A stretch of 43,070 nt of DNA. It comes from a virus. The notes under the pieces are model-generated. The model had not been told where the DNA came from. It searched no databases and saw only the letters and a list, made by a program, of their open reading frames with translations. This document shows, piece after piece, positions 1 through 43,070 of the stretch (positions are counted from its first letter, which is position 1; each line of letters opens with the position of its first letter). Both the position numbers and the translations under genes were made by a program. The stretch covers positions 1 through 43,070 of the IMG/VR virus record IMGVR_UViG_3300045988_050530; one strand, written 5' to 3'.

Positions 1-55
1 GGCGCTAATGACCGAGACGGCAAAGGCGCTAATGACCGAGACGGCAAAGGCGCTA
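1..55 (+). repeat. 24-bp tandem repeat ATGACCGAGACGGCAAAGGCGCTA (two full units plus 7-nt partial), continuation of the repeat at 42992-43070
   Basis: Direct reading: units at 8-31 and 32-55. nt 1-7 are the end of a further unit. Confidence 0.95.
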
Positions 56-397
56 TATAGCTTTTATTCCGGGTTCGATCTTGACGCATACCCAGAAAGC
101 AATGTGCCAGAGAACGCGAAACTCCCGTATATCACCTACACCGTCATTGAGCCGGACTGGCGAAACGCTGCGAGCCATCAGGCGCGCGTGTGGTATCGGT
201 CGGAGAGCTACAAAGGCATATGCGCCAAGGTTGACGAGATCACAAGGGCGGTGGGTGAGCTGCTCATGCTTCCGACGGCGAACGGCTATGTCGCCATTCG
301 CCCCGCTGACCCGTTGGTGCAGTATCAGCCCATCGCAAACCCGGAGATCAAAGTCGCGTATCTCAATTTTCAAATCAATTCGTATCAATCGAGGTGA
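8..397 (+). CDS. Tail completion / tail-terminator-like protein, 3' part (gene begins at 42992 and crosses the contig junction)
   Basis: ORF is in frame with 42992-43070 through the MTETAKAL repeat. It sits between the head-closure gene and the major tail gene, the gp17 position in SPP1-like gene order. Confidence 0.6.
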   Translation: MTETAKALMTETAKALYSFYSGFDLDAYPESNVPENAKLPYITYTVIEPDWRNAASHQARVWYRSESYKGICAKVDEITRAVGELLMLPTANGYVAIRPADPLVQYQPIANPEIKVAYLNFQINSYQSR

Positions 398-402
398 TAT
401 AA

Positions 403-1029
403 ATGGGCAAACCTGTTACGGCTGTCAGACCGCAGACGTTCGAGCGGTTGCAGCTCAACGCGGGCGCTTTTCTCAAAAATTTTGACCTGAGTACCTACAC
501 CGAATACAGCACGCTCGAAGAAGCGCTTTTCGCCGCCATTAAGGACGGCACAAAGACGCTGGGCGCGACGCGAGGCGGCGGCACGTTTACCGCGTCTCCG
601 ACCATGCGCAGCATCGAAGCGGACGGCAAGCGGTATGAGTTCAGGGGCAGCACGGTCATTGATGCTTGGGATATCAAGCTGACCGCGACGCTTATGGAGA
701 TCACGCCGGATAACTTCACGCTTGCGCTTGGCACGGCTGAGAAGACCGAGGACAAGTCTTTTACGACTGGCAAAAAGACCACAATCAAGCTGAGAACCAA
801 TATCGAGGACGGCGACTATATCCAGAACCTCGTCTGGTTTGGCAACACGTCCAAGGGATTTGTCGCCATCGCGCTTGACAACGCGCTGAACAACACGGGC
901 GTGACGTTGACTTTCAGCGACAAGGGCGAGGGAACGCTCCCGGTCGAGTTCCACGCTTATCAGGACACCGTGGAGAATAACGATTACGCGCCTTGCGCGA
1001 TCTACTTTTTTGACGAAGCGGCGCAGTAA
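403..1029 (+). CDS. Major tail protein
   Basis: 208-aa ORF 5 nt after the preceding stop. It lies directly upstream of the chaperone pair and tape measure gene. Assignment is by position and size. Confidence 0.75.
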   Translation: MGKPVTAVRPQTFERLQLNAGAFLKNFDLSTYTEYSTLEEALFAAIKDGTKTLGATRGGGTFTASPTMRSIEADGKRYEFRGSTVIDAWDIKLTATLMEITPDNFTLALGTAEKTEDKSFTTGKKTTIKLRTNIEDGDYIQNLVWFGNTSKGFVAIALDNALNNTGVTLTFSDKGEGTLPVEFHAYQDTVENNDYAPCAIYFFDEAAQ

Positions 1030-1080
1030 CAACACGCCGGGGGCTTTGCCTTCGGCGCTTTTCTTTTTTGAGGTGATGAG

Positions 1081-1446
1081 ATGAAACTTTCGGAAATGAA
1101 CGGCGAAGAGCTGTCTGTCTGTCTTTGCAAAATCGCAGAACCGCTTGAGAGAATCGGCTTTGACAAGAAGACGACAGAAACCTTTCAGGAAATCGCCGAT
1201 TTGAGCAAAAGCGGCATGAACAACATCCAGCAGACATCCATGATGATTGGCAAGTTCATTCCGCTGCTGCTGGGCGATCATCGGGAGGACACGTTCGCGA
1301 TTCTGGCGGCAATCAACGGCAAAACCGTTGAGGAAATCCGCAGTCAGAATGGCATGCAGACCATCAAGGAACTGAAAAACGCGCTCGCAGACCCCGACCT
1401 GATGGATTTTTTTACATCGTCCGTGCGTACGGTCGAAAAGCCGTAA
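1081..1446 (+). CDS. Tail assembly chaperone (gpG-like)
   Basis: 121-aa acidic ORF between the major tail and tape measure genes. It contains a T7 slippery run near its 3' end, with an overlapping -1 frame open to 1706. Confidence 0.8.
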   Translation: MKLSEMNGEELSVCLCKIAEPLERIGFDKKTTETFQEIADLSKSGMNNIQQTSMMIGKFIPLLLGDHREDTFAILAAINGKTVEEIRSQNGMQTIKELKNALADPDLMDFFTSSVRTVEKP

Positions 1447-1706
1447 CGGCGGCGATTTACAGGCACGGAGCACCGCCGACAATCGCGGCACTCTCTGACC
1501 TTTTGGCAGATGATCGTCAAAAATGGCTGGGCGACGTGTACAGCGCGAAGATGCTTTCCGTCATCTGTCAGGCGATGGGGAGCGAACCTGCGAGCTATGA
1601 AGAGTTTGTCGGGCTGGTGGAACAGGACAATCGAACAGGGCGGGAGATCATCAATGACCTGCTCGAAGAATACGAAAGAAGGAAAAAAGCAAGAGGGGAG
1701 GGGTAA
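1081..1706 (+). CDS. Tail assembly chaperone G-T fusion made by -1 programmed frameshift at 1407-1413
   Basis: The -1 frame is open from 1332 to 1706. A slip on T TTT TTT gives ...DLMDFF|YIVRAYGRKAV...EEYERRKKARGEG. The extension ends 3 nt before the tape measure start. Confidence 0.7.
1407..1413 (+). promoter_or_regulatory. -1 ribosomal frameshift slippery heptamer U UUU UUU
   Basis: Seven consecutive T read as GA[T TTT TTT] in the gpG frame, an X_XXY_YYZ type site. The -1 frame is open on both sides. Confidence 0.7.
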
Positions 1707-1709
1707 AGC

Positions 1710-3506
1710 ATGGATTTGTTTACGCTTGTAGCCAAGATCGGCCTTGATTCAAAAGAATACGAGCAGGGCATCAAGGGCGCAAAGCAGGGCTTTGAAAAGC
1801 TCGATACGTGGATGGTTGCGAAGGCGCAGCTGATTGCAGACGGCGTAAAGCGAGCATTTTCGACGATTGCGGACTTTGCAAAGGATGCGGTCACAGCCGC
1901 CGCCGACGTGGCGGCAGAAAAGGCGCAATTTGCGGCGACGTTTGAAGGTATCGAGGAAGCCGCGAACGGCGTTCTCGCCAGCGTCAGCAATGACACAGGC
2001 ATTCTTGCAACGCGCTTGCAGCAGGTCGGCACCAAGGCGTTCAGCCAGTTCAAGGGTGCAGGCATTGACGCGGCGGGGGCGCTCTCGATGATGGATGAGT
2101 ATACCCGCATCGCGGCTGACGCGGCGGCATACTACGACATCAGCCTTGAGGACGCAGACGTGCGCTTGCGCTCTTTCCTGCGCGGCAATACCGAGGCGGG
2201 CGACGCGATCGGCCTTTTTACGTCGGAAAGCCAGCGAAACTCTAAGGCCGTCGAGCTGTACGGCACGAAATGGACGAATCTGACCGAAGCGCAGAAACAG
2301 AATCTCATGCTCAACGTTGCGCAAGAAATCTATGACCAGAGCGGCGCAACCGGGCAAGCAGCGCGTGAAATGGACGGCTGGGTGAACGTCGTCGGAAACT
2401 TGCAGCGCGTTTGGAAGGATGTTCTGGCTGTTATTGGCGCCCCGTTTTACGAATCGCTAACGCCAGTCGTGAAAAAGCTGAGCGAGTTTCTGTCTGACGA
2501 AACCGTGCAGATGCGTCTTGGCATGCTTGCGTCAAGCCTCGGCGATATGGCCGGATATGTCTTTGACGGCGTTATTGATCTGCTGGATAAGATTCTGGCG
2601 TGGAGCAGCGGCGAAGAAGAGCCGAGCGACACCGCACAGGCGCTCTTTGATATTGCCAGCTCATTCGGCAACATTGCAGGTATGATCTTCACGGGCGTTG
2701 TAGACTTCTTGACGCTGCTCTTCAACGGCTTTGACAAGGAGACAGCCGAAAACGTAGAGGGATTTCTAGAGGATTTCAGCGCCTTTGTTGATGATCCTCT
2801 TTTTCAAACGGCGGGGACTGTTCTTGGCGGCATTGTTACCGCGTGGATTGCCATGAAATCGCCTCTTCTGCTCGTTTCCGGCGTTCTTGCGTTGATTATC
2901 ACGCACTGGGAAGATATCAAGCGATGGGCGGACAAGGCGAAAACAGCGTTTACAAACTTTATTAACACGCACGTCCCGGAGGGATTTATGAGCGGCGTGA
3001 CAGCGGCGCTTGAAACAGTCGCAGGTCTTGTCTCTGGCATTCAATCCGCGTGGAGTGCGTTTGTCAATAGCCTTAATTCCACAAACGCCGAAAAGAGCAT
3101 TAAATCCATCCAAGAGGGCTGGGAGAGCGGCGGCGTTGCTGGCGCGGCCTCTGCCGCGTGGGATTCCGCGTGGATTAACCCGTCGAACTGGGGAAAGGAT
3201 AAGAACTACGGTGCAGGGCGCAGCTTTGCGACCGGCCTTGACTATGTGCCATATGACAACTTTGTCGCCAAGCTCCACGCCGGAGAAACCGTCCTGAACC
3301 GCGCAGATGCGACGGCCTACCGCGCCGGAAACGTCGGCGGTATCAGCGCGGAGAGCATCAGCCAAGCCGTCGCTGTCGCTGTACGCGAAGCGCTTGACGG
3401 CGTGGGCGTGTACATGGGCGCGGATAGAGTGGGCGATCTTGTGACGCAGCGCGTGAGCCGCAACATCGCAAAGGGTGCAAGAGCTATGAGGTATGCAAAC
3501 GTATGA
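1710..3506 (+). CDS. Tape measure protein
   Basis: 598 aa, the longest tail ORF. It is Ala-rich and helical with a hydrophobic central segment (GGIVTAWIAMKSPLLLVSGVLALII). It directly follows the G/G-T pair. Confidence 0.85.
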   Translation: MDLFTLVAKIGLDSKEYEQGIKGAKQGFEKLDTWMVAKAQLIADGVKRAFSTIADFAKDAVTAAADVAAEKAQFAATFEGIEEAANGVLASVSNDTGILATRLQQVGTKAFSQFKGAGIDAAGALSMMDEYTRIAADAAAYYDISLEDADVRLRSFLRGNTEAGDAIGLFTSESQRNSKAVELYGTKWTNLTEAQKQNLMLNVAQEIYDQSGATGQAAREMDGWVNVVGNLQRVWKDVLAVIGAPFYESLTPVVKKLSEFLSDETVQMRLGMLASSLGDMAGYVFDGVIDLLDKILAWSSGEEEPSDTAQALFDIASSFGNIAGMIFTGVVDFLTLLFNGFDKETAENVEGFLEDFSAFVDDPLFQTAGTVLGGIVTAWIAMKSPLLLVSGVLALIITHWEDIKRWADKAKTAFTNFINTHVPEGFMSGVTAALETVAGLVSGIQSAWSAFVNSLNSTNAEKSIKSIQEGWESGGVAGAASAAWDSAWINPSNWGKDKNYGAGRSFATGLDYVPYDNFVAKLHAGETVLNRADATAYRAGNVGGISAESISQAVAVAVREALDGVGVYMGADRVGDLVTQRVSRNIAKGARAMRYANV

Positions 3507-4273
3507 TGACGAGATACGCCTGCCGGTTGAACGGCATTGATCTGTCGAGCATCGACCCGGCAATCTATGTGCTTGACGTGAGCACCGTTTCGCCCGTGCG
3601 CGATCTTGTGACGACACCACTTGCAGGGAGAAACGGACAGCGAATCACGAAGCGCACGACGAACAGCCTGAGCGTCGAGGTAAAATTTGAAATCCACGAG
3701 CAGAACACCGTTCGCCGCGCCCTCATCGCGGAGAAAGTGACGGAGTGGGCGATCCTCGGCGGCGTTCTGACGACGAATGACCGACCCGAAAGGCGGCTGC
3801 ACGTCATCTGCGAGACGTTGCCGAACTTCTCCGCTCTGCGCTGGACAAACAGCCTGACGGCGACGTTCACGGCTTTTGAAATCCCATTCTGGGAGAGCGA
3901 ATACCCGCGAAACGCGACGGTTGACGGGAACGGCGAAGCTCAAATGATTGCGCCGGGCTTTGCGGACGATTCCCGCGTGTGGGCAAGCGTGACCAATGCC
4001 GGAACGGACGCGATCACGACCGTAGACCTGACAGCCGGACAAACCGCGCTGCACTTCTCCGGGCTTGCGCTCCCTTCCGGATCGGCGCTGGAAGTCGGAA
4101 CGGACGAGCACGGCGTTTTTTACGCGCGAATCGGAAACGAAAGTGTACTGAGCAAGCGGACGGCAGAATCAAGCGACGAGCTACGGCTTGAAGCCGGGAA
4201 GTTTGGCAAGCTGTCTGTCTCCACAGATGGAAAAGCGAAGACGAGATTCGGCGTGAGGGGGTATTACACATGA
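3503..4273 (+). CDS. Distal tail protein (Dit-like)
   Basis: ATGA overlap with the tape measure stop. 256 aa, in the canonical position after the TMP. Confidence 0.7.
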   Translation: MMTRYACRLNGIDLSSIDPAIYVLDVSTVSPVRDLVTTPLAGRNGQRITKRTTNSLSVEVKFEIHEQNTVRRALIAEKVTEWAILGGVLTTNDRPERRLHVICETLPNFSALRWTNSLTATFTAFEIPFWESEYPRNATVDGNGEAQMIAPGFADDSRVWASVTNAGTDAITTVDLTAGQTALHFSGLALPSGSALEVGTDEHGVFYARIGNESVLSKRTAESSDELRLEAGKFGKLSVSTDGKAKTRFGVRGYYT

Positions 4274-6051
4274 GCGTAAGGCTTCCGCGTCTGCTTGACG
4301 CGCAGCTCCGCGAGGTGTGCCGCCTCCATCCCGTTACGCTGTCCATCAACGAGCGGCTTGTACCGCCGCATGATGCTTCCATGACGCTTCCTCCGGGCGA
4401 GGGAGCGCCTTTCCACGCATTGGTAGAGCTTTATACCATCGACGGCAGTGCGGGCTTCTACCGAGTTTCTGGCGCGTCTGAGTGCTATGTCATCACAGGA
4501 GACGTTGACCTAGAGCACAGCGCGGCGATTCTCGGCGATGCGATCATTCCCGGCGAGGGGAAGTACAGCGGAACATGCGCCGAAGTGCTGACGGCGATGC
4601 TGGCAAACCAGACGACGCTTATAAACGGTCAAAAGCCTTGGGTTCTAGGCACTTGTGCGAAAAGTGCAAGCATCGAATATGAGTATGACTGCAACAACAT
4701 CCTGTCTGCTATGACGGAAGTGGTCGGCGACGAGAAAGACGGCTACGCGCTCGAATTTGACGATACGCACGGTTTCCCGTGGCGGGTGAACGTTGTACCG
4801 GTCGAAACGACCGCGAGTTGCGAGGGGCGACTAAGCCGAAACCTCGAAAGCGTCAGCATCTCGATATCCGATGACGAGTTCTGCACGCGGATTTACTGCA
4901 AAAATCTCCCAGAACCGCACTACATTGACAGCTCGACCGTCAGCGTGTGGGGCATCATTACGAAGACGATCACCGCCGGAGAGGGCGTGACCGCTGAGAG
5001 CTTGAAAAGCTACATCACGCGATACCTCGAAGACCACAAAAACCCGCGAATCAGCATTGAGATCAACGGCGTTGATTTGGCGACCGCGACCGGGGAAAGC
5101 CTCGATTCCTTCCGAACCGGGCGACTTTTCCGGCTTGCGCTCCCTGATTACGACGTGAAGATGGAAGAGCGAATCCTTGTGCGCAGCATCACCGACGTTT
5201 ACGGTGACCCGCGCGGCGTAAGGCTGACGCTTGCAAGCAACATCCGCGACACGGCGGAAGACCTCGTGCGGCTGGACAACACCGTTACAGGCGGATCGTC
5301 GCAGAACAGCACCAAAAAGTATATCGGCGGCGGAACATCCAAAGGAACGGGGCTTTCGCAAACATCCGTGCTCGATATGCTTAAAAAGACAGATTCTTTC
5401 ACCAGCGCAACGGAGGCGTGGGTTAAAGAAGCGGGCGTGAAGATTGAGGCGAATCACGCCGATCTATACGCGACGAAGCAAGCGATCACGGGAAATTGGG
5501 CGGGAGACGTTGAGACGATTAACGCCTTGATTACCGCATCGAGTGACAACGGCGGTCTTGTATCAATGCTTGTCGGTCGGCACAACAAGATTGAGGACGT
5601 GAACGCCGCCATCTCTGCGACTGCCGCTGGTGGTGGTCTGGTTACGATAAAGGCAGACAACAAAACCGTTACCGATCTAGGCGAGCGCGTCTCAAGTGCG
5701 GAAATCAACATTAGCGCGGCAGAAAGCAAAATCGAGCTGAAGGCGGACAAGATCGCGCTGGATGGATATGTTACGATGTCCAAATTTAATGCGGAGATTG
5801 CAGAAATCAAAATCACCGACAGCTCATACGTGACAACAGCGGCACTGAATACTAAATCCTTGAGCGCTAACTATGCGGAGATTAGCAGCATCAATATTGG
5901 AGGAAAACAGGCGCGCTGGGAAAGCGTGACCGTTGTAACCGGCGTGACAAGAAAAAAACGGTATGCAATGGCTCCGTCAGGCACAACAAACATGGAGTTT
6001 TACGAGTGCGCCAGCGTAAGCACTGACACATTCACACTTTTGATGGCATAG
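4270..6051 (+). CDS. Tail-associated protein (Tal / prophage-tail endopeptidase-type baseplate hub) with C-terminal coiled-coil extension
   Basis: ATGA overlap with Dit. 593 aa, in the canonical third position after the TMP. Confidence 0.7.
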   Translation: MSVRLPRLLDAQLREVCRLHPVTLSINERLVPPHDASMTLPPGEGAPFHALVELYTIDGSAGFYRVSGASECYVITGDVDLEHSAAILGDAIIPGEGKYSGTCAEVLTAMLANQTTLINGQKPWVLGTCAKSASIEYEYDCNNILSAMTEVVGDEKDGYALEFDDTHGFPWRVNVVPVETTASCEGRLSRNLESVSISISDDEFCTRIYCKNLPEPHYIDSSTVSVWGIITKTITAGEGVTAESLKSYITRYLEDHKNPRISIEINGVDLATATGESLDSFRTGRLFRLALPDYDVKMEERILVRSITDVYGDPRGVRLTLASNIRDTAEDLVRLDNTVTGGSSQNSTKKYIGGGTSKGTGLSQTSVLDMLKKTDSFTSATEAWVKEAGVKIEANHADLYATKQAITGNWAGDVETINALITASSDNGGLVSMLVGRHNKIEDVNAAISATAAGGGLVTIKADNKTVTDLGERVSSAEINISAAESKIELKADKIALDGYVTMSKFNAEIAEIKITDSSYVTTAALNTKSLSANYAEISSINIGGKQARWESVTVVTGVTRKKRYAMAPSGTTNMEFYECASVSTDTFTLLMA

Positions 6052-6059
6052 GAGGAAAC

Positions 6060-6242
6060 ATGAAAATCAACATACTTCTCCGCAACGTGAACGCGGCGCT
6101 TGCCCGTGTCCATGTGCTTGGTGCTGACGCTGAATTGCTTGCAGGAGCGATGCGCTCAATCAATAATTGTGTTGACGCGATTGAAAAGGCTCAGAAGGAG
6201 GAAGAAAATGAAAATCACGACGAGCAAGGGCAAGACGCTTGA
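6060..6242 (+). CDS. Hypothetical small protein
   Basis: ORF with GGAGG RBS 5-6 nt upstream. Tightly packed in the tail operon. Confidence 0.5.
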   Translation: MKINILLRNVNAALARVHVLGADAELLAGAMRSINNCVDAIEKAQKEEENENHDEQGQDA

Positions 6243-6471
6243 TGTAAACTGGGCGTTCGGCCCGACTGACGAATCTGGAAGTCTGATGATCGAACTCGCC
6301 GATAATCGTCTCCTGTCGGAAATCGCCGCCGACTTTGAAGAAAACGGCAAAATCGAAAAAACGGACGAGACAAAACCCGGTGTAACTGAAACCTATGAAG
6401 GATTTATCGAACTTGCAGCCATCCAGCGCAACAAAAACGGCAGCGTGCTTGTGAAGCTGGTAAAGGAGTGA
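6208..6471 (+). CDS. Hypothetical protein (tail module)
   Basis: ATG 6208 is preceded by AAGGAGG (6195-6201). I trimmed the longer track ORF (6100..6471) to this start. Confidence 0.55.
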   Translation: MKITTSKGKTLDVNWAFGPTDESGSLMIELADNRLLSEIAADFEENGKIEKTDETKPGVTETYEGFIELAAIQRNKNGSVLVKLVKE

Positions 6472-6477
6472 TGACCC

Positions 6478-7857
6478 TTGAATCTCGGCGTATTCAAGCG
6501 CAGAATTGACGTTGACGCTGAAATCCAGATGACCCCGCTAAAGTCGCTGTATGCGTCAGGCGACAAGAACGCGCATATCTTCGAGCTTTCTCTCTATCGA
6601 GGCGCTGAAGAAATGGACTTGAGCGGTGCAAGCGCTCAGGGCTATTTTATCCGCGCAGACGGGTGTACCGTTCCCATTGCGGGAACGATCAGCGGCAATA
6701 TTGTGACCCTCACGATTACGGAGGGCTGCTATTACGTCGTCGGCAACTTCAACCTTATCATTAAGGTTTCCATCGGCGAAAGCCGAAAGTCTGTATTTTG
6801 GGGAAACGGCTACGTCGTGCGCAGCATGACGGACGCGATTGTCGATGAGGAAAACGTTATTCCGTCGCTTGATGAGCTTCTGGCGCAGATTTCCGCCGCA
6901 GAATCGGCGGCGAAGGCCGCGAATCAAGCTGCATCGGCAGCAAACTCCGCAGCAACCAGCGCAAGGCAAGCGGCAAGCGCGGCTAACACGAACGCATCAG
7001 CGGCAAATAGCGCGGCAAATGCGGCCACATCCGCAGCTTCCGCAGCATCAGCAGCCGCAACGAAGATCGACGACATGACCATCACGGCGACCGGCCTTGC
7101 GGCGGGCGCTGCACCGACGGCAGAGCTGACCGAGGTGGGCGGGCACTACAATATCGCGCTCGGCCTGTCGAAAGGCGATAAAGGCGATCCGGGCGCAACC
7201 CCTCAGATCACGGTGCAAGTCAAGACCGGCGAACCGGGCACGGCGGCGAGCGTCAAACAGACCGGCACGGCGGAAGCGCCGGTGATCGAGCTGACGATCC
7301 CGCGCGGCGACACGGGGAACATCGGGAGCCTGACGATCAACGGAAAGGCACCGGACGAGGCGGGGAAAGTGACGTTGACCGCAGCGGACGTTGGGGCGCG
7401 TGCTGACGACTGGATGCCGACGGCGGCGGATGTGGGGGCGCTCTCCGGCACGGACGCGACGCTGACGCAGGCGGGAAAGGCTGCGGACGCAAAGGCGACG
7501 GGGGATGAGCTTAGTCAGCTAAAGACCGATGTTGACGCTAAAATCAATCAATCTGACGCGCTGACATTAGAAGAGATTATGGCGAGCACGGACTTGTCTA
7601 AAAAAGTAGCTAGTGCGGAAGCTGTCAAAACCATTAAGAACGACATTACATCATTGAAACAAGGAGGTTTTTACACCGAAAAAAATAAGGGGAATACAAT
7701 GCCTGCTGACTATGGTGGGTTTATCCGTATTACCGGAAGCAGTTGGCCGGGAAGTTTTGTCAGCGATACTTACTATTTGGGCGTTGCTTCTGATGGAACA
7801 GCATACTCGGGAGCGCAGATAAATGGCAATAAACAAGTCACTTGGAAAACGCTGTAA
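6478..7857 (+). CDS. Baseplate upper protein / tail fibre (BppU-like N-domain, Ala-rich coiled coil, distal domain)
   Basis: TTG start 9 nt after AAGGAG. The N-terminal beta-domain pattern resembles BppU_N. A long A/S/N-rich helical stretch (AAESAAKAANQAASAANSAATSARQAASAAN...) follows. The last ~350 nt are AT-richer. Confidence 0.7.
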   Translation: MNLGVFKRRIDVDAEIQMTPLKSLYASGDKNAHIFELSLYRGAEEMDLSGASAQGYFIRADGCTVPIAGTISGNIVTLTITEGCYYVVGNFNLIIKVSIGESRKSVFWGNGYVVRSMTDAIVDEENVIPSLDELLAQISAAESAAKAANQAASAANSAATSARQAASAANTNASAANSAANAATSAASAASAAATKIDDMTITATGLAAGAAPTAELTEVGGHYNIALGLSKGDKGDPGATPQITVQVKTGEPGTAASVKQTGTAEAPVIELTIPRGDTGNIGSLTINGKAPDEAGKVTLTAADVGARADDWMPTAADVGALSGTDATLTQAGKAADAKATGDELSQLKTDVDAKINQSDALTLEEIMASTDLSKKVASAEAVKTIKNDITSLKQGGFYTEKNKGNTMPADYGGFIRITGSSWPGSFVSDTYYLGVASDGTAYSGAQINGNKQVTWKTL

Positions 7858-7866
7858 GTGGGGATA

Positions 7867-8223
7867 ATGATGATTAAAATCAAGATAAACACCTCGGATG
7901 AAATCCGGGAAGTAACGTTTTCGCGACACAGTGAGCATGTTATTGAGCTTGGTGGTATCGCCGACGCTCCAACAACAGGCTTTACGACGTGGCGCATGGA
8001 CGGCGTGACCCAGCTCGGCGATTTCAGCGGCTACACGACCGTTTACCGCACCCTTGACAACGCGGTGCAGCTCTCCGACGACGGCAGCGTGTACGTCGAG
8101 CCGGAAGTGCCGGAACCGGGAGAACCGAAGCCGACGCAGGAAGAACGCATCAAGACGCTTGAAAACCAGAACGAAACCCTGCTGCAATGCATCCTCGAGA
8201 TGAGCGAGATTGTGTATGCTTAA
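7867..8223 (+). CDS. Hypothetical fibre-associated protein
   Basis: ORF immediately after the fibre gene. ATG 7867 was chosen over GTG 7858. The C-terminal helix (EERIKTLENQNETLLQCILEMSEIVYA) is typical of small post-fibre proteins. Confidence 0.55.
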   Translation: MMIKIKINTSDEIREVTFSRHSEHVIELGGIADAPTTGFTTWRMDGVTQLGDFSGYTTVYRTLDNAVQLSDDGSVYVEPEVPEPGEPKPTQEERIKTLENQNETLLQCILEMSEIVYA

Positions 8224-8266
8224 CATTTTTGGACGGCTCATTATAATGAGCAGAAAGGAAGAAGAT

Positions 8267-8398
8267 ATGATGGCTATGTTATGGGCACAGCAGATTATGC
8301 TTGGCAAGAAGACCTACGCGCAGGTTCCGCGCCTGCTCAAGGAGAAGGTCAGGGAAGTCCTGATTGACAGCGGTTGCGAAGACCTCGTGACGGAGTGA
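8267..8398 (+). CDS. Small XkdX-like post-fibre protein
   Basis: 43 aa (MMAMLWAQQIMLGKKTYAQVPRLLKEKVREVLIDSGCEDLVTE). This pattern is seen downstream of fibre genes in Firmicutes phages. The function call is weak. Confidence 0.45.
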   Translation: MMAMLWAQQIMLGKKTYAQVPRLLKEKVREVLIDSGCEDLVTE

Positions 8399-8447
8399 CA
8401 CAAGAGCGCTACATTGAACTTGAGTTAAACGAAGGGGAGAGAGCGTG

Positions 8448-9989
8448 ATGCGTGATATCATTCTGTCGCTTGACCGTTTTGGCGATCAAGCGCTTCTGCT
8501 TGGGCGCGTCGGCGAAAATCGCGCGACGCGGGTACTGATCGACATAAAAAGCATATTGAGCCAGTATCCGGATGCTATTGCGTCGATCACGGTCAAGCCG
8601 CCTGGCCGGGCGGAGTATCCGGCGGCGGTGAAGCAAGAGGACGGTATCCTGACGTGAGAGATCACGAGAGCGGACATCGGCAATAAAACCGGAAGCGGGC
8701 AAGCCCAAATCACAATCCAAGACGCGGATGGCACGATCATCAAGACCGCGATTGCCTGTACGCGCATCGGCGAGTCTCTTGGCAACGCAACTGCCCCAGC
8801 GCCTGATCCTGTTGAAACATGGATCGACAAAGCGACTGGCACACTGGCCGACGTTGAACGAGCGGGAAACGCCGCGCAAGCGGTCGCGGACGAAGTACAG
8901 CGGCGGTTGGACAACGGCGACTTTGTGGGGCCGCAAGGCCCGCAGGGCGAAAAGGGCGACCCCGGCGCGAAAGGCGAGAAGGGCGACCCGGGCGCACCGG
9001 GCGCGCAGGGCGAGAAGGGCGACCCGGGAAAAGACGCGCCGCAGGAAGTTGTGCTGTATACGGCGCAGACGCTTGATGATGCGCAAAAGGCGCAGGTAAG
9101 GGAGAACATCGGGGCGGCGGATGCAGCCCGGCAGAACATCCTTGTGGGCAGCGAGACGGGCAACCCGATTGCCGTTGATGATGCCTTTGCCGCTCCGCTG
9201 CGCGGTTTGACCGTGTACGGCAAGAGCACGCAGGACGGCACGCCCACACCGGATGCACCTGTTCCTATCGTGAGCGCTGGTGACGGCGGGAGCGTGGTGG
9301 TGACCTTGAGCGATGGGAACGGCAAAACGCAAACTCTCACCCTGCCCACCTCTAACGGCTTACCCGGTATTCCTGTCACCTCTGGCGGCAACTACACTGA
9401 CCCGCAGGGACAGCAGTGGGTGTGCGATGAGATTGACTTAGAGAGAGGAGTGAAGGTGCAGAGAATCGCAAGTTTCGTGATTAATGCTAAAAATGCAAAT
9501 GGTATTTCTGTGACGAACGTGTATACAAACGTTACTGCAGCCACAAGTGCGCGTTTAGCAACTCCACAAAAAACGAGCAAAGGTATGCGACTCGAAAAAT
9601 GCGTATTTTGCGAAGCGCTGCCATGGGCGCGTGATGTATGGGGTAGAATCATAAACTCGATAAATTATGTCGAAGATAATTCTGTCGATTTCATAATCGA
9701 AAACTCCTACTTAGGACTAAGCGAAGCAAGCACCGTGGATGAACGAAAAACTGCACTGGTTAAATACTTTACAGATAAACCTTGTCGAGTTGTATACAGG
9801 ATCGCCACCCCCATCGAAACCCCGCTCACCCCCGCCGAACTCGCCGCCTACAAAGCGCTGACTACCTACGCGCCCGACACCGTGGTGCAAGCGAGCGACG
9901 GCGCGGGGCTGAAACTGGACTATCAACGAGACGTCAACATTGTGATCAAAAATCTTGAGGACGCGATTGCGTCTATGACTGCGACCTAA
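8448..9989 (+). CDS. Collagen-like tail fibre / receptor-binding protein, single reading frame interrupted by one in-frame TGA at 8655-8657
   Basis: 8448-8654 and 8658-9989 are in the same frame. There is no ATG/GTG/TTG in the 249 nt after the TGA, yet the sequence looks coding. A GXY collagen run and a distal domain follow. Confidence 0.6.
8928..9029 (+). repeat. Collagen-like Gly-X-Y coding repeat (GPQGPQGEKGDPGAKGEKGDPGAPGAQGEKGDPG)
   Basis: Eleven consecutive GXY triplets with internal DNA repeats of GGCGAGAAGGGCGACCCGGG. Confidence 0.9.
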
Positions 9990-10003
9990 AGGAGGGAAAG
10001 CAT

Positions 10004-10234
10004 ATGGCTATCAAAAGCAAAGCCCGGCACGACCTGACCCTGCGCTCTATTAAGCGCGAGATCGCCGCCAGACGCGACGTGGCGTACTGGCTGGACAAGG
10101 CATACACCCATCTGGACAGCGGCCTGCTGACAGAGGACGACATCACGGAAATTGAAGCCCTTGCGCAGGCATATTATGATGCGCTGGACGCGGCAGAAAG
10201 GGAAGAAGCTGACGACGGCCTTTCAATCGTCTAA
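10004..10234 (+). CDS. Hypothetical acidic protein
   Basis: ATG preceded by AAAGGAGGG. 76 aa. Confidence 0.55.
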   Translation: MAIKSKARHDLTLRSIKREIAARRDVAYWLDKAYTHLDSGLLTEDDITEIEALAQAYYDALDAAEREEADDGLSIV

Positions 10235-10249
10235 GGGAGGTGGGTGTCA

Positions 10250-11032
10250 ATGATTCGGGCGAACGCGCTTATCGCGCTATTTAGGCGCATGCTGGACGAG
10301 CACTGGGCGTATGAGTGGGGCGCAGCGCGTGAGGGTTGCGTGGACTGCTCAGGGGCTTTTGTGTGGGCGTACAGACAGCTCGGCGCGAGCATCGAGCACG
10401 GCAGCAACTCCATTGCACATTTGCGCGTCGGTGAGTATGTGCCTGTGGCGAAGGCAAAACCGGGTTATGCGGTCTTTAAGTTGCGGGCGTGGCGAGACGA
10501 TAGCGACAACGGCGGCAACCGCTGGTTTGGCCAGCAGCCCGGCGATGTCTATCATATCGGTCTGATGGGCGACGACGGAAAAGTGCTCAACGCGCAGAGC
10601 ACAAAGACGGGCTTTGTCGCGTCGCCCGTGTCGCAAAATTGGTCGTTCGCCGCCCCGCTAAAGGCGGTCAGTTATTCAGATAACGATGAGGGAGGTGATA
10701 CTATGTTTGGCAACGCAACGGTCAAGACGCAAAGGGCGGGCAGTTACGTCAATCTGCGTGAGGGCGCTTCCACGCGAGCGGCTGTGATCGGCAAGGTCTA
10801 CGACGGCGAGCGTGTCAACGTGCTGCGCGAGGCAGGGACAGGCTGGATTTACGGCAAGACGCAGGCTGGCGCGGAAGGCTACATGTCGGCGGATTACATC
10901 GTCGAGGACGCGCCAGGCGCAGATGACGCGGAGGATGACGGCGGCGAAGAGACTGCCAGCACAACCACGCTGACCGACGGCAACGGCACATATGTGACGC
11001 TGGTCGGGCGGTGGAGGATTACAAAAGACTGA
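10250..11032 (+). CDS. Endolysin: NlpC/P60-type cysteine peptidase + SH3b cell-wall-binding domain
   Basis: Catalytic-type Cys in GCVDCSGAFVWAY and His in VYHIGLMGDDGKVLNA. SH3_3-like segment ATVKTQRAGSYVNLREGASTRAAVIGKVYDGERVNVL...GYMSADYI. ATG 10250 lies 9 nt after AGGGAGG. Confidence 0.85.
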   Translation: MIRANALIALFRRMLDEHWAYEWGAAREGCVDCSGAFVWAYRQLGASIEHGSNSIAHLRVGEYVPVAKAKPGYAVFKLRAWRDDSDNGGNRWFGQQPGDVYHIGLMGDDGKVLNAQSTKTGFVASPVSQNWSFAAPLKAVSYSDNDEGGDTMFGNATVKTQRAGSYVNLREGASTRAAVIGKVYDGERVNVLREAGTGWIYGKTQAGAEGYMSADYIVEDAPGADDAEDDGGEETASTTTLTDGNGTYVTLVGRWRITKD

Positions 11033-11056
11033 TGAGGTGACGGATAGGTGGACTTG

Positions 11057-11263
11057 ATGACATGGCTTCCGGCGGTTGCAAGCGCGGTCGGCAGCCTTGC
11101 AGGCGTGCTTGCATCCAATAAGCTGATGCAATATCGCATTCAACAGCTTGAGACTAAGGTCAACAAGCACAACAGTATCGTCGAGAGGACGTACAAGCTT
11201 GAGGGCGAGGTCAAAGAGCTTCAGCATGACATACGAGACTTAAAAGGAGATATCAAGGTATGA
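11057..11263 (+). CDS. Membrane-anchored coiled-coil protein of the lysis cassette (holin partner / XhlA-like, uncertain)
   Basis: N-terminal hydrophobic segment WLPAVASAVGSLAGVLA followed by a heptad-like helix. ATGA overlap with the holin gene. Confidence 0.5.
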   Translation: MTWLPAVASAVGSLAGVLASNKLMQYRIQQLETKVNKHNSIVERTYKLEGEVKELQHDIRDLKGDIKV

Positions 11264-11514
11264 GGATTAACTGGTTGGTACGCTTTCACAACAAGACGTT
11301 TCTGGCGTCGTTTCTGGCGCTGGTGATCGCGTTTGTTTATAATCTGCTGGCGCTGTTTGGCGTAACGCCGACGGTGCAGCAGGACGCGCTTTTGACTGCC
11401 GTCAACGCGATCCTGACGGTGCTGGGCATGATCGGCGTGATCGCCGACCCGACGACCAAGGGCATCAGCGACAGCGCGCAGGCGATGACCTACGACAAGC
11501 CCAAGGAGGGATAA
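11260..11514 (+). CDS. Holin (phi LC3-type)
   Basis: 84 aa. Hydrophobic segments FLASFLALVIAFVYNLLALF and AVNAILTVLGMIGVI. The N-terminal MRINWLVRFHNKTFL and the DPTTKGISDS motif resemble phi-LC3 family holins. It is adjacent to the lysin. Confidence 0.75.
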   Translation: MRINWLVRFHNKTFLASFLALVIAFVYNLLALFGVTPTVQQDALLTAVNAILTVLGMIGVIADPTTKGISDSAQAMTYDKPKEG

Positions 11515-11529
11515 GGGAGGCGGTTTCCC

Positions 11530-11757
11530 GTGCGCCTTGATTTTGACAGGCGCACGAAAGAAGAAATCGCCCGCCGCTGCGGCTTTGACGAGCACGTCCG
11601 GCTGGGTCAGGTCTTTGATTTGCTCTGGCGTGGTTACAGCATCGTGCAGATCAGCATGACGCTGGGCATGTCTCCGGCGACCGTCAGCCGTAGCATTCGC
11701 GAAATTAAAAGACGAATGTCTGCATCTATATATACGGATGATAATACCCCGGCCTGA
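11530..11757 (+). CDS. Small HTH protein (sigma-70 region-4 / LuxR-like helix-turn-helix)
   Basis: GTG start after AGGGAGG. HTH-like YSIVQISMTLGMSPATVSRSIREIKRRM. The stop codon sits in the loop of the terminator hairpin. Confidence 0.6.
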   Translation: MRLDFDRRTKEEIARRCGFDEHVRLGQVFDLLWRGYSIVQISMTLGMSPATVSRSIREIKRRMSASIYTDDNTPA

Positions 11758-11774
11758 TGGCTGGGGCTTTTTTT
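11747..11774 (+). terminator. Rho-independent terminator (copy 1 of duplicated cassette)
   Basis: CCCCGGCC-TGAT-GGCTGGGG hairpin followed by CTTTTTTT. Confidence 0.8.
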
Positions 11775-11810
11775 AATGCAAAAAATAAATAAAAATAATT
11801 TGAAAAACAC

Positions 11811-11839
11811 TTTACAAGTAAATTAAAATAATGTACAAT
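11811..11839 (+). promoter_or_regulatory. Sigma-70-type promoter (copy 1): -35 TTTACA, 17-nt spacer, extended -10 TGTACAAT
   Basis: Read directly. Preceded by an A/T-rich UP-like tract. Homologous to the 14299-14327 promoter. Confidence 0.65.
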
Positions 11840-11885
11840 ACAGACATAAAGAACAAGGAAAACAACCAGATCGGAGAAAACAAAA

Positions 11886-12101
11886 TTGAAGTACATCATT
11901 AGCTATGAGCGAAACGACGTCTACCAGTGCATTGGAATAAACGCCCAGACCACAGAGCAAGCCGCCGCTTACTTTTCCCAGTACAAGCCTAGCGCCCAGA
12001 TCCTTGGTATCAGTGAGCGCATGGAGGACAAGCCCGGACGCCCTGTTATCACGGTACCCGATGATTTTGGGGTAAGCCTGGAACCGCAAGCGCGATCTTG
12101 A
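11886..12101 (+). CDS. Hypothetical protein (moron cargo 1)
   Basis: The TTG start occupies exactly the position of the ATG in the duplicated leader (AAACAAAATTG vs AAACAAAATG). 71 aa. Confidence 0.5.
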   Translation: MKYIISYERNDVYQCIGINAQTTEQAAAYFSQYKPSAQILGISERMEDKPGRPVITVPDDFGVSLEPQARS

Positions 12102-12168
12102 GATCGGCTACATCGACAACATGACCGGCGCGCTCGTCGCTGCGTAAAAGCAGAAAGGAAGGAACAAC

Positions 12169-12618
12169 ATGACTATTATCGAAGCAAAGAAGCGCATTGA
12201 TGACGCCCTGATCCCTCTCAAGTATTCCCGCACCGTTTGCTGGGATTCCGACCTCGAGGATCGGCTTGTCAACCGTTACGCAGAAGAATACGCGGGCGGA
12301 ATGGATTTCGCATTAACGCCCGCCGCTCGAATGATGGGCGGATGGGGCAACCGTCCCGATGACGCAGATGATGATGAGCAATTCGCTATCATCGCGCGCA
12401 GAATCTTTGACACGCTAAACGAATCCGCCGTCAAGCACTGGCTGACGGCCATGCCACGCGATCACGCCGCCGCGATCTACGAAGAACTTGGATATTACGA
12501 GGGCACAATCACGTATTCTCATGTCGAGATGTGTGGCAGTTTGTTTCGCCACAGGTGGAACGGCTGCCACCCCGACGACGAAATCCCGGTCAATCCTGAT
12601 TTTTTGCCGAGTGTTTAA
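12169..12618 (+). CDS. Hypothetical protein
   Basis: ATG preceded by AAAGGAAGG. 149 aa, no recognisable motif. Confidence 0.6.
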   Translation: MTIIEAKKRIDDALIPLKYSRTVCWDSDLEDRLVNRYAEEYAGGMDFALTPAARMMGGWGNRPDDADDDEQFAIIARRIFDTLNESAVKHWLTAMPRDHAAAIYEELGYYEGTITYSHVEMCGSLFRHRWNGCHPDDEIPVNPDFLPSV

Positions 12619-12633
12619 GATGTAAGGAGGTAC

Positions 12634-13272
12634 ATGATGAGCAAATTTGTAGTCGAGATTAAGGATGATCAGGCATACTTGACAACGCCGTATAATCCGG
12701 TATATGTCCAGCGCATTAAGCAAATTGGTGCCAGATGGGATGCCTCTAGCAAACGCTGGCGCATCAATGCCCAGAGCGTCGATGTGGCACGCAAAATCAT
12801 GCGAGAGATTTACGGCGAGGACGATCAAGAGCAGAACGAGAAAGTTACGGTCATCGCCACTTTTGCTGCGGAACGGTCGGCCTTGTGTAGTGCTTACTGT
12901 CTACTTGGCAAGGTCATCGCTCGAGCATACGGCAGAGATTCAGGCGCTCAGGTTGGCCCTGACGCAGCTTTCGCCGCAGGAGCGCCTCAGAGCGGCGGAA
13001 GTGTTAAAAACTGGCGAACGGTCATTCCCGCTGGTAGCGTTGTCGAGATTTATAACGTCCCCTTACAATTCGCAGAACAGGAAATCAAGCGCAACAAATC
13101 GCAAGACGATAAAATCGAATTTGAGATTAAAAAAGGATCGTGCAAAATTGACCGCGAGGCGTTGGCGGCAGAACGAGAACGGCTTTTGCTTCGCATCTCT
13201 GAGATTGACCAAATATTGAAAAGCCAAAAAGAAAAATCGGGAGATTGCTCCCCCGATTTTCCTCTTGCCTAG
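12634..13272 (+). CDS. Hypothetical protein with small N-terminal ARWD..K.W domain (DUF5710-like) and C-terminal coiled coil
   Basis: TAAGGAGG RBS. N-terminus YLTTPYNPVYVQRIKQIGARWDASSKRWRI resembles the small domain found fused to plasmid primases/topoisomerases. Recognition from memory only. Confidence 0.6.
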   Translation: MMSKFVVEIKDDQAYLTTPYNPVYVQRIKQIGARWDASSKRWRINAQSVDVARKIMREIYGEDDQEQNEKVTVIATFAAERSALCSAYCLLGKVIARAYGRDSGAQVGPDAAFAAGAPQSGGSVKNWRTVIPAGSVVEIYNVPLQFAEQEIKRNKSQDDKIEFEIKKGSCKIDREALAAERERLLLRISEIDQILKSQKEKSGDCSPDFPLA

Positions 13273-13411
13273 TTGATTTTGCACTAGATAAGTCAACGTT
13301 TCAATCCACACGAGGCGTTGCCTCGTGGCCGTCTTCGGGGCGTCGCCTCCGAGACACCATTATTATAAGACGACTAATTACATTTGTCAAGAAACGGAAA
13401 GGGGAAAAAAC

Positions 13412-13906
13412 ATGAACATTAAACAGCTGCGCGTCTTGCGCGGATTGAAACAGAAGGAGCTGGCGGATAAGATGGGTATATCCGCCCAGCAGCTCAATAA
13501 TTACGAGGGTGGGCAGAGCAACCCCGGAAACAAGATTCTGCCTGCGCTGGCGGACGCGCTGGGCGTTTCGACCGCCTACCTTCGGGGCGACGCGCAGAGG
13601 CTGGCCGTCTATGATTGGGAGACTGGATGCACGCTGGCACTCCCAATCGTGTCCGAGACGGTGATCGACGATTACGGCATTTTCTACCTCGTCGAGCACC
13701 CGGAAATCGGAGTGATGGCGGTGATCCAGTCCGAGGGCGTGCAGTTTACCCTCGCGAGATGGCAGGATGATCCGCCGATGACTGTTGACAAGATCGCTAG
13801 TGCGCGCTGGGTAGATTCGCGTGGCGAAGACGCGATAATGTATAGGGGCTTGCCGCGCGTCCTCGTTGGCGGTGAGTTTGGCAGCAAGAGGGATCGGCTC
13901 GGTTAA
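13412..13906 (+). CDS. XRE-family HTH regulator with ~100-aa C-terminal domain of unknown function
   Basis: MNIKQLRVLRGLKQKELADKMGISAQQLNNYEGGQSNPGNKILPALADALGVSTAYLRG is a canonical Cro/C1-type HTH. I trimmed the track ORF to ATG 13412. Confidence 0.8.
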   Translation: MNIKQLRVLRGLKQKELADKMGISAQQLNNYEGGQSNPGNKILPALADALGVSTAYLRGDAQRLAVYDWETGCTLALPIVSETVIDDYGIFYLVEHPEIGVMAVIQSEGVQFTLARWQDDPPMTVDKIASARWVDSRGEDAIMYRGLPRVLVGGEFGSKRDRLG

Positions 13907-13951
13907 AATCAACAAAATATTAACCGACAAAAAAGGAAAGGAAGAAAAAAC

Positions 13952-14233
13952 ATGAAAATCCCAATTTACAAATCTTATGGTGTTCTGGCGCACGAATATC
14001 AGCCGGTTTATACGTGGGCATGCCCGCAGAGCGAAATCTATGATGAGATCATCGTGGAGGTACCGAACGTTGACGGCGAGAATTGCTACGGTCAGCCGCT
14101 CGTTAATTTTGGCGACGGGGTTGTTTATCCGCTCCCGATGGTGCTTGACAACTGGGGCGACGAGCCAGCGCTTATCTGGTATGATGGCGCGGTGCGACAC
14201 CACAAAATCTTGAAAGCGTATACAAAACTATAA
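13952..14233 (+). CDS. Hypothetical protein
   Basis: ATG preceded by AAAGGAAAGGAAG. 93 aa. Followed by a terminator. Confidence 0.6.
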   Translation: MKIPIYKSYGVLAHEYQPVYTWACPQSEIYDEIIVEVPNVDGENCYGQPLVNFGDGVVYPLPMVLDNWGDEPALIWYDGAVRHHKILKAYTKL

Positions 14234-14238
14234 GATAT

Positions 14239-14269
14239 CCCCGGCCTGATGGCCGGGGCTTCTTTTTTT
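14239..14269 (+). terminator. Rho-independent terminator (copy 2 of duplicated cassette)
   Basis: CCCCGGCC-TGAT-GGCCGGGG perfect hairpin followed by CTTCTTTTTTT. Confidence 0.85.
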
Positions 14270-14298
14270 GTAAAATAAAAAAATTATTTATAAATCGC

Positions 14299-14327
14299 TT
14301 GACAAGTAAATTAAAACAGTTTATAAT
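14299..14327 (+). promoter_or_regulatory. Sigma-70-type promoter (copy 2): -35 TTGACA, 17-nt spacer, -10 TATAAT
   Basis: Consensus hexamers read directly, with an A/T-rich tract upstream. Confidence 0.75.
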
Positions 14328-14370
14328 ATAGCCATAAGAACAAGGAAACAACGTGATCGGAGGAAACAAA

Positions 14371-14745
14371 ATGAAAAAGAGCGAAGAGTACAAAATTGCC
14401 GAACGCCGCCACAAGTTCCGCGACGCGATCCCGGGTCTCAAGGAGCTCGAGGCGGCGAGAGAAGAGTGGGCGGCCTACCGCGAAGCGTTTTCACGGGCTG
14501 TGCACAGCGGCGACGGCATCTATCCCGCAAAGCCCAAGAGCGATCCGGCGGAGCTGAGCGCACAATACCCGATGGCGGCCGCGATGCTCCGAGCAGAAAG
14601 CTACTCTCGAGCCGCCAACTACCGCAAGGCCAGCGCAGGCAGAAAAGCCGTCGAGCGCATCCTTGACGGCGAGGAATGGGAAAAGGCCGTCAGCGACATG
14701 GAGACTGAGTGGCACGAGGCGGCGCTCGAACACATGTGGGACTGA
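14371..14745 (+). CDS. Hypothetical protein (moron cargo 2)
   Basis: ATG 14371 lies 7 nt after GGAGGA. I trimmed the track ORF (GTG 14353). Bounded by its own promoter and terminator. Confidence 0.65.
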   Translation: MKKSEEYKIAERRHKFRDAIPGLKELEAAREEWAAYREAFSRAVHSGDGIYPAKPKSDPAELSAQYPMAAAMLRAESYSRAANYRKASAGRKAVERILDGEEWEKAVSDMETEWHEAALEHMWD

Positions 14746-14765
14746 CAAAAACCCGATATAAATCT

Positions 14766-14798
14766 GACGTGCATCTGATAGGTGCACGTCCTTTTTTT
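14766..14798 (+). terminator. Rho-independent terminator
   Basis: GACGTGCA-TCTGATAGG-TGCACGTC hairpin followed by CTTTTTTT. Confidence 0.8.
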
Positions 14799-14806
14799 AT
14801 GCCAAA

Positions 14807-15202
14807 ATGAAGGCAGAAGCAGGTGAGAGCGTGTTTGTTCCGTTTAATCCAAACCCTTTTCGATCTCGCGTCGGCGACTGTGCAATTAGAGCTGTAAGCA
14901 AGGCCACAGGCCAAACATGGGAAAGCGTCTTCATTGCGCTTTGCCTTGACGGCTTTTGCGCTGGGGATATGCCGAACGCAAATCACGTCTGGGGCGCGTA
15001 TCTTAGGCGCAAAGGCTTCAAGCGTCACAGCATCCCGGAGACGTGCCCGGACTGCTACACGGTTTCGGATTTCTGCCGAGACTTTCCGCGCGGCGTTTAT
15101 GTTTTGGCGACAAATGGACACGTTCTCGCGGTCGTGGACGGTGATTGGTATGACACATGGGACAGCGGCGGCGAAACGCCCCTTTACTACTGGGAGGGAT
15201 GA
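14807..15202 (+). CDS. Putative papain-fold cysteine peptidase-like protein
   Basis: N-terminal GDCAIRAVSKATG (candidate nucleophile Cys) and C-terminal TNGHVLAVVDGDWYDTWDSG (candidate His/Asp). Start uncertain: ATG 14807 or GTG 14831. Confidence 0.55.
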   Translation: MKAEAGESVFVPFNPNPFRSRVGDCAIRAVSKATGQTWESVFIALCLDGFCAGDMPNANHVWGAYLRRKGFKRHSIPETCPDCYTVSDFCRDFPRGVYVLATNGHVLAVVDGDWYDTWDSGGETPLYYWEG

Positions 15203-15205
15203 TTT

Positions 15206-15652
15206 ATGGCCTATCCGATTCAAGGTTGGCAGCAGCCATACGGCGGTTATTACCCACCTATGCAAGACCAACTCGCGCAGCTCAGATCACAACCATACAT
15301 GCCGCAGCAGCCAGCGCAGCAAGCGCCAGCTCAAAATAGCGGCGGAATCATCTGGGTGCAAGGCGAAGCGGCGGCGAAAAGCTACCCGGTCAGCCCCGGA
15401 AGCGGCGTTCTGCTGATGGACAGCGAATCTTTGACGTTTTATCTCAAATCTGCGGACGCAAGCGGTATGCCGTCTATGCGAATCTTTGACTACACCGAGA
15501 GGACAGCGTCGAGGCAAGCCGAGCCTTCCGTGCAATCAGCCGAGTATGTAACCCGCGACGACTTCAACGCGCTCGTGGCGCGTGTCGATGCGCTGACAAA
15601 AAAGCCGAACAGAAAAAAGGAGGATGCAACCGATGAGCAACCCGCTGTTTAA
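15206..15652 (+). CDS. Hypothetical protein with Gln/Pro/Tyr-rich N-terminus and conserved-looking core IIWVQGEAAAKSYPVSPGSGVLLMDSESLTFYLKSADASGMPSMRIFDY
   Basis: Starts 4 nt after the preceding stop. Low-complexity N-terminus followed by a compact domain. Confidence 0.65.
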   Translation: MAYPIQGWQQPYGGYYPPMQDQLAQLRSQPYMPQQPAQQAPAQNSGGIIWVQGEAAAKSYPVSPGSGVLLMDSESLTFYLKSADASGMPSMRIFDYTERTASRQAEPSVQSAEYVTRDDFNALVARVDALTKKPNRKKEDATDEQPAV

Positions 15653-15863
15653 TGCGATGCAGGGCATGTCTCGGAATCTTCCCGGACAGATGGGACAGTT
15701 TCAGCAGATGGCGCAGGAGTTCAAGCGGTTCAAATCTGAGTTTAGAGGCGATCCGCAGCAAGAGGTTCAGCGCCTACTCAACAGCGGCAAGATGACGCAG
15801 CAGCAGTTTAACCAGCTCTACGGCATCGCCCACCAGTTCCAAAGCCTTTTTGAAGGTCTCTAG
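15633..15863 (+). CDS. Hypothetical Gln/Met-rich small protein
   Basis: ATG 15633 lies 9 nt after AAAAGGAGG and overlaps the upstream gene end. 76 aa (MSNPLFNAMQGMSRNLPGQMGQFQQMAQEFKRF...). Confidence 0.6.
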   Translation: MSNPLFNAMQGMSRNLPGQMGQFQQMAQEFKRFKSEFRGDPQQEVQRLLNSGKMTQQQFNQLYGIAHQFQSLFEGL

Positions 15864-15915
15864 CGGCTAAATCCGTGCGCACGGTTAGCGATAAAAAACG
15901 AAAGGACGTGTGGAA

Positions 15916-16716
15916 ATGTCTTTGACTACTTCAGAAATGACCCCCGCCGATATCGCGGCGTTAACGGGCGGAAATCGCAATAACGGCGGCATGTTTGGAG
16001 ACGGGAATGGTGCATGGTGGATCATCGTTCTGTTCCTCTTCATGTTCTGCGGCTGGGGCGGCGGCTTCGGCAATAACGGCGCAAATTCTCCGGGCTTCCA
16101 AGGCTACGCGACCCGCGCAGACATCAATGAAGGCTTTGCCATCAACGGTATTGACAACGGCATCCGTGCCATCCAGAACGGGCTTTGTGACACCACCTAC
16201 GCCATCACCAACGCCGTCAATAGCGGTTTCAGCGCGGCGGAGCTTTCTCGCGCCAACCAGCAGGCGGCGCTCATGCAGCAGCTCTTTGCGATGCAGATGC
16301 AGCAGGCGAACTGCTGCTGCGAGACGCGCGAAGCGATTCAGGGTGTGAATTACAACCTCGCTACTCAGGCTTGCGACACGCGCAACCAGATGCAGCAGGG
16401 TTTCTGTGCCATCCAGAACACGCTTAACAATAACACCCGCGACGTGATCGACAATCAAAACGCCAACAGCCGCGCGATTCTCGACTTCCTGACGCAGGAC
16501 AAGATCGCCACGTTGCAGGCAGAAAACACCGATCTTCGCCGCGCCGCGTCGCAGGAGCGTCAGTCGGCGCTTCTGACCACGGAGATGGGGGCGCAGACTG
16601 CGCAGATCATCAACGCGCTGCGTCAGCCTGTCGCCATCCCTGCGTATCAGGTGCCGAACCCCTACACGGGCGGTTACGGTTATGGCTGTGCTGCTAACGC
16701 CGGTTGTGGCTGCTAA
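15916..16716 (+). CDS. Hypothetical membrane protein: Gly-rich N-terminus, one TM segment, Gln/Asn-rich helical body with Cys clusters
   Basis: WWIIVLFLFMFCGWGGGFG hydrophobic segment. A CCC triplet (QQANCCCETREA) and the C-terminal GYGYGCAANAGCGC. Confidence 0.65.
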   Translation: MSLTTSEMTPADIAALTGGNRNNGGMFGDGNGAWWIIVLFLFMFCGWGGGFGNNGANSPGFQGYATRADINEGFAINGIDNGIRAIQNGLCDTTYAITNAVNSGFSAAELSRANQQAALMQQLFAMQMQQANCCCETREAIQGVNYNLATQACDTRNQMQQGFCAIQNTLNNNTRDVIDNQNANSRAILDFLTQDKIATLQAENTDLRRAASQERQSALLTTEMGAQTAQIINALRQPVAIPAYQVPNPYTGGYGYGCAANAGCGC

Positions 16717-16830
16717 AATCGCATAAGAGATGCAACTGTTCGGCGTGACCGAGCTGTTCAGCCCTGAGCTGATTCTGCAACGACGGCGGGGCGAATGTGT
16801 CCCGCCGTTTCTTATGAAAGGAGATAATCT

Positions 16831-17253
16831 ATGGCTGAGTATACCAACGCCAGCACGGCGCTTGTCGCGGCTGGCCAAAATCTGGCATTGACCGAAACGC
16901 CGATTGGCGGCTCTCCGTGCATCGTCCATCGAGAGGGCGCGGGAATCGTAACGCTTCGCGGCCTGACGAACCAGTGCCGAGCGCGGTACTTTGTGGACTT
17001 CGTCGGGAACATTGCCATTCCGACGGGCGGAACGGTTGAAGCGATCTCCGTTGCGCTGACGATAAACGGCGAGACGCTGAATAGCGCCGTCGCTATCGTC
17101 ACCCCTGCGGCGGTCGAGAACTATTTTAATGTTTCCGTCTCTGCGTTTGTCGATGTGCCGCGTGGATGCTGCGTAACCGTCGCGCTGAAAAACACCAGTG
17201 CGCAAGCGATTGACGTTGCCAACGCAAACCTGATCGTCACGCGGCAGGCGTGA
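16831..17253 (+). CDS. Small all-beta protein with C1q/TNF-like (BclA C-terminal-domain-like) sequence pattern
   Basis: GAAAGGAG RBS. Alternating beta pattern ...GIVTLRGLTNQCRARYFVDFVGNIAIP...ISVALTINGETLNSA...VTVALKNTSAQAIDVANANLIVTRQA, as in exosporium BclA-type jelly-roll domains. Recognition by eye only. Confidence 0.6.
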   Translation: MAEYTNASTALVAAGQNLALTETPIGGSPCIVHREGAGIVTLRGLTNQCRARYFVDFVGNIAIPTGGTVEAISVALTINGETLNSAVAIVTPAAVENYFNVSVSAFVDVPRGCCVTVALKNTSAQAIDVANANLIVTRQA

Positions 17254-17267
17254 GAAAGGAGAAAAGT

Positions 17268-17636
17268 ATGAGCATGAAAGCAATGCGCGACTTGCGCGAT
17301 ATGCTTTGCGATGAGCTGGACAAAATCGCCGCCAAGCGTGACATGAACCCAGGCGACCTCGAAACTGTCCACAAACTGACCGACACCATCAAAAATATTG
17401 ATAAAATCGAAATCCTTGAGGACGAAGGGTACAGCAACAGCGCGGAGTGGCGCGCTGACGTGCGCGGAAGCTATGGACGCAACGACCGGCGCGGCGAGCA
17501 TTACGTGCGCGGGCATTACAGCAGCGACGACGGGCGAGAAAGCATGATGCGCAAGATGGAAGAGATCATGCGCGACGCGACCGGCGAACAGCGCGAAATC
17601 ATCCGCCGCGCGATGGACGAGCTGCGCAACGCCTGA
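17268..17636 (+). CDS. Hypothetical charged protein
   Basis: ATG 17268 lies 7 nt after GAAAGGAG. 122 aa, Arg/Asp/Glu-rich. Confidence 0.65.
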   Translation: MSMKAMRDLRDMLCDELDKIAAKRDMNPGDLETVHKLTDTIKNIDKIEILEDEGYSNSAEWRADVRGSYGRNDRRGEHYVRGHYSSDDGRESMMRKMEEIMRDATGEQREIIRRAMDELRNA

Positions 17637-17652
17637 CGGGCGGTGAGCGGCA

Positions 17653-17973
17653 TTGATCGACCTGAAAGAGATCGACGAAACCATCACCAAGATCAAGCGC
17701 GAAGGGACGAGCGTGAAAGACGCTGAACGCCTGGCGGTGCTATACGGTCTTCGGGCGCACATGGCAAGCGAATCCGTGCAGGATGTGAGGGAAGCGCCCG
17801 TTTCGGCGTACTTGATGGCAGCAGAGCCGGAAAGCGAGTTCCGCGCTGCGTGTGCAGGCTTGTCATCTGCTGAGCTTGTCGATGCGTTGGAAGACACGAT
17901 TCAGGGATTGCAGATCGTTGCGCCGAAGGCATACGCGGCAGCAATCCGGAAACTGAAAGCATCTCGAAACTAG
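17653..17973 (+). CDS. Hypothetical protein (last gene before attP)
   Basis: TTG start. 106 aa, and the only long ORF here. Confidence 0.5.
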   Translation: MIDLKEIDETITKIKREGTSVKDAERLAVLYGLRAHMASESVQDVREAPVSAYLMAAEPESEFRAACAGLSSAELVDALEDTIQGLQIVAPKAYAAAIRKLKASRN

Positions 17974-17980
17974 CTGTTTT

Positions 17981-18010
17981 TGACACGATTTCACACGAAA
18001 TTTCACACGA
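17981..18010 (+). repeat. Candidate integrase arm-type sites, left arm: TGACACGA / ATTTCACACGA / ATTTCACACGA at 12-bp spacing
   Basis: Direct reading. The same 11-mer pair recurs at 18197-18219, on the other side of the tRNA-derived core. Confidence 0.6.
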
Positions 18011-18044
18011 AGAACAAAAAAGCTAGTAAATACAACAGGAATAA

Positions 18045-18072
18045 ATGGGTTCAAGTCCCATCTACCGCACCA
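18045..18072 (+). other. attP core: 3' fragment of a tRNA gene (T-arm ATGGG-TTCAAGT-CCCAT, acceptor 3' strand CTACCGC, discriminator A, CCA)
   Basis: Canonical T-arm/acceptor/CCA read directly. No complementary 5' acceptor strand (GCGGTAG), D-arm or anticodon arm upstream. Integrase gene 140 nt away. Confidence 0.75.
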
Positions 18073-18077
18073 AACAG

Positions 18078-18117
18078 GAAATCCAGAGGCCACAAAGGTT
18101 TCTGGATTTTTTCTTTT
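18078..18117 (+). terminator. Rho-independent terminator directly after the tRNA fragment
   Basis: GAAATCCAGA ... TCTGGATTT stem followed by a T-run (TTTTTTCTTTT). Confidence 0.75.
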
Positions 18118-18196
18118 GCCTTCTATTTTATTCAGTGTAAATTATTACTCATTTCGTGTATCGTCATTCCTTTCCTGTGTGAACTTTTGCAAAATC

Positions 18197-18219
18197 ATTT
18201 CACACGGAATTTCACACGG
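18197..18219 (+). repeat. Candidate integrase arm-type sites, right arm: ATTTCACACGG A ATTTCACACGG
   Basis: Direct reading. Overlaps the 3' end of int. An inverted partial copy (CTGTGTGAAC) lies at about 18172-18181. Confidence 0.6.
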
Positions 18220-19327
18220 GCTTTTTGATGGATTCGTAGAGCGCCGCCGTTCCTGCGGCCAGCTCGGCGTTTACGGATTCCTGCCGTTCGTGGAAAAGCT
18301 CGACGTACACCTGATGGGAGAAAGCGGACGTTGAATGACCCATGACGCGGGCAAGCTCTTCTTCGGACGCGCCGGAGTAGGCGACGGACGTTGCAAAAAA
18401 ATGACGCAGATCGTAAAAGCGCATCTTTCCGGGAAGCCCAAGCGCCGCCCTGCATTTTTTCCAGCGGTAGTCAACGAGGTTAGGCTTTAGCGTCAGTATT
18501 TGGGCGTGGTCAGCGCCTCGTGGCTTGCAGTCGTACAAGTTTTGGAAAAAAGACCAGTCGAGACGAAGCGCGCGTTCTCCTGCATCTGTCTTTGTGACGT
18601 TTTTTCTGACGTATGAGCGGGATTCATCGCGCACTGTGGCCTTGTCGATGCTTAAAAGCCCCATTTTGTACGCTTTCCCGTCTCTGCTGATTGCGGAAAC
18701 AGGTTCAGCGGACAGATCGCCCCACGTCAAAGCATACGCCTCAGAAGGGCGCAAGCCCGCGCTCACAATGAAGCAACAATAAAGATAGAAATCCGTTTCC
18801 CAATGCTCTTTGGCGTAGGTCAGCACGTCTCGCGCCCAGCCTTCGGAGAAAAGCTGCTTCTTCGACTTCTTCCTTTTGGCTATGACAATCCCGGACAAAT
18901 TCAAATCAGGCGCATATTTGCCCAAAACAGAGCGCAGAAAGTAAAACTCATTCCGAACCGTTTTCACAGCATGATCTTTAGCCCTTGCGTCAATTGCTTT
19001 TTGGATATCCCGCTCTGTGATTTGATCCAGGCGTAAAGAGACAAGCATCGGAAAGCTGTTTTCCCGTATCGAGACATACGCCGGAATCGTGGACGGCGAA
19101 TAGCCCTGTACACGGCAAGTATCTATAAACTCGTCCATTGCCTGACCGAGCGTCAGCGTTTGCTTCTTCTTCCGCTTGCGATCGGCAGCAGCGACGGCGG
19201 CAAGGCGCTCAGATTCACGGGCGGTCGATGCGGTAAAGGATTCAACGATTGGCTTTCCCGTTGCATCCTTACCGAGGTAAACCTGTGTTCGCCAGTTGCC
19301 GGACGGCAGCTTTTTTGCTTTTGCCAT
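18212..19327 (-). CDS. int: Tyrosine integrase
   Basis: Tyrosine-recombinase motifs: GLRPSEAYAL (Arg), YDLRHFFAT (box II), MGHSTSAFSHQVYVELF (His ... catalytic Tyr). Adjacent to attP. Confidence 0.95.
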   Translation of the reverse strand: MAKAKKLPSGNWRTQVYLGKDATGKPIVESFTASTARESERLAAVAAADRKRKKKQTLTLGQAMDEFIDTCRVQGYSPSTIPAYVSIRENSFPMLVSLRLDQITERDIQKAIDARAKDHAVKTVRNEFYFLRSVLGKYAPDLNLSGIVIAKRKKSKKQLFSEGWARDVLTYAKEHWETDFYLYCCFIVSAGLRPSEAYALTWGDLSAEPVSAISRDGKAYKMGLLSIDKATVRDESRSYVRKNVTKTDAGERALRLDWSFFQNLYDCKPRGADHAQILTLKPNLVDYRWKKCRAALGLPGKMRFYDLRHFFATSVAYSGASEEELARVMGHSTSAFSHQVYVELFHERQESVNAELAAGTAALYESIKKPV

Positions 19328-19409
19328 AAAAAATCCCCCTTTTGATAATTATTTGATAGTATATTCTTCAAAAATCGGCATATGATAAAAAAAGAAAGGC
19401 GGTGAACAC

Positions 19410-19697
19410 ATGAAAGATGTGAATCGAATGTTTGCGTTGCGTCTCCCGGAGGTCATGCTTGAGGAAAACGAAATGCACGCGGATGAAAACACAATCGTGC
19501 TTGCAATCGTAGAGAATCTGCGAGCTTGCTTGAAGGGACTCCCGGAAGAACTTACCCACGAGCAAAAGAAGATGGCTTTTAACAGAGCGATCGAATGCTT
19601 TAAGGCAGAGAACTGTTTCGGCAATTCGTTGTCTCTTGAGGATTACGGCATCGCATTCACGCACCCACCGGTACCATATTGCCCCACGAAAGGCTAA
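19410..19697 (+). CDS. Hypothetical protein
   Basis: 95-aa ORF divergent from int and followed by a hairpin. No recognisable motif. Confidence 0.5.
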   Translation: MKDVNRMFALRLPEVMLEENEMHADENTIVLAIVENLRACLKGLPEELTHEQKKMAFNRAIECFKAENCFGNSLSLEDYGIAFTHPPVPYCPTKG

Positions 19698-19701
19698 AAC
19701 G

Positions 19702-19734
19702 AAAAGACGCGCCCATCAGGACGCGCCTTTTTTT
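19702..19734. terminator. Probable bidirectional terminator between convergent genes
   Basis: A-tract, imperfect GC stem (GACGCGCCC / GGACGCGCC around the tetraloop ATCA) and T7 tract. Two mismatches in the stem. Confidence 0.5.
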
Positions 19735-19800
19735 GTCGCTCAGCGCGACCTGATGTTTTGTCGGCATCGGCAAAACATCGCTTGTTTTCATTTCAAGCGA

Positions 19801-20565
19801 TTACTTGCGGATTTTTTCATAATATTCGAGCGACAGGCCGTCGCGGATGATCGGGTTGATACCGAAAGAGACGGCGATCCCCGGTAGCATATCGGAAGAA
19901 AAATTTTCCCAATTCACCTTTGCGGCCTCGCTGGCCTTGACGCGAATATCGACAGCGTGACCGTCGCTCTCGTTTCCGTACTTATCTATATATGTCGTCC
20001 ATCCGATGACAAGCAGAGAACCGTATTTGATCTTTCCTTCCTTCGCCGCTTCCGACATATATCGGTTCATTTTTGCCGCTCTGGAAAGAAACGCGCTTAC
20101 GCGGGAATCATTCTTCGTTCCGTCTGGAAATTCGACGTTCACTGTAACCATCGGCGCGGTTTCTCCGTCAACCTGTTCGCACGTCACGGATATCAGCGTT
20201 GAAATGCCGCTGTCAACGGGGAAGAACACACGCTCCGCGACGGATTCTGCCCATCCTTGCAAGGTATCAGGCTCAGGCGTTGCTGTCGGTTTCGGCGTAT
20301 TTGTTGGCTTTGGTGTGTTTGTCGGCTTCGGCGTTTTTGTCGGCTTTGGCGTTTTCGTCGGCTTCGGCGTTTTTGTTGGCGCTGGGGTTTTCTCTTCGCC
20401 GGTCGTCTGTTCAACTTGCGCATTCGATTCATCCTGCGCTGCTGTGTCTTCACTACTGCGCTTGTTTACTGTACCGATGAACGCCAAAATGACGATTGCA
20501 ACGCAAAAATAGGAAAATGCTTTGAAAATGCGGGACAAGCACCCCGGTTTTCCGTCTCTAGCCAA
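19801..20565 (-). CDS. Membrane-anchored surface protein with (K/N)TPKPT repeat linker; superinfection-exclusion candidate
   Basis: N-terminal TM FSYFCVAIVILAFIG, a PT-rich tandem linker and a ~150-aa C-terminal domain. Lies between int and the repressor, on the lysogeny strand. Confidence 0.7.
   Translation of the reverse strand: MARDGKPGCLSRIFKAFSYFCVAIVILAFIGTVNKRSSEDTAAQDESNAQVEQTTGEEKTPAPTKTPKPTKTPKPTKTPKPTNTPKPTNTPKPTATPEPDTLQGWAESVAERVFFPVDSGISTLISVTCEQVDGETAPMVTVNVEFPDGTKNDSRVSAFLSRAAKMNRYMSEAAKEGKIKYGSLLVIGWTTYIDKYGNESDGHAVDIRVKASEAAKVNWENFSSDMLPGIAVSFGINPIIRDGLSLEYYEKIRK
20285..20392 (-). repeat. 18-bp tandem repeat x6 encoding TPKPTK/TPKPTN linker
   Basis: Units GTCGGCTTCGGCGTTTTT / GTCGGCTTTGGCGTTTTC and variants, read on the + strand. 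Confidence 0.9.
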
Positions 20566-20600
20566 TTCTTAGCCCCTTCTTTCGTTCTGCCTATATTCGC

Positions 20601-21410
20601 TTATTTGATTACAAGATAGCTTGCCGACGCATAGCACAGCTCGCCGTCATAGAGAATCTGATGCCACTTCTCCGTATAATACGGCTGAGTGACGATAACT
20701 TCTTCTCCCGCTTTGATGCTTCCGACTTTGTCGGCATCGGCGGAAGCATCCGCGCGGACATTCACGTTCTTTCCCGCGATGACGATTTTCGCGTTCTCCC
20801 CTGCCTTTTCTATCAGGGCTTGGCGTTCCTCTTCAGACATGAGCGCAGACTTTTTGACTATGATGTTGATCTTGTATTGCTTGCTCATGTTTATTGTGTA
20901 GATGATTGCGCCCTTGCCCTCTTTTTTGGGCATGATTCGGTAAGCATCAGCAAGCCCGTATTTTCTTCCCTCAATTTCTTCACTGGTGAAGCAGTCGTCA
21001 CCGCTTCTTCCGACAGTGATAAAACCGCTTCCTGTTTCAACGATCAGCTCTTCACCTTCCGACGAATCAACAACGATGTTCTTTGAGCTAAAATATGGCA
21101 CAGGCGCGGACAATGATATTTTGATCGTTTCCCCTTTGCCGTCCTTCGGAACGCCTGTCAACGTACCTTTCTCCATAAACAGGGAGAACACGCCGTCCTC
21201 CGTGACGTGCAGGGCTTCCGCACTTGAACTCCAATCGTAACTTTGAGGATTAGGAACATCGACAGCATATAGAGCGGTGGCGGCGACTTCTGCCTTTTTG
21301 CAGTCAGCCGGAAACGGGATGCAATCTTTCGGGTCGATCTCGTTCTCGGCCGTGACGTGCACGGGAAGAAGAGCAAACGCCAGAAGAAGCAGAGCAACGA
21401 TTCTTTTCAT
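20601..21410 (-). CDS. Secreted protein with signal peptide and C-terminal SH3b domain
   Basis: MKRIVALLLLAFALLPVHVTA signal-like N-terminus from ATG 21410. C-terminal SH3_3-like KNVNVRADASADADKVGSIKAGEEVIVTQPYYTEKWHQILYDGELCYASASYLV. Confidence 0.7.
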   Translation of the reverse strand: MKRIVALLLLAFALLPVHVTAENEIDPKDCIPFPADCKKAEVAATALYAVDVPNPQSYDWSSSAEALHVTEDGVFSLFMEKGTLTGVPKDGKGETIKISLSAPVPYFSSKNIVVDSSEGEELIVETGSGFITVGRSGDDCFTSEEIEGRKYGLADAYRIMPKKEGKGAIIYTINMSKQYKINIIVKKSALMSEEERQALIEKAGENAKIVIAGKNVNVRADASADADKVGSIKAGEEVIVTQPYYTEKWHQILYDGELCYASASYLVIK

Positions 21411-21662
21411 TTTCTTAACCCTCTTTTCATATTCTTTTCGCCTTCCCACAGGAATATAATGTAAGCAACGGAGGGGACGCCGATGATAATTATTATTGTT
21501 TTATCTCAGCCACGCAGGCCGCTTGAAATGCCGCCGCCGGAGAGAGTAAGTAATAAACCGAGTTGATGCGAGACATCAGCACGGACTCCTTCGACTATTA
21601 TAATGAGGTGATTTTTGTGAAGAATGAAAACGAAGTGCTGACGAGCGATTTTATGAAAGTAG

Positions 21663-22025
21663 TTAATAAACTGAATCCTCACCAGAAGGAGCTTCTTCTT
21701 GAGCTGTTAAAAGACCTTTTGCAAAGTCAAGAGCGCGTTGACGATTCCAATTATTCAGGAGATTAAAAACCTCTTGATATTCTTTATTACTCCCATCGCT
21801 AGTAGCGGTGGGAGTTTTTTCTTCACTTTCGTCCTCGTCCGCCACGCCTAGCAGATATTCGACGGAAACGCCGAAAAGTTTCGCTAGATTAACGTAATTA
21901 TCCATCGAGGGTTTTGTCTTCCCGCTTTCCCAGTTGCTGACAGAAGGTGCAGCCACGCCGAGAGCAACGGCAACGTATTTTTGACTAAGGTTTGACTTTT
22001 CTCTACATTGTTTGATTCTGTTCAT
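21663..22025 (-). CDS. CI-like repressor (XRE HTH)
   Basis: MNRIKQCREKSNLSQKYVAVALGVAAPSVSNWESGKTKPSMDNYVNLAKLFGVSVEYLLG is a canonical HTH. Divergent from the cro-like gene. AAAGGAGGG RBS. Confidence 0.85.
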   Translation of the reverse strand: MNRIKQCREKSNLSQKYVAVALGVAAPSVSNWESGKTKPSMDNYVNLAKLFGVSVEYLLGVADEDESEEKTPTATSDGSNKEYQEVFNLLNNWNRQRALDFAKGLLTAQEEAPSGEDSVY

Positions 22026-22042
22026 TTTTCAGCCCTCCTTTA

Positions 22043-22142
22043 TACCATTATATAGCTAAAAACTATCTTGGTAAAGAATAAAAAAAATAGTTAAAAACTA
22101 TTTACAATAGCCTTGAGCTATGATATAATAGCCATGAACTAA
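22043..22142. promoter_or_regulatory. Genetic switch: divergent promoters with four ATAG-N7-CTAT operators
   Basis: Operators at 22052-66 ATAGCTAAAAACTAT, 22087-101 ATAGTTAAAAACTAT, 22107-21 ATAGCCTTGAGCTAT and 22128-42 ATAGCCATGAACTAA. Rightward promoter: TTTACA (22101-06), 17 nt, TGATATAAT (-10 at 22124-29). Leftward promoter on the minus strand: TTTACC (22075-70), 17 nt, TATAAT (22048-43). Confidence 0.7.
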
Positions 22143-22174
22143 GAAAATAACCGATAGCTAAGGCAGGTGATAAA

Positions 22175-22372
22175 GTGATTAGACAGTGGCTAAAGGATAT
22201 CCGCACCGAGAAAGGGCTGAGACAAAAAGACATTGCCGAAATGGCCGGCATTTCTCAGCCGTCCTACTGGCAAATCGAGTGCGGGCTGTGCGACCCTACG
22301 GTTGACACAGCGAAAAAGATTGCTCACGCATTGAATGTTGACTGGACACAATTCTTTGATAAGGAGGTTTAA
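22175..22372 (+). CDS. Cro-like XRE HTH regulator
   Basis: GTG start. LRQKDIAEMAGISQPSYWQIECGLCDPTVDTAKKIAHALNV HTH. 65 aa, divergent from the repressor. Confidence 0.8.
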   Translation: MIRQWLKDIRTEKGLRQKDIAEMAGISQPSYWQIECGLCDPTVDTAKKIAHALNVDWTQFFDKEV

Positions 22373-22374
22373 CC

Positions 22375-22644
22375 ATGAAAAAGCGCCAGCGGAATTGGGA
22401 CGCGGAAGACGATCTCTTCCGGCGGCAGGTTGGTCAGCTCTGCGGCGTGTCCGGTATGAGCAAGGCCGAGCTGGCGCTGAACCTCGGCGTCTCGACAAAG
22501 ACGCTGTACAACCGGATCAACCACCCGGAAACGCTGACCAAGCTGGAAGAGCGCAGGTTGTACGAGTTGATGCAGGCCGAAGGGCTTGAGTATCAAGCCG
22601 GGTTTGACGGCGTGGAACTGCCGCGCCTGAGAATCGCAAGGTAA
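22375..22644 (+). CDS. HTH DNA-binding protein (early regulator; role unknown)
   Basis: Starts 2 nt after the cro-like stop. HTH-like MSKAELALNLGVSTKTLYNRINHPE. Confidence 0.65.
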   Translation: MKKRQRNWDAEDDLFRRQVGQLCGVSGMSKAELALNLGVSTKTLYNRINHPETLTKLEERRLYELMQAEGLEYQAGFDGVELPRLRIAR

Positions 22645-22649
22645 GCACA

Positions 22650-22935
22650 GGCATGGTCATGCTATTCCTCGCGACGGTGAAGCGTTGCGCAGCGAAGCAA
22701 AGGCAATGCGGAGTTCTGCGACGTCGAGCAAAGCTGCGGCAAAGCACAGTCGAGCTAAGCCGCGGCAATGCAATGAAAACCAGCGCAAAGGTGAAGCATG
22801 GCGGGGCTGGGTAGTGTTTGGCTGTGGCAATGCGCTCCAATGCTCAGTTAAGCTATGGCGTAGCATGGCAGTCCAATGCAACGGTGTAGCAATGTTTCGT
22901 TACGCCCTGCGCGGGCAAAGCAATCGAAAACTGAA
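22650..22935 (+). repeat. ORF-free array of degenerate GC(A/T)3GC-type motifs (GCAAAGC, GCAATGC, GCTAAGC, GCATGGC...)
   Basis: GGCAATGC at 22702, 22764 and 22826, with AGCAATGT at 22888 (exact 62-bp spacing). 26-bp tandem pair at 22723-48 / 22749-74 (21/26 identical). At least 15 related motifs at ~11-12-bp spacing. Confidence 0.75.
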
Positions 22936-22961
22936 TAAAAAAATGAAAAGGAGAGTATCAA

Positions 22962-23585
22962 ATGCTTCAATTTGATAGACGGACATATCGTCTGCACGGC
23001 ATGACGCGCATCTTAGGTGCGCAGGCGGCGAACCCGAAGGTACACAGTGAGTTCATCGCGGCGAAGGCCGCAAAGCAGGAAAAGGGCGAAGAACAGACGG
23101 CAATGTTGCCGAAGGAAGAACTGGAAAAGAAAGGCTTGACGGTCTTCCTGCGTGACGACGGCGTGCTGTGTCTGGCTGATTACGTCATTAAGGGCTTCCT
23201 CAAGGAGGCGCTGGGTGTCATCAAGAGTCAGATCAAGATCGGAAGCCCGACGACGAAGGTTGACAACCTCATCCTGGTCGAGCCGGAATACATCCACTTC
23301 ACACGCGGCGGCAAGCCCGTGACGGATGCGGACGAAATCTTTGAAAGGCCGCTGCGGGCAATGACGATGCAAGGGCCGCGCGTCAGCGTATCGGCAAGTG
23401 AGATCATCCGACCGGACTGGGAGATCGAATTCACGCTGACGCTGATCGCCAACGAGAAGACGGCAAAGAGCGTCGCCCTGACGTGGAACGTCATCGAAGA
23501 AGCGCTGAACTATGGCGCGATTAAGGGTTTGGGACAGTGGCGGAACGGACAGAACGGGCGGTTCACGTGGGAAACCGTGAAATAA
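22962..23585 (+). CDS. Hypothetical early protein with RAMP-like sequence features
   Basis: GGAGAG RBS, 207 aa. YVIKGFLKEALG and a C-terminal Gly-rich loop IKGLGQWRNGQNGRFTWE. The fold assignment is speculative. Confidence 0.65.
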   Translation: MLQFDRRTYRLHGMTRILGAQAANPKVHSEFIAAKAAKQEKGEEQTAMLPKEELEKKGLTVFLRDDGVLCLADYVIKGFLKEALGVIKSQIKIGSPTTKVDNLILVEPEYIHFTRGGKPVTDADEIFERPLRAMTMQGPRVSVSASEIIRPDWEIEFTLTLIANEKTAKSVALTWNVIEEALNYGAIKGLGQWRNGQNGRFTWETVK

Positions 23586-23673
23586 AAAAGAACCGCCCCG
23601 CGTTGCAGCGCGGAACGGCCAGAGAGAACAAAAAATGACGTGGTTATTATACCACGGAAAGGATGAAATATCA

Positions 23674-23832
23674 ATGCTTAAAGCGCAGTTTATCGGATTT
23701 CTTGCCCGGCTGCTTGAAGGGCTGGGCATGGCGCTTGCGTACACGCTGGCGGCGGCTTTCGCTGGCGCGGTGATCTTGCTGATCGTCTGCATCATCGCGG
23801 AAATGGACAAGGAGGGGAAGAAGAATGGATGA
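23674..23832 (+). CDS. Small membrane protein
   Basis: Hydrophobic MALAYTLAAAFAGAVILLIVCIIA. Start is ATG 23674 or ATG 23635. Confidence 0.5.
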   Translation: MLKAQFIGFLARLLEGLGMALAYTLAAAFAGAVILLIVCIIAEMDKEGKKNG

Positions 23833-23971
23833 GAAAACGGTATTGGAGGCGCTGAAAGAGACGGAGAATCTGATGTACAAATTCGGCTATTCGGCGCTTC
23901 CCCTCATTATGATCGAGGAATACGTCAAGAACCTGAACAAGCGAATCAAGGAGCTTGAAGATGCGAAGTGA
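23825..23971 (+). CDS. Small hypothetical protein (48 aa, not in the ORF track)
   Basis: ATG overlaps the upstream stop. MDEKTVLEALKETENLMYKFGYSALPLIMIEEYVKNLNKRIKELEDAK. Fills an otherwise empty gap. Confidence 0.4.
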   Translation: MDEKTVLEALKETENLMYKFGYSALPLIMIEEYVKNLNKRIKELEDAK

Positions 23972-24146
23972 GCTGTTGGAGCTCGAGCGGCAGGAGGCCG
24001 CCGAGCTGATGGGCTACGATGCGTGGGCGGCGATGCAGAGGAACAAAGCCGCTTCACGCCGTCGGGCGCAGATCATCAGAGAACAGGAAAGAGAGGTAGA
24101 CCCGAATGAACGGTATGACCTTGTACCAGATCGACGCGAATATTGA
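23961..24146 (+). CDS. Small hypothetical protein
   Basis: ATG 23961 within the track ORF 23955..24146. Charged helical sequence. Confidence 0.45.
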   Translation: MRSELLELERQEAAELMGYDAWAAMQRNKAASRRRAQIIREQEREVDPNERYDLVPDRREY

Positions 24147-24603
24147 GGCGCTGCTTCAAGGATTTGAGCTGGTGGACACGGAAACGGGCGAGATCATCGG
24201 CGCGGAAGCGCTGGACGCGCTGCAAATGGCGCGAGAGGATAAGATTGAGAACACCGGGCTTTACATTAAGAATCAGGCGGTTCTCATCGAGGCAATGAAA
24301 AAGGAAGAAAAAGCCATCGCGGAGCGCCGGAAGGCGTATGAAGGACAGCTTGAAAAGCTGAAATCGTATCTCGGCGAATCGCTGGGCGGTGAAAAGTTCG
24401 AAACCGCAAAGGTGAACATCTTCTTCCGAAAAAACCCGCCGTCTGCGGAGATCATCGACGCAAGCAAGCTGACCAGCGAGTACATGCGCGAGATTCCGGC
24501 CAAGTACGAGCCGGACAAGACAAAAATCAAAGAAGCCTTGAAGGCCGGAAAGGCTGTCGAGGGCGCAGAGCTTCGGCAGACGGTGAGCTGCTATGTCAAG
24601 TGA
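24106..24603 (+). CDS. Siphovirus Gp157-like protein
   Basis: 165-aa coiled-coil protein directly upstream of the annealase, as in Sfi21-type modules. The N-terminal MTLYQIDANIEALL pattern resembles Sipho_Gp157. From memory only. Confidence 0.6.
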   Translation: MNGMTLYQIDANIEALLQGFELVDTETGEIIGAEALDALQMAREDKIENTGLYIKNQAVLIEAMKKEEKAIAERRKAYEGQLEKLKSYLGESLGGEKFETAKVNIFFRKNPPSAEIIDASKLTSEYMREIPAKYEPDKTKIKEALKAGKAVEGAELRQTVSCYVK

Positions 24604-24730
24604 TTTGGCGCTGTATATGGCCTATACGGGCGAGAAATGGTCTCCGCGCCTGACAGGCCGGGAAGCAAGCTGGGACACCCAGCAGGACGACGAGAACCCA
24701 TTCTGCGACATGATGGACAGGGAGTGGTGA
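24593..24730 (+). CDS. Small hypothetical protein (45 aa, not in the ORF track)
   Basis: ATG 24593 overlaps the Gp157-like gene end. The stop is 2 nt before the annealase ATG. MSSDLALYMAYTGEKWSPRLTGREASWDTQQDDENPFCDMMDREW. Confidence 0.4.
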   Translation: MSSDLALYMAYTGEKWSPRLTGREASWDTQQDDENPFCDMMDREW

Positions 24731-24732
24731 AC

Positions 24733-25287
24733 ATGGCAGACGGAAAGCTGGAATTTCGGAAGCTCGAAGCATCCGAAATCGACATCAGAGTTGCGCAGAT
24801 CAACGAAAAAGGCTGTCAGCTCTTGCTTTACAAGGACGCACGGTGCGACATGTGCATCCTTGATGAAACGGTCGGCGCTCTCAACTGGCAGCGCCGTCAC
24901 AACAGGGACAACGCAAACTGCGTCGTCTCCATCTACAATTCGAACCTGAATACTTGGGTCGAGAAGGAGGACACAGGGACGGAAAGCAACACGGAAGCCG
25001 ACAAGGGGCTTGCCTCCGACAGTTTCAAGCGGGCTTGCGTGAACTGGGGAATCGGACGAGAGCTGTACACAGCGCCGTTTATATGGATTCCCGCCGAAAA
25101 AGTAGAAATCAAGCAGAATCGCAGCGGAAAGCCGATGACGTATGACAAATTCGAAGTCCAGAAAATCGCATACGATGACAAGCGGAATATCATCGGCCTA
25201 GCGATTCGGAACGCGAAAAACAAGAAGCTTGTCTTCCTCTGGCAGAAGGAGAACCCGAATGGAGATCACAGCGGGAAAGATCGTTGA
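24733..25287 (+). CDS. Rad52/Sak-type single-strand annealing protein
   Basis: LDETVGALNWQRRH and SDSFKRACVNWGIGRELY motifs typical of Rad52-family phage annealases. I trimmed the track ORF to ATG 24733. Confidence 0.75.
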   Translation: MADGKLEFRKLEASEIDIRVAQINEKGCQLLLYKDARCDMCILDETVGALNWQRRHNRDNANCVVSIYNSNLNTWVEKEDTGTESNTEADKGLASDSFKRACVNWGIGRELYTAPFIWIPAEKVEIKQNRSGKPMTYDKFEVQKIAYDDKRNIIGLAIRNAKNKKLVFLWQKENPNGDHSGKDR

Positions 25288-25921
25288 CGTTGTTGATGGC
25301 GGCTTGGTGGTCTTCGTCCCATACGGCGATATGGAGAAGATCATCAAGCGCCAATACAACGAGGTACAGGTTGGCTTGCCGGACGGGCGAAGAATCAGCC
25401 CGGAGCAGCGCCGCAAGGCTTATGCTCTGATGGGCGAGATTGCGGAGGCGGTCGGCTACGAAAAGGACGAGATCAAGGACGTGATGAAGCATGATTTCGT
25501 TTCAAACCACCTCCAACAGCTCGAAAAAGAGCTGTTCAGCCTGTCAGACTGCGACGTAACGACGGCGAAGGAGTATATCAGCTATTTAATTGACTTCATC
25601 CTCCGAAACGACATTCCGACACATGTACCGCTGATCAAGCTGGCGGACGACATTGACCGATACGTGTACGCTTGTCTGATGCGGAAAAAGTGCTGCATCT
25701 GCGGACAGAAGGCGGATTTCCACCATGTGGACGCGGTCGGCATGGGAAACGACAGGGACGAGGTGCAGCACATCGGTCGGAAATGCTTGCCCCTATGCCG
25801 CGCTCATCACGTCGAAATCCACACGATAGGCACAACGGAGTTTTGCAACAGATACCACATACGCCCGCAAATCTGTGATGAGAAAATCGCCAAGGTTTAC
25901 AGGCTCAGAAGCAAGGGCTAA
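25259..25921 (+). CDS. HNH-like / DUF968-like Cys-His metal-binding protein
   Basis: AAGGAG RBS. KKCCICGQKADFHHVDAVGMGNDRDE...CLPLCRAHHVEIH motif. Confidence 0.65.
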   Translation: MEITAGKIVDVVDGGLVVFVPYGDMEKIIKRQYNEVQVGLPDGRRISPEQRRKAYALMGEIAEAVGYEKDEIKDVMKHDFVSNHLQQLEKELFSLSDCDVTTAKEYISYLIDFILRNDIPTHVPLIKLADDIDRYVYACLMRKKCCICGQKADFHHVDAVGMGNDRDEVQHIGRKCLPLCRAHHVEIHTIGTTEFCNRYHIRPQICDEKIAKVYRLRSKG

Positions 25922-26258
25922 ACCCTTGCACATGGTGCGCAGCTCAGGAGAGCAACCGCGTGACGTAAAGCGGCGTTACGCGATAAGTGGCGGCTCGATA
26001 CCGCCGCGCGCCGAGCAGCAGGAGAAATCCATGTTTTGTAACAAGCACCCCCCGCTTGAAACGGTACAGCCCACAGAAAGGAGGACACAGGGCAGGCAAA
26101 TTCACACACACTGGCGGCTCGGAAAGACGAGCAAAAGACCAACAACAATAGGCTCAAAAGGTTTGGGCAACGCACATTTTTTCTGACAGCCGGAAAGACG
26201 GCAAATAAAAAGACGTTTCACAAACGGCCTGCCGTCGGGCTAAAACGGCGGCACTCAT

Positions 26259-26390
26259 GGCAAGCATGGAAGGCATCGCGCGGGTGCAACACCCCCCCTA
26301 TTCGTCAAGGTTTCTTCCTTTCCTTCCGTTCTTACAAGATTGACGCGAAGCACCTTGCCCACGCGCCCGGTTCGATTCCGGGGCTTGCCA
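26259..26390 (+). ncRNA. tRNA-like element: canonical T-arm + acceptor 3' strand (26366-26390), with its perfect 7-nt complement 132 nt upstream; not a canonical tRNA
   Basis: CCCGG-TTCGATT-CCGGG followed by GCTTGCC-A. GGCAAGC at 26259-65. No standard D or anticodon arms could be drawn by hand. Confidence 0.3.
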
Positions 26391-26418
26391 CAATTTTACA
26401 ACCAGAAAGGAGAACCTC

Positions 26419-27210
26419 ATGCTCGATTACTTAAAAATTTTTCCGGAGTTTGAGACGATGCTCAGGCGATATACGGACGAAGAGCGCGGTCGGCTTTTTA
26501 TGGCCATGATGGCCTATGCGTATCGCGGCGAAGAGCCTGATTTCGATGAGGACGCGCACGAATGGTACATCTGGGACACGATCAAGCTAAAGATTGACCA
26601 GTGCGCCGAAACGCTCGAATCCAAGCGAGCGAGCGGGAAGAAGGGCGGAAGCGCCAAGCAGACCGAAGCAGACGCAAGCAAGGCGAACCAAAGCGAAGCA
26701 GAGGAAAGCAACGTCAAGCACATTGAAGCAGACGCAAGCACACCGAAGCAAACGGAAGCAGAAGCAAGCAAAGCCAAGCAGACCGAAGCAGACGAAAGCA
26801 AAGCCGACATATATAAGAATAAGAATAAGAATAAGAATAAGAATAAGAGTAGTAGTAGTTACGTACCCCCTACCCCCTACGACGACATCGGCGACGACGA
26901 ACTGCTGCGACTGCGGCAGGAACAGCAGGACGTGGAGACAGCCGCAAGGCGTGTCGGCTTGCCTGTCAGCGCTGCTGGCGACTATGACACCATGGACAAC
27001 CTACGCGCGGAGCATGGAGCGGACAATCTGCTCAAGGCCATATCCCGGATTCAGGGCGCGACCGAGAAAAGCCGAGACTGGCGGTATATCTCCGGGATTC
27101 TCCGCAAAGAGAAAGCATCCGGCTACACATGGACGGAAAAACCGCCGAACGCATCAGGAGGGATAAACTATGAACGACCCGAGCCAAGAAGCCACACGCG
27201 CGATCTCTGA
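26419..27210 (+). CDS. Replisome organizer (DnaD/DnaB-C-like replication initiation protein) with internal repeat region
   Basis: AAAGGAG RBS. C-terminal SRDWRYISGILRKE, a DnaD-like W..I.GIL motif. Overlaps the helicase gene start. Confidence 0.7.
   Translation: MLDYLKIFPEFETMLRRYTDEERGRLFMAMMAYAYRGEEPDFDEDAHEWYIWDTIKLKIDQCAETLESKRASGKKGGSAKQTEADASKANQSEAEESNVKHIEADASTPKQTEAEASKAKQTEADESKADIYKNKNKNKNKNKSSSSYVPPTPYDDIGDDELLRLRQEQQDVETAARRVGLPVSAAGDYDTMDNLRAEHGADNLLKAISRIQGATEKSRDWRYISGILRKEKASGYTWTEKPPNASGGINYERPEPRSHTRDL
26651..26800 (+). repeat. 15 consecutive 10-bp units NNNNNAAGCA (14 exact AAGCA, one AACCA) inside the organizer gene
   Basis: Direct reading: gcgccAAGCA gaccgAAGCA gacgcAAGCA ... 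gacgaAAGCA. The protein-level period is 30 bp (KQTEADASKA-type decapeptides). Confidence 0.95.
26815..26859 (+). repeat. AT-rich microsatellites (AAGAAT)x5 + AAGAGT, then (AGT)x4
   Basis: Direct reading. Encodes KNKNKNKNKNK SSSS. Preceded by ACATATAT. Confidence 0.95.
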
Positions 27211-28417
27211 GCGGGCTTTTTGCGGCGCGATCATCAGGGGCGACACCAGAGCGACGGACGCGGGGCTGAAAGCCGATTGGTTCACCGTGCCCGTTTGCCG
27301 ACGTATATTCTCGGCGGCGCTGGCGATTGAGAGACAGGGACGGCCTTGCGACCTTGCGACGCTCGAAGAGATTCTTAGCGATGACGATCTCCACGAGGCA
27401 ATCACCATCGCGGCGGAGACCGTCACGACGGCGCTTGCAGACCAGCAGGCGGACAACATCCGCCTCGCGGCAATGCGCAGGGAGATCGTCAAAACATGCC
27501 TAGAGACAGCGCGAACGGCGAACGAGGGCGAAATATCGACGACAGAGCTGCTAGACGGCGCTGTGATGCGATTAAATGCGCTCAGCGGACAAACAGACGA
27601 CTGCGGTGTAATCAGCGGCACAGACGCGATTTGCGGCTTCTACGCGCGACTGACAAGCGGAGCGGTCGAGCCGGTCACAAAGACGGGCTTTCCCAAGCTC
27701 GACAGGGCGCTGATGATTGCGGGCGGAAAACTGATCGTCGTCGGCGCGAGGCCGTCGGTCGGCAAGTCTGCGTTTCTGCTGCACCTTGCGGTTAAGGCGC
27801 TGGACGTTGGCCGGAAAATCCTGCTGGTATCGTGCGAGATGGGCGCGGATGAGATCGTCGGGCGAATCGTGGCGCAGAAAAGCCGCGTATCGTCTGACAA
27901 GATCGAGCGTCACGAACTGGACGACAGCGAGATTGTCAAAGTAGCGGAGAGTTTCGCGGAAATCCCTTCCGAGCAGCTTTTTATCAGCGAGAGGGCGCGA
28001 ACCGTGCGCGACATAAGGCGCATGGCGCTAAGAATCCGCGCGAGATGCGGGCTGGATATGATCGTCGTCGATTACTTGCAGCTTCTCGACGCGGGGCAGA
28101 AGACGAGCAACCGCTCGGAGGCGGTCGGCGTTGTCACGCGGGCACTTAAATCGCTGGCGATGGAGCTTAAAATCCCGATCCTGACCGCAAGCCAGCTCAA
28201 CCGTGCAAGCGAGCGCAACGACGCGCCGAGGCTCTCCGATCTGCGCGAATCCGGCAGTATCGAGCAGGACGCGGACGCGGTGCTTCTTCTCCACGCGCCG
28301 GACGACAAGGACAACCCGGAAAGGCTGCTGTTCCTCGACAAAAACCGAGGCGGAGAATGCGGGAAAATCAGACTGTATTTTGACGGCGCGACCATGAGAT
28401 TTTCTGAAATGCAATGA
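27170..28417 (+). CDS. dnaB: DnaB-family replicative helicase
   Basis: Walker A GARPSVGKSAF, MIVVDYLQLL, SQLNR and SDLRESGSIEQDAD motifs. Confidence 0.9.
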   Translation: MNDPSQEATRAISERAFCGAIIRGDTRATDAGLKADWFTVPVCRRIFSAALAIERQGRPCDLATLEEILSDDDLHEAITIAAETVTTALADQQADNIRLAAMRREIVKTCLETARTANEGEISTTELLDGAVMRLNALSGQTDDCGVISGTDAICGFYARLTSGAVEPVTKTGFPKLDRALMIAGGKLIVVGARPSVGKSAFLLHLAVKALDVGRKILLVSCEMGADEIVGRIVAQKSRVSSDKIERHELDDSEIVKVAESFAEIPSEQLFISERARTVRDIRRMALRIRARCGLDMIVVDYLQLLDAGQKTSNRSEAVGVVTRALKSLAMELKIPILTASQLNRASERNDAPRLSDLRESGSIEQDADAVLLLHAPDDKDNPERLLFLDKNRGGECGKIRLYFDGATMRFSEMQ

Positions 28418-28428
28418 CGGAGGAAAGC

Positions 28429-28803
28429 ATGAAAAAGCAAGTGCCGACTGAATCCGAAGAGCAGCAGACCCTTTTCCGCTGGGCGGCGATGCAGAGCGGG
28501 AAATACCCAGAGCTTGCGCTGATGTTCCATATCCCCAACGAGGGGAAACGAAGCTGGATGACGGGCGGCAGGATGAAGGCCGAAGGGCTGAAAAGCGGAG
28601 TGCCTGACATCTTCCTGCCCGTCCCGCGTAGAGAGTTTCACGGGCTTTTTGTCGAGATGAAGCGGACGAAGGGCGGGACGGTCAGCGACTGTCAAAAGCT
28701 ATGGCTGCATGACTTGCAAAAACAAGGCTATTGCGCGGCGGTGTGCCGGGGATGGTGCGAAGCTGCGGAGCAAATAAAAAAATATTTGGAGGCAAAAGCG
28801 TGA
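28429..28803 (+). CDS. VRR-NUC domain nuclease
   Basis: GGAGGA RBS. PD-(D/E)xK-type core GVPDIFLP ... GLFVEMKRTKG. Confidence 0.75.
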   Translation: MKKQVPTESEEQQTLFRWAAMQSGKYPELALMFHIPNEGKRSWMTGGRMKAEGLKSGVPDIFLPVPRREFHGLFVEMKRTKGGTVSDCQKLWLHDLQKQGYCAAVCRGWCEAAEQIKKYLEAKA

Positions 28804-29258
28804 ACAAGGTTTTTTTGATCGGGAATCTGACCCGCGACCCGGAAATGCGATCCACGCAGTCCGGCGTTGCGGTCTGCAACTTCACGATTGCGGTAAATCG
28901 CCGCTTTCGTAACCCGCAGACCGGTCAGCAGGAAACGGATTTTCTGAACGTCATCGCGTGGCGGCAGTTGGCCGAGCTGTGCAGCAAGTATCTTGCCAAA
29001 GGGCGCAAAGTGGCCGTGACGGGCAGCATCCAGACCCGCACGTATGAGGCGAAGGACGGGAGCAAGCGGACGGCGTGGGATATCGTCGCCGACGAGGTGG
29101 AGTTCCTGTCGCCGCAGAGCCAGCAGAGCAGCACACAGGGCGCGCCGGGGGCATACACGACGGCGGCGAGAAAAGACAGCGGGGCGGCCTATGCGCCGCA
29201 ACCGCACAACGATTTCGGCGGATTTACGCAGGTGGACGACGAAGAATTGCCGTTTTGA
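28800..29258 (+). CDS. ssb: Single-stranded DNA-binding protein
   Basis: GTG start after TGGAGG. OB-fold N-terminus NKVFLIGNLTRDPEMRSTQSGVAVCNFTIAVNR. Acidic C-terminal tip DDEELPF. Confidence 0.9.
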   Translation: MNKVFLIGNLTRDPEMRSTQSGVAVCNFTIAVNRRFRNPQTGQQETDFLNVIAWRQLAELCSKYLAKGRKVAVTGSIQTRTYEAKDGSKRTAWDIVADEVEFLSPQSQQSSTQGAPGAYTTAARKDSGAAYAPQPHNDFGGFTQVDDEELPF

Positions 29259-29273
29259 TAGGAGGAAAAGAAC

Positions 29274-29573
29274 ATGCTGAACGAATTGCGCGATGAGATT
29301 TACAGTGATGCGGTGGCACATGGGCTGTGGGATTGCCTTGAAATCGGCGAAGCGGGCGATGTAATAAAAAGGCTTTACTGTTCGCGGCTCATCAGCGACG
29401 AATTGACGGAAACCATCAAGGCTGTGCACGAGCCGGAACATTACACCGAAGAGCTGGCGGACGTTATCATCACGGCACTGTCCGTCGCCGGATATCTGGG
29501 CATCGACATTGACAAAGCGGTGCGGGCGAAGATGGAGATCAACCGAGGGCGTGAATGGAGGCACGGGAAATGA
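29274..29573 (+). CDS. MazG-like nucleoside triphosphate pyrophosphohydrolase
   Basis: EELADVIITALSVAGYLGIDIDKAVRAKMEINRGR matches the MazG/all-alpha NTP-PPase pattern. Confidence 0.7.
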   Translation: MLNELRDEIYSDAVAHGLWDCLEIGEAGDVIKRLYCSRLISDELTETIKAVHEPEHYTEELADVIITALSVAGYLGIDIDKAVRAKMEINRGREWRHGK

Positions 29574-30505
29574 GCCTTATCGAGTATGACCTTTTCGGGC
29601 AAAAGCGGGACAAGGTGCAGACGGCGATAGACCGGCTGCGGACGTTTGAGCCGGAAGATGGGTACTATGTCGCGGACAGCGGCGGGAAAGACAGCTCATG
29701 TGTCGTCAAGCTCTGCGAGATGGCAGGGGTTAAGTTTGATGCGCACTACAACGCGACGACGATTGACCCGCCGCAGCTTGTACGCTTCATCCGGCAGCAT
29801 CACCCAGAAACAGAAATCGAAAAGCCTGAGTATACCATGCGAGAGCTGATTGTCAAAAAGCAAATGCCGCCAACGAGATTGATGCGCTACTGTTGCCAAC
29901 ACCTCAAAGAGCTGCACGGTCAAGGGCGTGTCGTGGTTACGGGCGTAAGGTGGGCGGAAAGTGGAAACCGCAAGAACAACCAAGGGCTTGTGACTTTTGC
30001 AACAGCGTCCAAAGAGCTAAACAACACAGCGGATTTGAGCGGCGCAGAGCCGAAACGGACAAGCAAAGGTGGGTTGATACTCAATACCGATAACGACGAG
30101 AGCCGCAGAATGGTTGAGATGTGCTATCGGACACACAAAACGCTTGTCAATCCGATTATTGACTGGACGGACGAAGACGTGTGGGAGTTCGTACGGCTCT
30201 ACAACGTACCGTACTGCGAGCTGTACGATTGCGGATTCAAACGGCTTGGCTGCGTGGCCTGTCCGCTTGGCGGCTCTGCGAGCATGCAAAGAGAGCTTGA
30301 GTTTTTCCCGCAGTTTAAGAAATTTTACATCCGCACTTTTGACGAGATGCTGGACGCAAGAAGAAAAGCGGGAAAATCCATCAATAGGCATTGGACGGAC
30401 GGTGAATCGGTCTTGCGCTGGTGGGTAGGGAAAGGCGGAGAAAGCAAAGACGAGTTGCAACTTGAGATTTTTGATGAAACGGAGGAAATGACCGATGAAA
30501 TGTAA
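29570..30505 (+). CDS. PAPS-reductase-family PP-loop protein
   Basis: PP-loop YVADSGGKDSSCV. C-terminal Cys cluster CGFKRLGCVACPLG. ATGA overlap with the MazG-like gene. Confidence 0.8.
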   Translation: MSLIEYDLFGQKRDKVQTAIDRLRTFEPEDGYYVADSGGKDSSCVVKLCEMAGVKFDAHYNATTIDPPQLVRFIRQHHPETEIEKPEYTMRELIVKKQMPPTRLMRYCCQHLKELHGQGRVVVTGVRWAESGNRKNNQGLVTFATASKELNNTADLSGAEPKRTSKGGLILNTDNDESRRMVEMCYRTHKTLVNPIIDWTDEDVWEFVRLYNVPYCELYDCGFKRLGCVACPLGGSASMQRELEFFPQFKKFYIRTFDEMLDARRKAGKSINRHWTDGESVLRWWVGKGGESKDELQLEIFDETEEMTDEM

Positions 30506-30818
30506 ATGGTACGCTGAATTTGAAAGTGTCTGCACCAACGGCGACTGTCCGTATCGCGGCGACACGTGCCCGACGAGCGAACACCCGGAGGTGTGCAAGC
30601 ATGCGGAAAAGAAGCCCGAAATTCCGCAGTTGAGCGCGGAAGAGCTGGTCAAGACACTGAGGCTCTGTTGTGGCGCGAGTTGTCGCGGTTGTGCACTTTT
30701 TGAATTTGTCGATTGCGGAAGTGCTGCAAAGCAGCAATCTGCCGACATGCTGGAAAAGCTGGCGGCGGAGAAGGACGCGAAGGAACAGAAACGGAGGAAG
30801 AGCGATGAAAACGCCTGA
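30495..30818 (+). CDS. Cys-rich small protein
   Basis: 13 Cys in 107 aa (CTNGDCPYRGDTCP..., LCCGASCRGCALFEFVDC). Confidence 0.55.
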   Translation: MKCKWYAEFESVCTNGDCPYRGDTCPTSEHPEVCKHAEKKPEIPQLSAEELVKTLRLCCGASCRGCALFEFVDCGSAAKQQSADMLEKLAAEKDAKEQKRRKSDENA

Positions 30819-30972
30819 AGAGATCAAGGAGGCTGTGAGTTTGTGCCTTTTAAGTGAGTGCCGCAAGGATTGCCCATATTACGAGGACGTGAGTTGTAGA
30901 ACAATGCTGATGCTTGACGTTTTCGCTTGCATCGAGCAACTTGAGAACCGCGTAAAAACCGATAAGGAATAA
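30805..30972 (+). CDS. Cys-rich small protein (paralog-like of the C-terminal half of 30495..30818)
   Basis: ATG 30805 lies 6 nt after GGAGGA. EIKEAVSLCLLSECRKDCPYYEDVSCRTMLMLDVFACIEQLE parallels ELVKTLRLCCGASCRGCALFEFVDCGSAAKQQSADMLEKL. Confidence 0.5.
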   Translation: MKTPEEIKEAVSLCLLSECRKDCPYYEDVSCRTMLMLDVFACIEQLENRVKTDKE

Positions 30973-31001
30973 TATAGAAAGTAAAAGTCAGGAGGAAAAT
31001 T

Positions 31002-31877
31002 ATGAAAAAGGTTTGCACTATTATTTCTGTTTTGATTGTCGCAGTTGTTATCGCTTTTTCCTGCGCGGATTCCGCGTCTGCAACGACAATTAAAGAAGGA
31101 TATGTCGGCATTGTCTTAAATTGGGGTAAGGCTGAAGCTGATGTTTTGACACCCGGCTTCTACGTCATTCCTCCGTGGAAATCGGTAGTCAAAATGGATT
31201 GCCGCTGGCAGAAATATGAGGTGGTTTGTTCGGCGTTCAGCAAAGATATTCAACAAGTTGACATCAAAATGACCTGCAATTATAAACTGTCAGAAGATGG
31301 AGCAAGACGTATTTATTCACAGGTTGGCGAGGATTACGGCAGTAAAATCATGGAGCCGTGCATCCTGGATGCAGTGAAAGCTGTTTTCTCAAAATATACG
31401 GCAGAAGAATTGATTTCTGAACGAGGAATCATTTCTAGCGAAGTTTATGAAACTATTTATTCAAAAATGGAAATCTATGATGTAAAAATCAAAGATGTCG
31501 CCATTACGGATATTGATTTTTCTGATGCCTTTACCGACGCAGTGGAAGCTAAACAGGTTGCCACGCAGAAGAAACTGCAAACGCAGACCGAACAGGAGCA
31601 GCAGACCATCATTGCCGAGGCCGAAGCAGAACGTGAAAAAATTAAGGCACAGGCTGATGCAGAAAAAAAGAAGATCGCGGCTGAGGCCGATGCGGAAGCA
31701 GTTAGGATTCAAGCTGACGCAGAAAGTTATCGCCTTGAAGTAGAATCGAAGAACATTACGGACAAAGTGATCCAGAAAGAATACATTAAAAAGTGGAATG
31801 GTCAGCTGCCGATTATCAGCGGAGACAGCGCAACGCCGATTGTGAATATGACCGAATTGTTGAATGGTGAAAAATAA
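31002..31877 (+). CDS. SPFH / band-7 (prohibitin/HflC-like) membrane protein
   Basis: N-terminal anchor VCTIISVLIVAVVIAF. Band-7 core (IKEGYVGIVLNWGK, PGFYVIPPW, DVKIKDVAITDIDFSDAFTDAVEAKQVA). A/E/Q coiled coil. The gene is visibly AT-richer than its neighbours. Confidence 0.85.
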   Translation: MKKVCTIISVLIVAVVIAFSCADSASATTIKEGYVGIVLNWGKAEADVLTPGFYVIPPWKSVVKMDCRWQKYEVVCSAFSKDIQQVDIKMTCNYKLSEDGARRIYSQVGEDYGSKIMEPCILDAVKAVFSKYTAEELISERGIISSEVYETIYSKMEIYDVKIKDVAITDIDFSDAFTDAVEAKQVATQKKLQTQTEQEQQTIIAEAEAEREKIKAQADAEKKKIAAEADAEAVRIQADAESYRLEVESKNITDKVIQKEYIKKWNGQLPIISGDSATPIVNMTELLNGEK

Positions 31878-31894
31878 CAAGAGGAGATCAATTC

Positions 31895-32224
31895 ATGAAT
31901 AACACGCCTAAATGTCCCGGATGCGGGGCTGACATGGAGTTGATGCATTTGTGTAACGCCGCATTTTGCTACGTCTGCACGAAATGCGGCTGGGATTCGC
32001 CAACCGGCATTGATTCCGAATCGGCGTTCCGAATGGCGATGCGCCGCGCCGAGCCGGTACAACATGGTTATTGGATTATTCCTACGCCGCCCGACGTTTA
32101 TACATACTGCAAAATTGTGTGTAGCGTTTGCAACCAAGTTGCAGGAAAGCACCAGACCGAATACTGCCCGCGCTGCGGCGCAAAAATGGATTTACCAAGA
32201 CCAAGGAGTAATAGCGATGAGTGA
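31895..32224 (+). CDS. Lar-like zinc-ribbon protein (restriction-alleviation family-like)
   Basis: PKCPGCGADM...CTKCGWDS zinc ribbon followed by AFRMAMRRAEP (compare the Lar-family ...WNRRA motif). A second ribbon, CSVCN...CPRCG. Confidence 0.55.
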   Translation: MNNTPKCPGCGADMELMHLCNAAFCYVCTKCGWDSPTGIDSESAFRMAMRRAEPVQHGYWIIPTPPDVYTYCKIVCSVCNQVAGKHQTEYCPRCGAKMDLPRPRSNSDE

Positions 32225-32687
32225 AAAACCGAAATGCCCATATTGCGGAGACAGGATGGAAACCTGCACCTCTCTGATTACACCCGCGCTGGATCTTATC
32301 TCCGCGTGGTATCAATGTGTGACGTGCGAAAGCACATCGCCGCGCATAGAGTTTTCCGGAAACACGTCGAACGAAAAAATTATAGAACGGCTGCAAGCTG
32401 CGGCGTCGCGTCGCGCAGAGCCGAAGAATCGCGTGCTGACGCTGGAAGAGCTGGACGCATATTGCGAAGGCGGCGCTGATGCTGCGCCGCTATGGGTGGA
32501 GTTTGACGGAGGCATAAACGGATGGGTACTGATTACGCCAGTTAGAGAGACCTGTAAAATGGATTTTGTGAGCAAGTATCTTGCGATGATGGGGATTTTG
32601 TACGAAAAAGAATGGCGCTGCTGGCTGCGCAAGCCGACGGACGCGGAAATGAGGGAAACGCCGTGGGCAGGTGATAGCCGTGAATGA
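32217..32687 (+). CDS. Lar-like zinc-ribbon protein, second copy, with extra C-terminal domain
   Basis: AAGGAG RBS. PKCPYCGDRM...CVTCEST ribbon followed by LQAAASRRAEP. Confidence 0.55.
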   Translation: MSEKPKCPYCGDRMETCTSLITPALDLISAWYQCVTCESTSPRIEFSGNTSNEKIIERLQAAASRRAEPKNRVLTLEELDAYCEGGADAAPLWVEFDGGINGWVLITPVRETCKMDFVSKYLAMMGILYEKEWRCWLRKPTDAEMRETPWAGDSRE

Positions 32688-32877
32688 CGCGCCATGCCGC
32701 GACTGCGCGAGCCGCGAGGTCGGCTGTCACGCGGGATGCGAGAGATACAAGGCGTATGCCGACGGACGGAAAACGGTGCTGGAAAACCGCTACACGGCTT
32801 GCCTGGAGGAAACAAGCAGAAAGCGCAGTCGTGAGCGCTGGGAAAAATTTCAGAAAAAGGTGCAAAAAGGAGGTTAA
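32671..32877 (+). CDS. Small Cys-rich protein
   Basis: APCRDCASREVGCHAGCERY motif. GTG start, either 32671 or 32680. Confidence 0.5.
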   Translation: MIAVNDAPCRDCASREVGCHAGCERYKAYADGRKTVLENRYTACLEETSRKRSRERWEKFQKKVQKGG

Positions 32878-32879
32878 TA

Positions 32880-33308
32880 ATGCAGTTGACGGAAGCAGAC
32901 AAGCGAACGCTACTCGACACACGAAAAAAGCGCAAGGCGTATGTTAGGACGGAAGAAGCCTACGAGGAAGAGAAAGCCGCCTATCTGACGGCGCAAAAGC
33001 TCACGGGCATGCCGTCTGGCTCGTCCAGCGGTGCAGGGCTTGAAGCCTATGTCATACGGCGTGACAAGGCTTTCGAGGCGCTGCAAGCTGCGAGCATGGC
33101 ATACTTTACGGCGATATACGCGGCACTTGAGGTGATCGACAAGATTGTGTTGCAAATCGAAACACTTGAGAAGGTCAGCCGAGTGCGTGAGTTTTGCAAG
33201 GCGTATTTTATCGAGGGGCTGTCCGTCACTGAGGCAACGGCGCGTCAAGGGCTGGCCGAAAGTACGGGCTGGGCGTACAAGAGGGAGATTATAGGCGACT
33301 TGCAGTAG
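32880..33308 (+). CDS. Putative late-gene transcriptional activator (sigma-70 region-4-like HTH; ArpU/RinA-type position)
   Basis: C-terminal HTH FIEGLSVTEATARQGLAESTGWAYKREII. It is the last early-side gene before the packaging module. Confidence 0.55.
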   Translation: MQLTEADKRTLLDTRKKRKAYVRTEEAYEEEKAAYLTAQKLTGMPSGSSSGAGLEAYVIRRDKAFEALQAASMAYFTAIYAALEVIDKIVLQIETLEKVSRVREFCKAYFIEGLSVTEATARQGLAESTGWAYKREIIGDLQ

Positions 33309-33409
33309 ACTTATAGAGCGGTTGGAGCTACACATAGAGTGCGACCGTGTGATAACATTAAAATCAGCGGAGAGCGCAAAGCGCAGGACGCTGGCAAATA
33401 ATCAGCAGC

Positions 33410-33441
33410 AAAGCCGCGGCGAACGTCACGGCTTTTGTTTT
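33410..33441 (+). terminator. Probable rho-independent terminator upstream of the late operon
   Basis: AAAGCCG ... CGGCTTT stem (12-nt loop) followed by TGTTTT. Confidence 0.5.
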
Positions 33442-33557
33442 GGGGTGATTTGTGCTTTACCTCCGGCGCAAATCGGGACGCAACGCAACAGGGACGCAGA
33501 GTGGGAGCGGCGTTGCTTATGCTGATTCAGGAGGATGTGCAGGGGAGGGCTTGCGGC

Positions 33558-34331
33558 ATGGGAAAAAAGCAAGTTCAAAAAAACAGTCTTGATATCGCGT
33601 TTGACAGCGCGATTGACTTTGAACTCGACTTCGACCTTGACGATTTCGATCTGACGCTTGGAGAAGAAAACGAAGACGAGGGCGGATTCAAAACGCGAAT
33701 CATGCGCCCGAAAATGAACGTGAAAAACGTTTCGCACAAGGTCGTCTATCGGAACGCTGAAAAGCTGGCGGAGAAAATCGACCTGACGGAAGGGGCAAGA
33801 ACATTCGCATGGGTGTCTGGCGATTTCATTTTCGGCGACCTCTTGGAAGCACTGGTGATGAAAAAACGCATCAGCCCGAAAAAAATATATATTTGTTCGC
33901 TGGGAATGTCGCAAGACAACATCGACAGTCTGCGGAACATCATCGAGTGGACGGACTTGGAGCAGCTAACCATCCTGCTTTCGGGCTACTTCTACTCACA
34001 CGAGAAAGAGCGCCTTATCCCGTATCTGTACAAGGAGCTTGACGTTGGCGACAAAACGCAAGTCGCCTTCTCAAACTACCACTGCAAAATCATCACCGTT
34101 GAAACGTTTCCGGGGCATTTCTTCACGATTCACGGGAGTGCAAATATGCGCTCGTCGAACTCGATTGAGCAAATCGTCATCGAGGAAGGAGAAGAGCTGT
34201 ACCGATTCAATGCAGACATCATGGATGAGCAAGCGAGGCTGTACGGCACGATCAATCACGATGCACCACAAAACTATTACATCAGGAGGGATGCAGCATG
34301 GCAAGCGGTTCAGGAAAGTTCGCGAAGATAA
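33558..34331 (+). CDS. PLD-superfamily (single HKD-like motif, Nuc-like) protein with acidic N-terminus
   Basis: YHCKIITVETFPGHFFTIHGSANMRSSNSIEQ fits HxK(x)4(D/E)...GSxN...N.E. N-terminal DFELDFDLDDFDLTLGEENEDEGG. Start is ATG 33558 (alternative 33519). Confidence 0.6.
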   Translation: MGKKQVQKNSLDIAFDSAIDFELDFDLDDFDLTLGEENEDEGGFKTRIMRPKMNVKNVSHKVVYRNAEKLAEKIDLTEGARTFAWVSGDFIFGDLLEALVMKKRISPKKIYICSLGMSQDNIDSLRNIIEWTDLEQLTILLSGYFYSHEKERLIPYLYKELDVGDKTQVAFSNYHCKIITVETFPGHFFTIHGSANMRSSNSIEQIVIEEGEELYRFNADIMDEQARLYGTINHDAPQNYYIRRDAAWQAVQESSRR

Positions 34332-34420
34332 ACAAGCTCAGATCGTCCACGGCGGCGAGCAGGCGCAGGACAAAGCGCTCAAAGGCTGAAAAAGCGTGGA
34401 CTGGCGATCTGCCGTTCTAA
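34298..34420 (+). CDS. Small basic protein ending in an SSB-tip-like motif (40 aa, not in the ORF track)
   Basis: ATG lies 7 nt after AGGAGGG. MASGSGKFAKINKLRSSTAASRRRTKRSKAEKAWTGDLPF. Overlaps the end of the PLD-like gene. Confidence 0.35.
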   Translation: MASGSGKFAKINKLRSSTAASRRRTKRSKAEKAWTGDLPF

Positions 34421-34442
34421 CGCTCGATAAGGAGGAATCGGA

Positions 34443-34859
34443 ATGCCGCGTGGGGTGCACCCGAACAGCCTTGCAAATCTGAAACGCGGTAAACGATTCG
34501 GGAACGGCGACGATTCGGCGACGATTGACGCAAGCAGGAGTGGAAAGAACGGCACGAAAAAGCAGCGAGAGAAAAAGACGCTCGCCGAGTGCATGAGCTT
34601 GATTCTCGATGCGTCAGTCAAAGACGAAAACCTCAAAGCACAGATGAGCGGTATGTTCGGCATCGAAGACGATGACAAGACATACGGTATGGCGCTGATG
34701 ATTGCAATGTTCCAGCGCGGAATGAAGGGCGACGTTTCAGCGGCGAAGTTCGCGGCGGAGCTTGCGAACAGCAAGAGCGACGCGGAGAAGCAGCTCGACC
34801 GTGTGCAGGAGATTATGAAGCGGCTTGACGCAGAATCAGGAGCGCCAAATGCTCAGTAA
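34443..34859 (+). CDS. terS: Terminase small subunit
   Basis: TAAGGAGG RBS. 138 aa with a basic N-terminus, overlapping the large subunit start. Assignment mainly by position. Confidence 0.7.
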   Translation: MPRGVHPNSLANLKRGKRFGNGDDSATIDASRSGKNGTKKQREKKTLAECMSLILDASVKDENLKAQMSGMFGIEDDDKTYGMALMIAMFQRGMKGDVSAAKFAAELANSKSDAEKQLDRVQEIMKRLDAESGAPNAQ

Positions 34860-36063
34860 AAAGCAGCGCGAATACCGTCGCGAAGCAACGGCTACATGGA
34901 ACATCAAAATCGGCGCGACGCGCTCAGGCAAGACATACGGCGACTATTTCATCCTGCCGAAGCGTCTGATCGAGGGTGAAGGGAAACCGGGGCTTAACGT
35001 CATCCTTGGGAACACACGCGGAACGATACAGCGAAATATCATTGACCCGATGCAGGAGATATGGGGAACGGATATGATCTCCGACATCAAAAGCGACAAC
35101 ACGGCGGTTCTGTTCGGTCAGCGCGTCTACTGTCTGGGCGCGGATAACGCAAAGCACGTAGACCGTCTGCGCGGACAAAGCGTCAAATATTGTTACGGCG
35201 ACGAGGTCGTTACATGGTCGGAATCCGTCTTCGCGATGCTTCAATCGCGTTTAGACAAGCCGTACAGCCTTTTTGATGGGACGTGCAACCCGGAAGGCCC
35301 GAATCACTGGTTCAAGCAGCGGCTAGACAAAGCTGGCGCTGACTGGTACATCCAGCAATACACGATTGACGACAACCCTTTCCTTGACAAGCGCGTAAAA
35401 GAGCGAATGAAGAAGGATTTCGAGGGTACTGTCTACTATGACCGATACATATTAGGGCGCTGGGCACAAGCCGAGGGCATGATCTACCCCGGTTATTCCT
35501 CAGCGCTCGAAACACCGTTCACGCCGCCGCGCTGGCGTGATGTTTTTATGTCCATCGACTACGGCACGCAAAACGCCTTCGCTGCTCTGCTATGGGGCAA
35601 AAGCGAGGGCGTTTGGCATATTTTCCGGGAATACCGCTATTCAGGACGCGACACGCAAGTGCAAAAGACCGATGAGGACTATGTGCGCGACATGGAGCGG
35701 TTTGTCAGCGAGAGCCTGCTGGAAGACCAGCAGCGCGGCGTGATGACAATCATTGACCCTTCGGCCGCATCGTTCATCGCGGCGCTCAGGCGTTCGCGGC
35801 TTGCCTTCCGTGTTAGGAAGGCAGATAACGACGTGCTGGACGGCATCCGCGACGTTGCGGTTTGCATGCAGCGCGGCGACGTGCGGATTTTCGACAATCT
35901 GCCGGAGCTGCGGAAAGAGTTTGACGGCTATGTTTGGGACGACAAGGCGGACGACAAGCCGATCAAGGTCAACGATCACTTAATGGACGCGCTGCGCTAT
36001 GGAGTGCGCACCATGCGGCTAGTCAAGCCAAAAGAAGAGTATAAAAGCCCATTTTTCGCATAA
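34849..36063 (+). CDS. terL: Terminase large subunit (PBSX/Terminase_3-like)
   Basis: Walker A IGATRSGKT. C-terminal nuclease-type motifs IIDPSAASF and DHLMDALRY. AGGAG RBS before ATG 34849. Confidence 0.9.
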   Translation: MLSKKQREYRREATATWNIKIGATRSGKTYGDYFILPKRLIEGEGKPGLNVILGNTRGTIQRNIIDPMQEIWGTDMISDIKSDNTAVLFGQRVYCLGADNAKHVDRLRGQSVKYCYGDEVVTWSESVFAMLQSRLDKPYSLFDGTCNPEGPNHWFKQRLDKAGADWYIQQYTIDDNPFLDKRVKERMKKDFEGTVYYDRYILGRWAQAEGMIYPGYSSALETPFTPPRWRDVFMSIDYGTQNAFAALLWGKSEGVWHIFREYRYSGRDTQVQKTDEDYVRDMERFVSESLLEDQQRGVMTIIDPSAASFIAALRRSRLAFRVRKADNDVLDGIRDVAVCMQRGDVRIFDNLPELRKEFDGYVWDDKADDKPIKVNDHLMDALRYGVRTMRLVKPKEEYKSPFFA

Positions 36064-36078
36064 GGAGGTGATAGCCCG

Positions 36079-37452
36079 ATGGGCAGAATCGTCACGTATC
36101 AGGATTTCGTCGATTTCGGCGACAGCGACGAGCAGCGCATTACAGCTATCAAGCAGCTTATTTTCCAACACAAATCGAGCGATTTTTGCGAGATAGCGCG
36201 AGACGCTGACCTTTACGACGCACAGAAGAACAAAACCATCATGCAGGCTGCGCCGCTCCTGTACGCGCTGAACGGAATGAAAGTGAAGGATTACACCGCG
36301 AGCAACCATCAAATCGCGTCTAACTTCTTCCGGCAGCTCAACAAGCAGCGCGCAACGTACTCACTCGGCAACGGTGTGACGTTCACGCGCGACGGCGTGA
36401 AGGAAAAACTGGGAAAGGACTTTGACACCGACATTTCGAACGCGGCGTATCTGGCACTGATTCACGGCGTTTGCTATGTGTTTCTCGATGTTGATCACTT
36501 ACACCGCTTCCCCGCGTATCAGTTCGCGCCGCTATGGGATGAGCGCAACAGCGCCTTGCGGGCTGGTGTGCGCTACTGGCGCATTGACGACAATCACCCC
36601 GGCTATGCCGCACTTTACGAGGAAGACGGCTTCACGGTCTACAAAGCCGAGAGGGGAGACGATTACAAGATTGACCAACCGAAGCGTGCGTACAAGCTGA
36701 CCGTGCAGAAAGCCGCGATTGACGATGAGGAAACCATCGTCGGCGGTGAGAATTACAGCGGCCTGCCTATCGTGCCGCTCTGGGGAAGCGACTTGCATCA
36801 GTCAACGCTTGTCGGCATGCGCGGCGCGATTGACGCATACGACCTTGTGTGTTCAGATTTCGCGAACGACCTCTCGGAGTGCAGCCAAATCTACTGGCTC
36901 GTTGAGAATTACGGAGGCATGTCTGATGCGGATTTGGCCAAGTTCCGCGACAGGCTGAAACTTACGCACATCGCGGAGGCAGACACGCAGGACGGCGGGA
37001 AGATTACGCCATACACGCAAGAGCCGCCGAGCGCATCGAGAAGCGCGTTTCTGGCGCAGATCAAGGACGATATCTACCGCAACTTCGGCGCATTTGACGC
37101 ACAGACTGTGCAGGCGGGAAGCAAGACCGCGACGGAGATCAATGCCGCGTATCAAGCCCTCGACCAAAACGCGGATGATTTTGAGTATCAACTGACCGTT
37201 TGCATCCGTCAGCTTTTGGCGCTCGTTGGCGTTCCCGATGACGTTTTTCCGACGTACAAGCGCAACCGCATCAGCAACCAGCTTGAACAGGTTCAAATGC
37301 TGATGCTCGAAGCACCGTATCTTGACAGACAGACGATCCTCGAGAATCTGCCGAACATCTACATTGACAAAGTGCCGGAGATCATGGCGCGGCTGGACGA
37401 GGAAACGGAAGGGCGGTTTGTGCGCAAGGAATCGGAGGAGGAAACGACGTGA
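36079..37452 (+). CDS. Portal protein (SPP1 gp6-like)
   Basis: 457 aa immediately after terL. Acidic C-terminus. Standard position and size. Confidence 0.85.
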   Translation: MGRIVTYQDFVDFGDSDEQRITAIKQLIFQHKSSDFCEIARDADLYDAQKNKTIMQAAPLLYALNGMKVKDYTASNHQIASNFFRQLNKQRATYSLGNGVTFTRDGVKEKLGKDFDTDISNAAYLALIHGVCYVFLDVDHLHRFPAYQFAPLWDERNSALRAGVRYWRIDDNHPGYAALYEEDGFTVYKAERGDDYKIDQPKRAYKLTVQKAAIDDEETIVGGENYSGLPIVPLWGSDLHQSTLVGMRGAIDAYDLVCSDFANDLSECSQIYWLVENYGGMSDADLAKFRDRLKLTHIAEADTQDGGKITPYTQEPPSASRSAFLAQIKDDIYRNFGAFDAQTVQAGSKTATEINAAYQALDQNADDFEYQLTVCIRQLLALVGVPDDVFPTYKRNRISNQLEQVQMLMLEAPYLDRQTILENLPNIYIDKVPEIMARLDEETEGRFVRKESEEETT

Positions 37453-38666
37453 AGCGCTATGGCATACCGTACAAAGGGAGTAAAAACAGCATAGCGCGGA
37501 AAATAGTCAGTTTTCTTCCATCGGCTGATGTTTTAATCGATATCTGCGCTGGCGGTTGCGCTATAACACACGCAGCGCTTGAAATTTGTGAAGGGCTTGC
37601 ACCGAAGTGGGAGCGGATTGTAGCGAACGACATTTGCGAAATGCCGTTAAAGCTGTTCGAGGGCGCAATATGCGGAGAGTATGCGGATGAAAAGCGCTGG
37701 ATTGATCGAGAAACGTTTCAAAAATTGAAAGATGTTGACCCGTATGTAAGATATTGTTGGAGCTTTGGAAATAACGGAATCAACTATCTATATGCGCAGG
37801 AAGTGGAACCATGGAAAAAAGCGCTGCACTATGCGCGGGTTTTTGGCGACACGTCGCTCCTACGAAATATGGGAATTGACGGCGACGGAAGCCGCGCAGA
37901 CGTTCTGGCACATGAAGCCGAGTACAAGGATAAATATATTCGGTGGTGGCTTTCACAACAAGAATACGCACCGGCAGAGCTTGACGAACTGATTAAAAAC
38001 GCGAAAGCAGATATCGAGAGAGACGAGGAAGAACTGAGGGTGTATCTTCTGAAAGCCTTGAAAACGTCAGGCTTGACGCAGGCCGAGGTTCAGCGTCGTC
38101 TCGGAACGCAGATGGCGGGGCATTACTTCGGGCGCTCACAATGGGAGTTCCCGACGCAGGAAATGTACCAACGTATGCAGGAGTTTATGCCGCTTCCCGA
38201 CGATTACAATGAGCTTGTCGGATTGTACAGGCTTAGGCAAAGTCTGCAAAGTCTGCAAAGGCTGCAAAGTCTGCAAAGGCTGCAAAGTCTGCAAAGGCTG
38301 CAAAGTCTGCAAAGGCTGCAAAGTCTGCAAAGGCTGCAAAGGCTGGAAATCTCATTCGAAAGCTATGAAAACGTCAAAATTCCAGAAAATAGTGTGATTT
38401 ACGCAGATATCCCGTATCAAGACACGGACTGCGGCAGTTATGAAGGATTCGACCATGAATCCTTTTTTAATTGGGCAGCGGAGCAGAAAACTCCCGTATT
38501 TATCAGCAGTTACAAAGTGGAGGACGAGCGCTTCACGTGCGTTTTTGAGTGTGACAAGCGATCTCTGAACAACGGAAAAGGTTCCGGGAAACTGATGAAA
38601 GAGCGGATTTATGCGAACGCGGCGGGGGTGACGGCACTTGGCCGATCAAGCGGTACTGTGGACTGA
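37449..38666 (+). CDS. D12-class N6-adenine DNA methyltransferase (Dam-like) containing an in-frame tandem repeat
   Basis: N-terminal IPYKGSKNSIARKI...LIDICAGGCA (AdoMet pocket pattern) and catalytic VIYADIPYQDT (DPPY-type motif IV). GTGA overlap with portal. AT-richer than its neighbours. Confidence 0.8.
   Translation: MKRYGIPYKGSKNSIARKIVSFLPSADVLIDICAGGCAITHAALEICEGLAPKWERIVANDICEMPLKLFEGAICGEYADEKRWIDRETFQKLKDVDPYVRYCWSFGNNGINYLYAQEVEPWKKALHYARVFGDTSLLRNMGIDGDGSRADVLAHEAEYKDKYIRWWLSQQEYAPAELDELIKNAKADIERDEEELRVYLLKALKTSGLTQAEVQRRLGTQMAGHYFGRSQWEFPTQEMYQRMQEFMPLPDDYNELVGLYRLRQSLQSLQRLQSLQRLQSLQRLQSLQRLQSLQRLQRLEISFESYENVKIPENSVIYADIPYQDTDCGSYEGFDHESFFNWAAEQKTPVFISSYKVEDERFTCVFECDKRSLNNGKGSGKLMKERIYANAAGVTALGRSSGTVD
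38238..38345 (+). repeat. 9-bp tandem repeat x12 (CAAAGTCTG / CAAAGGCTG) encoding (QSL/QRL)n
   Basis: Direct reading. The units alternate almost perfectly, and all are in frame within the methylase gene. Confidence 0.95.
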
Positions 38667-39678
38667 TAAGCAGATCGAAGAGCTAGAGCGGCGCATCCGT
38701 GACGTGTACACTGACGCGGCGGCTGATATTCAGCGCAAGCTCGACAAGTTCATCGCGAAATTCCGCAGGGATGATAAAAAGTATCGTGCGCAGCTCGAAG
38801 CGGGAGAGATCACGCAAGAGACGTACCGCGATTGGCTGGCGGGGCAAGTGTTCCAGGGAAAGCGCTGGCGTCAGATGCTTTCCAACATGACGGAGACGCT
38901 GACGCATAGCAATGAGCTTGCCATGCAGATCATCAACGACACGACCCCGGAAGCGTTTGCCTATAATGCAAACTGGTCGAGCTATATGCTCGAAAAGGGC
39001 GGACGGATAAACATGGGCTTTGAGCTGTACGACGCATCAACCGTCAAGCAGCTTATCCGCGACCAGCCCGACCTTCTGCCGCCGTCAAAGGTGGATATAC
39101 CGGTAGACAAGCGTTGGAATCATACGCAGATCACGCAGCAGATCACGCAGGGCATCCTTCAAGGTGAACCGCTTGAGACGGTTGTGAAGCGATTGCAGCG
39201 CGTGACGACGGCGAACGAGGTCAGCGCAAGGCGACACGCGAGAACCGCAATGACCTACGCGCAGAACGCGGGACGAATCGAAAGCTATCATCAGGCGGCA
39301 AAGCTGGGTATCAAGCTGCAAAAGGAGTGGCGGGCGACGCTGGACAACCACACGCGCCACTCTCACGCCATGCTTGACGGACAGCGCGTAGACGTAGACA
39401 AGCCGTTTCAAAGCGAGCTGGGCGAGATCATGTGTCCGGGCGACCCGAACGCAAGACCCGCGAACGTGTACAACTGCCGGTGTGCGCTCGTGTCGTACAA
39501 TCCAAAATATCCGCCGCGAAATGAGACGCGGATCGACAACATCACCCGCGAAACAATACCGTTCAAGACCTACGCGGAGTGGGCGGGATGGAAGGAGACG
39601 AACAATGGCGGGAAATCTGATCGACAACAGCGCGGCGTTTCTGGCAGAACTGGAACGCGCAAAGGCGCGGGCGCTTGA
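38638..39678 (+). CDS. Minor head protein (SPP1 gp7 / Mu F-like head morphogenesis protein)
   Basis: WRATLDNHTRHSHAMLDGQRVDVDKPF...PGDPNARPANVYNCRCALVS matches the Phage_Mu_F pattern. TTG start. Confidence 0.8.
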   Translation: MADQAVLWTDKQIEELERRIRDVYTDAAADIQRKLDKFIAKFRRDDKKYRAQLEAGEITQETYRDWLAGQVFQGKRWRQMLSNMTETLTHSNELAMQIINDTTPEAFAYNANWSSYMLEKGGRINMGFELYDASTVKQLIRDQPDLLPPSKVDIPVDKRWNHTQITQQITQGILQGEPLETVVKRLQRVTTANEVSARRHARTAMTYAQNAGRIESYHQAAKLGIKLQKEWRATLDNHTRHSHAMLDGQRVDVDKPFQSELGEIMCPGDPNARPANVYNCRCALVSYNPKYPPRNETRIDNITRETIPFKTYAEWAGWKETNNGGKSDRQQRGVSGRTGTRKGAGA

Positions 39679-40027
39679 GACCATCGGTCAGCAAGCTGAG
39701 CGATACGCGAAAGACAAGTGCCCGAAGGGAACGGTTGAAAGCACAGGAAAGAAAGGGTATATCGGCGGAACGCTGCAAAACAGCATCACGCACAGGGTTG
39801 ATGACGACGTGGTGAGCGTTGGAAGCAACGTCGAATATGCGCCGTATGTTGAGCTAGGCACGGGCCCACACTTTGAAGCACCGCCTGAATGGGAGCAATT
39901 CACGACGACACGAGGAAGCGGCGTTGGTAAATCGTTTATGCGACCGCATCACTATCTGAGACCCGCGATTGAAGATCACCGCGAAGAATACAAGGAAATC
40001 ATGCGAGACGAGCTGTCAGGAGGTTAA
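39605..40027 (+). CDS. HK97 gp10-like tail/neck component
   Basis: GGAAGGAG RBS. GTLQNSITHRVDDDVVSVGSNVEYAPYVELGTG resembles the HK97 gp10 family. Unusual position, between the minor head and scaffold genes. Confidence 0.55.
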   Translation: MAGNLIDNSAAFLAELERAKARALETIGQQAERYAKDKCPKGTVESTGKKGYIGGTLQNSITHRVDDDVVSVGSNVEYAPYVELGTGPHFEAPPEWEQFTTTRGSGVGKSFMRPHHYLRPAIEDHREEYKEIMRDELSGG

Positions 40028-40028
40028 A

Positions 40029-40199
40029 ATGGGACTTATCAAGTGGTTCAGGCGCGAGAAAATCCGCAGGGGAGCGCGAAAAGAGATCAAACATGCGCGA
40101 GAATCCGCGACTGGCACAAGGCAAGGTCAACGCGCACTGGCGCGGAAGATCGAGAAAATCAGGGCAAAGGCAAACAAGGAAATTGACAAGCACCGCTGA
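40029..40199 (+). CDS. Small highly basic protein
   Basis: CAGGAGG RBS. 56 aa, Arg/Lys-rich. The stop lies inside the terminator hairpin. Confidence 0.45.
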   Translation: MGLIKWFRREKIRRGARKEIKHARESATGTRQGQRALARKIEKIRAKANKEIDKHR

Positions 40200-40218
40200 G
40201 AACAGCGGTTTTTATTTT
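40192..40218 (+). terminator. Rho-independent terminator
   Basis: ACCGCTG-AGAA-CAGCGGT hairpin followed by TTTTTATTTT. Confidence 0.8.
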
Positions 40219-40247
40219 GGCATTTTCAAAAAAGAAAGGAACGAAAC

Positions 40248-40571
40248 ATGATGAAAGTTATGCTGTCCCAGCCTATGGCGGGCAAAACCGAAGAAGAAAT
40301 CATCGCTACCCGTGAACGCGCTATTGCCGTACTCAAAGAGCGCGGCTATGAAATCATTAACACCCTGTTCACCGACGAATGGTATTCGAAGGAATCCATG
40401 AAGGAACGCGGCGTTGAAAACATTCCCTTGTGTTTCCTCGCAAAATCCCTTGAAAATATGTCGCTTTGCCATGCTGCTTATTTTTGTAAGGGCTGGGAGA
40501 ATGCACGCGGATGCAAGATTGAGCATGAGGCCGCGAAAGCCTACGGGTTAACCATCATTTACGAAGAATAA
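40248..40571 (+). CDS. DUF4406-like (nucleoside 2-deoxyribosyltransferase-like fold) protein
   Basis: MKVMLSQPMAGKTEEEI... and ...MSLCHAAYFCKGWENARGCKIEHEAAKAYGLTIIY match the DUF4406 pattern (P-M-x-G, W..S.G...E). AT-richer than its neighbours, and flanked by hairpins. Confidence 0.6.
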   Translation: MMKVMLSQPMAGKTEEEIIATRERAIAVLKERGYEIINTLFTDEWYSKESMKERGVENIPLCFLAKSLENMSLCHAAYFCKGWENARGCKIEHEAAKAYGLTIIYEE

Positions 40572-40664
40572 ACGCGGTTAACAAAGCAAAAACGGCAAAG
40601 TACCGCCGTTTGCATATATAAAGCGAAGGGCGAAGAACAGCCCCCGAAGTAAAGGAGCGTAAAC

Positions 40665-41270
40665 ATGGCATTCACGAGAAAATTCCTCAAGGCGCTTGGT
40701 TTGACCGAAGAACAGGTTGACAGCGTGGTTGAGGCGCACACGGAAACCGTTGACGGGCTGAAAAGCCAGATGGCGGGCTACAAAGCCGACGCTGAGAAGC
40801 TGGAAGGCGTCCAGAAGGAGTTGGACGACCTGAAAGCAAAGGGCGGCGGAGAGGACTACAAAAGCAAGTATGACAGCGAGCATGCGGCTTTTGAGAAGTA
40901 CAAGAACGACCAGAACGCCAAAGAATCGGCGGCACTGGCCGAGCGACTGTACCGGGAGCAGCTTAACGCGCTGGGCATCACCGGAAAGCGAGCTGACAGC
41001 ATTGTACGCCTGACTGATCTTTCCGCCATGAAGGTCAAAGACGGCAAGCTGGAAGACGCTGACGGCGTGAAGAAGGGCATCCAGACCGACTATGCGGATT
41101 TCATTCCGAAGAAACGAACGGACGGCGCTGACCCTGCTACCCCGCCTCACATCGGCGGCAAGATGAGCCGCGAAGAAATCTATAAGAAAGACGATAAAGG
41201 ACGCTACCTGCTTTCCACGGCAGAACGCCAAAAGGCACTTGCCGAAAGCATGGCGGCTGAATCCGAATGA
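40665..41270 (+). CDS. Scaffolding protein (GP20-like)
   Basis: MAFTRKFLKALGLTEEQVDSVVEAH... N-terminus and a coiled-coil body. Directly upstream of the capsid gene. Confidence 0.75.
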   Translation: MAFTRKFLKALGLTEEQVDSVVEAHTETVDGLKSQMAGYKADAEKLEGVQKELDDLKAKGGGEDYKSKYDSEHAAFEKYKNDQNAKESAALAERLYREQLNALGITGKRADSIVRLTDLSAMKVKDGKLEDADGVKKGIQTDYADFIPKKRTDGADPATPPHIGGKMSREEIYKKDDKGRYLLSTAERQKALAESMAAESE

Positions 41271-41287
41271 CCGAAAGGAGCTAGAAT

Positions 41288-42220
41288 ATGGCTGCTAAAA
41301 CTGGACTGACGACCGCCGCGCAGTTTACCACCGAAGCGCGAGAGGTTGATTTTGTTACCCGTTTCTCCGACAACTGGGATGCACTGCGTAAGATCATGGG
41401 CATCATGCGCCCGATTCGTAAGACCCCCGGCACGAAGCTGGTTTCCTACAAGGCGACGGTTGACGGCACTCTTGCGGGCGGTACGAGCGTGGGTGAGGGC
41501 GAAGAAATCCCGTTCACCCAGCTCAAGGTTGCGCCCACGACCTACGGCGATATCGAGGTTGCCAAGTACGCCAAGAGCGTCAGCATTGAGAGCGTCGCCA
41601 AGTACGGCGCGGAAGTCGCCGTCGAAAAGACCGACGAGGCGTTCATTAACGTCCTGCAAACGAAGGTTCTGACCGACTTTTACACTTTCCTCGGCACCGG
41701 CTCGCTGAAAGTGACCGGCGAAACGAGCTGGCAGCGTGCGCTTGCCATGGGCAAGGCGAAGGTGCTTGAGAAGTTCGCCGGCATGGACAAGGACGTGACC
41801 GAGGTTGTGGGCTTTGCCAACATCCTTGACGCTTATGATTACCTCGGCGACAAGGATATCACCGTGCAGACCGCTTTCGGCGTGAACTACATCGAAAACT
41901 TCCTCGGCTACCGCACTCTTTTCCTTTTGCCGACCAAGTATATCGCTCAGAACAAAGTCATCGCCACTCCGGTGGAAAACATCGACCTGTACTACATCGA
42001 CCCCGGCGACAGCGACTTTGGCAAGCTGGGGCTGAACTATACCGTCAAGGGCGAAACCAACCTGATCGGCGTTCACGCCGAGGGCGATTACAGCCGCGCT
42101 ACTGGCGATATGTACGCGCTGATGGGTATGAAGCTCTGGGCGGAGTATCTGGACGGCATCGCGGTTGCGACGTTCACGAAGCCCGCTGCGGCGGCGGCCA
42201 AGGCAGCGGCCAAGGAGTAA
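41288..42220 (+). CDS. Major capsid protein
   Basis: 310 aa following the scaffold gene. AAAGGAG RBS. Standard position and size. HK97 fold is expected but not verified. Confidence 0.85.
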   Translation: MAAKTGLTTAAQFTTEAREVDFVTRFSDNWDALRKIMGIMRPIRKTPGTKLVSYKATVDGTLAGGTSVGEGEEIPFTQLKVAPTTYGDIEVAKYAKSVSIESVAKYGAEVAVEKTDEAFINVLQTKVLTDFYTFLGTGSLKVTGETSWQRALAMGKAKVLEKFAGMDKDVTEVVGFANILDAYDYLGDKDITVQTAFGVNYIENFLGYRTLFLLPTKYIAQNKVIATPVENIDLYYIDPGDSDFGKLGLNYTVKGETNLIGVHAEGDYSRATGDMYALMGMKLWAEYLDGIAVATFTKPAAAAAKAAAKE

Positions 42221-42223
42221 GCT

Positions 42224-42643
42224 ATGGAGATGCTTGAAGCGGTGCTGACGCACTTGCGAAACTGGTTTCCCGTCAGGTGTGACACTGGGACGTTCACCAT
42301 CGCTTCCGGCATCCCTGACGTTGACTTTCTGAGACCGGGACAGTATTACCGCATTAAGGGCAGCGTGTTTTCCGATGGGCTGCACGTCTATCAGAGTGGC
42401 GAGACACTGACGGATGAAACCTTCGAGGGCGAAATCTGGGCGCTGGCAATTCCGAAAAGCGTCAGAGAGCTTGCGATTGAAATCACAGCGTACACGGAAA
42501 AGAACCCGGTGACCGACAAGGTTTCTGAGAGTTTCGGCGGTTACAGTTACTCCCGCGCATCCGGCACGACTGGTGCGCCGACGGGCTGGCAGGGGGCTTT
42601 TGCCTCCCGCCTTACCCCTTATCGGAGGATAAGCGATGATTAA
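42224..42643 (+). CDS. Head-tail connector protein (gp15/gp6-like)
   Basis: First gene after the capsid gene, 139 aa. Assignment by position. Confidence 0.55.
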   Translation: MEMLEAVLTHLRNWFPVRCDTGTFTIASGIPDVDFLRPGQYYRIKGSVFSDGLHVYQSGETLTDETFEGEIWALAIPKSVRELAIEITAYTEKNPVTDKVSESFGGYSYSRASGTTGAPTGWQGAFASRLTPYRRISDD

Positions 42644-42995
42644 CGCAGAGCTGATTGATGGATATTTGCAGTCGTGCGTGATGCTGGAAAAAAAGCGCGT
42701 CCCTGACGGACTGGGCGGCTTTGAAACGAGCTGGACGGACGGTGACGAGTTCGACGCGGCGATTGTCAAAGATCAGAGTTTGCAAGCGCGTGTCGCCGAG
42801 AAGCAGGGCGTTTCCAGCGTCTACACCATCACGACGGCGCGAGGTGTTGCGCTTGAGTATCACGAGGTTTTCCGCCGCGTTTCTGACGGGGCAATCTTCC
42901 GCGTGACGAGTGACTACACCGACAGCAGACCGCCTGACGTGGCGACGTTCGACTTTGAGCAAGTGACGGCTGAGAGGTGGGAGCTTCCGACATGA
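42636..42995 (+). CDS. Head closure / head-tail adaptor protein (gp16-like)
   Basis: 119 aa. The pattern KKRVPDGLGGFETSWTDGDEFDAAI...VFRRVSDGAIFRVTS resembles head-tail joining proteins. Overlapping starts and stops with both neighbours. Confidence 0.65.
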   Translation: MINAELIDGYLQSCVMLEKKRVPDGLGGFETSWTDGDEFDAAIVKDQSLQARVAEKQGVSSVYTITTARGVALEYHEVFRRVSDGAIFRVTSDYTDSRPPDVATFDFEQVTAERWELPT

Positions 42996-43070
42996 CCGAG
43001 ACGGCAAAGGCGCTAATGACCGAGACGGCAAAGGCGCTAATGACCGAGACGGCAAAGGCGCTAATGACCG
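42992..43070 (+). CDS. 5' part of the tail completion-like gene (continues at nt 1-397 across the junction); N-terminal (MTETAKAL)n
   Basis: ATGA overlap with the upstream stop. 24-bp units at 42992, 43016 and 43040, with a partial unit at 43064. In frame with 8..397. Confidence 0.6.
   Translation, partial: MTETAKALMTETAKALMTETAKALMT

Follow-up and report, generated by a model that had tools for sequence, protein, structure and literature searches.

A probable tolerated nonsense allele in the collagen-like tail-fibre gene of a temperate gut phage

The stretch of DNA analysed here, referred to as the window, is the whole 43,070 nt of IMG/VR virus record IMGVR_UViG_3300045988_050530. On its plus strand, between a Tal-like gene (Prophage_tail, 4270-6051) and a gene for a 459-aa fibre-like protein on one side and the endolysin (NlpC/P60 and SH3) and holin genes on the other, lies a tail-fibre gene (8448-9989) with one TGA inside it. 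Read from the ATG at 8448 (alternatively from GTG 8445), the frame consists of 69 codons (8448-8654), the in-frame TGA at 8655-8657 in the context ...GGT ATC CTG ACG TGA GAG ATC..., and another 443 codons up to the TAA at 9987-9989, with a conceptual full-length product of 513 aa. A Shine-Dalgarno-like sequence, GAAGGGGAGAGAG, precedes the ATG at 8431-8443 and is also kept in the relatives L001 and L002. By rough estimate, 443 codons would escape a stop by chance with a probability of ~1e-9, and the stretch downstream of the TGA is therefore taken to be coding. The 249 nt that follow the stop (8658-8906) contain no in-frame ATG, GTG or TTG, the first being the TTG at 8907, from which gene callers annotate a 360-aa ORF (8907-9989); the sequence upstream of this TTG, GTACAGCGGCGG, holds no convincing ribosome-binding site, and the product would be without the N-terminal docking domain. 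An earlier note, made from the sequence alone, had described the frame as open save for this TGA and the start-less stretch as reaching to TTG 8907, and reading of the sequence and the ORF listing confirmed the former, the ORF listing the latter. Paralogy between the fibre and its 459-aa fibre-like neighbour was considered and rejected (hhalign probability 0.5%).

The conceptual protein starts with an N-terminal all-beta domain (approximately residues 1-107), continues through a helical or coiled-coil stalk and a segment of collagen triple helix, and closes with a C-terminal domain whose last residues are ...NLEDAIASMTAT. The G-X-Y repeats at 8931-9035 (residues 162-196) match Pfam Collagen with E=3e-6 and 27.3 bits against a cut-off of 27.2, the corresponding regions of relatives reach E=1.1e-14, and the number of repeats differs between relatives through in-frame length differences. 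Judged by these profile matches, the collagen-like region in a tail-module gene is real and the assignment as a collagen-like tail fibre holds, as the earlier note had proposed for a gene of ~510 codons, a size that needs only the small correction to 513 aa. Like the collagen-like tail fibres of Firmicutes phages, the protein has G-X-Y repeats and modular swapping of its C-terminal part; unlike in those fibres, the PHROG matches (10972, 5073, 366, 1806 and others) are limited to the collagen/stalk segment and reach neither the N- nor the C-terminal domain.

For the fold of the N-terminus we relied on the AlphaFold model of a homolog that is 93% identical, with a mean pLDDT of 48.7 and values of 50-78 in the N-terminal domain. 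The model has an all-beta domain at residues 1-107 with predicted strands at 67-72, 82-91 and 97-107, and the position of the stop, W70, sits within the strand 67-72, at this low to moderate confidence (pLDDT 50-78). The 249 nt behind the stop, which are conserved in homologs, would encode the remaining strands of the domain, and in the model the TGA breaks a domain rather than ending one. The top Foldseek matches include chains of 4v96 (the TP901-1 baseplate) and 9m8o (the NF5 baseplate), at E ~5e-4 and with TM-scores <0.3 on a model of mean pLDDT 48.7. Like BppU of the lactococcal phage TP901-1 (PDB 4V96), the fibre is encoded downstream of Dit and Tal, and its predicted small beta domain at the N-terminus would likewise lead into a helical stalk for trimerisation; it differs in that no Pfam match to the N-terminal domain, BppU_N included, and no PDB sequence match by profile search was found, in its TM-scores below 0.3 on a low-confidence model, and in that it adds a collagen segment and its own receptor-binding-like C-terminal domain. 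A BppU-like docking domain at the fibre N-terminus is thus a lead only.

Forty-two homologs were retrieved with the N-terminal 160 aa as query, and every homologous protein that spans the stop column has a Trp there (...GILTWEIT...). At the level of DNA the site reads TGG (ACG TGG GAG) in 31 of the 31 related loci, comprising L001-L004 and 27 IMG/VR contigs. Since the relatives all have TGG, the window differs from them by a single G-to-A change at 8657, and the alignments show the ancestral state to have been Trp (TGG), as judged by comparison of the sequences. At least nine relatives (L010, L011, L012, L014, L015, L019, L024, L029 and L030) have a single uninterrupted ORF of 497-573 aa, which starts MRDIIL... 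and ends ...NLEDAIASMT(T/A)T as does the frame in the window, and BLASTP aligns these proteins with that frame collinearly from residue 1 to the final residue. The homolog alignment that the earlier note had called for therefore gave a clear answer: the locus is one gene and not two, as had been supposed, the residue in the stop column is the Trp that had been guessed, and the TGA is absent from relatives outside one near-clonal cluster. Megablast of the gene against the INPHARED phages returned only two unannotated fragments, which match its 3' end.

Beyond the N-terminus, the central and C-terminal parts of the fibre are mosaic among relatives, and in other relatives the conserved N-terminus of ~160 aa is joined to different, shorter C-termini (231-276 aa). 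In P0016-P0036, L006, L016, L021 and L022, the N-terminus (window 8448-8930) either continues into a short, collagen-free C-terminus (231-234 aa) that ends ...YFYVEGR..LYLITSDAAPPDF...VYG, or belongs to products of 258-261 aa with a separate gene downstream. The mosaic indicates that the distal part of the fibre is probably exchanged between phages in the manner of a cassette, and the combination of a conserved N-terminus with a mosaic C-terminus is a pattern typical of receptor-binding proteins.

The TGA allele is real. Among public contigs, 16 have an ORF call identical to the 69-aa truncated product and seven have one identical to the 360-aa product, and the TGA was present in all 13 distinct contigs that were fetched (L036-L048), from at least 10 sample accessions (ERZ918256/ERR912041, ERZ28576044, ERZ28618959, ERZ21883318, ERZ27244832, ERZ28640567, JGI 3300029698, ERR11570385, ERR14035473 and ERR11569640). 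All are short-read assemblies, made with MEGAHIT (k127 and k141), SPAdes or Logan. Except for L039/L051, the TGA contigs are 100% identical to the window across the 1542-nt gene or the portion of it that they hold. With flanks of 10 kb included, all fall into a single cluster of at least 99.6% identity, in which SNPs and patches of recombination distinguish no fewer than five genotypes: the window type (L049, L053 and L056); L055, which has 14 SNPs, a patch at 7953-8160 holding 12; L054, which has a different backbone before 7511 and after 17958; a prophage remnant (L050 and L052); and L051. The SNPs are dense in small patches of otherwise near-identical genomes, i.e. the 12 in L055 and about 20 in L051 (6330-6461), and the patches, in genes immediately preceding the fibre, have the appearance of short tracts of recombination. 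A revertant of this clone to TGG was not seen. A scan of JGI metagenomes with a TGA-containing 22-mer returned no matches even though the JGI contig 3300029698 Ga0245184_100748 (L043/L053) contains it, so the scan either was not exhaustive or had its source contig masked, and its negative result is no proof of absence. Four matches of a pattern scan in genome contigs were rejected as chance, coming from unrelated organisms with flanks that share nothing with the phage, and with these taken as chance no reference genome carries the phage at that site.

The ends of the window consist of a 24-nt tandem repeat, ATGACCGAGACGGCAAAGGCGCTA (1-55 and 42999-43070), with a terminal overlap of 38 nt, and other assemblies are circular permutations of it; from the overlap and the permutations together it can be concluded that the window is a complete circular phage genome of ~43 kb. 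The 24-nt repeat encodes MTETAKAL, the first eight codons of the ORF at 8-397, and is present in two copies in L055, four in L049 and five in L053, a variation from which the repeat appears to be a VNTR that lengthens the N-terminus of a protein of the head-tail region. Identity to the integrated copies ends at 17958, just short of the minus-strand integrase gene at 18212-19327, and at that point the integrated copies have a tRNA-Leu(CAA) gene (19707-19793 in L050 and 19545-19631 in L001), followed in L001 by a host histidine-kinase gene. Taken together, the break in identity and the tRNA suggest that attP lies at approximately 17958-18212 and that the phage integrates at tRNA-Leu(CAA). In L050 (at 8309) and L052 (at 221), which come from two samples, an identical junction is found where host DNA abuts the phage at window position 6756, inside the gene at 6478-7857. 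This leaves a prophage remnant of 11.2 kb (6756-17958) with a fibre gene that is 100% identical and has the same TGA, and such a remnant might exchange alleles with the complete phage. The host genes at the junction include those for an ABC transporter, MatE, an RsmB-like protein, LysR, chromate transporters and AsnC; among named sequences, those closest to the RsmB-like protein come from 'Clostridia bacterium' MAGs (62-66% identity), and on this basis the host is taken to be an uncultured Clostridia bacterium. The TGA allele is also present on complete, circularly permuted assemblies of 43 kb, which implies that the phage still excises or replicates, and if the fibre were essential it would then need rescue.

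Further lesions of the fibre gene are present in the TGA lineage itself. L051 has, together with the TGA, a missense change of ATT to ACT at 8752 that replaces a conserved Ile by Thr, an in-frame loss of 63 nt of collagen repeats, and a deletion of 1066 nt (9097-10162) by which both the C-terminal domain and the gene after it are gone. In L057 and L058, which come from two samples and match the window at 99.95-100% identity, the segment 8644-10131 is missing; copies of the 8-nt microhomology AGAGGACG at 8636-8643 and 10124-10131 bound the loss. This 1488-nt deletion fuses the first 65 fibre codons in frame to the last 31 codons of the gene at 10004-10234, which encodes a 76-aa protein (P0040). 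Substitutions downstream of the stop number zero in most TGA genomes, and L051 alone has a few (the clear missense at 8752 and three differences inside the collagen repeats), which is too little variation for dN/dS.

The fibre homologs of phages outside the TGA lineage are damaged in other ways: by a 5-nt GGACG duplication in L003 (about 950), by an A6 to A7 change in L018 at the window equivalent of 9568, by two extra nucleotides in an A4G3 run in L001 (about 10500), and in L059-L061 by an internal deletion that joins ...ADIG to KTQTLTLP... and a frameshift. Some of these lesions in relatives may be assembly errors, and the two extra nucleotides of L001 are possibly a long-read error, the contig name suggesting a long-read assembly. 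The lesions of L003, L018, L001 and L059-L061 are taken to be independent. With these deletions and frameshifts, the gene can be described as whole in many lineages and repeatedly lost in others.

Considering these findings, the most economical interpretation, to which we give a probability of roughly 80%, is that W70* is a tolerated nonsense allele by which an accessory fibre is knocked out, i.e. an ordinary loss of function rather than programmed recoding. A single G-to-A transition at 8657 would have turned TGG into TGA within the N-terminal docking domain of a baseplate-attached fibre, in a near-clonal temperate siphophage whose host is an uncultured Clostridia bacterium of the gut. Release factor 2 would terminate at W70* as it would at the other TGA stops of the phage, and the main product, the sole one under normal termination, would be the 69-aa fragment, an incomplete beta-sandwich, leaving the fibre effectively knocked out. 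The lineage could tolerate the loss if the fibre were accessory or dispensable, or if the element persisted mainly as a prophage, and the fibre gene would be at an early stage of decay. A near-cognate tRNA-Trp may occasionally read the UGA and give the exact wild-type protein, with no sign of selection for such a leak. Three marks of a nonsense allele are found here: the orthologs have a sense codon in a continuous ORF, the allele is reproduced in independent data, and the lineage has more lesions. We infer both the loss of fibre function and the dispensability of the fibre. The earlier note had listed a recent nonsense mutation inactivating the fibre among three options, and it is this option that has the best support, in the modified form of a population-level allele that extends beyond one assembly to several slightly diverged genotypes. 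Because a chromosomal remnant and several genotypes, distinguished by scattered SNPs and patches of recombination, have it in common, the allele appears not to be brand new, yet it would be young enough for an unchanged downstream ORF. The counterpoint to a knock-out is that most TGA genotypes keep all 443 codons downstream of the stop open and without change, which fits a young pseudogene or continued use.

Continued use could be envisioned through leakiness of the stop. UGA is the leakiest of the stop codons. If the host tRNA-Trp(CCA) read it at a few percent, a sub-stoichiometric amount of wild-type fibre, carrying the peptide ...QEDGILTWEITR... across residue 70, might suffice, and the TGA would act as a neutral or favoured 'dimmer'. 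The missing residue is exactly Trp, so that a ribosome passing the stop would make the native protein; most TGA genotypes have an undamaged ORF downstream; and the allele is carried by excision-competent circular genomes of 43 kb in several samples. In E. coli reporters, the residue inserted at UGA was nearly always Trp, and read-through rose when +4 was a G, as it is here (PMC11126739), while for B. subtilis a read-through of about 6% at catA86-TGA is cited at second hand (PMC7918605). Against a functional leak stand the lack of conservation of the stop outside one near-clonal lineage and the lack of any stimulatory RNA structure or known element among those searched for (see below). Moreover, TGAG is an ordinary terminator context in this system, used by four other phage genes and three host-flank genes, and derivatives of the same clone delete the gene outright, arguing that the fibre is unneeded. 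The fibre is also presumably a trimer, as suggested by the collagen segment, and monomer at a few percent would give few complete trimers per virion. Together, the unconserved stop, the missing signal, the normal use of TGAG and the deletion of the gene in sister genomes argue that read-through is not a selected mechanism, and we consider a functional leak unlikely. An unprogrammed, low-level UGA-to-Trp leak that yields some full-length wild-type fibre is plausible. The stronger proposal, that the TGA is maintained by an adaptive small dose of wild-type fibre made through UGA-to-Trp misreading in the Clostridia host, seems to us quite improbable; if true, it would be a natural 'leaky switch' that tunes the copy number of a receptor-binding protein in a dsDNA phage and is reversible by one transition.

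Neither does the locus look like a site of programmed read-through, one of the two forms in which the earlier note had raised the first of its options. In such a system the stop would be conserved at the same position, and here the TGA is confined to one cluster at least 99.6% identical; the stop would close a complete domain, and here conserved domain sequence runs across it; of the expected features, an open downstream frame without its own start is found. The predicted fold of the 100 nt beginning at the stop is no better than that of shuffled sequences (z=+0.63), and a search of 8300-9100 for Rfam recoding elements or a SECIS returned nothing near thresholds. With the stop unconserved in relatives, without a recoding signal and inside a domain, programmed read-through is not supported.

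A change in the meaning of TGA, whether in a code-4-like phage or by way of a suppressor tRNA or selenocysteine, would be in keeping with the existence of stop-codon-recoded phages in the human gut (PMC9523058), and we regard it as very improbable in this genome. TGA is the commonest stop of the phage, terminating 15 of its 32 other called genes, and it ends six of the eight genes of the host flanks, which are intact under code 11. The ORF ends at 397, 3506, 4273 and 28417, which the earlier note had given as real TGA stops, were confirmed as ORF ends, those at 3506 and 4273 also as TGA. The genome has no in-frame TGA besides that of the fibre: this gene alone is interrupted by a stop that no start follows, and the other neighbouring ORFs that share a frame have starts beside the stop. 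With TGA ending 15 of 32 other genes and no second split gene, the earlier exclusion of genome-wide TGA-to-Trp recoding stands. ARAGORN found no tRNA gene in the window, the sole tRNA near the prophage being the host tRNA-Leu(CAA), and the homologous residue is Trp, neither Cys nor Sec. The recoding machinery is absent.

Just as improbable is that the locus holds two genuine genes, one for a 69-aa protein and another for a separate 360-aa fibre starting at TTG 8907. Gene callers do call both ORFs on all TGA contigs; against this, relatives have one continuous ORF, the intervening 249 nt encode conserved domain sequence, no Shine-Dalgarno precedes TTG 8907, and the split would fall inside a beta-strand. 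Reinitiation after the stop was considered separately and rejected, as on direct reading the overlapping GTG at 8654-8656 opens just a 10-codon, out-of-frame ORF. Finally, a sequencing or assembly error in the window, the third option of the earlier note, is refuted to the point that we give it a negligible chance: the TGA is a single-base difference against all relatives and has a GATC site 3 nt downstream, but it recurs identically in the 13 other distinct contigs from at least 10 independent samples and different assemblers, and a nanopore error near the GATC site is rejected because the TGA contigs are short-read assemblies.

Among known systems, the Q-beta A1 protein offers one comparison. 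There the UGA of the coat gene is decoded by tRNA-Trp, extending the coat protein; that stop is conserved and closes a complete, functional coat protein, to which the extension is an essential addition. In both cases a gene for a structural protein of the virion contains a UGA, the residue inserted is Trp, and what lies downstream is without its own start; they differ in that the stop here is unique to one clone and lies inside a domain, where the upstream fragment, on the predicted strands, cannot be a complete fold. With the recoded crAss-like and Lak phages (code 15 or 4; PMC9523058), this phage shares the human gut as its habitat and a late structural gene that contains an in-frame stop. 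In the recoded phages such stops are numerous, the codon is avoided for termination and suppressor tRNAs are often encoded (PMC9523058); this phage shows none of these three traits. A closer likeness is to the nonsense and frameshift pseudogenes of prophages: bacterial genes commonly contain in-frame stops, most of which do not last long and which are enriched in the mobilome (Belinky et al. 2021, PMC7918605). As in those pseudogenes, a single derived stop occupies a conserved sense codon in a lineage-specific, SNP-like allele, sister genomes have further deletions, and the setting is that of a prophage or temperate phage. The difference here is that the allele is also found on complete, apparently excision-competent circular genomes in several people and that the rest of the gene is intact. 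With this difference in mind, the fibre allele fits the published picture of short-lived in-frame stops of the mobilome (PMC7918605).

The phenomenon is thus an ordinary one in an uncharacterised fibre family and will be unsurprising to specialists. For annotation, the pair of 'hypothetical proteins' of 69 and 360 aa, into which the gene is split on every contig that carries it, is better described as one disrupted fibre gene. With its deletion descendants and intact cousins, the locus offers a clean natural case of a nonsense allele carried to many people by the spread of a temperate gut phage. Since read-through restores the native Trp, it could also serve as a natural reporter for UGA leakiness in an uncultured Clostridia host, and the fibre itself is a good candidate for an accessory, frequently lost receptor-binding protein.

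Follow-up and report, generated by a model that had tools for sequence, protein, structure and literature searches.

The closest described systems are of several kinds. In the Bacillus cereus group, the BclA, ExsFA (BxpB) and F-BclA proteins of the exosporium nap and the endospore-appendage tip have a TNF/C1q jelly-roll and are assembled without signal peptides. Viral shaft-and-knob fibres (PRD1 P5, adenovirus fibre, reovirus sigma1, phage tail-fibre tips) end in a swappable tip. Other comparisons are offered by spanins and third-step lysis factors (lambda Rz/Rz1), by small papain-like peptidases or amidases (Josephin, Tae4, C39 bacteriocin-leader peptidase) and by RNAs with two hairpins and an intrinsic terminator inside an operon (attenuators, HK022 put, EAR). 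Here we describe a seven-gene cassette, P1 to P7, from a gut phage sequence (IMG/VR record IMGVR_UViG_3300045988_050530); the window analysed is the whole 43,070-nt stretch. The cassette is a conserved unit, mobile among thousands of gut phages.

Organization of the locus

All seven predicted plus-strand ORFs were found where they had been placed, and the features of the region are as follows:

14766..14799, plus strand: intrinsic terminator, 11-bp stem and 3-nt loop, then CTTTTTTTAT; directly 5' of P1
14807-15202, plus strand: P1, probable start GTG 14831 (homologue alignment)
15206-15652, plus strand: P2
15624-15863, plus strand: ORF of P3, start ATG 15633 (Shine-Dalgarno spacing)
15910-16716, plus strand: P4, likely start ATG 15916
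16722..16831, plus strand: structured RNA of the P4-P5 spacer (fold score, covariation)
16831-17253, plus strand: P5
17250-17636, plus strand: P6
17653-17973, plus strand: P7
17974..18211, no strand: attP region, the cassette boundary, outside the cassette itself
18212-19327, minus strand: integrase ORF

The upstream terminator of the original prediction is real, with its stem at 14766-14790 followed by a T-run, and reading of the sequence leaves no space for a sigma-70 promoter between it and P1. A terminator is likewise found directly 5' of P1 in the related phages L019 and L021. The window has a perfect sigma-70 promoter at 14299-14327, 480 nt 5' of the cassette. The 124-aa gene upstream of the cassette is clade-specific, like P7. 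At the other end, the attP assignment was confirmed by the 3' end of a tRNA (T-arm, acceptor and CCA; 18045-18072), flanked by four TTCACACG arm-type repeats (17990, 18002, 18199 and 18211), and by the integrase junction. The tight coupling proposed for the seven genes is not uniform, as a 114-nt spacer with a conserved structured RNA and a terminator-like hairpin lies between P4 and P5.

No match to P1-P7 was found in Pfam, NCBIfam or PADLOC. Six of the seven proteins (P1-P6) match PHROGs families, all without assigned function. This agrees with the earlier view that nothing here resembles virion, replication or lysis functions, since no such family was matched, nor any defence family. The profile and structure searches gave function-less families in PHROGs and, by Foldseek, weak papain-fold matches for P1 and TNF/C1q matches for P5. 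The compositions noted before (Q/P/Y, Q/M, Cys/Gly, all-beta) hold on residue counts, hydropathy and the P5 model.

Conservation and carriers

The order P1-P2-(P3)-P4-P5-P6-(P7) recurs in about 100 fetched loci, an arrangement far beyond chance. Among the 79 IMG/VR loci, P1, P2 and P4 are present in this order in 78, P5 in 76 and P6 in 74; the order is also kept in 8 of 11 genome loci. The genes thus travel together as a system, as had been proposed, and the similar sets mentioned for Clostridia prophages do exist: very many Clostridia phages and prophages carry them without annotation.

Constant adjacency to attP did not hold up. The cassette lies within the head module of Dulem virus 35, between a MuF-like gene and that of the major capsid protein, follows the connector gene in L022 and xis-int in L023, and is also present in a phage that lacks an integrase (Ceridwen, below). 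Some carriers have it in early or recombination regions, the latter being the case of C3_41T2LP. It always runs in the direction of the late genes, often with a holin or endolysin gene directly 5' of it (this window, L001, L019, Ceridwen, Vescimonas and cr53_1). The virion architectures of the carriers are unrelated, including TMP-bearing siphoviruses, crAss-like phages and a 74-kb Bacteroides phage. The full cassette occurs in Butyrivibrio virus Ceridwen, which has neither integrase nor excisionase and has been observed in the lytic cycle only (PMC7372960). A Vescimonas fastidiosa prophage carries P2-P7, and Bacteroides and crAss-like phages have true P4 homologues with analogous neighbours (P4-centred versions).

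The cassette proteins

In P1 (phrog_3754, E 1.6e-28), homologue alignment reveals invariant D24-C25, H105, D116 and C80-x-x-C83. The AF2 model (pLDDT 92.8) puts Cys25 at a helix N-terminus and His105 where a strand begins. Foldseek against PDB gave weak matches to Josephin-2, Tae4 and the ComA C39 domain, with TM-scores of only 0.33-0.41 and E-values of at least 0.1, and 22 matches in BFVD, every one an uncharacterised phage protein. The modelled topology is papain-like, with Cys25 and His105 as the invariant pair, in line with the papain-fold likeness first suspected, and P1 is a putative small cysteine peptidase. Its slot holds a small HExxH protein in other variants. P1 homologues also stand alone in unrelated phages, and therefore P1 may not process cassette proteins.

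P2 (phrog_21718, E 5.7e-34) has 12 Q, 8 P and 5 Y in its first 45 residues; this Q/P/Y-rich N-terminus is followed by a beta-rich core, conserved in the alignment as IWVQGE..AK.Y.V....V.L.DS....Y.KS.D..G.PS, and by a C-terminal helix. Neither PDB nor Pfam gave a match for it. P3 (phrog_22984, E 2.3e-20) is a helical protein of 76 aa with 20% Q and 9% M, whose homologues occupy the matching slot in other loci; its start was set at 15633 because a GGAGG abuts the first ATG of the ORF, which opens at 15624. P6 (phrog_28802, E 7e-10) aligns as a helical N-terminal domain, an R/G/Y/S/D-rich low-complexity linker of variable length and a C-terminal helix. P7 is a small helical protein, clade-restricted and fast-evolving, with no family match, PHROGs included. 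It was detected in 41 of the 79 IMG/VR loci and follows P6 in L005, L007, L010-L012 and L019-L021. A 108-aa ORF fills its slot in Ceridwen, with no tblastn match between the two.

P4, the hallmark protein (phrog_16490, E 7.8e-67), counts over 8000 homologues when clustered at 90%, and its family forms 1669 clusters at 50% identity. It begins with an acidic motif, ADIAA.TG, and a Gly-flanked hydrophobic core, WWIIVLFLFMFC. Next come about 170 aa of N/Q-rich helical sequence, in which a CCC is invariant, then a P.PAY.VPNP motif and finally a tail rich in Y and G that ends in GCGC. Its 10 Cys include the CCC motif and the C-terminal GCAANAGCGC. The homologues from Bacteroides and crAss-like phages share every one of these landmarks, and depositors labelled the crAss-like ones as spike or fibre. 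By hydropathy, P4 is the only one of the seven proteins with a strongly hydrophobic segment. The core spans only about 13 residues and its flanks are nearly uncharged, which makes membrane insertion and orientation uncertain.

P5 (phrog_20016) is a standalone, all-beta protein of 140 aa (AF2 pLDDT 89.5) with conserved C30, C49 and C113-C114. It is the most conserved cassette protein, with 7937 homologues, the best 120 clusters listed being 71-96% identical. Foldseek matched the model, with a probability of 1.0, to the F-BclA CTD (E 8e-7, TM 0.70-0.73), ExsFA/BxpB (TM 0.73-0.78) and the BclA CTD (TM 0.74-0.76), and further to TNF ligands and to phage fibre/spike proteins (cyanophage A4 portal-tail complex, phi812 central spike). 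The model thus assigns P5 to the TNF/C1q-type jelly-rolls, and the BclA-type domain of the original prediction is recovered. The knob slot can be swapped while P4 is kept (L011 versus L012), being filled elsewhere by one of two Cys-rich beta families unrelated to P5. No relation was detected between P5 and the alternative P5', and no covariation between the P4 tail and the type of knob protein.

Structured RNA between P4 and P5

The spacer RNA folds into hairpins at about 16737-16754 and 16758-16775 and a third one at 16782-16808. This last hairpin is rich in GC and resembles a terminator, carries a TTTCTTAT tail and precedes the ribosome-binding site of P5 (AAAGGAG). The fold z-score is -2.95, and RNAalifold finds compensatory changes in 15 of 21 pairs. 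The share of paired cells is 90.1%, compared with 71.6% for shuffles and 40-47% for slid controls, and none of 500 shuffles attains the observed share. A covariance model gave 88 hits in 99 loci, one copy per locus and always just 3' of P4, with no match to an Rfam family. With this terminator-ended RNA between P4 and P5, the operon falls into two parts.

Proposed function and alternatives

We tentatively propose, with a probability of about 0.35, that the cassette is a lytic-cycle accessory assembly at the host envelope; that the assembly lies on or in the envelope is plausible. The region would be one copy of a self-contained accessory module spreading horizontally among gut tailed phages, with P2-P3-P4-P5-P6 as core, edged by P7 and by a small peptidase, which is P1 here. 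The Gly-flanked hydrophobic segment may hold P4 in or on the host cytoplasmic membrane, and P4 oligomers would form a long helical stalk stapled by the cysteines of the invariant CCC and the C-terminal GCGC. A swappable beta-sandwich protein, the TNF/C1q-like P5 here and the Cys-rich beta families elsewhere, would cap or partner the stalk, although direct contact between P4 and P5 is conjectural. P2, P3 and P6 (the last R/G/Y-rich) could be chaperones or matrix, and the peptidase, papain-like or an HExxH metallopeptidase according to the variant, would mature a component. Terminator read-through would allow transcription of the module in the lytic cycle, and the P4-P5 RNA with its terminator may set the ratio of the two halves of the operon. 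Its action would come late in infection and at the host envelope, with a part in lysis, egress or the handling of cell debris, and not on spores.

This envelope assembly is favoured by the co-travel of the genes, their conserved order and mobility between unrelated genome contexts, the promoterless terminator 5' of P1, a hydrophobic segment in P4 only, and P4 landmarks conserved across host phyla. Swapping in the peptidase and knob slots, the covarying RNA at a fixed position and the TNF/C1q fold of P5, used by BclA, TNF ligands and several phage fibre/spike proteins, point the same way. Relevance to the lytic cycle is suggested by the integrase-less Ceridwen, the P4-centred versions of crAss-like and Bacteroides phages, the late-gene co-orientation and the adjacency to lysis genes. 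That adjacency may, however, reflect only the usual insertion hot-spot at late-operon ends; the early or recombination-region placement in some genomes and the lone P1 homologues also count against an envelope assembly.

A possible, though doubtful, alternative is a virion accessory fibre or decoration. In this reading P4 and P5 (or other knobs) would make up a shaft-and-knob fibre on capsids or tails, and the hydrophobic segment would serve as a membrane-active or virion-docking element instead of anchoring P4 in the cell membrane; P2, P3 and P6 would be assembly chaperones, and P1 a maturation protease. An export signal is missing from every protein but P4, as would suit cytoplasmic assembly of the virion kind, the Met/Gln-rich P3 could shield the hydrophobic segment, and the morphogenesis-module placement in Dulem virus 35 and L022, the fibre/spike proteins among the P5 matches alongside BclA and the depositors' annotation of crAss-like P4 all agree with a fibre. 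Nevertheless, carriers of unrelated virion architecture would require a universal docking partner, PHROGs gave no structural-family match, the module lies in a recombination region in C3_41T2LP and behind xis-int in L023, and the identity among the best 120 P5 clusters listed is unusually high for a receptor-binding tip. Lysogenic conversion or superinfection exclusion by a prophage-expressed envelope system is unlikely. The att-proximal end, here and in many prophages, is a classic moron site and the 14299-14327 promoter is perfect, but a strong terminator separates this promoter from P1 with no promoter beyond it, PADLOC gave no matches, and the cassette occurs complete in Ceridwen, within structural operons of other phages and, as P4-centred versions, in crAss-like phages. 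Rather improbable is a cytoplasmic scaffold or condensate, with P4 as the membrane tether on which prion-like Q/P/Y, Q/M and R/G/Y proteins would undergo phase separation and organise late infection, for instance the sites of assembly or packaging. It would account for the low-complexity P2, P3 and P6 with an RGY linker of varying length, for P1-P3 and P5-P7 lacking a strongly hydrophobic segment usable as export signal or anchor, and for the independence of virion and host envelope type; being drawn from composition, it leaves the conserved Cys motifs, the swappable beta-sandwich slot and the peptidase unexplained.

For a spore-forming host, the original prediction pointed to a spore-surface or exosporium-like assembly of Cys-rich proteins and a BclA-type domain, which would be deposited on host spores. 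We consider it very improbable, even though the closest P5 structures are Bacillus exosporium and appendage proteins (F-BclA, ExsFA/BxpB, BclA), the cassette is like coat proteins in its Cys-rich and Q/Y/G-rich composition and its lack of signal peptides, and a Q-rich protein beside a papain-fold enzyme (P2 and P1) is reminiscent of GerQ and Tgl. The full cassette is found in a phage of Butyrivibrio fibrisolvens, which is not known to sporulate, and P4-centred versions in Bacteroides phages. P2-P7 are in a prophage of Vescimonas, whose type species is non-spore-forming, matching what is predicted from genomes for the genus (PMC11334427). These carriers, with the crAss-like ones, strongly disfavour a spore-coat system. 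Moreover, the cassette has no match to Pfam BclA_C, DUF3992, DUF4183 or any coat family, the P5 sequence lacks collagen-like repeats and an exosporium leader, and a metallopeptidase in the P1 slot points to proteolysis rather than transglutamination. A chance assembly of small, mutually unrelated ORFs (hypothetical genes or morons) is scarcely credible. P7 and the 124-aa gene are clade-specific and P1 is also found alone, but the order of P1, P2, P4, P5 and P6 in 74-78 of 79 IMG/VR loci across unrelated flanks refutes it, and each family has thousands of homologues, with a covarying RNA at a fixed internal position.

Comparison with known systems

Like the Josephin, Tae4 and C39 enzymes, P1 has a Cys at a helix N-terminus, a beta-strand His and a conserved Asp, and the best PDB matches of P1, weak as they are, all come from papain-fold enzymes; unlike them, it has no Pfam match and belongs to a large uncharacterised phage family. 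The P4-P5 RNA has the two hairpins and terminator, the conserved position and the covariation of intra-operon regulatory RNAs. We take it to resemble the processive-antitermination RNAs HK022 put and the Bacillus eps-associated RNA (EAR). In contrast to these RNAs and attenuators, it matches no Rfam family and no alternative antiterminator pairing is evident, and its regulatory role is putative.

The N-terminal hydrophobic segment, helical region and conserved Cys of P4 recall the i-spanin Rz, and the cassette often comes directly after holin and endolysin. Unlike spanins, it has no lipoprotein partner or PHROGs lysis-family match, adds five cytoplasmic low-complexity proteins and a peptidase, and is found mostly in hosts that are monoderm Clostridia. 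With viral shaft-and-knob fibres it shares a long helical P4 beside a small TNF-like beta-sandwich, P5, a swappable knob and the spike/fibre annotation of crAss-like P4. However, its putative shaft and knob are separate genes, split by the terminator RNA, P4 starts with a hydrophobic Gly-flanked segment rather than a virion-attachment domain, and the module is independent of virion type. The jelly-roll of P5 is common to BclA, ExsFA and F-BclA, and both systems are rich in Cys and low-complexity sequence and assembled without signal peptides. P5 differs from BclA in having no collagen-like stalk, exosporium leader or BclA_C/DUF3992/DUF4183 match, and, unlike these Bacillus assemblies, the cassette is phage-borne and is present also in non-sporulating hosts.

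Genomic setting of the cassette

The window is a temperate siphovirus genome in a circular or excised arrangement, with Dit and Tal homologues and tail fibres encoded on the + strand. Seven + strand ORFs (P1 to P7, together called the cassette) open 17 nt past a terminator and extend to 17973; these ORFs, the upstream terminator and the attP/integrase junction were all located where the original prediction had placed them. The features of the surrounding genome are:

1710-3506, + strand, tape-measure gene
8907-9989, + strand, collagen-repeat tail-fibre gene (Pfam Collagen, E 5e-6; several PHROGs tail-fibre families)
10244-11032, + strand, NlpC/P60-SH3 endolysin gene
13412-13906, XRE-type HTH gene
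14239-14258, terminator, left edge of a moron upstream of the cassette
14299-14327, perfect sigma-70 promoter (TTGACA-17-TATAAT) driving the 124-aa helical gene
14371-14745, 124-aa helical gene without family match
14766-14790 plus a T-run (to 14799), intrinsic terminator closing the 124-aa gene
17974-18219, attP region, with a tRNA 3' end and flanking octamer repeats
18045-18072, tRNA 3' end (T-arm, acceptor, CCA) inside attP
18212-19327, - strand, integrase gene

The stretch 14239-14799 is a textbook moron, consisting of terminator, promoter, the 124-aa gene and a second terminator. Its gene is confined to the close clade (18 of 79 IMG/VR loci), and weak Rfam matches to MicC and SurA over its terminator and promoter are far below gathering scores. 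The collagen-repeat tail fibre, encoded upstream of the endolysin, represents a fibre system separate from the cassette. At the other end, two tandem pairs of TTCACACG flank the tRNA 3' end (17990 and 18002; 18199 and 18211) and probably serve the integrase as arm-type sites. The octamer occurs five times in the window; four of these copies fall in the attP region, where the one at 18211 overlaps the integrase gene at its 3' end.

P1 probably starts at GTG 14831 and P4 at ATG 15916, while the start of P3 was corrected to ATG 15633, giving the 76 aa originally reported for this protein. The genes had been described as tightly coupled, which is accurate for P1-P2 (3-nt gap), P2-P3 (overlapping ORFs), P5-P6 (4-nt overlap) and P6-P7 (16-nt gap), but not for P4-P5, separated by a 114-nt spacer. 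No sigma-70-like site was found between the upstream terminator and the P1 start codon, nor any convincing sporulation-sigma or sigma-70 promoter before P1.

Conservation and distribution of the cassette

Searching by tblastn with the seven proteins, we found the order P1-P2-P3-P4-P5-P6(-P7) in 8 of 11 loci from bacterial MAGs and in two annotated lemur-gut phages. In 79 IMG/VR loci retrieved via P4, the gene order is constant, with P1 and P2 present in 78, P5 in 76 and P6 in 74. The expectation that the genes travel as a unit was therefore borne out by the MAG loci and, for P1, P2, P4, P5 and P6, by the IMG/VR loci. BLAST misses P3 and P7 in the more distant clade because they are short and fast-evolving. 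Conservation is much lower in the flanks than in the cassette itself: the lysin is about 41% identical or absent where P5 is 65-98% identical. In L020, compared with the integrated prophage L019, two minus-strand genes (HTH and 135-aa; L020 6823-7747) are inserted directly upstream of P1. Sequence identity between the two loci returns some 80 nt ahead of the P1 start codon, and this point marks the left edge of the module.

The families are large: P4 and P5 each comprise at least about 8000 clusters at 90% identity, P1 comprises 2570, and P4 still forms 1,669 clusters at 50% identity (exhaustive scan, E<=1e-3). Nearly all P4 family members come from gut and rumen metagenomes, and the family clusters of the cassette proteins bear no Pfam domain and no name beyond hypothetical protein.

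In the window, Dulem virus 33, L019 and the prophage of Vescimonas fastidiosa MM35 (which carries P2-P7), the cassette follows the holin and lysin and is att-proximal. The idea that it always sits beside attP did not survive the comparison. In Dulem virus 35 it lies within the head module, between a MuF-like gene and the major capsid gene; in the comparison loci L014 and L022 it is found 3' of capsid and connector genes, and in L023 directly 3' of xis-int. In Butyrivibrio virus Ceridwen, the genes 3' of the lysin are P1-P2-P3-P4-P5-[HNH]-P6, and the P7 slot is occupied by an ORF of 108 aa. Ceridwen is a cultured phage that lacks both integrase and excisionase, and it was observed in the lytic cycle only (PMC7372960).

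Homing-endonuclease-like genes occur inside two cassettes:

Dulem virus 33, 9960-10511, - strand, between P3 and P4
Ceridwen, 12929-13723, between P5 and P6

The cassette variant of L014-L017 is carried by an element of about 19 kb (about 1244-20313) bounded by RtcB and integrase genes. It encodes a terminase, SPP1-type portal, MuF, scaffold, major capsid and one connector. Two large proteins, of which one contains DUF6273, and a reverse transcriptase of the DGR type are encoded as well. No tail tube or tape-measure gene is recognisable in the element, which may be either a phage with a short tail or a capsid-forming satellite.

Unmistakable P4 homologues are present in two Bacteroides phages, the crAss-like cr53_1 and the cultured C3_41T2LP, with the hydrophobic segment, CCC, P.PAY.(V)PNP and the GCGCGC end preserved. 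The gene after P4 encodes, in either phage, a beta-rich protein of 146-180 aa that contains Cys, and an R/D/Y-rich charged protein is encoded close by. C3_41T2LP has a small HExxH peptidase further along this block; in cr53_1 the block is 3' of the holin and a LysB-like gene. P1 and P5 HMMs gave no match to the neighbours of cr53_1 gp66; P4 is thus the one gene that cr53_1 demonstrably has in common with the cassette, and its neighbours resemble cassette genes in size and composition alone. When the annotated cr53_1 genes are translated with table 11, in-frame stops are numerous, in keeping with the reassignment of stop codons for which some crAss-like phages are known; we read the in-frame stop as Gln in P4 and the neighbouring gp65.

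Upstream of P2 or P1, L002, L014 and L022 encode an XhlA-like tail-anchored protein and a small sigma-70 region-4-like protein. The same position in Ceridwen holds a 64-aa hydrophobic and a 73-aa protein, so that these four unrelated phages have proteins of 73-86 aa in the sigma-like place. BLAST of the XhlA-like and sigma-70 region-4-like proteins of the variants against the Ceridwen pair gave no match; read by eye, the two Ceridwen proteins look like their counterparts. Such a pair may provide a dedicated regulator and a lysis-associated partner. The window lacks both the XhlA-like and the sigma-70 region-4-like protein.

Comparison with described families

Pfam, NCBIfam and PADLOC searches with P1-P7 returned nothing above noise, the sole PADLOC match being Csn2 for a 79-aa P3 (E 0.004, chance level). 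Scanning all members of the P1 and P2 alignments against the families added nothing, and PDB sequence and profile searches with P1, P2, P4, P5 and P5' (the alternative Cys-rich beta protein occupying the P5 slot in other loci) gave chance matches only. P1-P6 do match PHROGs families, all of unknown function, and are thus known unknowns. A full-text literature search, including the cassette and its carrier phages, revealed no description of the system.

The P1 slot: a putative peptidase

The predicted structure of P1 (AF2, pLDDT 92.8) has a papain-like topology, with Cys25 opening the helix 25-34 and His105 opening the strand 105-110. Across 31 P1 sequences, C25, H105 and D116 are invariant and D111 and D119 nearly so, and a CPDC motif is present. 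A conserved Cys at a helix N-terminus, a His on a later strand and a third polar residue are the arrangement of clan CA, and on this model P1 is a putative cysteine peptidase. Its Foldseek matches in the PDB are weak (Josephin-2, E 0.1, TM 0.41; Tae4, E 0.33; ComA C39 domain, E 1.2). A Josephin-domain viral protein, from a search of viral structures, scores E 0.03, and none of the 31 family members scanned has a Pfam match. The fold is common among uncharacterised phage proteins. Geobacillus phage GBK2, Lak megaphages and Tsamsa-/Kirov-like Bacillus phages have stand-alone homologues, some of those in the Bacillus phages being annotated as putative peptidase.

In variants without P1 (L014, L022, L023 and C3_41T2LP), the cassette ends with a 105-154-aa HExxH protein. 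As an HExxH metallopeptidase can replace P1, we favour proteolysis over transglutamination for this slot. A P1 transglutaminase cross-linking the Q-rich P2 and P3, modelled on Tgl, which cross-links GerQ, is disfavoured on the same ground. We also considered the P4 N-terminus (ADIAALTGG) as a double-glycine leader cut by a C39-like P1. This found no support, since the motif often reads TGN, SGA or TGS; it occurs with either peptidase type, and is missing in L008, which has P1.

The proposed P4 stalk and the exchangeable P5 slot

Conserved in P4 are an N-terminal ADIAA.TG, a hydrophobic core of about 13 residues, an N/Q-rich region, an invariant CCC, ASQ, P.PAY.VPNP and a Y/G-rich tail that ends in GCGC. 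The core is the sole strongly hydrophobic segment among the seven proteins; its flanks are Gly-rich and nearly uncharged, so hydropathy gives no membrane orientation. The long N/Q-rich region is probably helical. Among the other proteins, P2 starts with a Q/P/Y-rich stretch and ends in a helix, with a conserved beta-rich core between them, P3 is Q/M-rich and helical, and P6 is helical at both ends, which are connected by an R/G/Y/S/D-rich linker whose length varies.

P5 is the most conserved cassette protein, the best-scoring 120 clusters among the matches listed being 71-96% identical to it. Its predicted structure (AF2, pLDDT 89.5) is a TNF/C1q-type jelly-roll, and Foldseek gives probability 1.0 and TM 0.70-0.78 for 9h38, 7r1m, 8d02, 1wck and TNF ligands, the best matches being the F-BclA CTD, ExsFA/BxpB, the BclA CTD and TNF ligands. 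By sequence, P5 has no Pfam family at E<=1 (hmmscan, BclA_C included), and PDB sequence and profile searches were also empty.

The P5 slot is exchangeable. L011 and L012 have near-identical P4 tails, but the former carries P5 and the latter the unrelated Cys-rich P5', and the Bacteroides phages have a third type. Profile-profile comparison revealed no relationship between P5 and P5' (probability 1%), and we treat the exchange as a non-homologous displacement. The C-terminal tail of P4 shows no co-variation with the kind of protein in the P5 slot.

A covarying RNA between P4 and P5

The P4-P5 spacer (16722-16831) contains three hairpins, the third being GC-rich, terminator-like and directly 5' of the P5 ribosome-binding site. 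This layout is repeated in related loci although the stem sequences of hairpin 1 differ completely. When 16 diverse loci were aligned, compensatory changes were seen in 15 of the 21 pairs. Pairing extends to 90.1% of the cells, compared with 71.6% for shuffles and 40-47% for slid controls, and none of 500 shuffles equals the observed value on any measure. The covariance model scores 79.6 bits in the window and has 88 hits in 99 loci, one copy per locus and always directly 3' of P4, with no additional copies elsewhere in the window or loci. Rfam cmscan of window 13000-19500 (E<=1) gave no match within 16717-16830. A strong hairpin with a U-tract is found at the same position in cassette variants with a different P5-slot gene. 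In Ceridwen, P4 and P5 are separated by only 12 nt. In part of a 57%-identity clade (L054, L063, L064, L071, L074, L076, L078, L102-L104; about 10770-10990), an extra ORF of about 70 aa (MTVAELKQQF...) lies between the spacer terminator and P5.

Since a structured, terminator-like RNA splits P4 from P5, the cassette can be regarded as two-part (P1-P4 and P5-P7). Both halves appear to sit behind terminators, with no promoter recognisable in the sequence. As a possible cis-regulatory motif of a new kind, acting either as an attenuator or to set the ratio of the halves, the RNA is a candidate of interest in its own right.

Possible functions

The original prediction had suggested a spore-surface or exosporium-like assembly if the host sporulates. 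The cassette is not restricted to spore formers, and we reject this reading: the full set is found in Ceridwen, whose Butyrivibrio host is not known to form spores, P2-P7 in a Vescimonas prophage and P4-centred versions in Bacteroides phages. The Vescimonas type species is non-spore-forming, matching genome-based predictions for the genus (PMC11334427).

The reading that fits most of the data, to which we give a probability of roughly 0.35, is an accessory assembly built at the envelope during the lytic cycle. P4 would form a stalk, fixed in place through its hydrophobic segment and cross-linked by cysteines, the interchangeable beta-sandwich protein would partner it, the low-complexity proteins would help the assembly and the peptidase would mature it; the genes would be expressed by transcripts that read through the terminators, and the internal RNA would determine the proportion of the two halves. 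The frequent position after holin and endolysin, together with the XhlA-like companions, points to the envelope, lysis or egress, although the place behind the lysis genes is also the usual insertion hot-spot for accessory genes. The same proteins could instead form a virion-associated fibre, a serious rival to which we give a somewhat lower probability. It would explain why the cassette lies within morphogenesis modules in some phages and why its proteins have no export signals, and TNF-like folds are known in phage fibre and spike proteins. Lysogenic conversion, suggested by an att-proximal location, is weakened by the presence of the cassette in an integrase-less lytic phage and inside structural operons of other phages, and by the terminator, rather than promoter, that precedes P1.

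Beyond the envelope assembly as such, we propose, tentatively and with clear doubt, an undescribed mobile morphogenetic module of tailed gut phages of Firmicutes and Bacteroidota. It would comprise a Cys-stapled stalk, an interchangeable beta-sandwich knob, its own peptidase and a ratio-controlling RNA with a terminator, and would build a fibre on infected-cell membranes or virions. The gene order is conserved, yet the cassette moves between unrelated phage genomes and host phyla, and a module this widespread must fulfil an important and general role in the life cycle of phages. A cross-linked fibre or envelope/egress apparatus would constitute a new functional class in phage biology and give names to thousands of hypothetical proteins in gut viromes. 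The cassette is experimentally tractable because three cultured systems exist: Ceridwen on B. fibrisolvens DSM 3071, the Vescimonas fastidiosa MM35 prophage and Bacteroides phage C3_41T2LP.

Relation to known systems

The cassette lacks the defining features of BclA/Ena proteins, spanins, morons, defence systems and Rfam RNAs. An i-spanin combines an N-terminal transmembrane domain with a Cys-bearing coiled coil; P4 has a short hydrophobic core, uncharged Gly-rich flanks and a long, probably helical region. The cassette has no adjacent or embedded gene for the outer-membrane lipoprotein partner of a two-component spanin. By sequence and hydropathy, no cassette protein has an N-terminal signal peptide or lipobox. 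The MAGs and isolates with the full cassette are Clostridia, and these carriers are taken as monoderm. Vescimonas coprocola stains Gram-negative (PMC11334427). A lysogenic-conversion moron would have its own promoter, absent here after the terminator at P1, and the cassette is not confined to temperate phages or att-proximal sites. No window protein, nor P5', matches DUF3992 or DUF4183 in Pfam at E<=1, the families that define Ena and F-ENA (PMC12357932). P5 shares the TNF/C1q jelly-roll fold with the BclA family; it is a 140-aa standalone domain without the BclA_C profile match, and without the N-terminal exosporium leader and collagen-like GXY stalk that BclA combines in one polypeptide. The proposed stalk-knob fibre would be a phage-made counterpart of the fibres of the BclA and endospore-appendage type.

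Follow-up and report, generated by a model that had tools for sequence, protein, structure and literature searches.

Virus-encoded mimics of tRNA have been studied thoroughly in RNA viruses; for DNA phages, the known examples are, to our knowledge, mainly a few proteobacterial immunity RNAs. The species 1 and 2 RNAs of phage T4 and tRNA-Other of Bacillus cereus do not decode; their ends resemble those of tRNAs, the tRNA-processing machinery matures them, and their roles are regulatory or unknown. In mitochondrial tRNA punctuation and in the MALAT1-mascRNA system, cuts by RNase P and RNase Z define the mature RNA ends. The CI RNA of phage P4 is a non-tRNA substrate of RNase P. The same holds for the C4 antisense RNA of P1 and P7, which is freed from a precursor (PMC4919922; PMC11143913).

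In the window, by which we mean the whole 43,070-nt stretch of viral DNA that was analysed, a 497-nt gap (25922-26418) separates an HNHc_6 nuclease gene from a DUF6291 replisome-organizer gene. The preliminary description proposed for this gap a large structured RNA or an origin that ends in a tRNA-like arm; the structured RNA is supported by conservation and covariation, and the named RNA families are not. The T4 and B. cereus RNAs lie within tRNA clusters or stand alone, whereas the present element is a composite that is fixed upstream of a replication-initiator gene. In tRNA punctuation, too, tRNA-shaped elements lie between genes or at RNA ends, but those cases come from organelles and eukaryotic nuclei, and for the present locus we infer processing. 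The closest parallel in phages is provided by C4 and CI (RF01695), structured RNAs in an operon transcript (in P4, the leader of the replication operon) that are freed by host RNase P. These RNAs, however, are ~70-80 nt long and pair with complementary sites on the same transcript, whereas the element is ~480 nt long, contains two full acceptor/T-arm mimics, has no Rfam match and occurs in gut phages.

The locus and its coding content

The gap is flanked as follows:

stop at 25921: HNHc_6 nuclease gene, upstream neighbour of the gap
start at 26419: DUF6291 replisome-organizer gene, downstream neighbour of the gap
26403..26421, + strand: ribosome-binding site (RBS) and start codon of the organizer gene (CAGAAAGGAGAACCUCAUG), outside the conserved block

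A conserved block was found directly upstream of a replisome-organizer gene in at least ~55 distinct human-gut phage or metagenome contigs, among which both the upstream gene and the type of organizer vary. Among the matches listed, the block is always immediately 5' of such a gene; in the window, the organizer and DnaB genes lie directly downstream. Block identity across relatives is 72-97%, the organizer proteins encoded there being 54-100% identical. The limits of the block, 25911 and 26390, hold regardless of the flanking genes: conservation starts at leader hairpin 0 (see below) even where the upstream gene differs, and 3' of 26390 conservation gives way to a leader that differs from clade to clade. 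The RBS and start codon of the organizer always follow 12 to ~40 nt 3' of the block. The family is narrow, comprising about four clades; a blastn 'distant' search of the INPHARED phage genomes with 25800-26500 gave no match, and model R1 detected no divergent copies in 30 further loci, taken from phages whose HNH or organizer homologs are distant.

The gap had been described as free of credible open reading frames, and indeed no conserved frame exists in 25922-26418; public gene calls, made independently, also leave it empty in two relatives. The two frames dismissed earlier as junk, 25875-26186 (+) and 25918-26175 (-), do exist, have no Pfam match and keep neither frame nor ends among homologs, the frames shifting between clades. 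The accompanying statement that they lack an RBS does not hold, because an internal ATG at 26031 is preceded by a good one (AGGAGAAATCCATG, 26020-26033). A small protein gene, such as the 52-codon frame from this ATG (RBS AGGAG), could thus be envisaged, given that its start region is similar to the organizer's own and that the frame is open as far as 26186. The ATG, however, is ATA in most close (A-type) relatives, both RBS and ATG are missing in B- and D-type relatives, the frames differ between clades, and there is neither a Pfam match nor a gene call in public assemblies, so that the frame at 26031 was rejected as not conserved and a protein gene here appears extremely improbable. As judged by comparison with the homologs, the gap is non-coding. 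No promoter or terminator was found within the region, and its GC content (0.551, against 0.539 for the window) is not notable, contrary to its initial characterization as GC-rich.

Two tRNA-like modules and a variable hairpin array

The aligned homologs show a folded + strand RNA of two units, each with a GC hairpin and, 3' of it, a tRNA mimic, and with a variable array of GAAAGA hairpins between them:

25911..25929, + strand: leader hairpin 0 (GCAAGGG-CUAAA-CCCUUGC), overlapping the upstream gene's stop codon; the conserved block begins here
25934..26013, + strand: tRNA-like module 1, an 80-nt cloverleaf (MFE fold, RNAalifold, covariation)
25934-40/26006-12, + strand: acceptor stem of module 1, GGUGCGC/GCGCGCC, with U3.G70
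25942-53, + strand: D-like hairpin of module 1, GCUC-AGGA-GAGC
25957-82, + strand: long arm of module 1 in the place of the anticodon arm, 9 bp with an 8-nt loop (UAAAGCGG)
25989-26005, + strand: T-like arm of module 1, GGCGG-CUCGAUA-CCGCC
26013, + strand: discriminator of module 1 (G26013), without CCA
26117..26132, + strand: GAAAGA-loop hairpin, copy 1 (GCUCG-GAAAGA-CGAGC), with CUGGCG just 5'
26189..26202, + strand: GAAAGA-loop hairpin, copy 2 (GCCG-GAAAGA-CGGC), with a conserved U6 run (26177-26182) and CUGACA 5' of it
26231..26252, + strand: leader hairpin 2 (GCCGUCG-GGCUAAAA-CGGCGGC), 6 nt 5' of module 2
26259..26390, + strand: tRNA-like module 2, 132 nt (covariation in alignment A3, model R1)
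26259-65/26383-89, + strand: acceptor stem of module 2, GGCAAGC/GCUUGCC
26266-76, + strand: mini D-hairpin of module 2, AUG-GAAGG-CAU
26277-86/26356-65, + strand: long-range stem of module 2 around a 69-nt CU-rich insert (26287-26355)
26366-82, + strand: canonical T-arm of module 2
26390, + strand: discriminator of module 2 (A26390)

Alignment of homologs with a covariation analysis, which the preliminary description had named as a check, supports the helices by compensatory changes. Over 71 pairs in 12 helices, 96.0% of the 3434 cells are paired, compared with 34-45% when the pairing partners are shifted (slid) along the alignment, and double-sided changes affect 20 pairs, compared with 3-7 in the slid control; none of 500 shuffles reaches the observed values of pairing or compensation. 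Cells with G.U (254) greatly exceed those with A.C (18), and RNAalifold independently finds the same helices. Given that the family is narrow, with its few clades, the independent compensatory events are modest in number, roughly a dozen.

Leader hairpin 0 has different yet complementary stems in other clades (GCCGGGG../..CCCGGC, UUGCGGGA/UCCCGCA and GCAGGGG/CCCUGC), with two pairs of this helix (helix 1) changed on both sides; its apparent mispairing is partly an alignment shift. Module 1 folds into the cloverleaf by MFE alone (z -4.19, 0 of 200 shuffles), and RNAalifold recovers its acceptor stem and T-arm. The acceptor stem is 99.7% paired and is compensated in D-type relatives (GGCGGUC/GACCGCC). 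The sequence of the long arm is unrelated between three clades, yet in each it forms a hairpin with the loop nnWAGCRG; with 9-11 bp and an 8-nt loop, the arm departs from the 5-bp stem and 7-nt loop of an anticodon arm. The T-like loop CUCGAUA carries C or G at position 54, unlike the U54 of the canonical T-loop. Two of the local hairpins reported initially, 25957-25982 and 25989-26005, are real and conserved, being the long arm and the T-like arm of module 1; the cloverleaf at 25934-26013 had been overlooked.

The GAAAGA hairpins, of which there are two in the window and 0-6 in relatives, share the same loop and the same CUGRC sequence on the 5' side and have freely covarying stems, which vary (GCUCG, CUUCG, GAUCG, GCCG, GCGG, CCCG) yet are always complementary. 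Copy 1 (helix 6) is 99.6% paired and copy 2 (helix 7) 99.0%, with a swap from C-G to G-C in D-type relatives. These repeats, too, had escaped notice. A CRISPR-repeat mimic or type III antitoxin was considered for the array and set aside, the spacing being irregular and identity of repeat units not being seen. Leader hairpin 2 (helix 8) is 100% paired, with three pairs changed on both sides (variants GCCGCUG/CAGCGGC and GCUGGCG/CGUCAGC in L026 and L029).

In module 2, the sequence CCCGG-TTCGATT-CCGGG-GCTTGCC-A at 26366-26390 and the GGCAAGC at 26259-26265 are exactly as first noted, and the pairing suspected between them is real, given the two doubly compensated pairs in relatives (GGCAGAC/GUCUGCC). 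On alignment A3, the module is 99.3% paired, with 7 compensated pairs distributed over all four helices compared with 0-1 in the slid control, and a search of the window with model R1 gives a single hit (158.7 bits). The module has the canonical tRNA combination of a 7-bp acceptor on a 5-bp T-stem with U54-U55-C56-R57-A58; the T-loop variants are all UUCRAWU or UUCGACU and the D-loops keep GG, features of tRNA mimicry. The window contains a single exact copy of the T-loop core GGTTCRAWTCC; given that one-mismatch matches are at chance level, the T-loop motif alone proves little. Within the insert (69-95 nt across relatives), two motifs stand out: ACGCGAAGCACCUUGCCC (26343-26360), which hardly varies, and a conserved U[UGA/UAA]CG. 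The local hairpin proposed at 26282-26294 is not conserved, the comparative data favouring the 26277-26286/26356-26365 stem. Two further pairings were discarded: CGUCAA (26303-08) with UUGACG (26340-45), which is broken by UUAACG variants and missing in the B, C and D clades, and that of the CU-rich tract with a purine-rich pseudo-SD (26074-86) or the organizer's real SD, which is of low complexity and lacks covariation support.

Parts of the element appear to be dispensable, given that a natural variant (L136) has neither module 1 nor any GAAAGA hairpin and that one organizer relative (L027) lacks the element. One could regard the modules as functionless, decaying relics of two phage tRNA genes, conserved because they offer a homologous linker for the exchange of the recombination and replication modules by recombination at a mosaic boundary. 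Such a scenario would account for the exact replacement of flanking genes at both ends of the block, for the fact that neither module is a detectable tRNA, and for the deletions and expansions in the internal hairpin region. Nevertheless, it appears quite unlikely, given that neutral decay would not keep every helix paired through compensatory substitutions, that the 3' 49 nt are almost invariant whereas the neighbouring proteins fall to ~60% identity, and that the long arm of module 1, with its sequence wholly replaced in three clades, is still a hairpin with the same loop motif.

Divergent membership in a described family (ROOL, GOLLD, tmRNA, YrlA/Y RNA or C4/CI) is suggested by the ~480-nt size and phage location, which resemble those of ROOL and GOLLD, and by module 2, which is similar to the tRNA-like domain of tmRNA. 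The element is, however, absent from Rfam 15, so the initial suggestions of ROOL, GOLLD, tmRNA or tRNA find no match: the search of the window gave nothing at gathering score, nor at E<=10 on 25700-26600, where even the tRNA model is silent, and that of four divergent relatives and the natural deletion variant gave nothing at E<=1. ARAGORN predicts 0 genes, tmRNA included, in the window and in 27 homologous loci, contrary to the suggestion of a degenerate or tmRNA-like tRNA. With tmRNA, module 2 shares the 7-bp acceptor and the canonical T-arm, a nearly stemless D-loop, the substitution of a long helix for the anticodon arm, the presence of an insert inside the module and, in many copies, an encoded CCA; it differs in having C-G at position 3-70 in all 49 sequences instead of G3.U70, a variable discriminator and a length of only 132 nt, and the element lacks a conserved tag frame or supportable pseudoknots. 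A tag frame at the conserved U[UGA/UAA]CG was rejected because indels of 1-2 nt and of 26 nt just upstream break the common frame. ROOL and GOLLD are likewise large ornate non-coding RNAs, found in Firmicute phages and prophages, often beside tRNAs; no covariance-model match was obtained at any of the thresholds applied, and their tRNA neighbours are genuine tRNA genes, whereas here the tRNA-like parts are integral, covarying and non-decoding. A bacterial Y RNA (YrlA) was dismissed in the absence of an Rfam match and because the acceptor stems have free ends; no Ro/TROVE gene is found among the annotated neighbours. For an antisense RNA of the C4 type, targets of three conserved segments were sought across the window with RNAduplex, and the best duplexes were no better than those of shuffled queries; a loop-to-downstream covariation (AAGCGG/CCGCUU versus AAGCAG/CUGCUU) represents a single event. 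Altogether, membership in any of these families is very improbable.

Attachment-site and origin explanations

Three features elsewhere in the window bear on these explanations:

18045-18073: tRNA 3' end ATGGGTTCAAGTCCCATCTACCGCACCA with repeated TTTCACACG arm-type sites (attP-like)
18212-19327: integrase gene
26653-26805: iteron array CAAGCAGACG (10-nt unit, 14.6 copies), inside the organizer gene

The T-arm and 3' acceptor strand at 26366-26390 resemble the tRNA ends targeted by integrases, and a relic or secondary attP core, i.e., the captured 3' end of a host tRNA, had been put forward. The exact 23-mer of this region (CCGGTTCRAWTCCGGGGCTTGCC) has 0 matches in genome_contigs (one genome each for 185,579 species) and the hits of a looser family pattern were all in unrelated coding sequence; these scans yielded neither a prophage copy nor a cellular tRNA. 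Moreover, the 5' acceptor strand has been kept and shows covariation, the upstream sequence is likewise conserved and covarying, and the element lies 7 kb from the integrase gene. Given that a real attP-like tRNA end is located at 18045-18073 next to the integrase, the identification of the element as an attP relic is largely refuted and its probability is negligible; nor does the element appear, from these scans, to have been copied from a cellular tRNA. In annotation, phage tRNA-like 3' ends should not always be taken for attP relics.

A replication origin had also been considered initially. The element could act at the DNA level, with its hairpins in single-stranded + strand DNA serving as an initiation or primosome signal, or with the GAAAGAC repeats serving as organizer sites. 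The position of the block, with the replisome organizer and DnaB genes directly 3' of it, the repeated CGGAAAGACG motifs and T6 run, a hairpin copy number that varies as in iterons, and the tolerance of folded ssDNA for G.T pairs are all compatible with this possibility. However, the gap contains only two CGGAAAGACG copies, a count that is not above chance window-wide. The classical iteron array sits within the organizer gene (26653-26805), where origins of this type are usually found, so that the element is probably not the origin. Furthermore, double-stranded binding sites need neither covarying stems at their flanks nor compensated acceptor pairing 125 nt apart; the canonical T-loop, GG D-loop and encoded CCA are RNA features read by tRNA enzymes; and the hairpins are dispensable in L136. 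A DNA-level origin element is thus rather unlikely.

Predicted processing and possible roles

With moderate confidence, we propose that the element is a ~480-nt non-coding RNA of the + strand that is part of the early recombination/replication operon transcript, as its strand and operon context suggest, and is cut by host tRNA-processing enzymes at its modules. Both mimics keep the recognition features of tRNA maturation (7-bp acceptor on a 5-bp T-stem, UCRA T-loop opposite a GG D-loop), and at both 5' boundaries CAU/GG is kept (the slash marks the boundary), which places U at -1. Many relatives encode a 3' CCA after module 2 (GCUUGCC-N-CCA), and neither mimic has a decoding anticodon arm. Given this retention of maturation features without a decoding arm, the predicted RNase P cuts fall at 25933/25934 and 26258/26259; at 26013 and 26390, RNase Z or 3' trimming would act, together with CCA addition. 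Aminoacylation is unlikely, given that any of A/G/U/C may stand at the discriminator position and that not all relatives encode CCA.

By analogy with mitochondrial tRNAs and the release of C4 in P1 and P7, these cuts may punctuate the polycistronic RNA just upstream of the organizer gene, and they would also free stable tRNA-shaped RNAs. The constant loop and CUGRC flank, covarying stems and variable copy number of the GAAAGA hairpins suggest a platform of putative binding sites for an RNA-binding protein. In sum, the element might control organizer expression post-transcriptionally or uncouple it, and/or supply tRNA-mimic RNAs that act on host factors. Several observations count against the proposal: the independent compensatory events are modest in number, parts of the element appear to be dispensable, a mere processing site would not need ~480 nt, and the conserved single-stranded segments have no complementary phage target above the shuffled background.

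Whatever its role, this is a well-supported RNA family that Rfam 15 does not contain and that is carried by at least dozens of contigs from human-gut phages. It joins a pair of non-decoding look-alikes of tRNA and a hairpin array of variable size in one element, whose position before a replication-initiator gene is fixed. If processed as proposed, it would be a case in which a bacterial virus uses tRNA punctuation within an operon, and would provide a tractable system for roles of tRNA-shaped RNAs beyond decoding, such as replication-gene regulation, protein titration and evasion of tRNA-directed immunity.

A different reading, which we consider unlikely, is that of a counter-measure RNA, in which the freed, anticodon-less mimics would act as decoys or inhibitors of host factors that recognise the tRNA elbow or acceptor, with the GAAAGA array as a protein sponge. 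Candidate targets would be tRNA-cleaving immune nucleases, CCA-adding or modification enzymes and EF-Tu, and the hairpin copy number of 0-6 might then reflect an arms race similar to the pseudo-ToxI expansions in phage phiTE.

Locus and relatives of the block

The window corresponds to the excised form of a temperate phage genome. The 497-nt gap 25922-26418, site of the non-coding block described below, lies within the following arrangement:

18212-19327, minus strand: integrase gene
25229-25921: HNHc_6 nuclease gene, whose stop codon borders the gap upstream
25911-25929, + strand: hairpin 0, with four differing complementary stem versions among clades
25934-26013, + strand: module 1, the first tRNA-like unit (acceptor stem GGUGCGC/GCGCGCC; D-like hairpin GCUC-AGG(A)-GAGC; T-like arm of 5 bp, loop NUCGAUA)
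26117-32 and 26189-202, + strand: two GAAAGA hairpins
26231-26252, + strand: hairpin 2, 100% paired, three compensated pairs
26259-26390, + strand: module 2, the second tRNA-like unit (acceptor stem GGCAAGC/GCUUGCC; mini D-hairpin AUG-GAAGG-CAU, alternating with AUA...UAU)
26277-86/26356-65, + strand: long-range stem of module 2 (three compensated pairs in clade D; a paired G/C insertion in clade B)
26419-27210: gene for the DUF6291 'replisome organizer', whose ATG borders the gap downstream
27170-28417: DnaB-type helicase gene, after the organizer gene

Relatives were retrieved from IMG/VR with the organizer protein and DNA patterns, and from metagenomes with one pattern. Copies of the block were found in approximately 45 IMG/VR contigs and at least approximately 45 metagenome contigs, nearly throughout from human gut, and collapse into at least approximately 55 distinct sequences. 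Among the relatives, DNA identity of the block is 72-97% versus 54-100% protein identity of the organizer; conservation runs from the hairpin at 25911 precisely up to the discriminator base at 26390. The upstream gene encodes an HNHc_6 nuclease, a RecT-like protein, an SSB or an XRE-type regulator, and the downstream gene is in every case the replisome organizer, which comes in two N-terminal types with differing partner genes. Neither long ORF in the gap has a Pfam match, public gene callers call no gene there, and ORF frames and ends inside the block vary among relatives; the sole ATG with a good ribosome-binding site (26031) is ATA in most close relatives and absent in others. Given the variable flanking genes, the inconsistent ORFs, the uncalled gap and the unconserved ATG, the block is, judged from sequence comparison, a discrete module of non-coding sequence that sits on a mosaic boundary. 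Neither a promoter nor a terminator was detected within the block region. The preliminary description had called this region GC-rich, which it hardly is (0.551 versus 0.539 for the window); the T-arm and acceptor strand reported there (CCCGG-TTCGATT-CCGGG-GCTTGCC-A, 26366-26390) and the complement GGCAAGC (26259-26265) are present as claimed.

Comparative evidence for the fold

Unguided RNAalifold on an alignment of 49 distinct full-length copies (A1) yields T-arms, a number of hairpins and two long-range helices of the acceptor type. When a hand-written structure of 71 pairs in 12 helices was scored on A1, 96.0% of the cells were standard pairs, versus 34-45% in controls with the 3' partners slid by 1-3 columns, and 20 pairs were changed on both sides, versus 3-7 in the slid controls; none of 500 shuffles was as good as the observed values. 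The family spans no more than about four clades (A, B, C and D), and the independent compensatory events accordingly number roughly a dozen, not 99. The excess of G.U over A.C cells (254 versus 18) indicates that the + strand is the folding strand. The block very probably functions as a structured RNA that contains two tRNA mimics.

The acceptor stem of module 1 reads GGCGGUC/GACCGCC in D-type relatives, and U.G, C-G and U-A are all found at position 3-70. An arm of 9-11 bp, with wholly unlike sequences in clades A/C, B and D, always carries the 8-nt loop nnWAGCRG. The module lacks CCA and, folded alone, has a cloverleaf as its minimum-energy fold (z -4.19); a GC hairpin and CAU|GG stand before both modules alike. 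The 8-nt loop (25964-25975; A1 columns 64-72) covaries with the segment 26057-26064 (columns 166-172), AAGCGG occurring with CCGCUU in A/C-type and AAGCAG with CUGCUU in B-type copies, a hint of tertiary or alternative pairing between loop and strand, seen as a single evolutionary event with the segment missing in D-type copies.

In module 2, the clade C acceptor GGCAGAC/GUCUGCC represents two doubly compensated pairs, and the canonical T-arm shows a G-C to U-A change in some D-type copies. The CU-rich insert (69 nt in the window, 69-95 nt across relatives) contains the near-invariant ACGCGAAGCACCUUGCCC. On 23 diverse copies, the structure is 99.3% paired, with 7 compensated pairs across all four helices versus 0-1 in slid controls. 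The 3' end is GCUUGCC-N-CCA in many copies and A-CAA in the window, the discriminator base varying freely. With the covariance model of this module (R1), a single copy is detected in the window (158.7 bits) and none in about 30 loci of phages whose HNH or organizer homologs are only distant.

The central region consists of clade-specific sequence and hairpins of the form CUGRC-N-stem-GAAAGA-stem', from 0 to 6 per relative, with six different stem versions, all complementary. In a natural deletion variant on a low-coverage contig (L136:7108-7333, minus strand), the first ~20 nt of module 1 are fused to sequence lying upstream of hairpin 2; the remainder of module 1 is missing, as are all GAAAGA hairpins, whereas hairpin 2, module 2 and the gene for the organizer are retained. 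Mid-block, 26074-26086 (CAGAAAGGAGGAC) nearly duplicates the organizer ribosome-binding region 26403-26415 (CAGAAAGGAGAAC), has no start codon after it and shows partial complementarity to the CU-rich tract 26310-26322; a switch of the SD/anti-SD/pseudo-SD kind among these three segments has no covariation support.

Known RNA classes and predicted processing

ARAGORN detects neither tRNAs nor tmRNAs, whether in the window or among 27 homologous loci, and Rfam 15 gives no match across the whole window at gathering score, noise only for 25700-26600 at E<=10, and nothing relevant in four divergent relatives and the deletion variant at E<=1. The block is therefore not ROOL, GOLLD, tmRNA or tRNA, which the preliminary description had entertained, nor C4/CI or YrlA, as modelled. 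Furthermore, position 3-70 of module 2 is C3-G70 in all copies and the conserved U[UGA/UAA]CG does not end a conserved frame, which eliminates a tmRNA-like RNA and tag; a C4/CI-type antisense regulator was rejected as well, the conserved single-stranded segments having no phage target better than shuffled controls. A relic attP, also suggested earlier, was discarded: the T-arm/acceptor 23-mer is absent from 185,579 species (one genome each), and the 5' strand is present and covarying. The attP-like site of this phage lies instead at 18045-18073, in the gap next to the gene for the integrase, where a different, genuine tRNA 3' end (ATGGGTTCAAGTCCCATCTACCGCACCA, comprising T-arm, acceptor strand and ACCA) has TTTCACACG repeats on either side (~17989-18012 and 18199-18220); these are very likely the attP core and arm-type integrase sites, respectively.

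Both modules keep features read by RNase P, RNase Z and the CCA-adding enzyme, namely the 12-bp acceptor/T stack, a T-loop/D-loop elbow with UCRA and GG, and U at position -1, to which many copies add NCCA, whereas the features for decoding and discriminator-dependent charging are lost from both. Given this combination, we propose that an early polycistronic RNA would be cut at modules 1 and 2, which would set tRNA-shaped RNAs free and separate the mRNA of the organizer from that of the recombination genes upstream. The GAAAGA hairpins, in which loop and flank are constant while stem sequences vary freely and the copy number differs, are a candidate protein-binding array. On these sequence features, processing by tRNA-maturation enzymes is somewhat favored; any particular downstream role is less probable than either processing or the structured RNA itself.

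By mode of action, the element comes closest to the C4/CI RNAs of P1/P7/P4, which are processed by RNase P, to tRNA punctuation in organellar transcripts, to the tRNA-like domain of tmRNA and to pseudo-tRNAs, and by address to ROOL and GOLLD, but membership tests placed the element outside each of them; it belongs with virus-encoded tRNA-mimicking structured RNAs. A full-text search found no literature linking tRNA-like elements with replisome organizers. The element may already be listed in a catalogue from 2023 (PMC10690425), which collects ~10,000 candidate structured RNAs of phages in IMG/VR.

Probable replication origin and neighboring genes

That the block is an element of the replication origin appears improbable, given that double-stranded binding sites would not explain the covarying stems and that a 10-nt iteron array of 14.6 copies is found within the organizer gene (26653-26805), where such arrays usually lie. 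This array, likely an iteron-type origin within the initiator gene, has the unit CAAGCAGACG in ~14.6 tandem copies, can also be read in units of 20 or 30 nt, and codes for a K/Q/T/E/A-rich linker of the organizer. In the same gene, a perfect (ATAAGA)x6 microsatellite (26813-26848), which codes for (NK)n and differs in length among relatives, is a potential hot spot for slippage. Two products encoded downstream of the replication genes (29555-30505 and 31002-31877), one with a PAPS-reductase domain and the other of the SPFH/Band 7 kind, look like accessory or moron-like functions.
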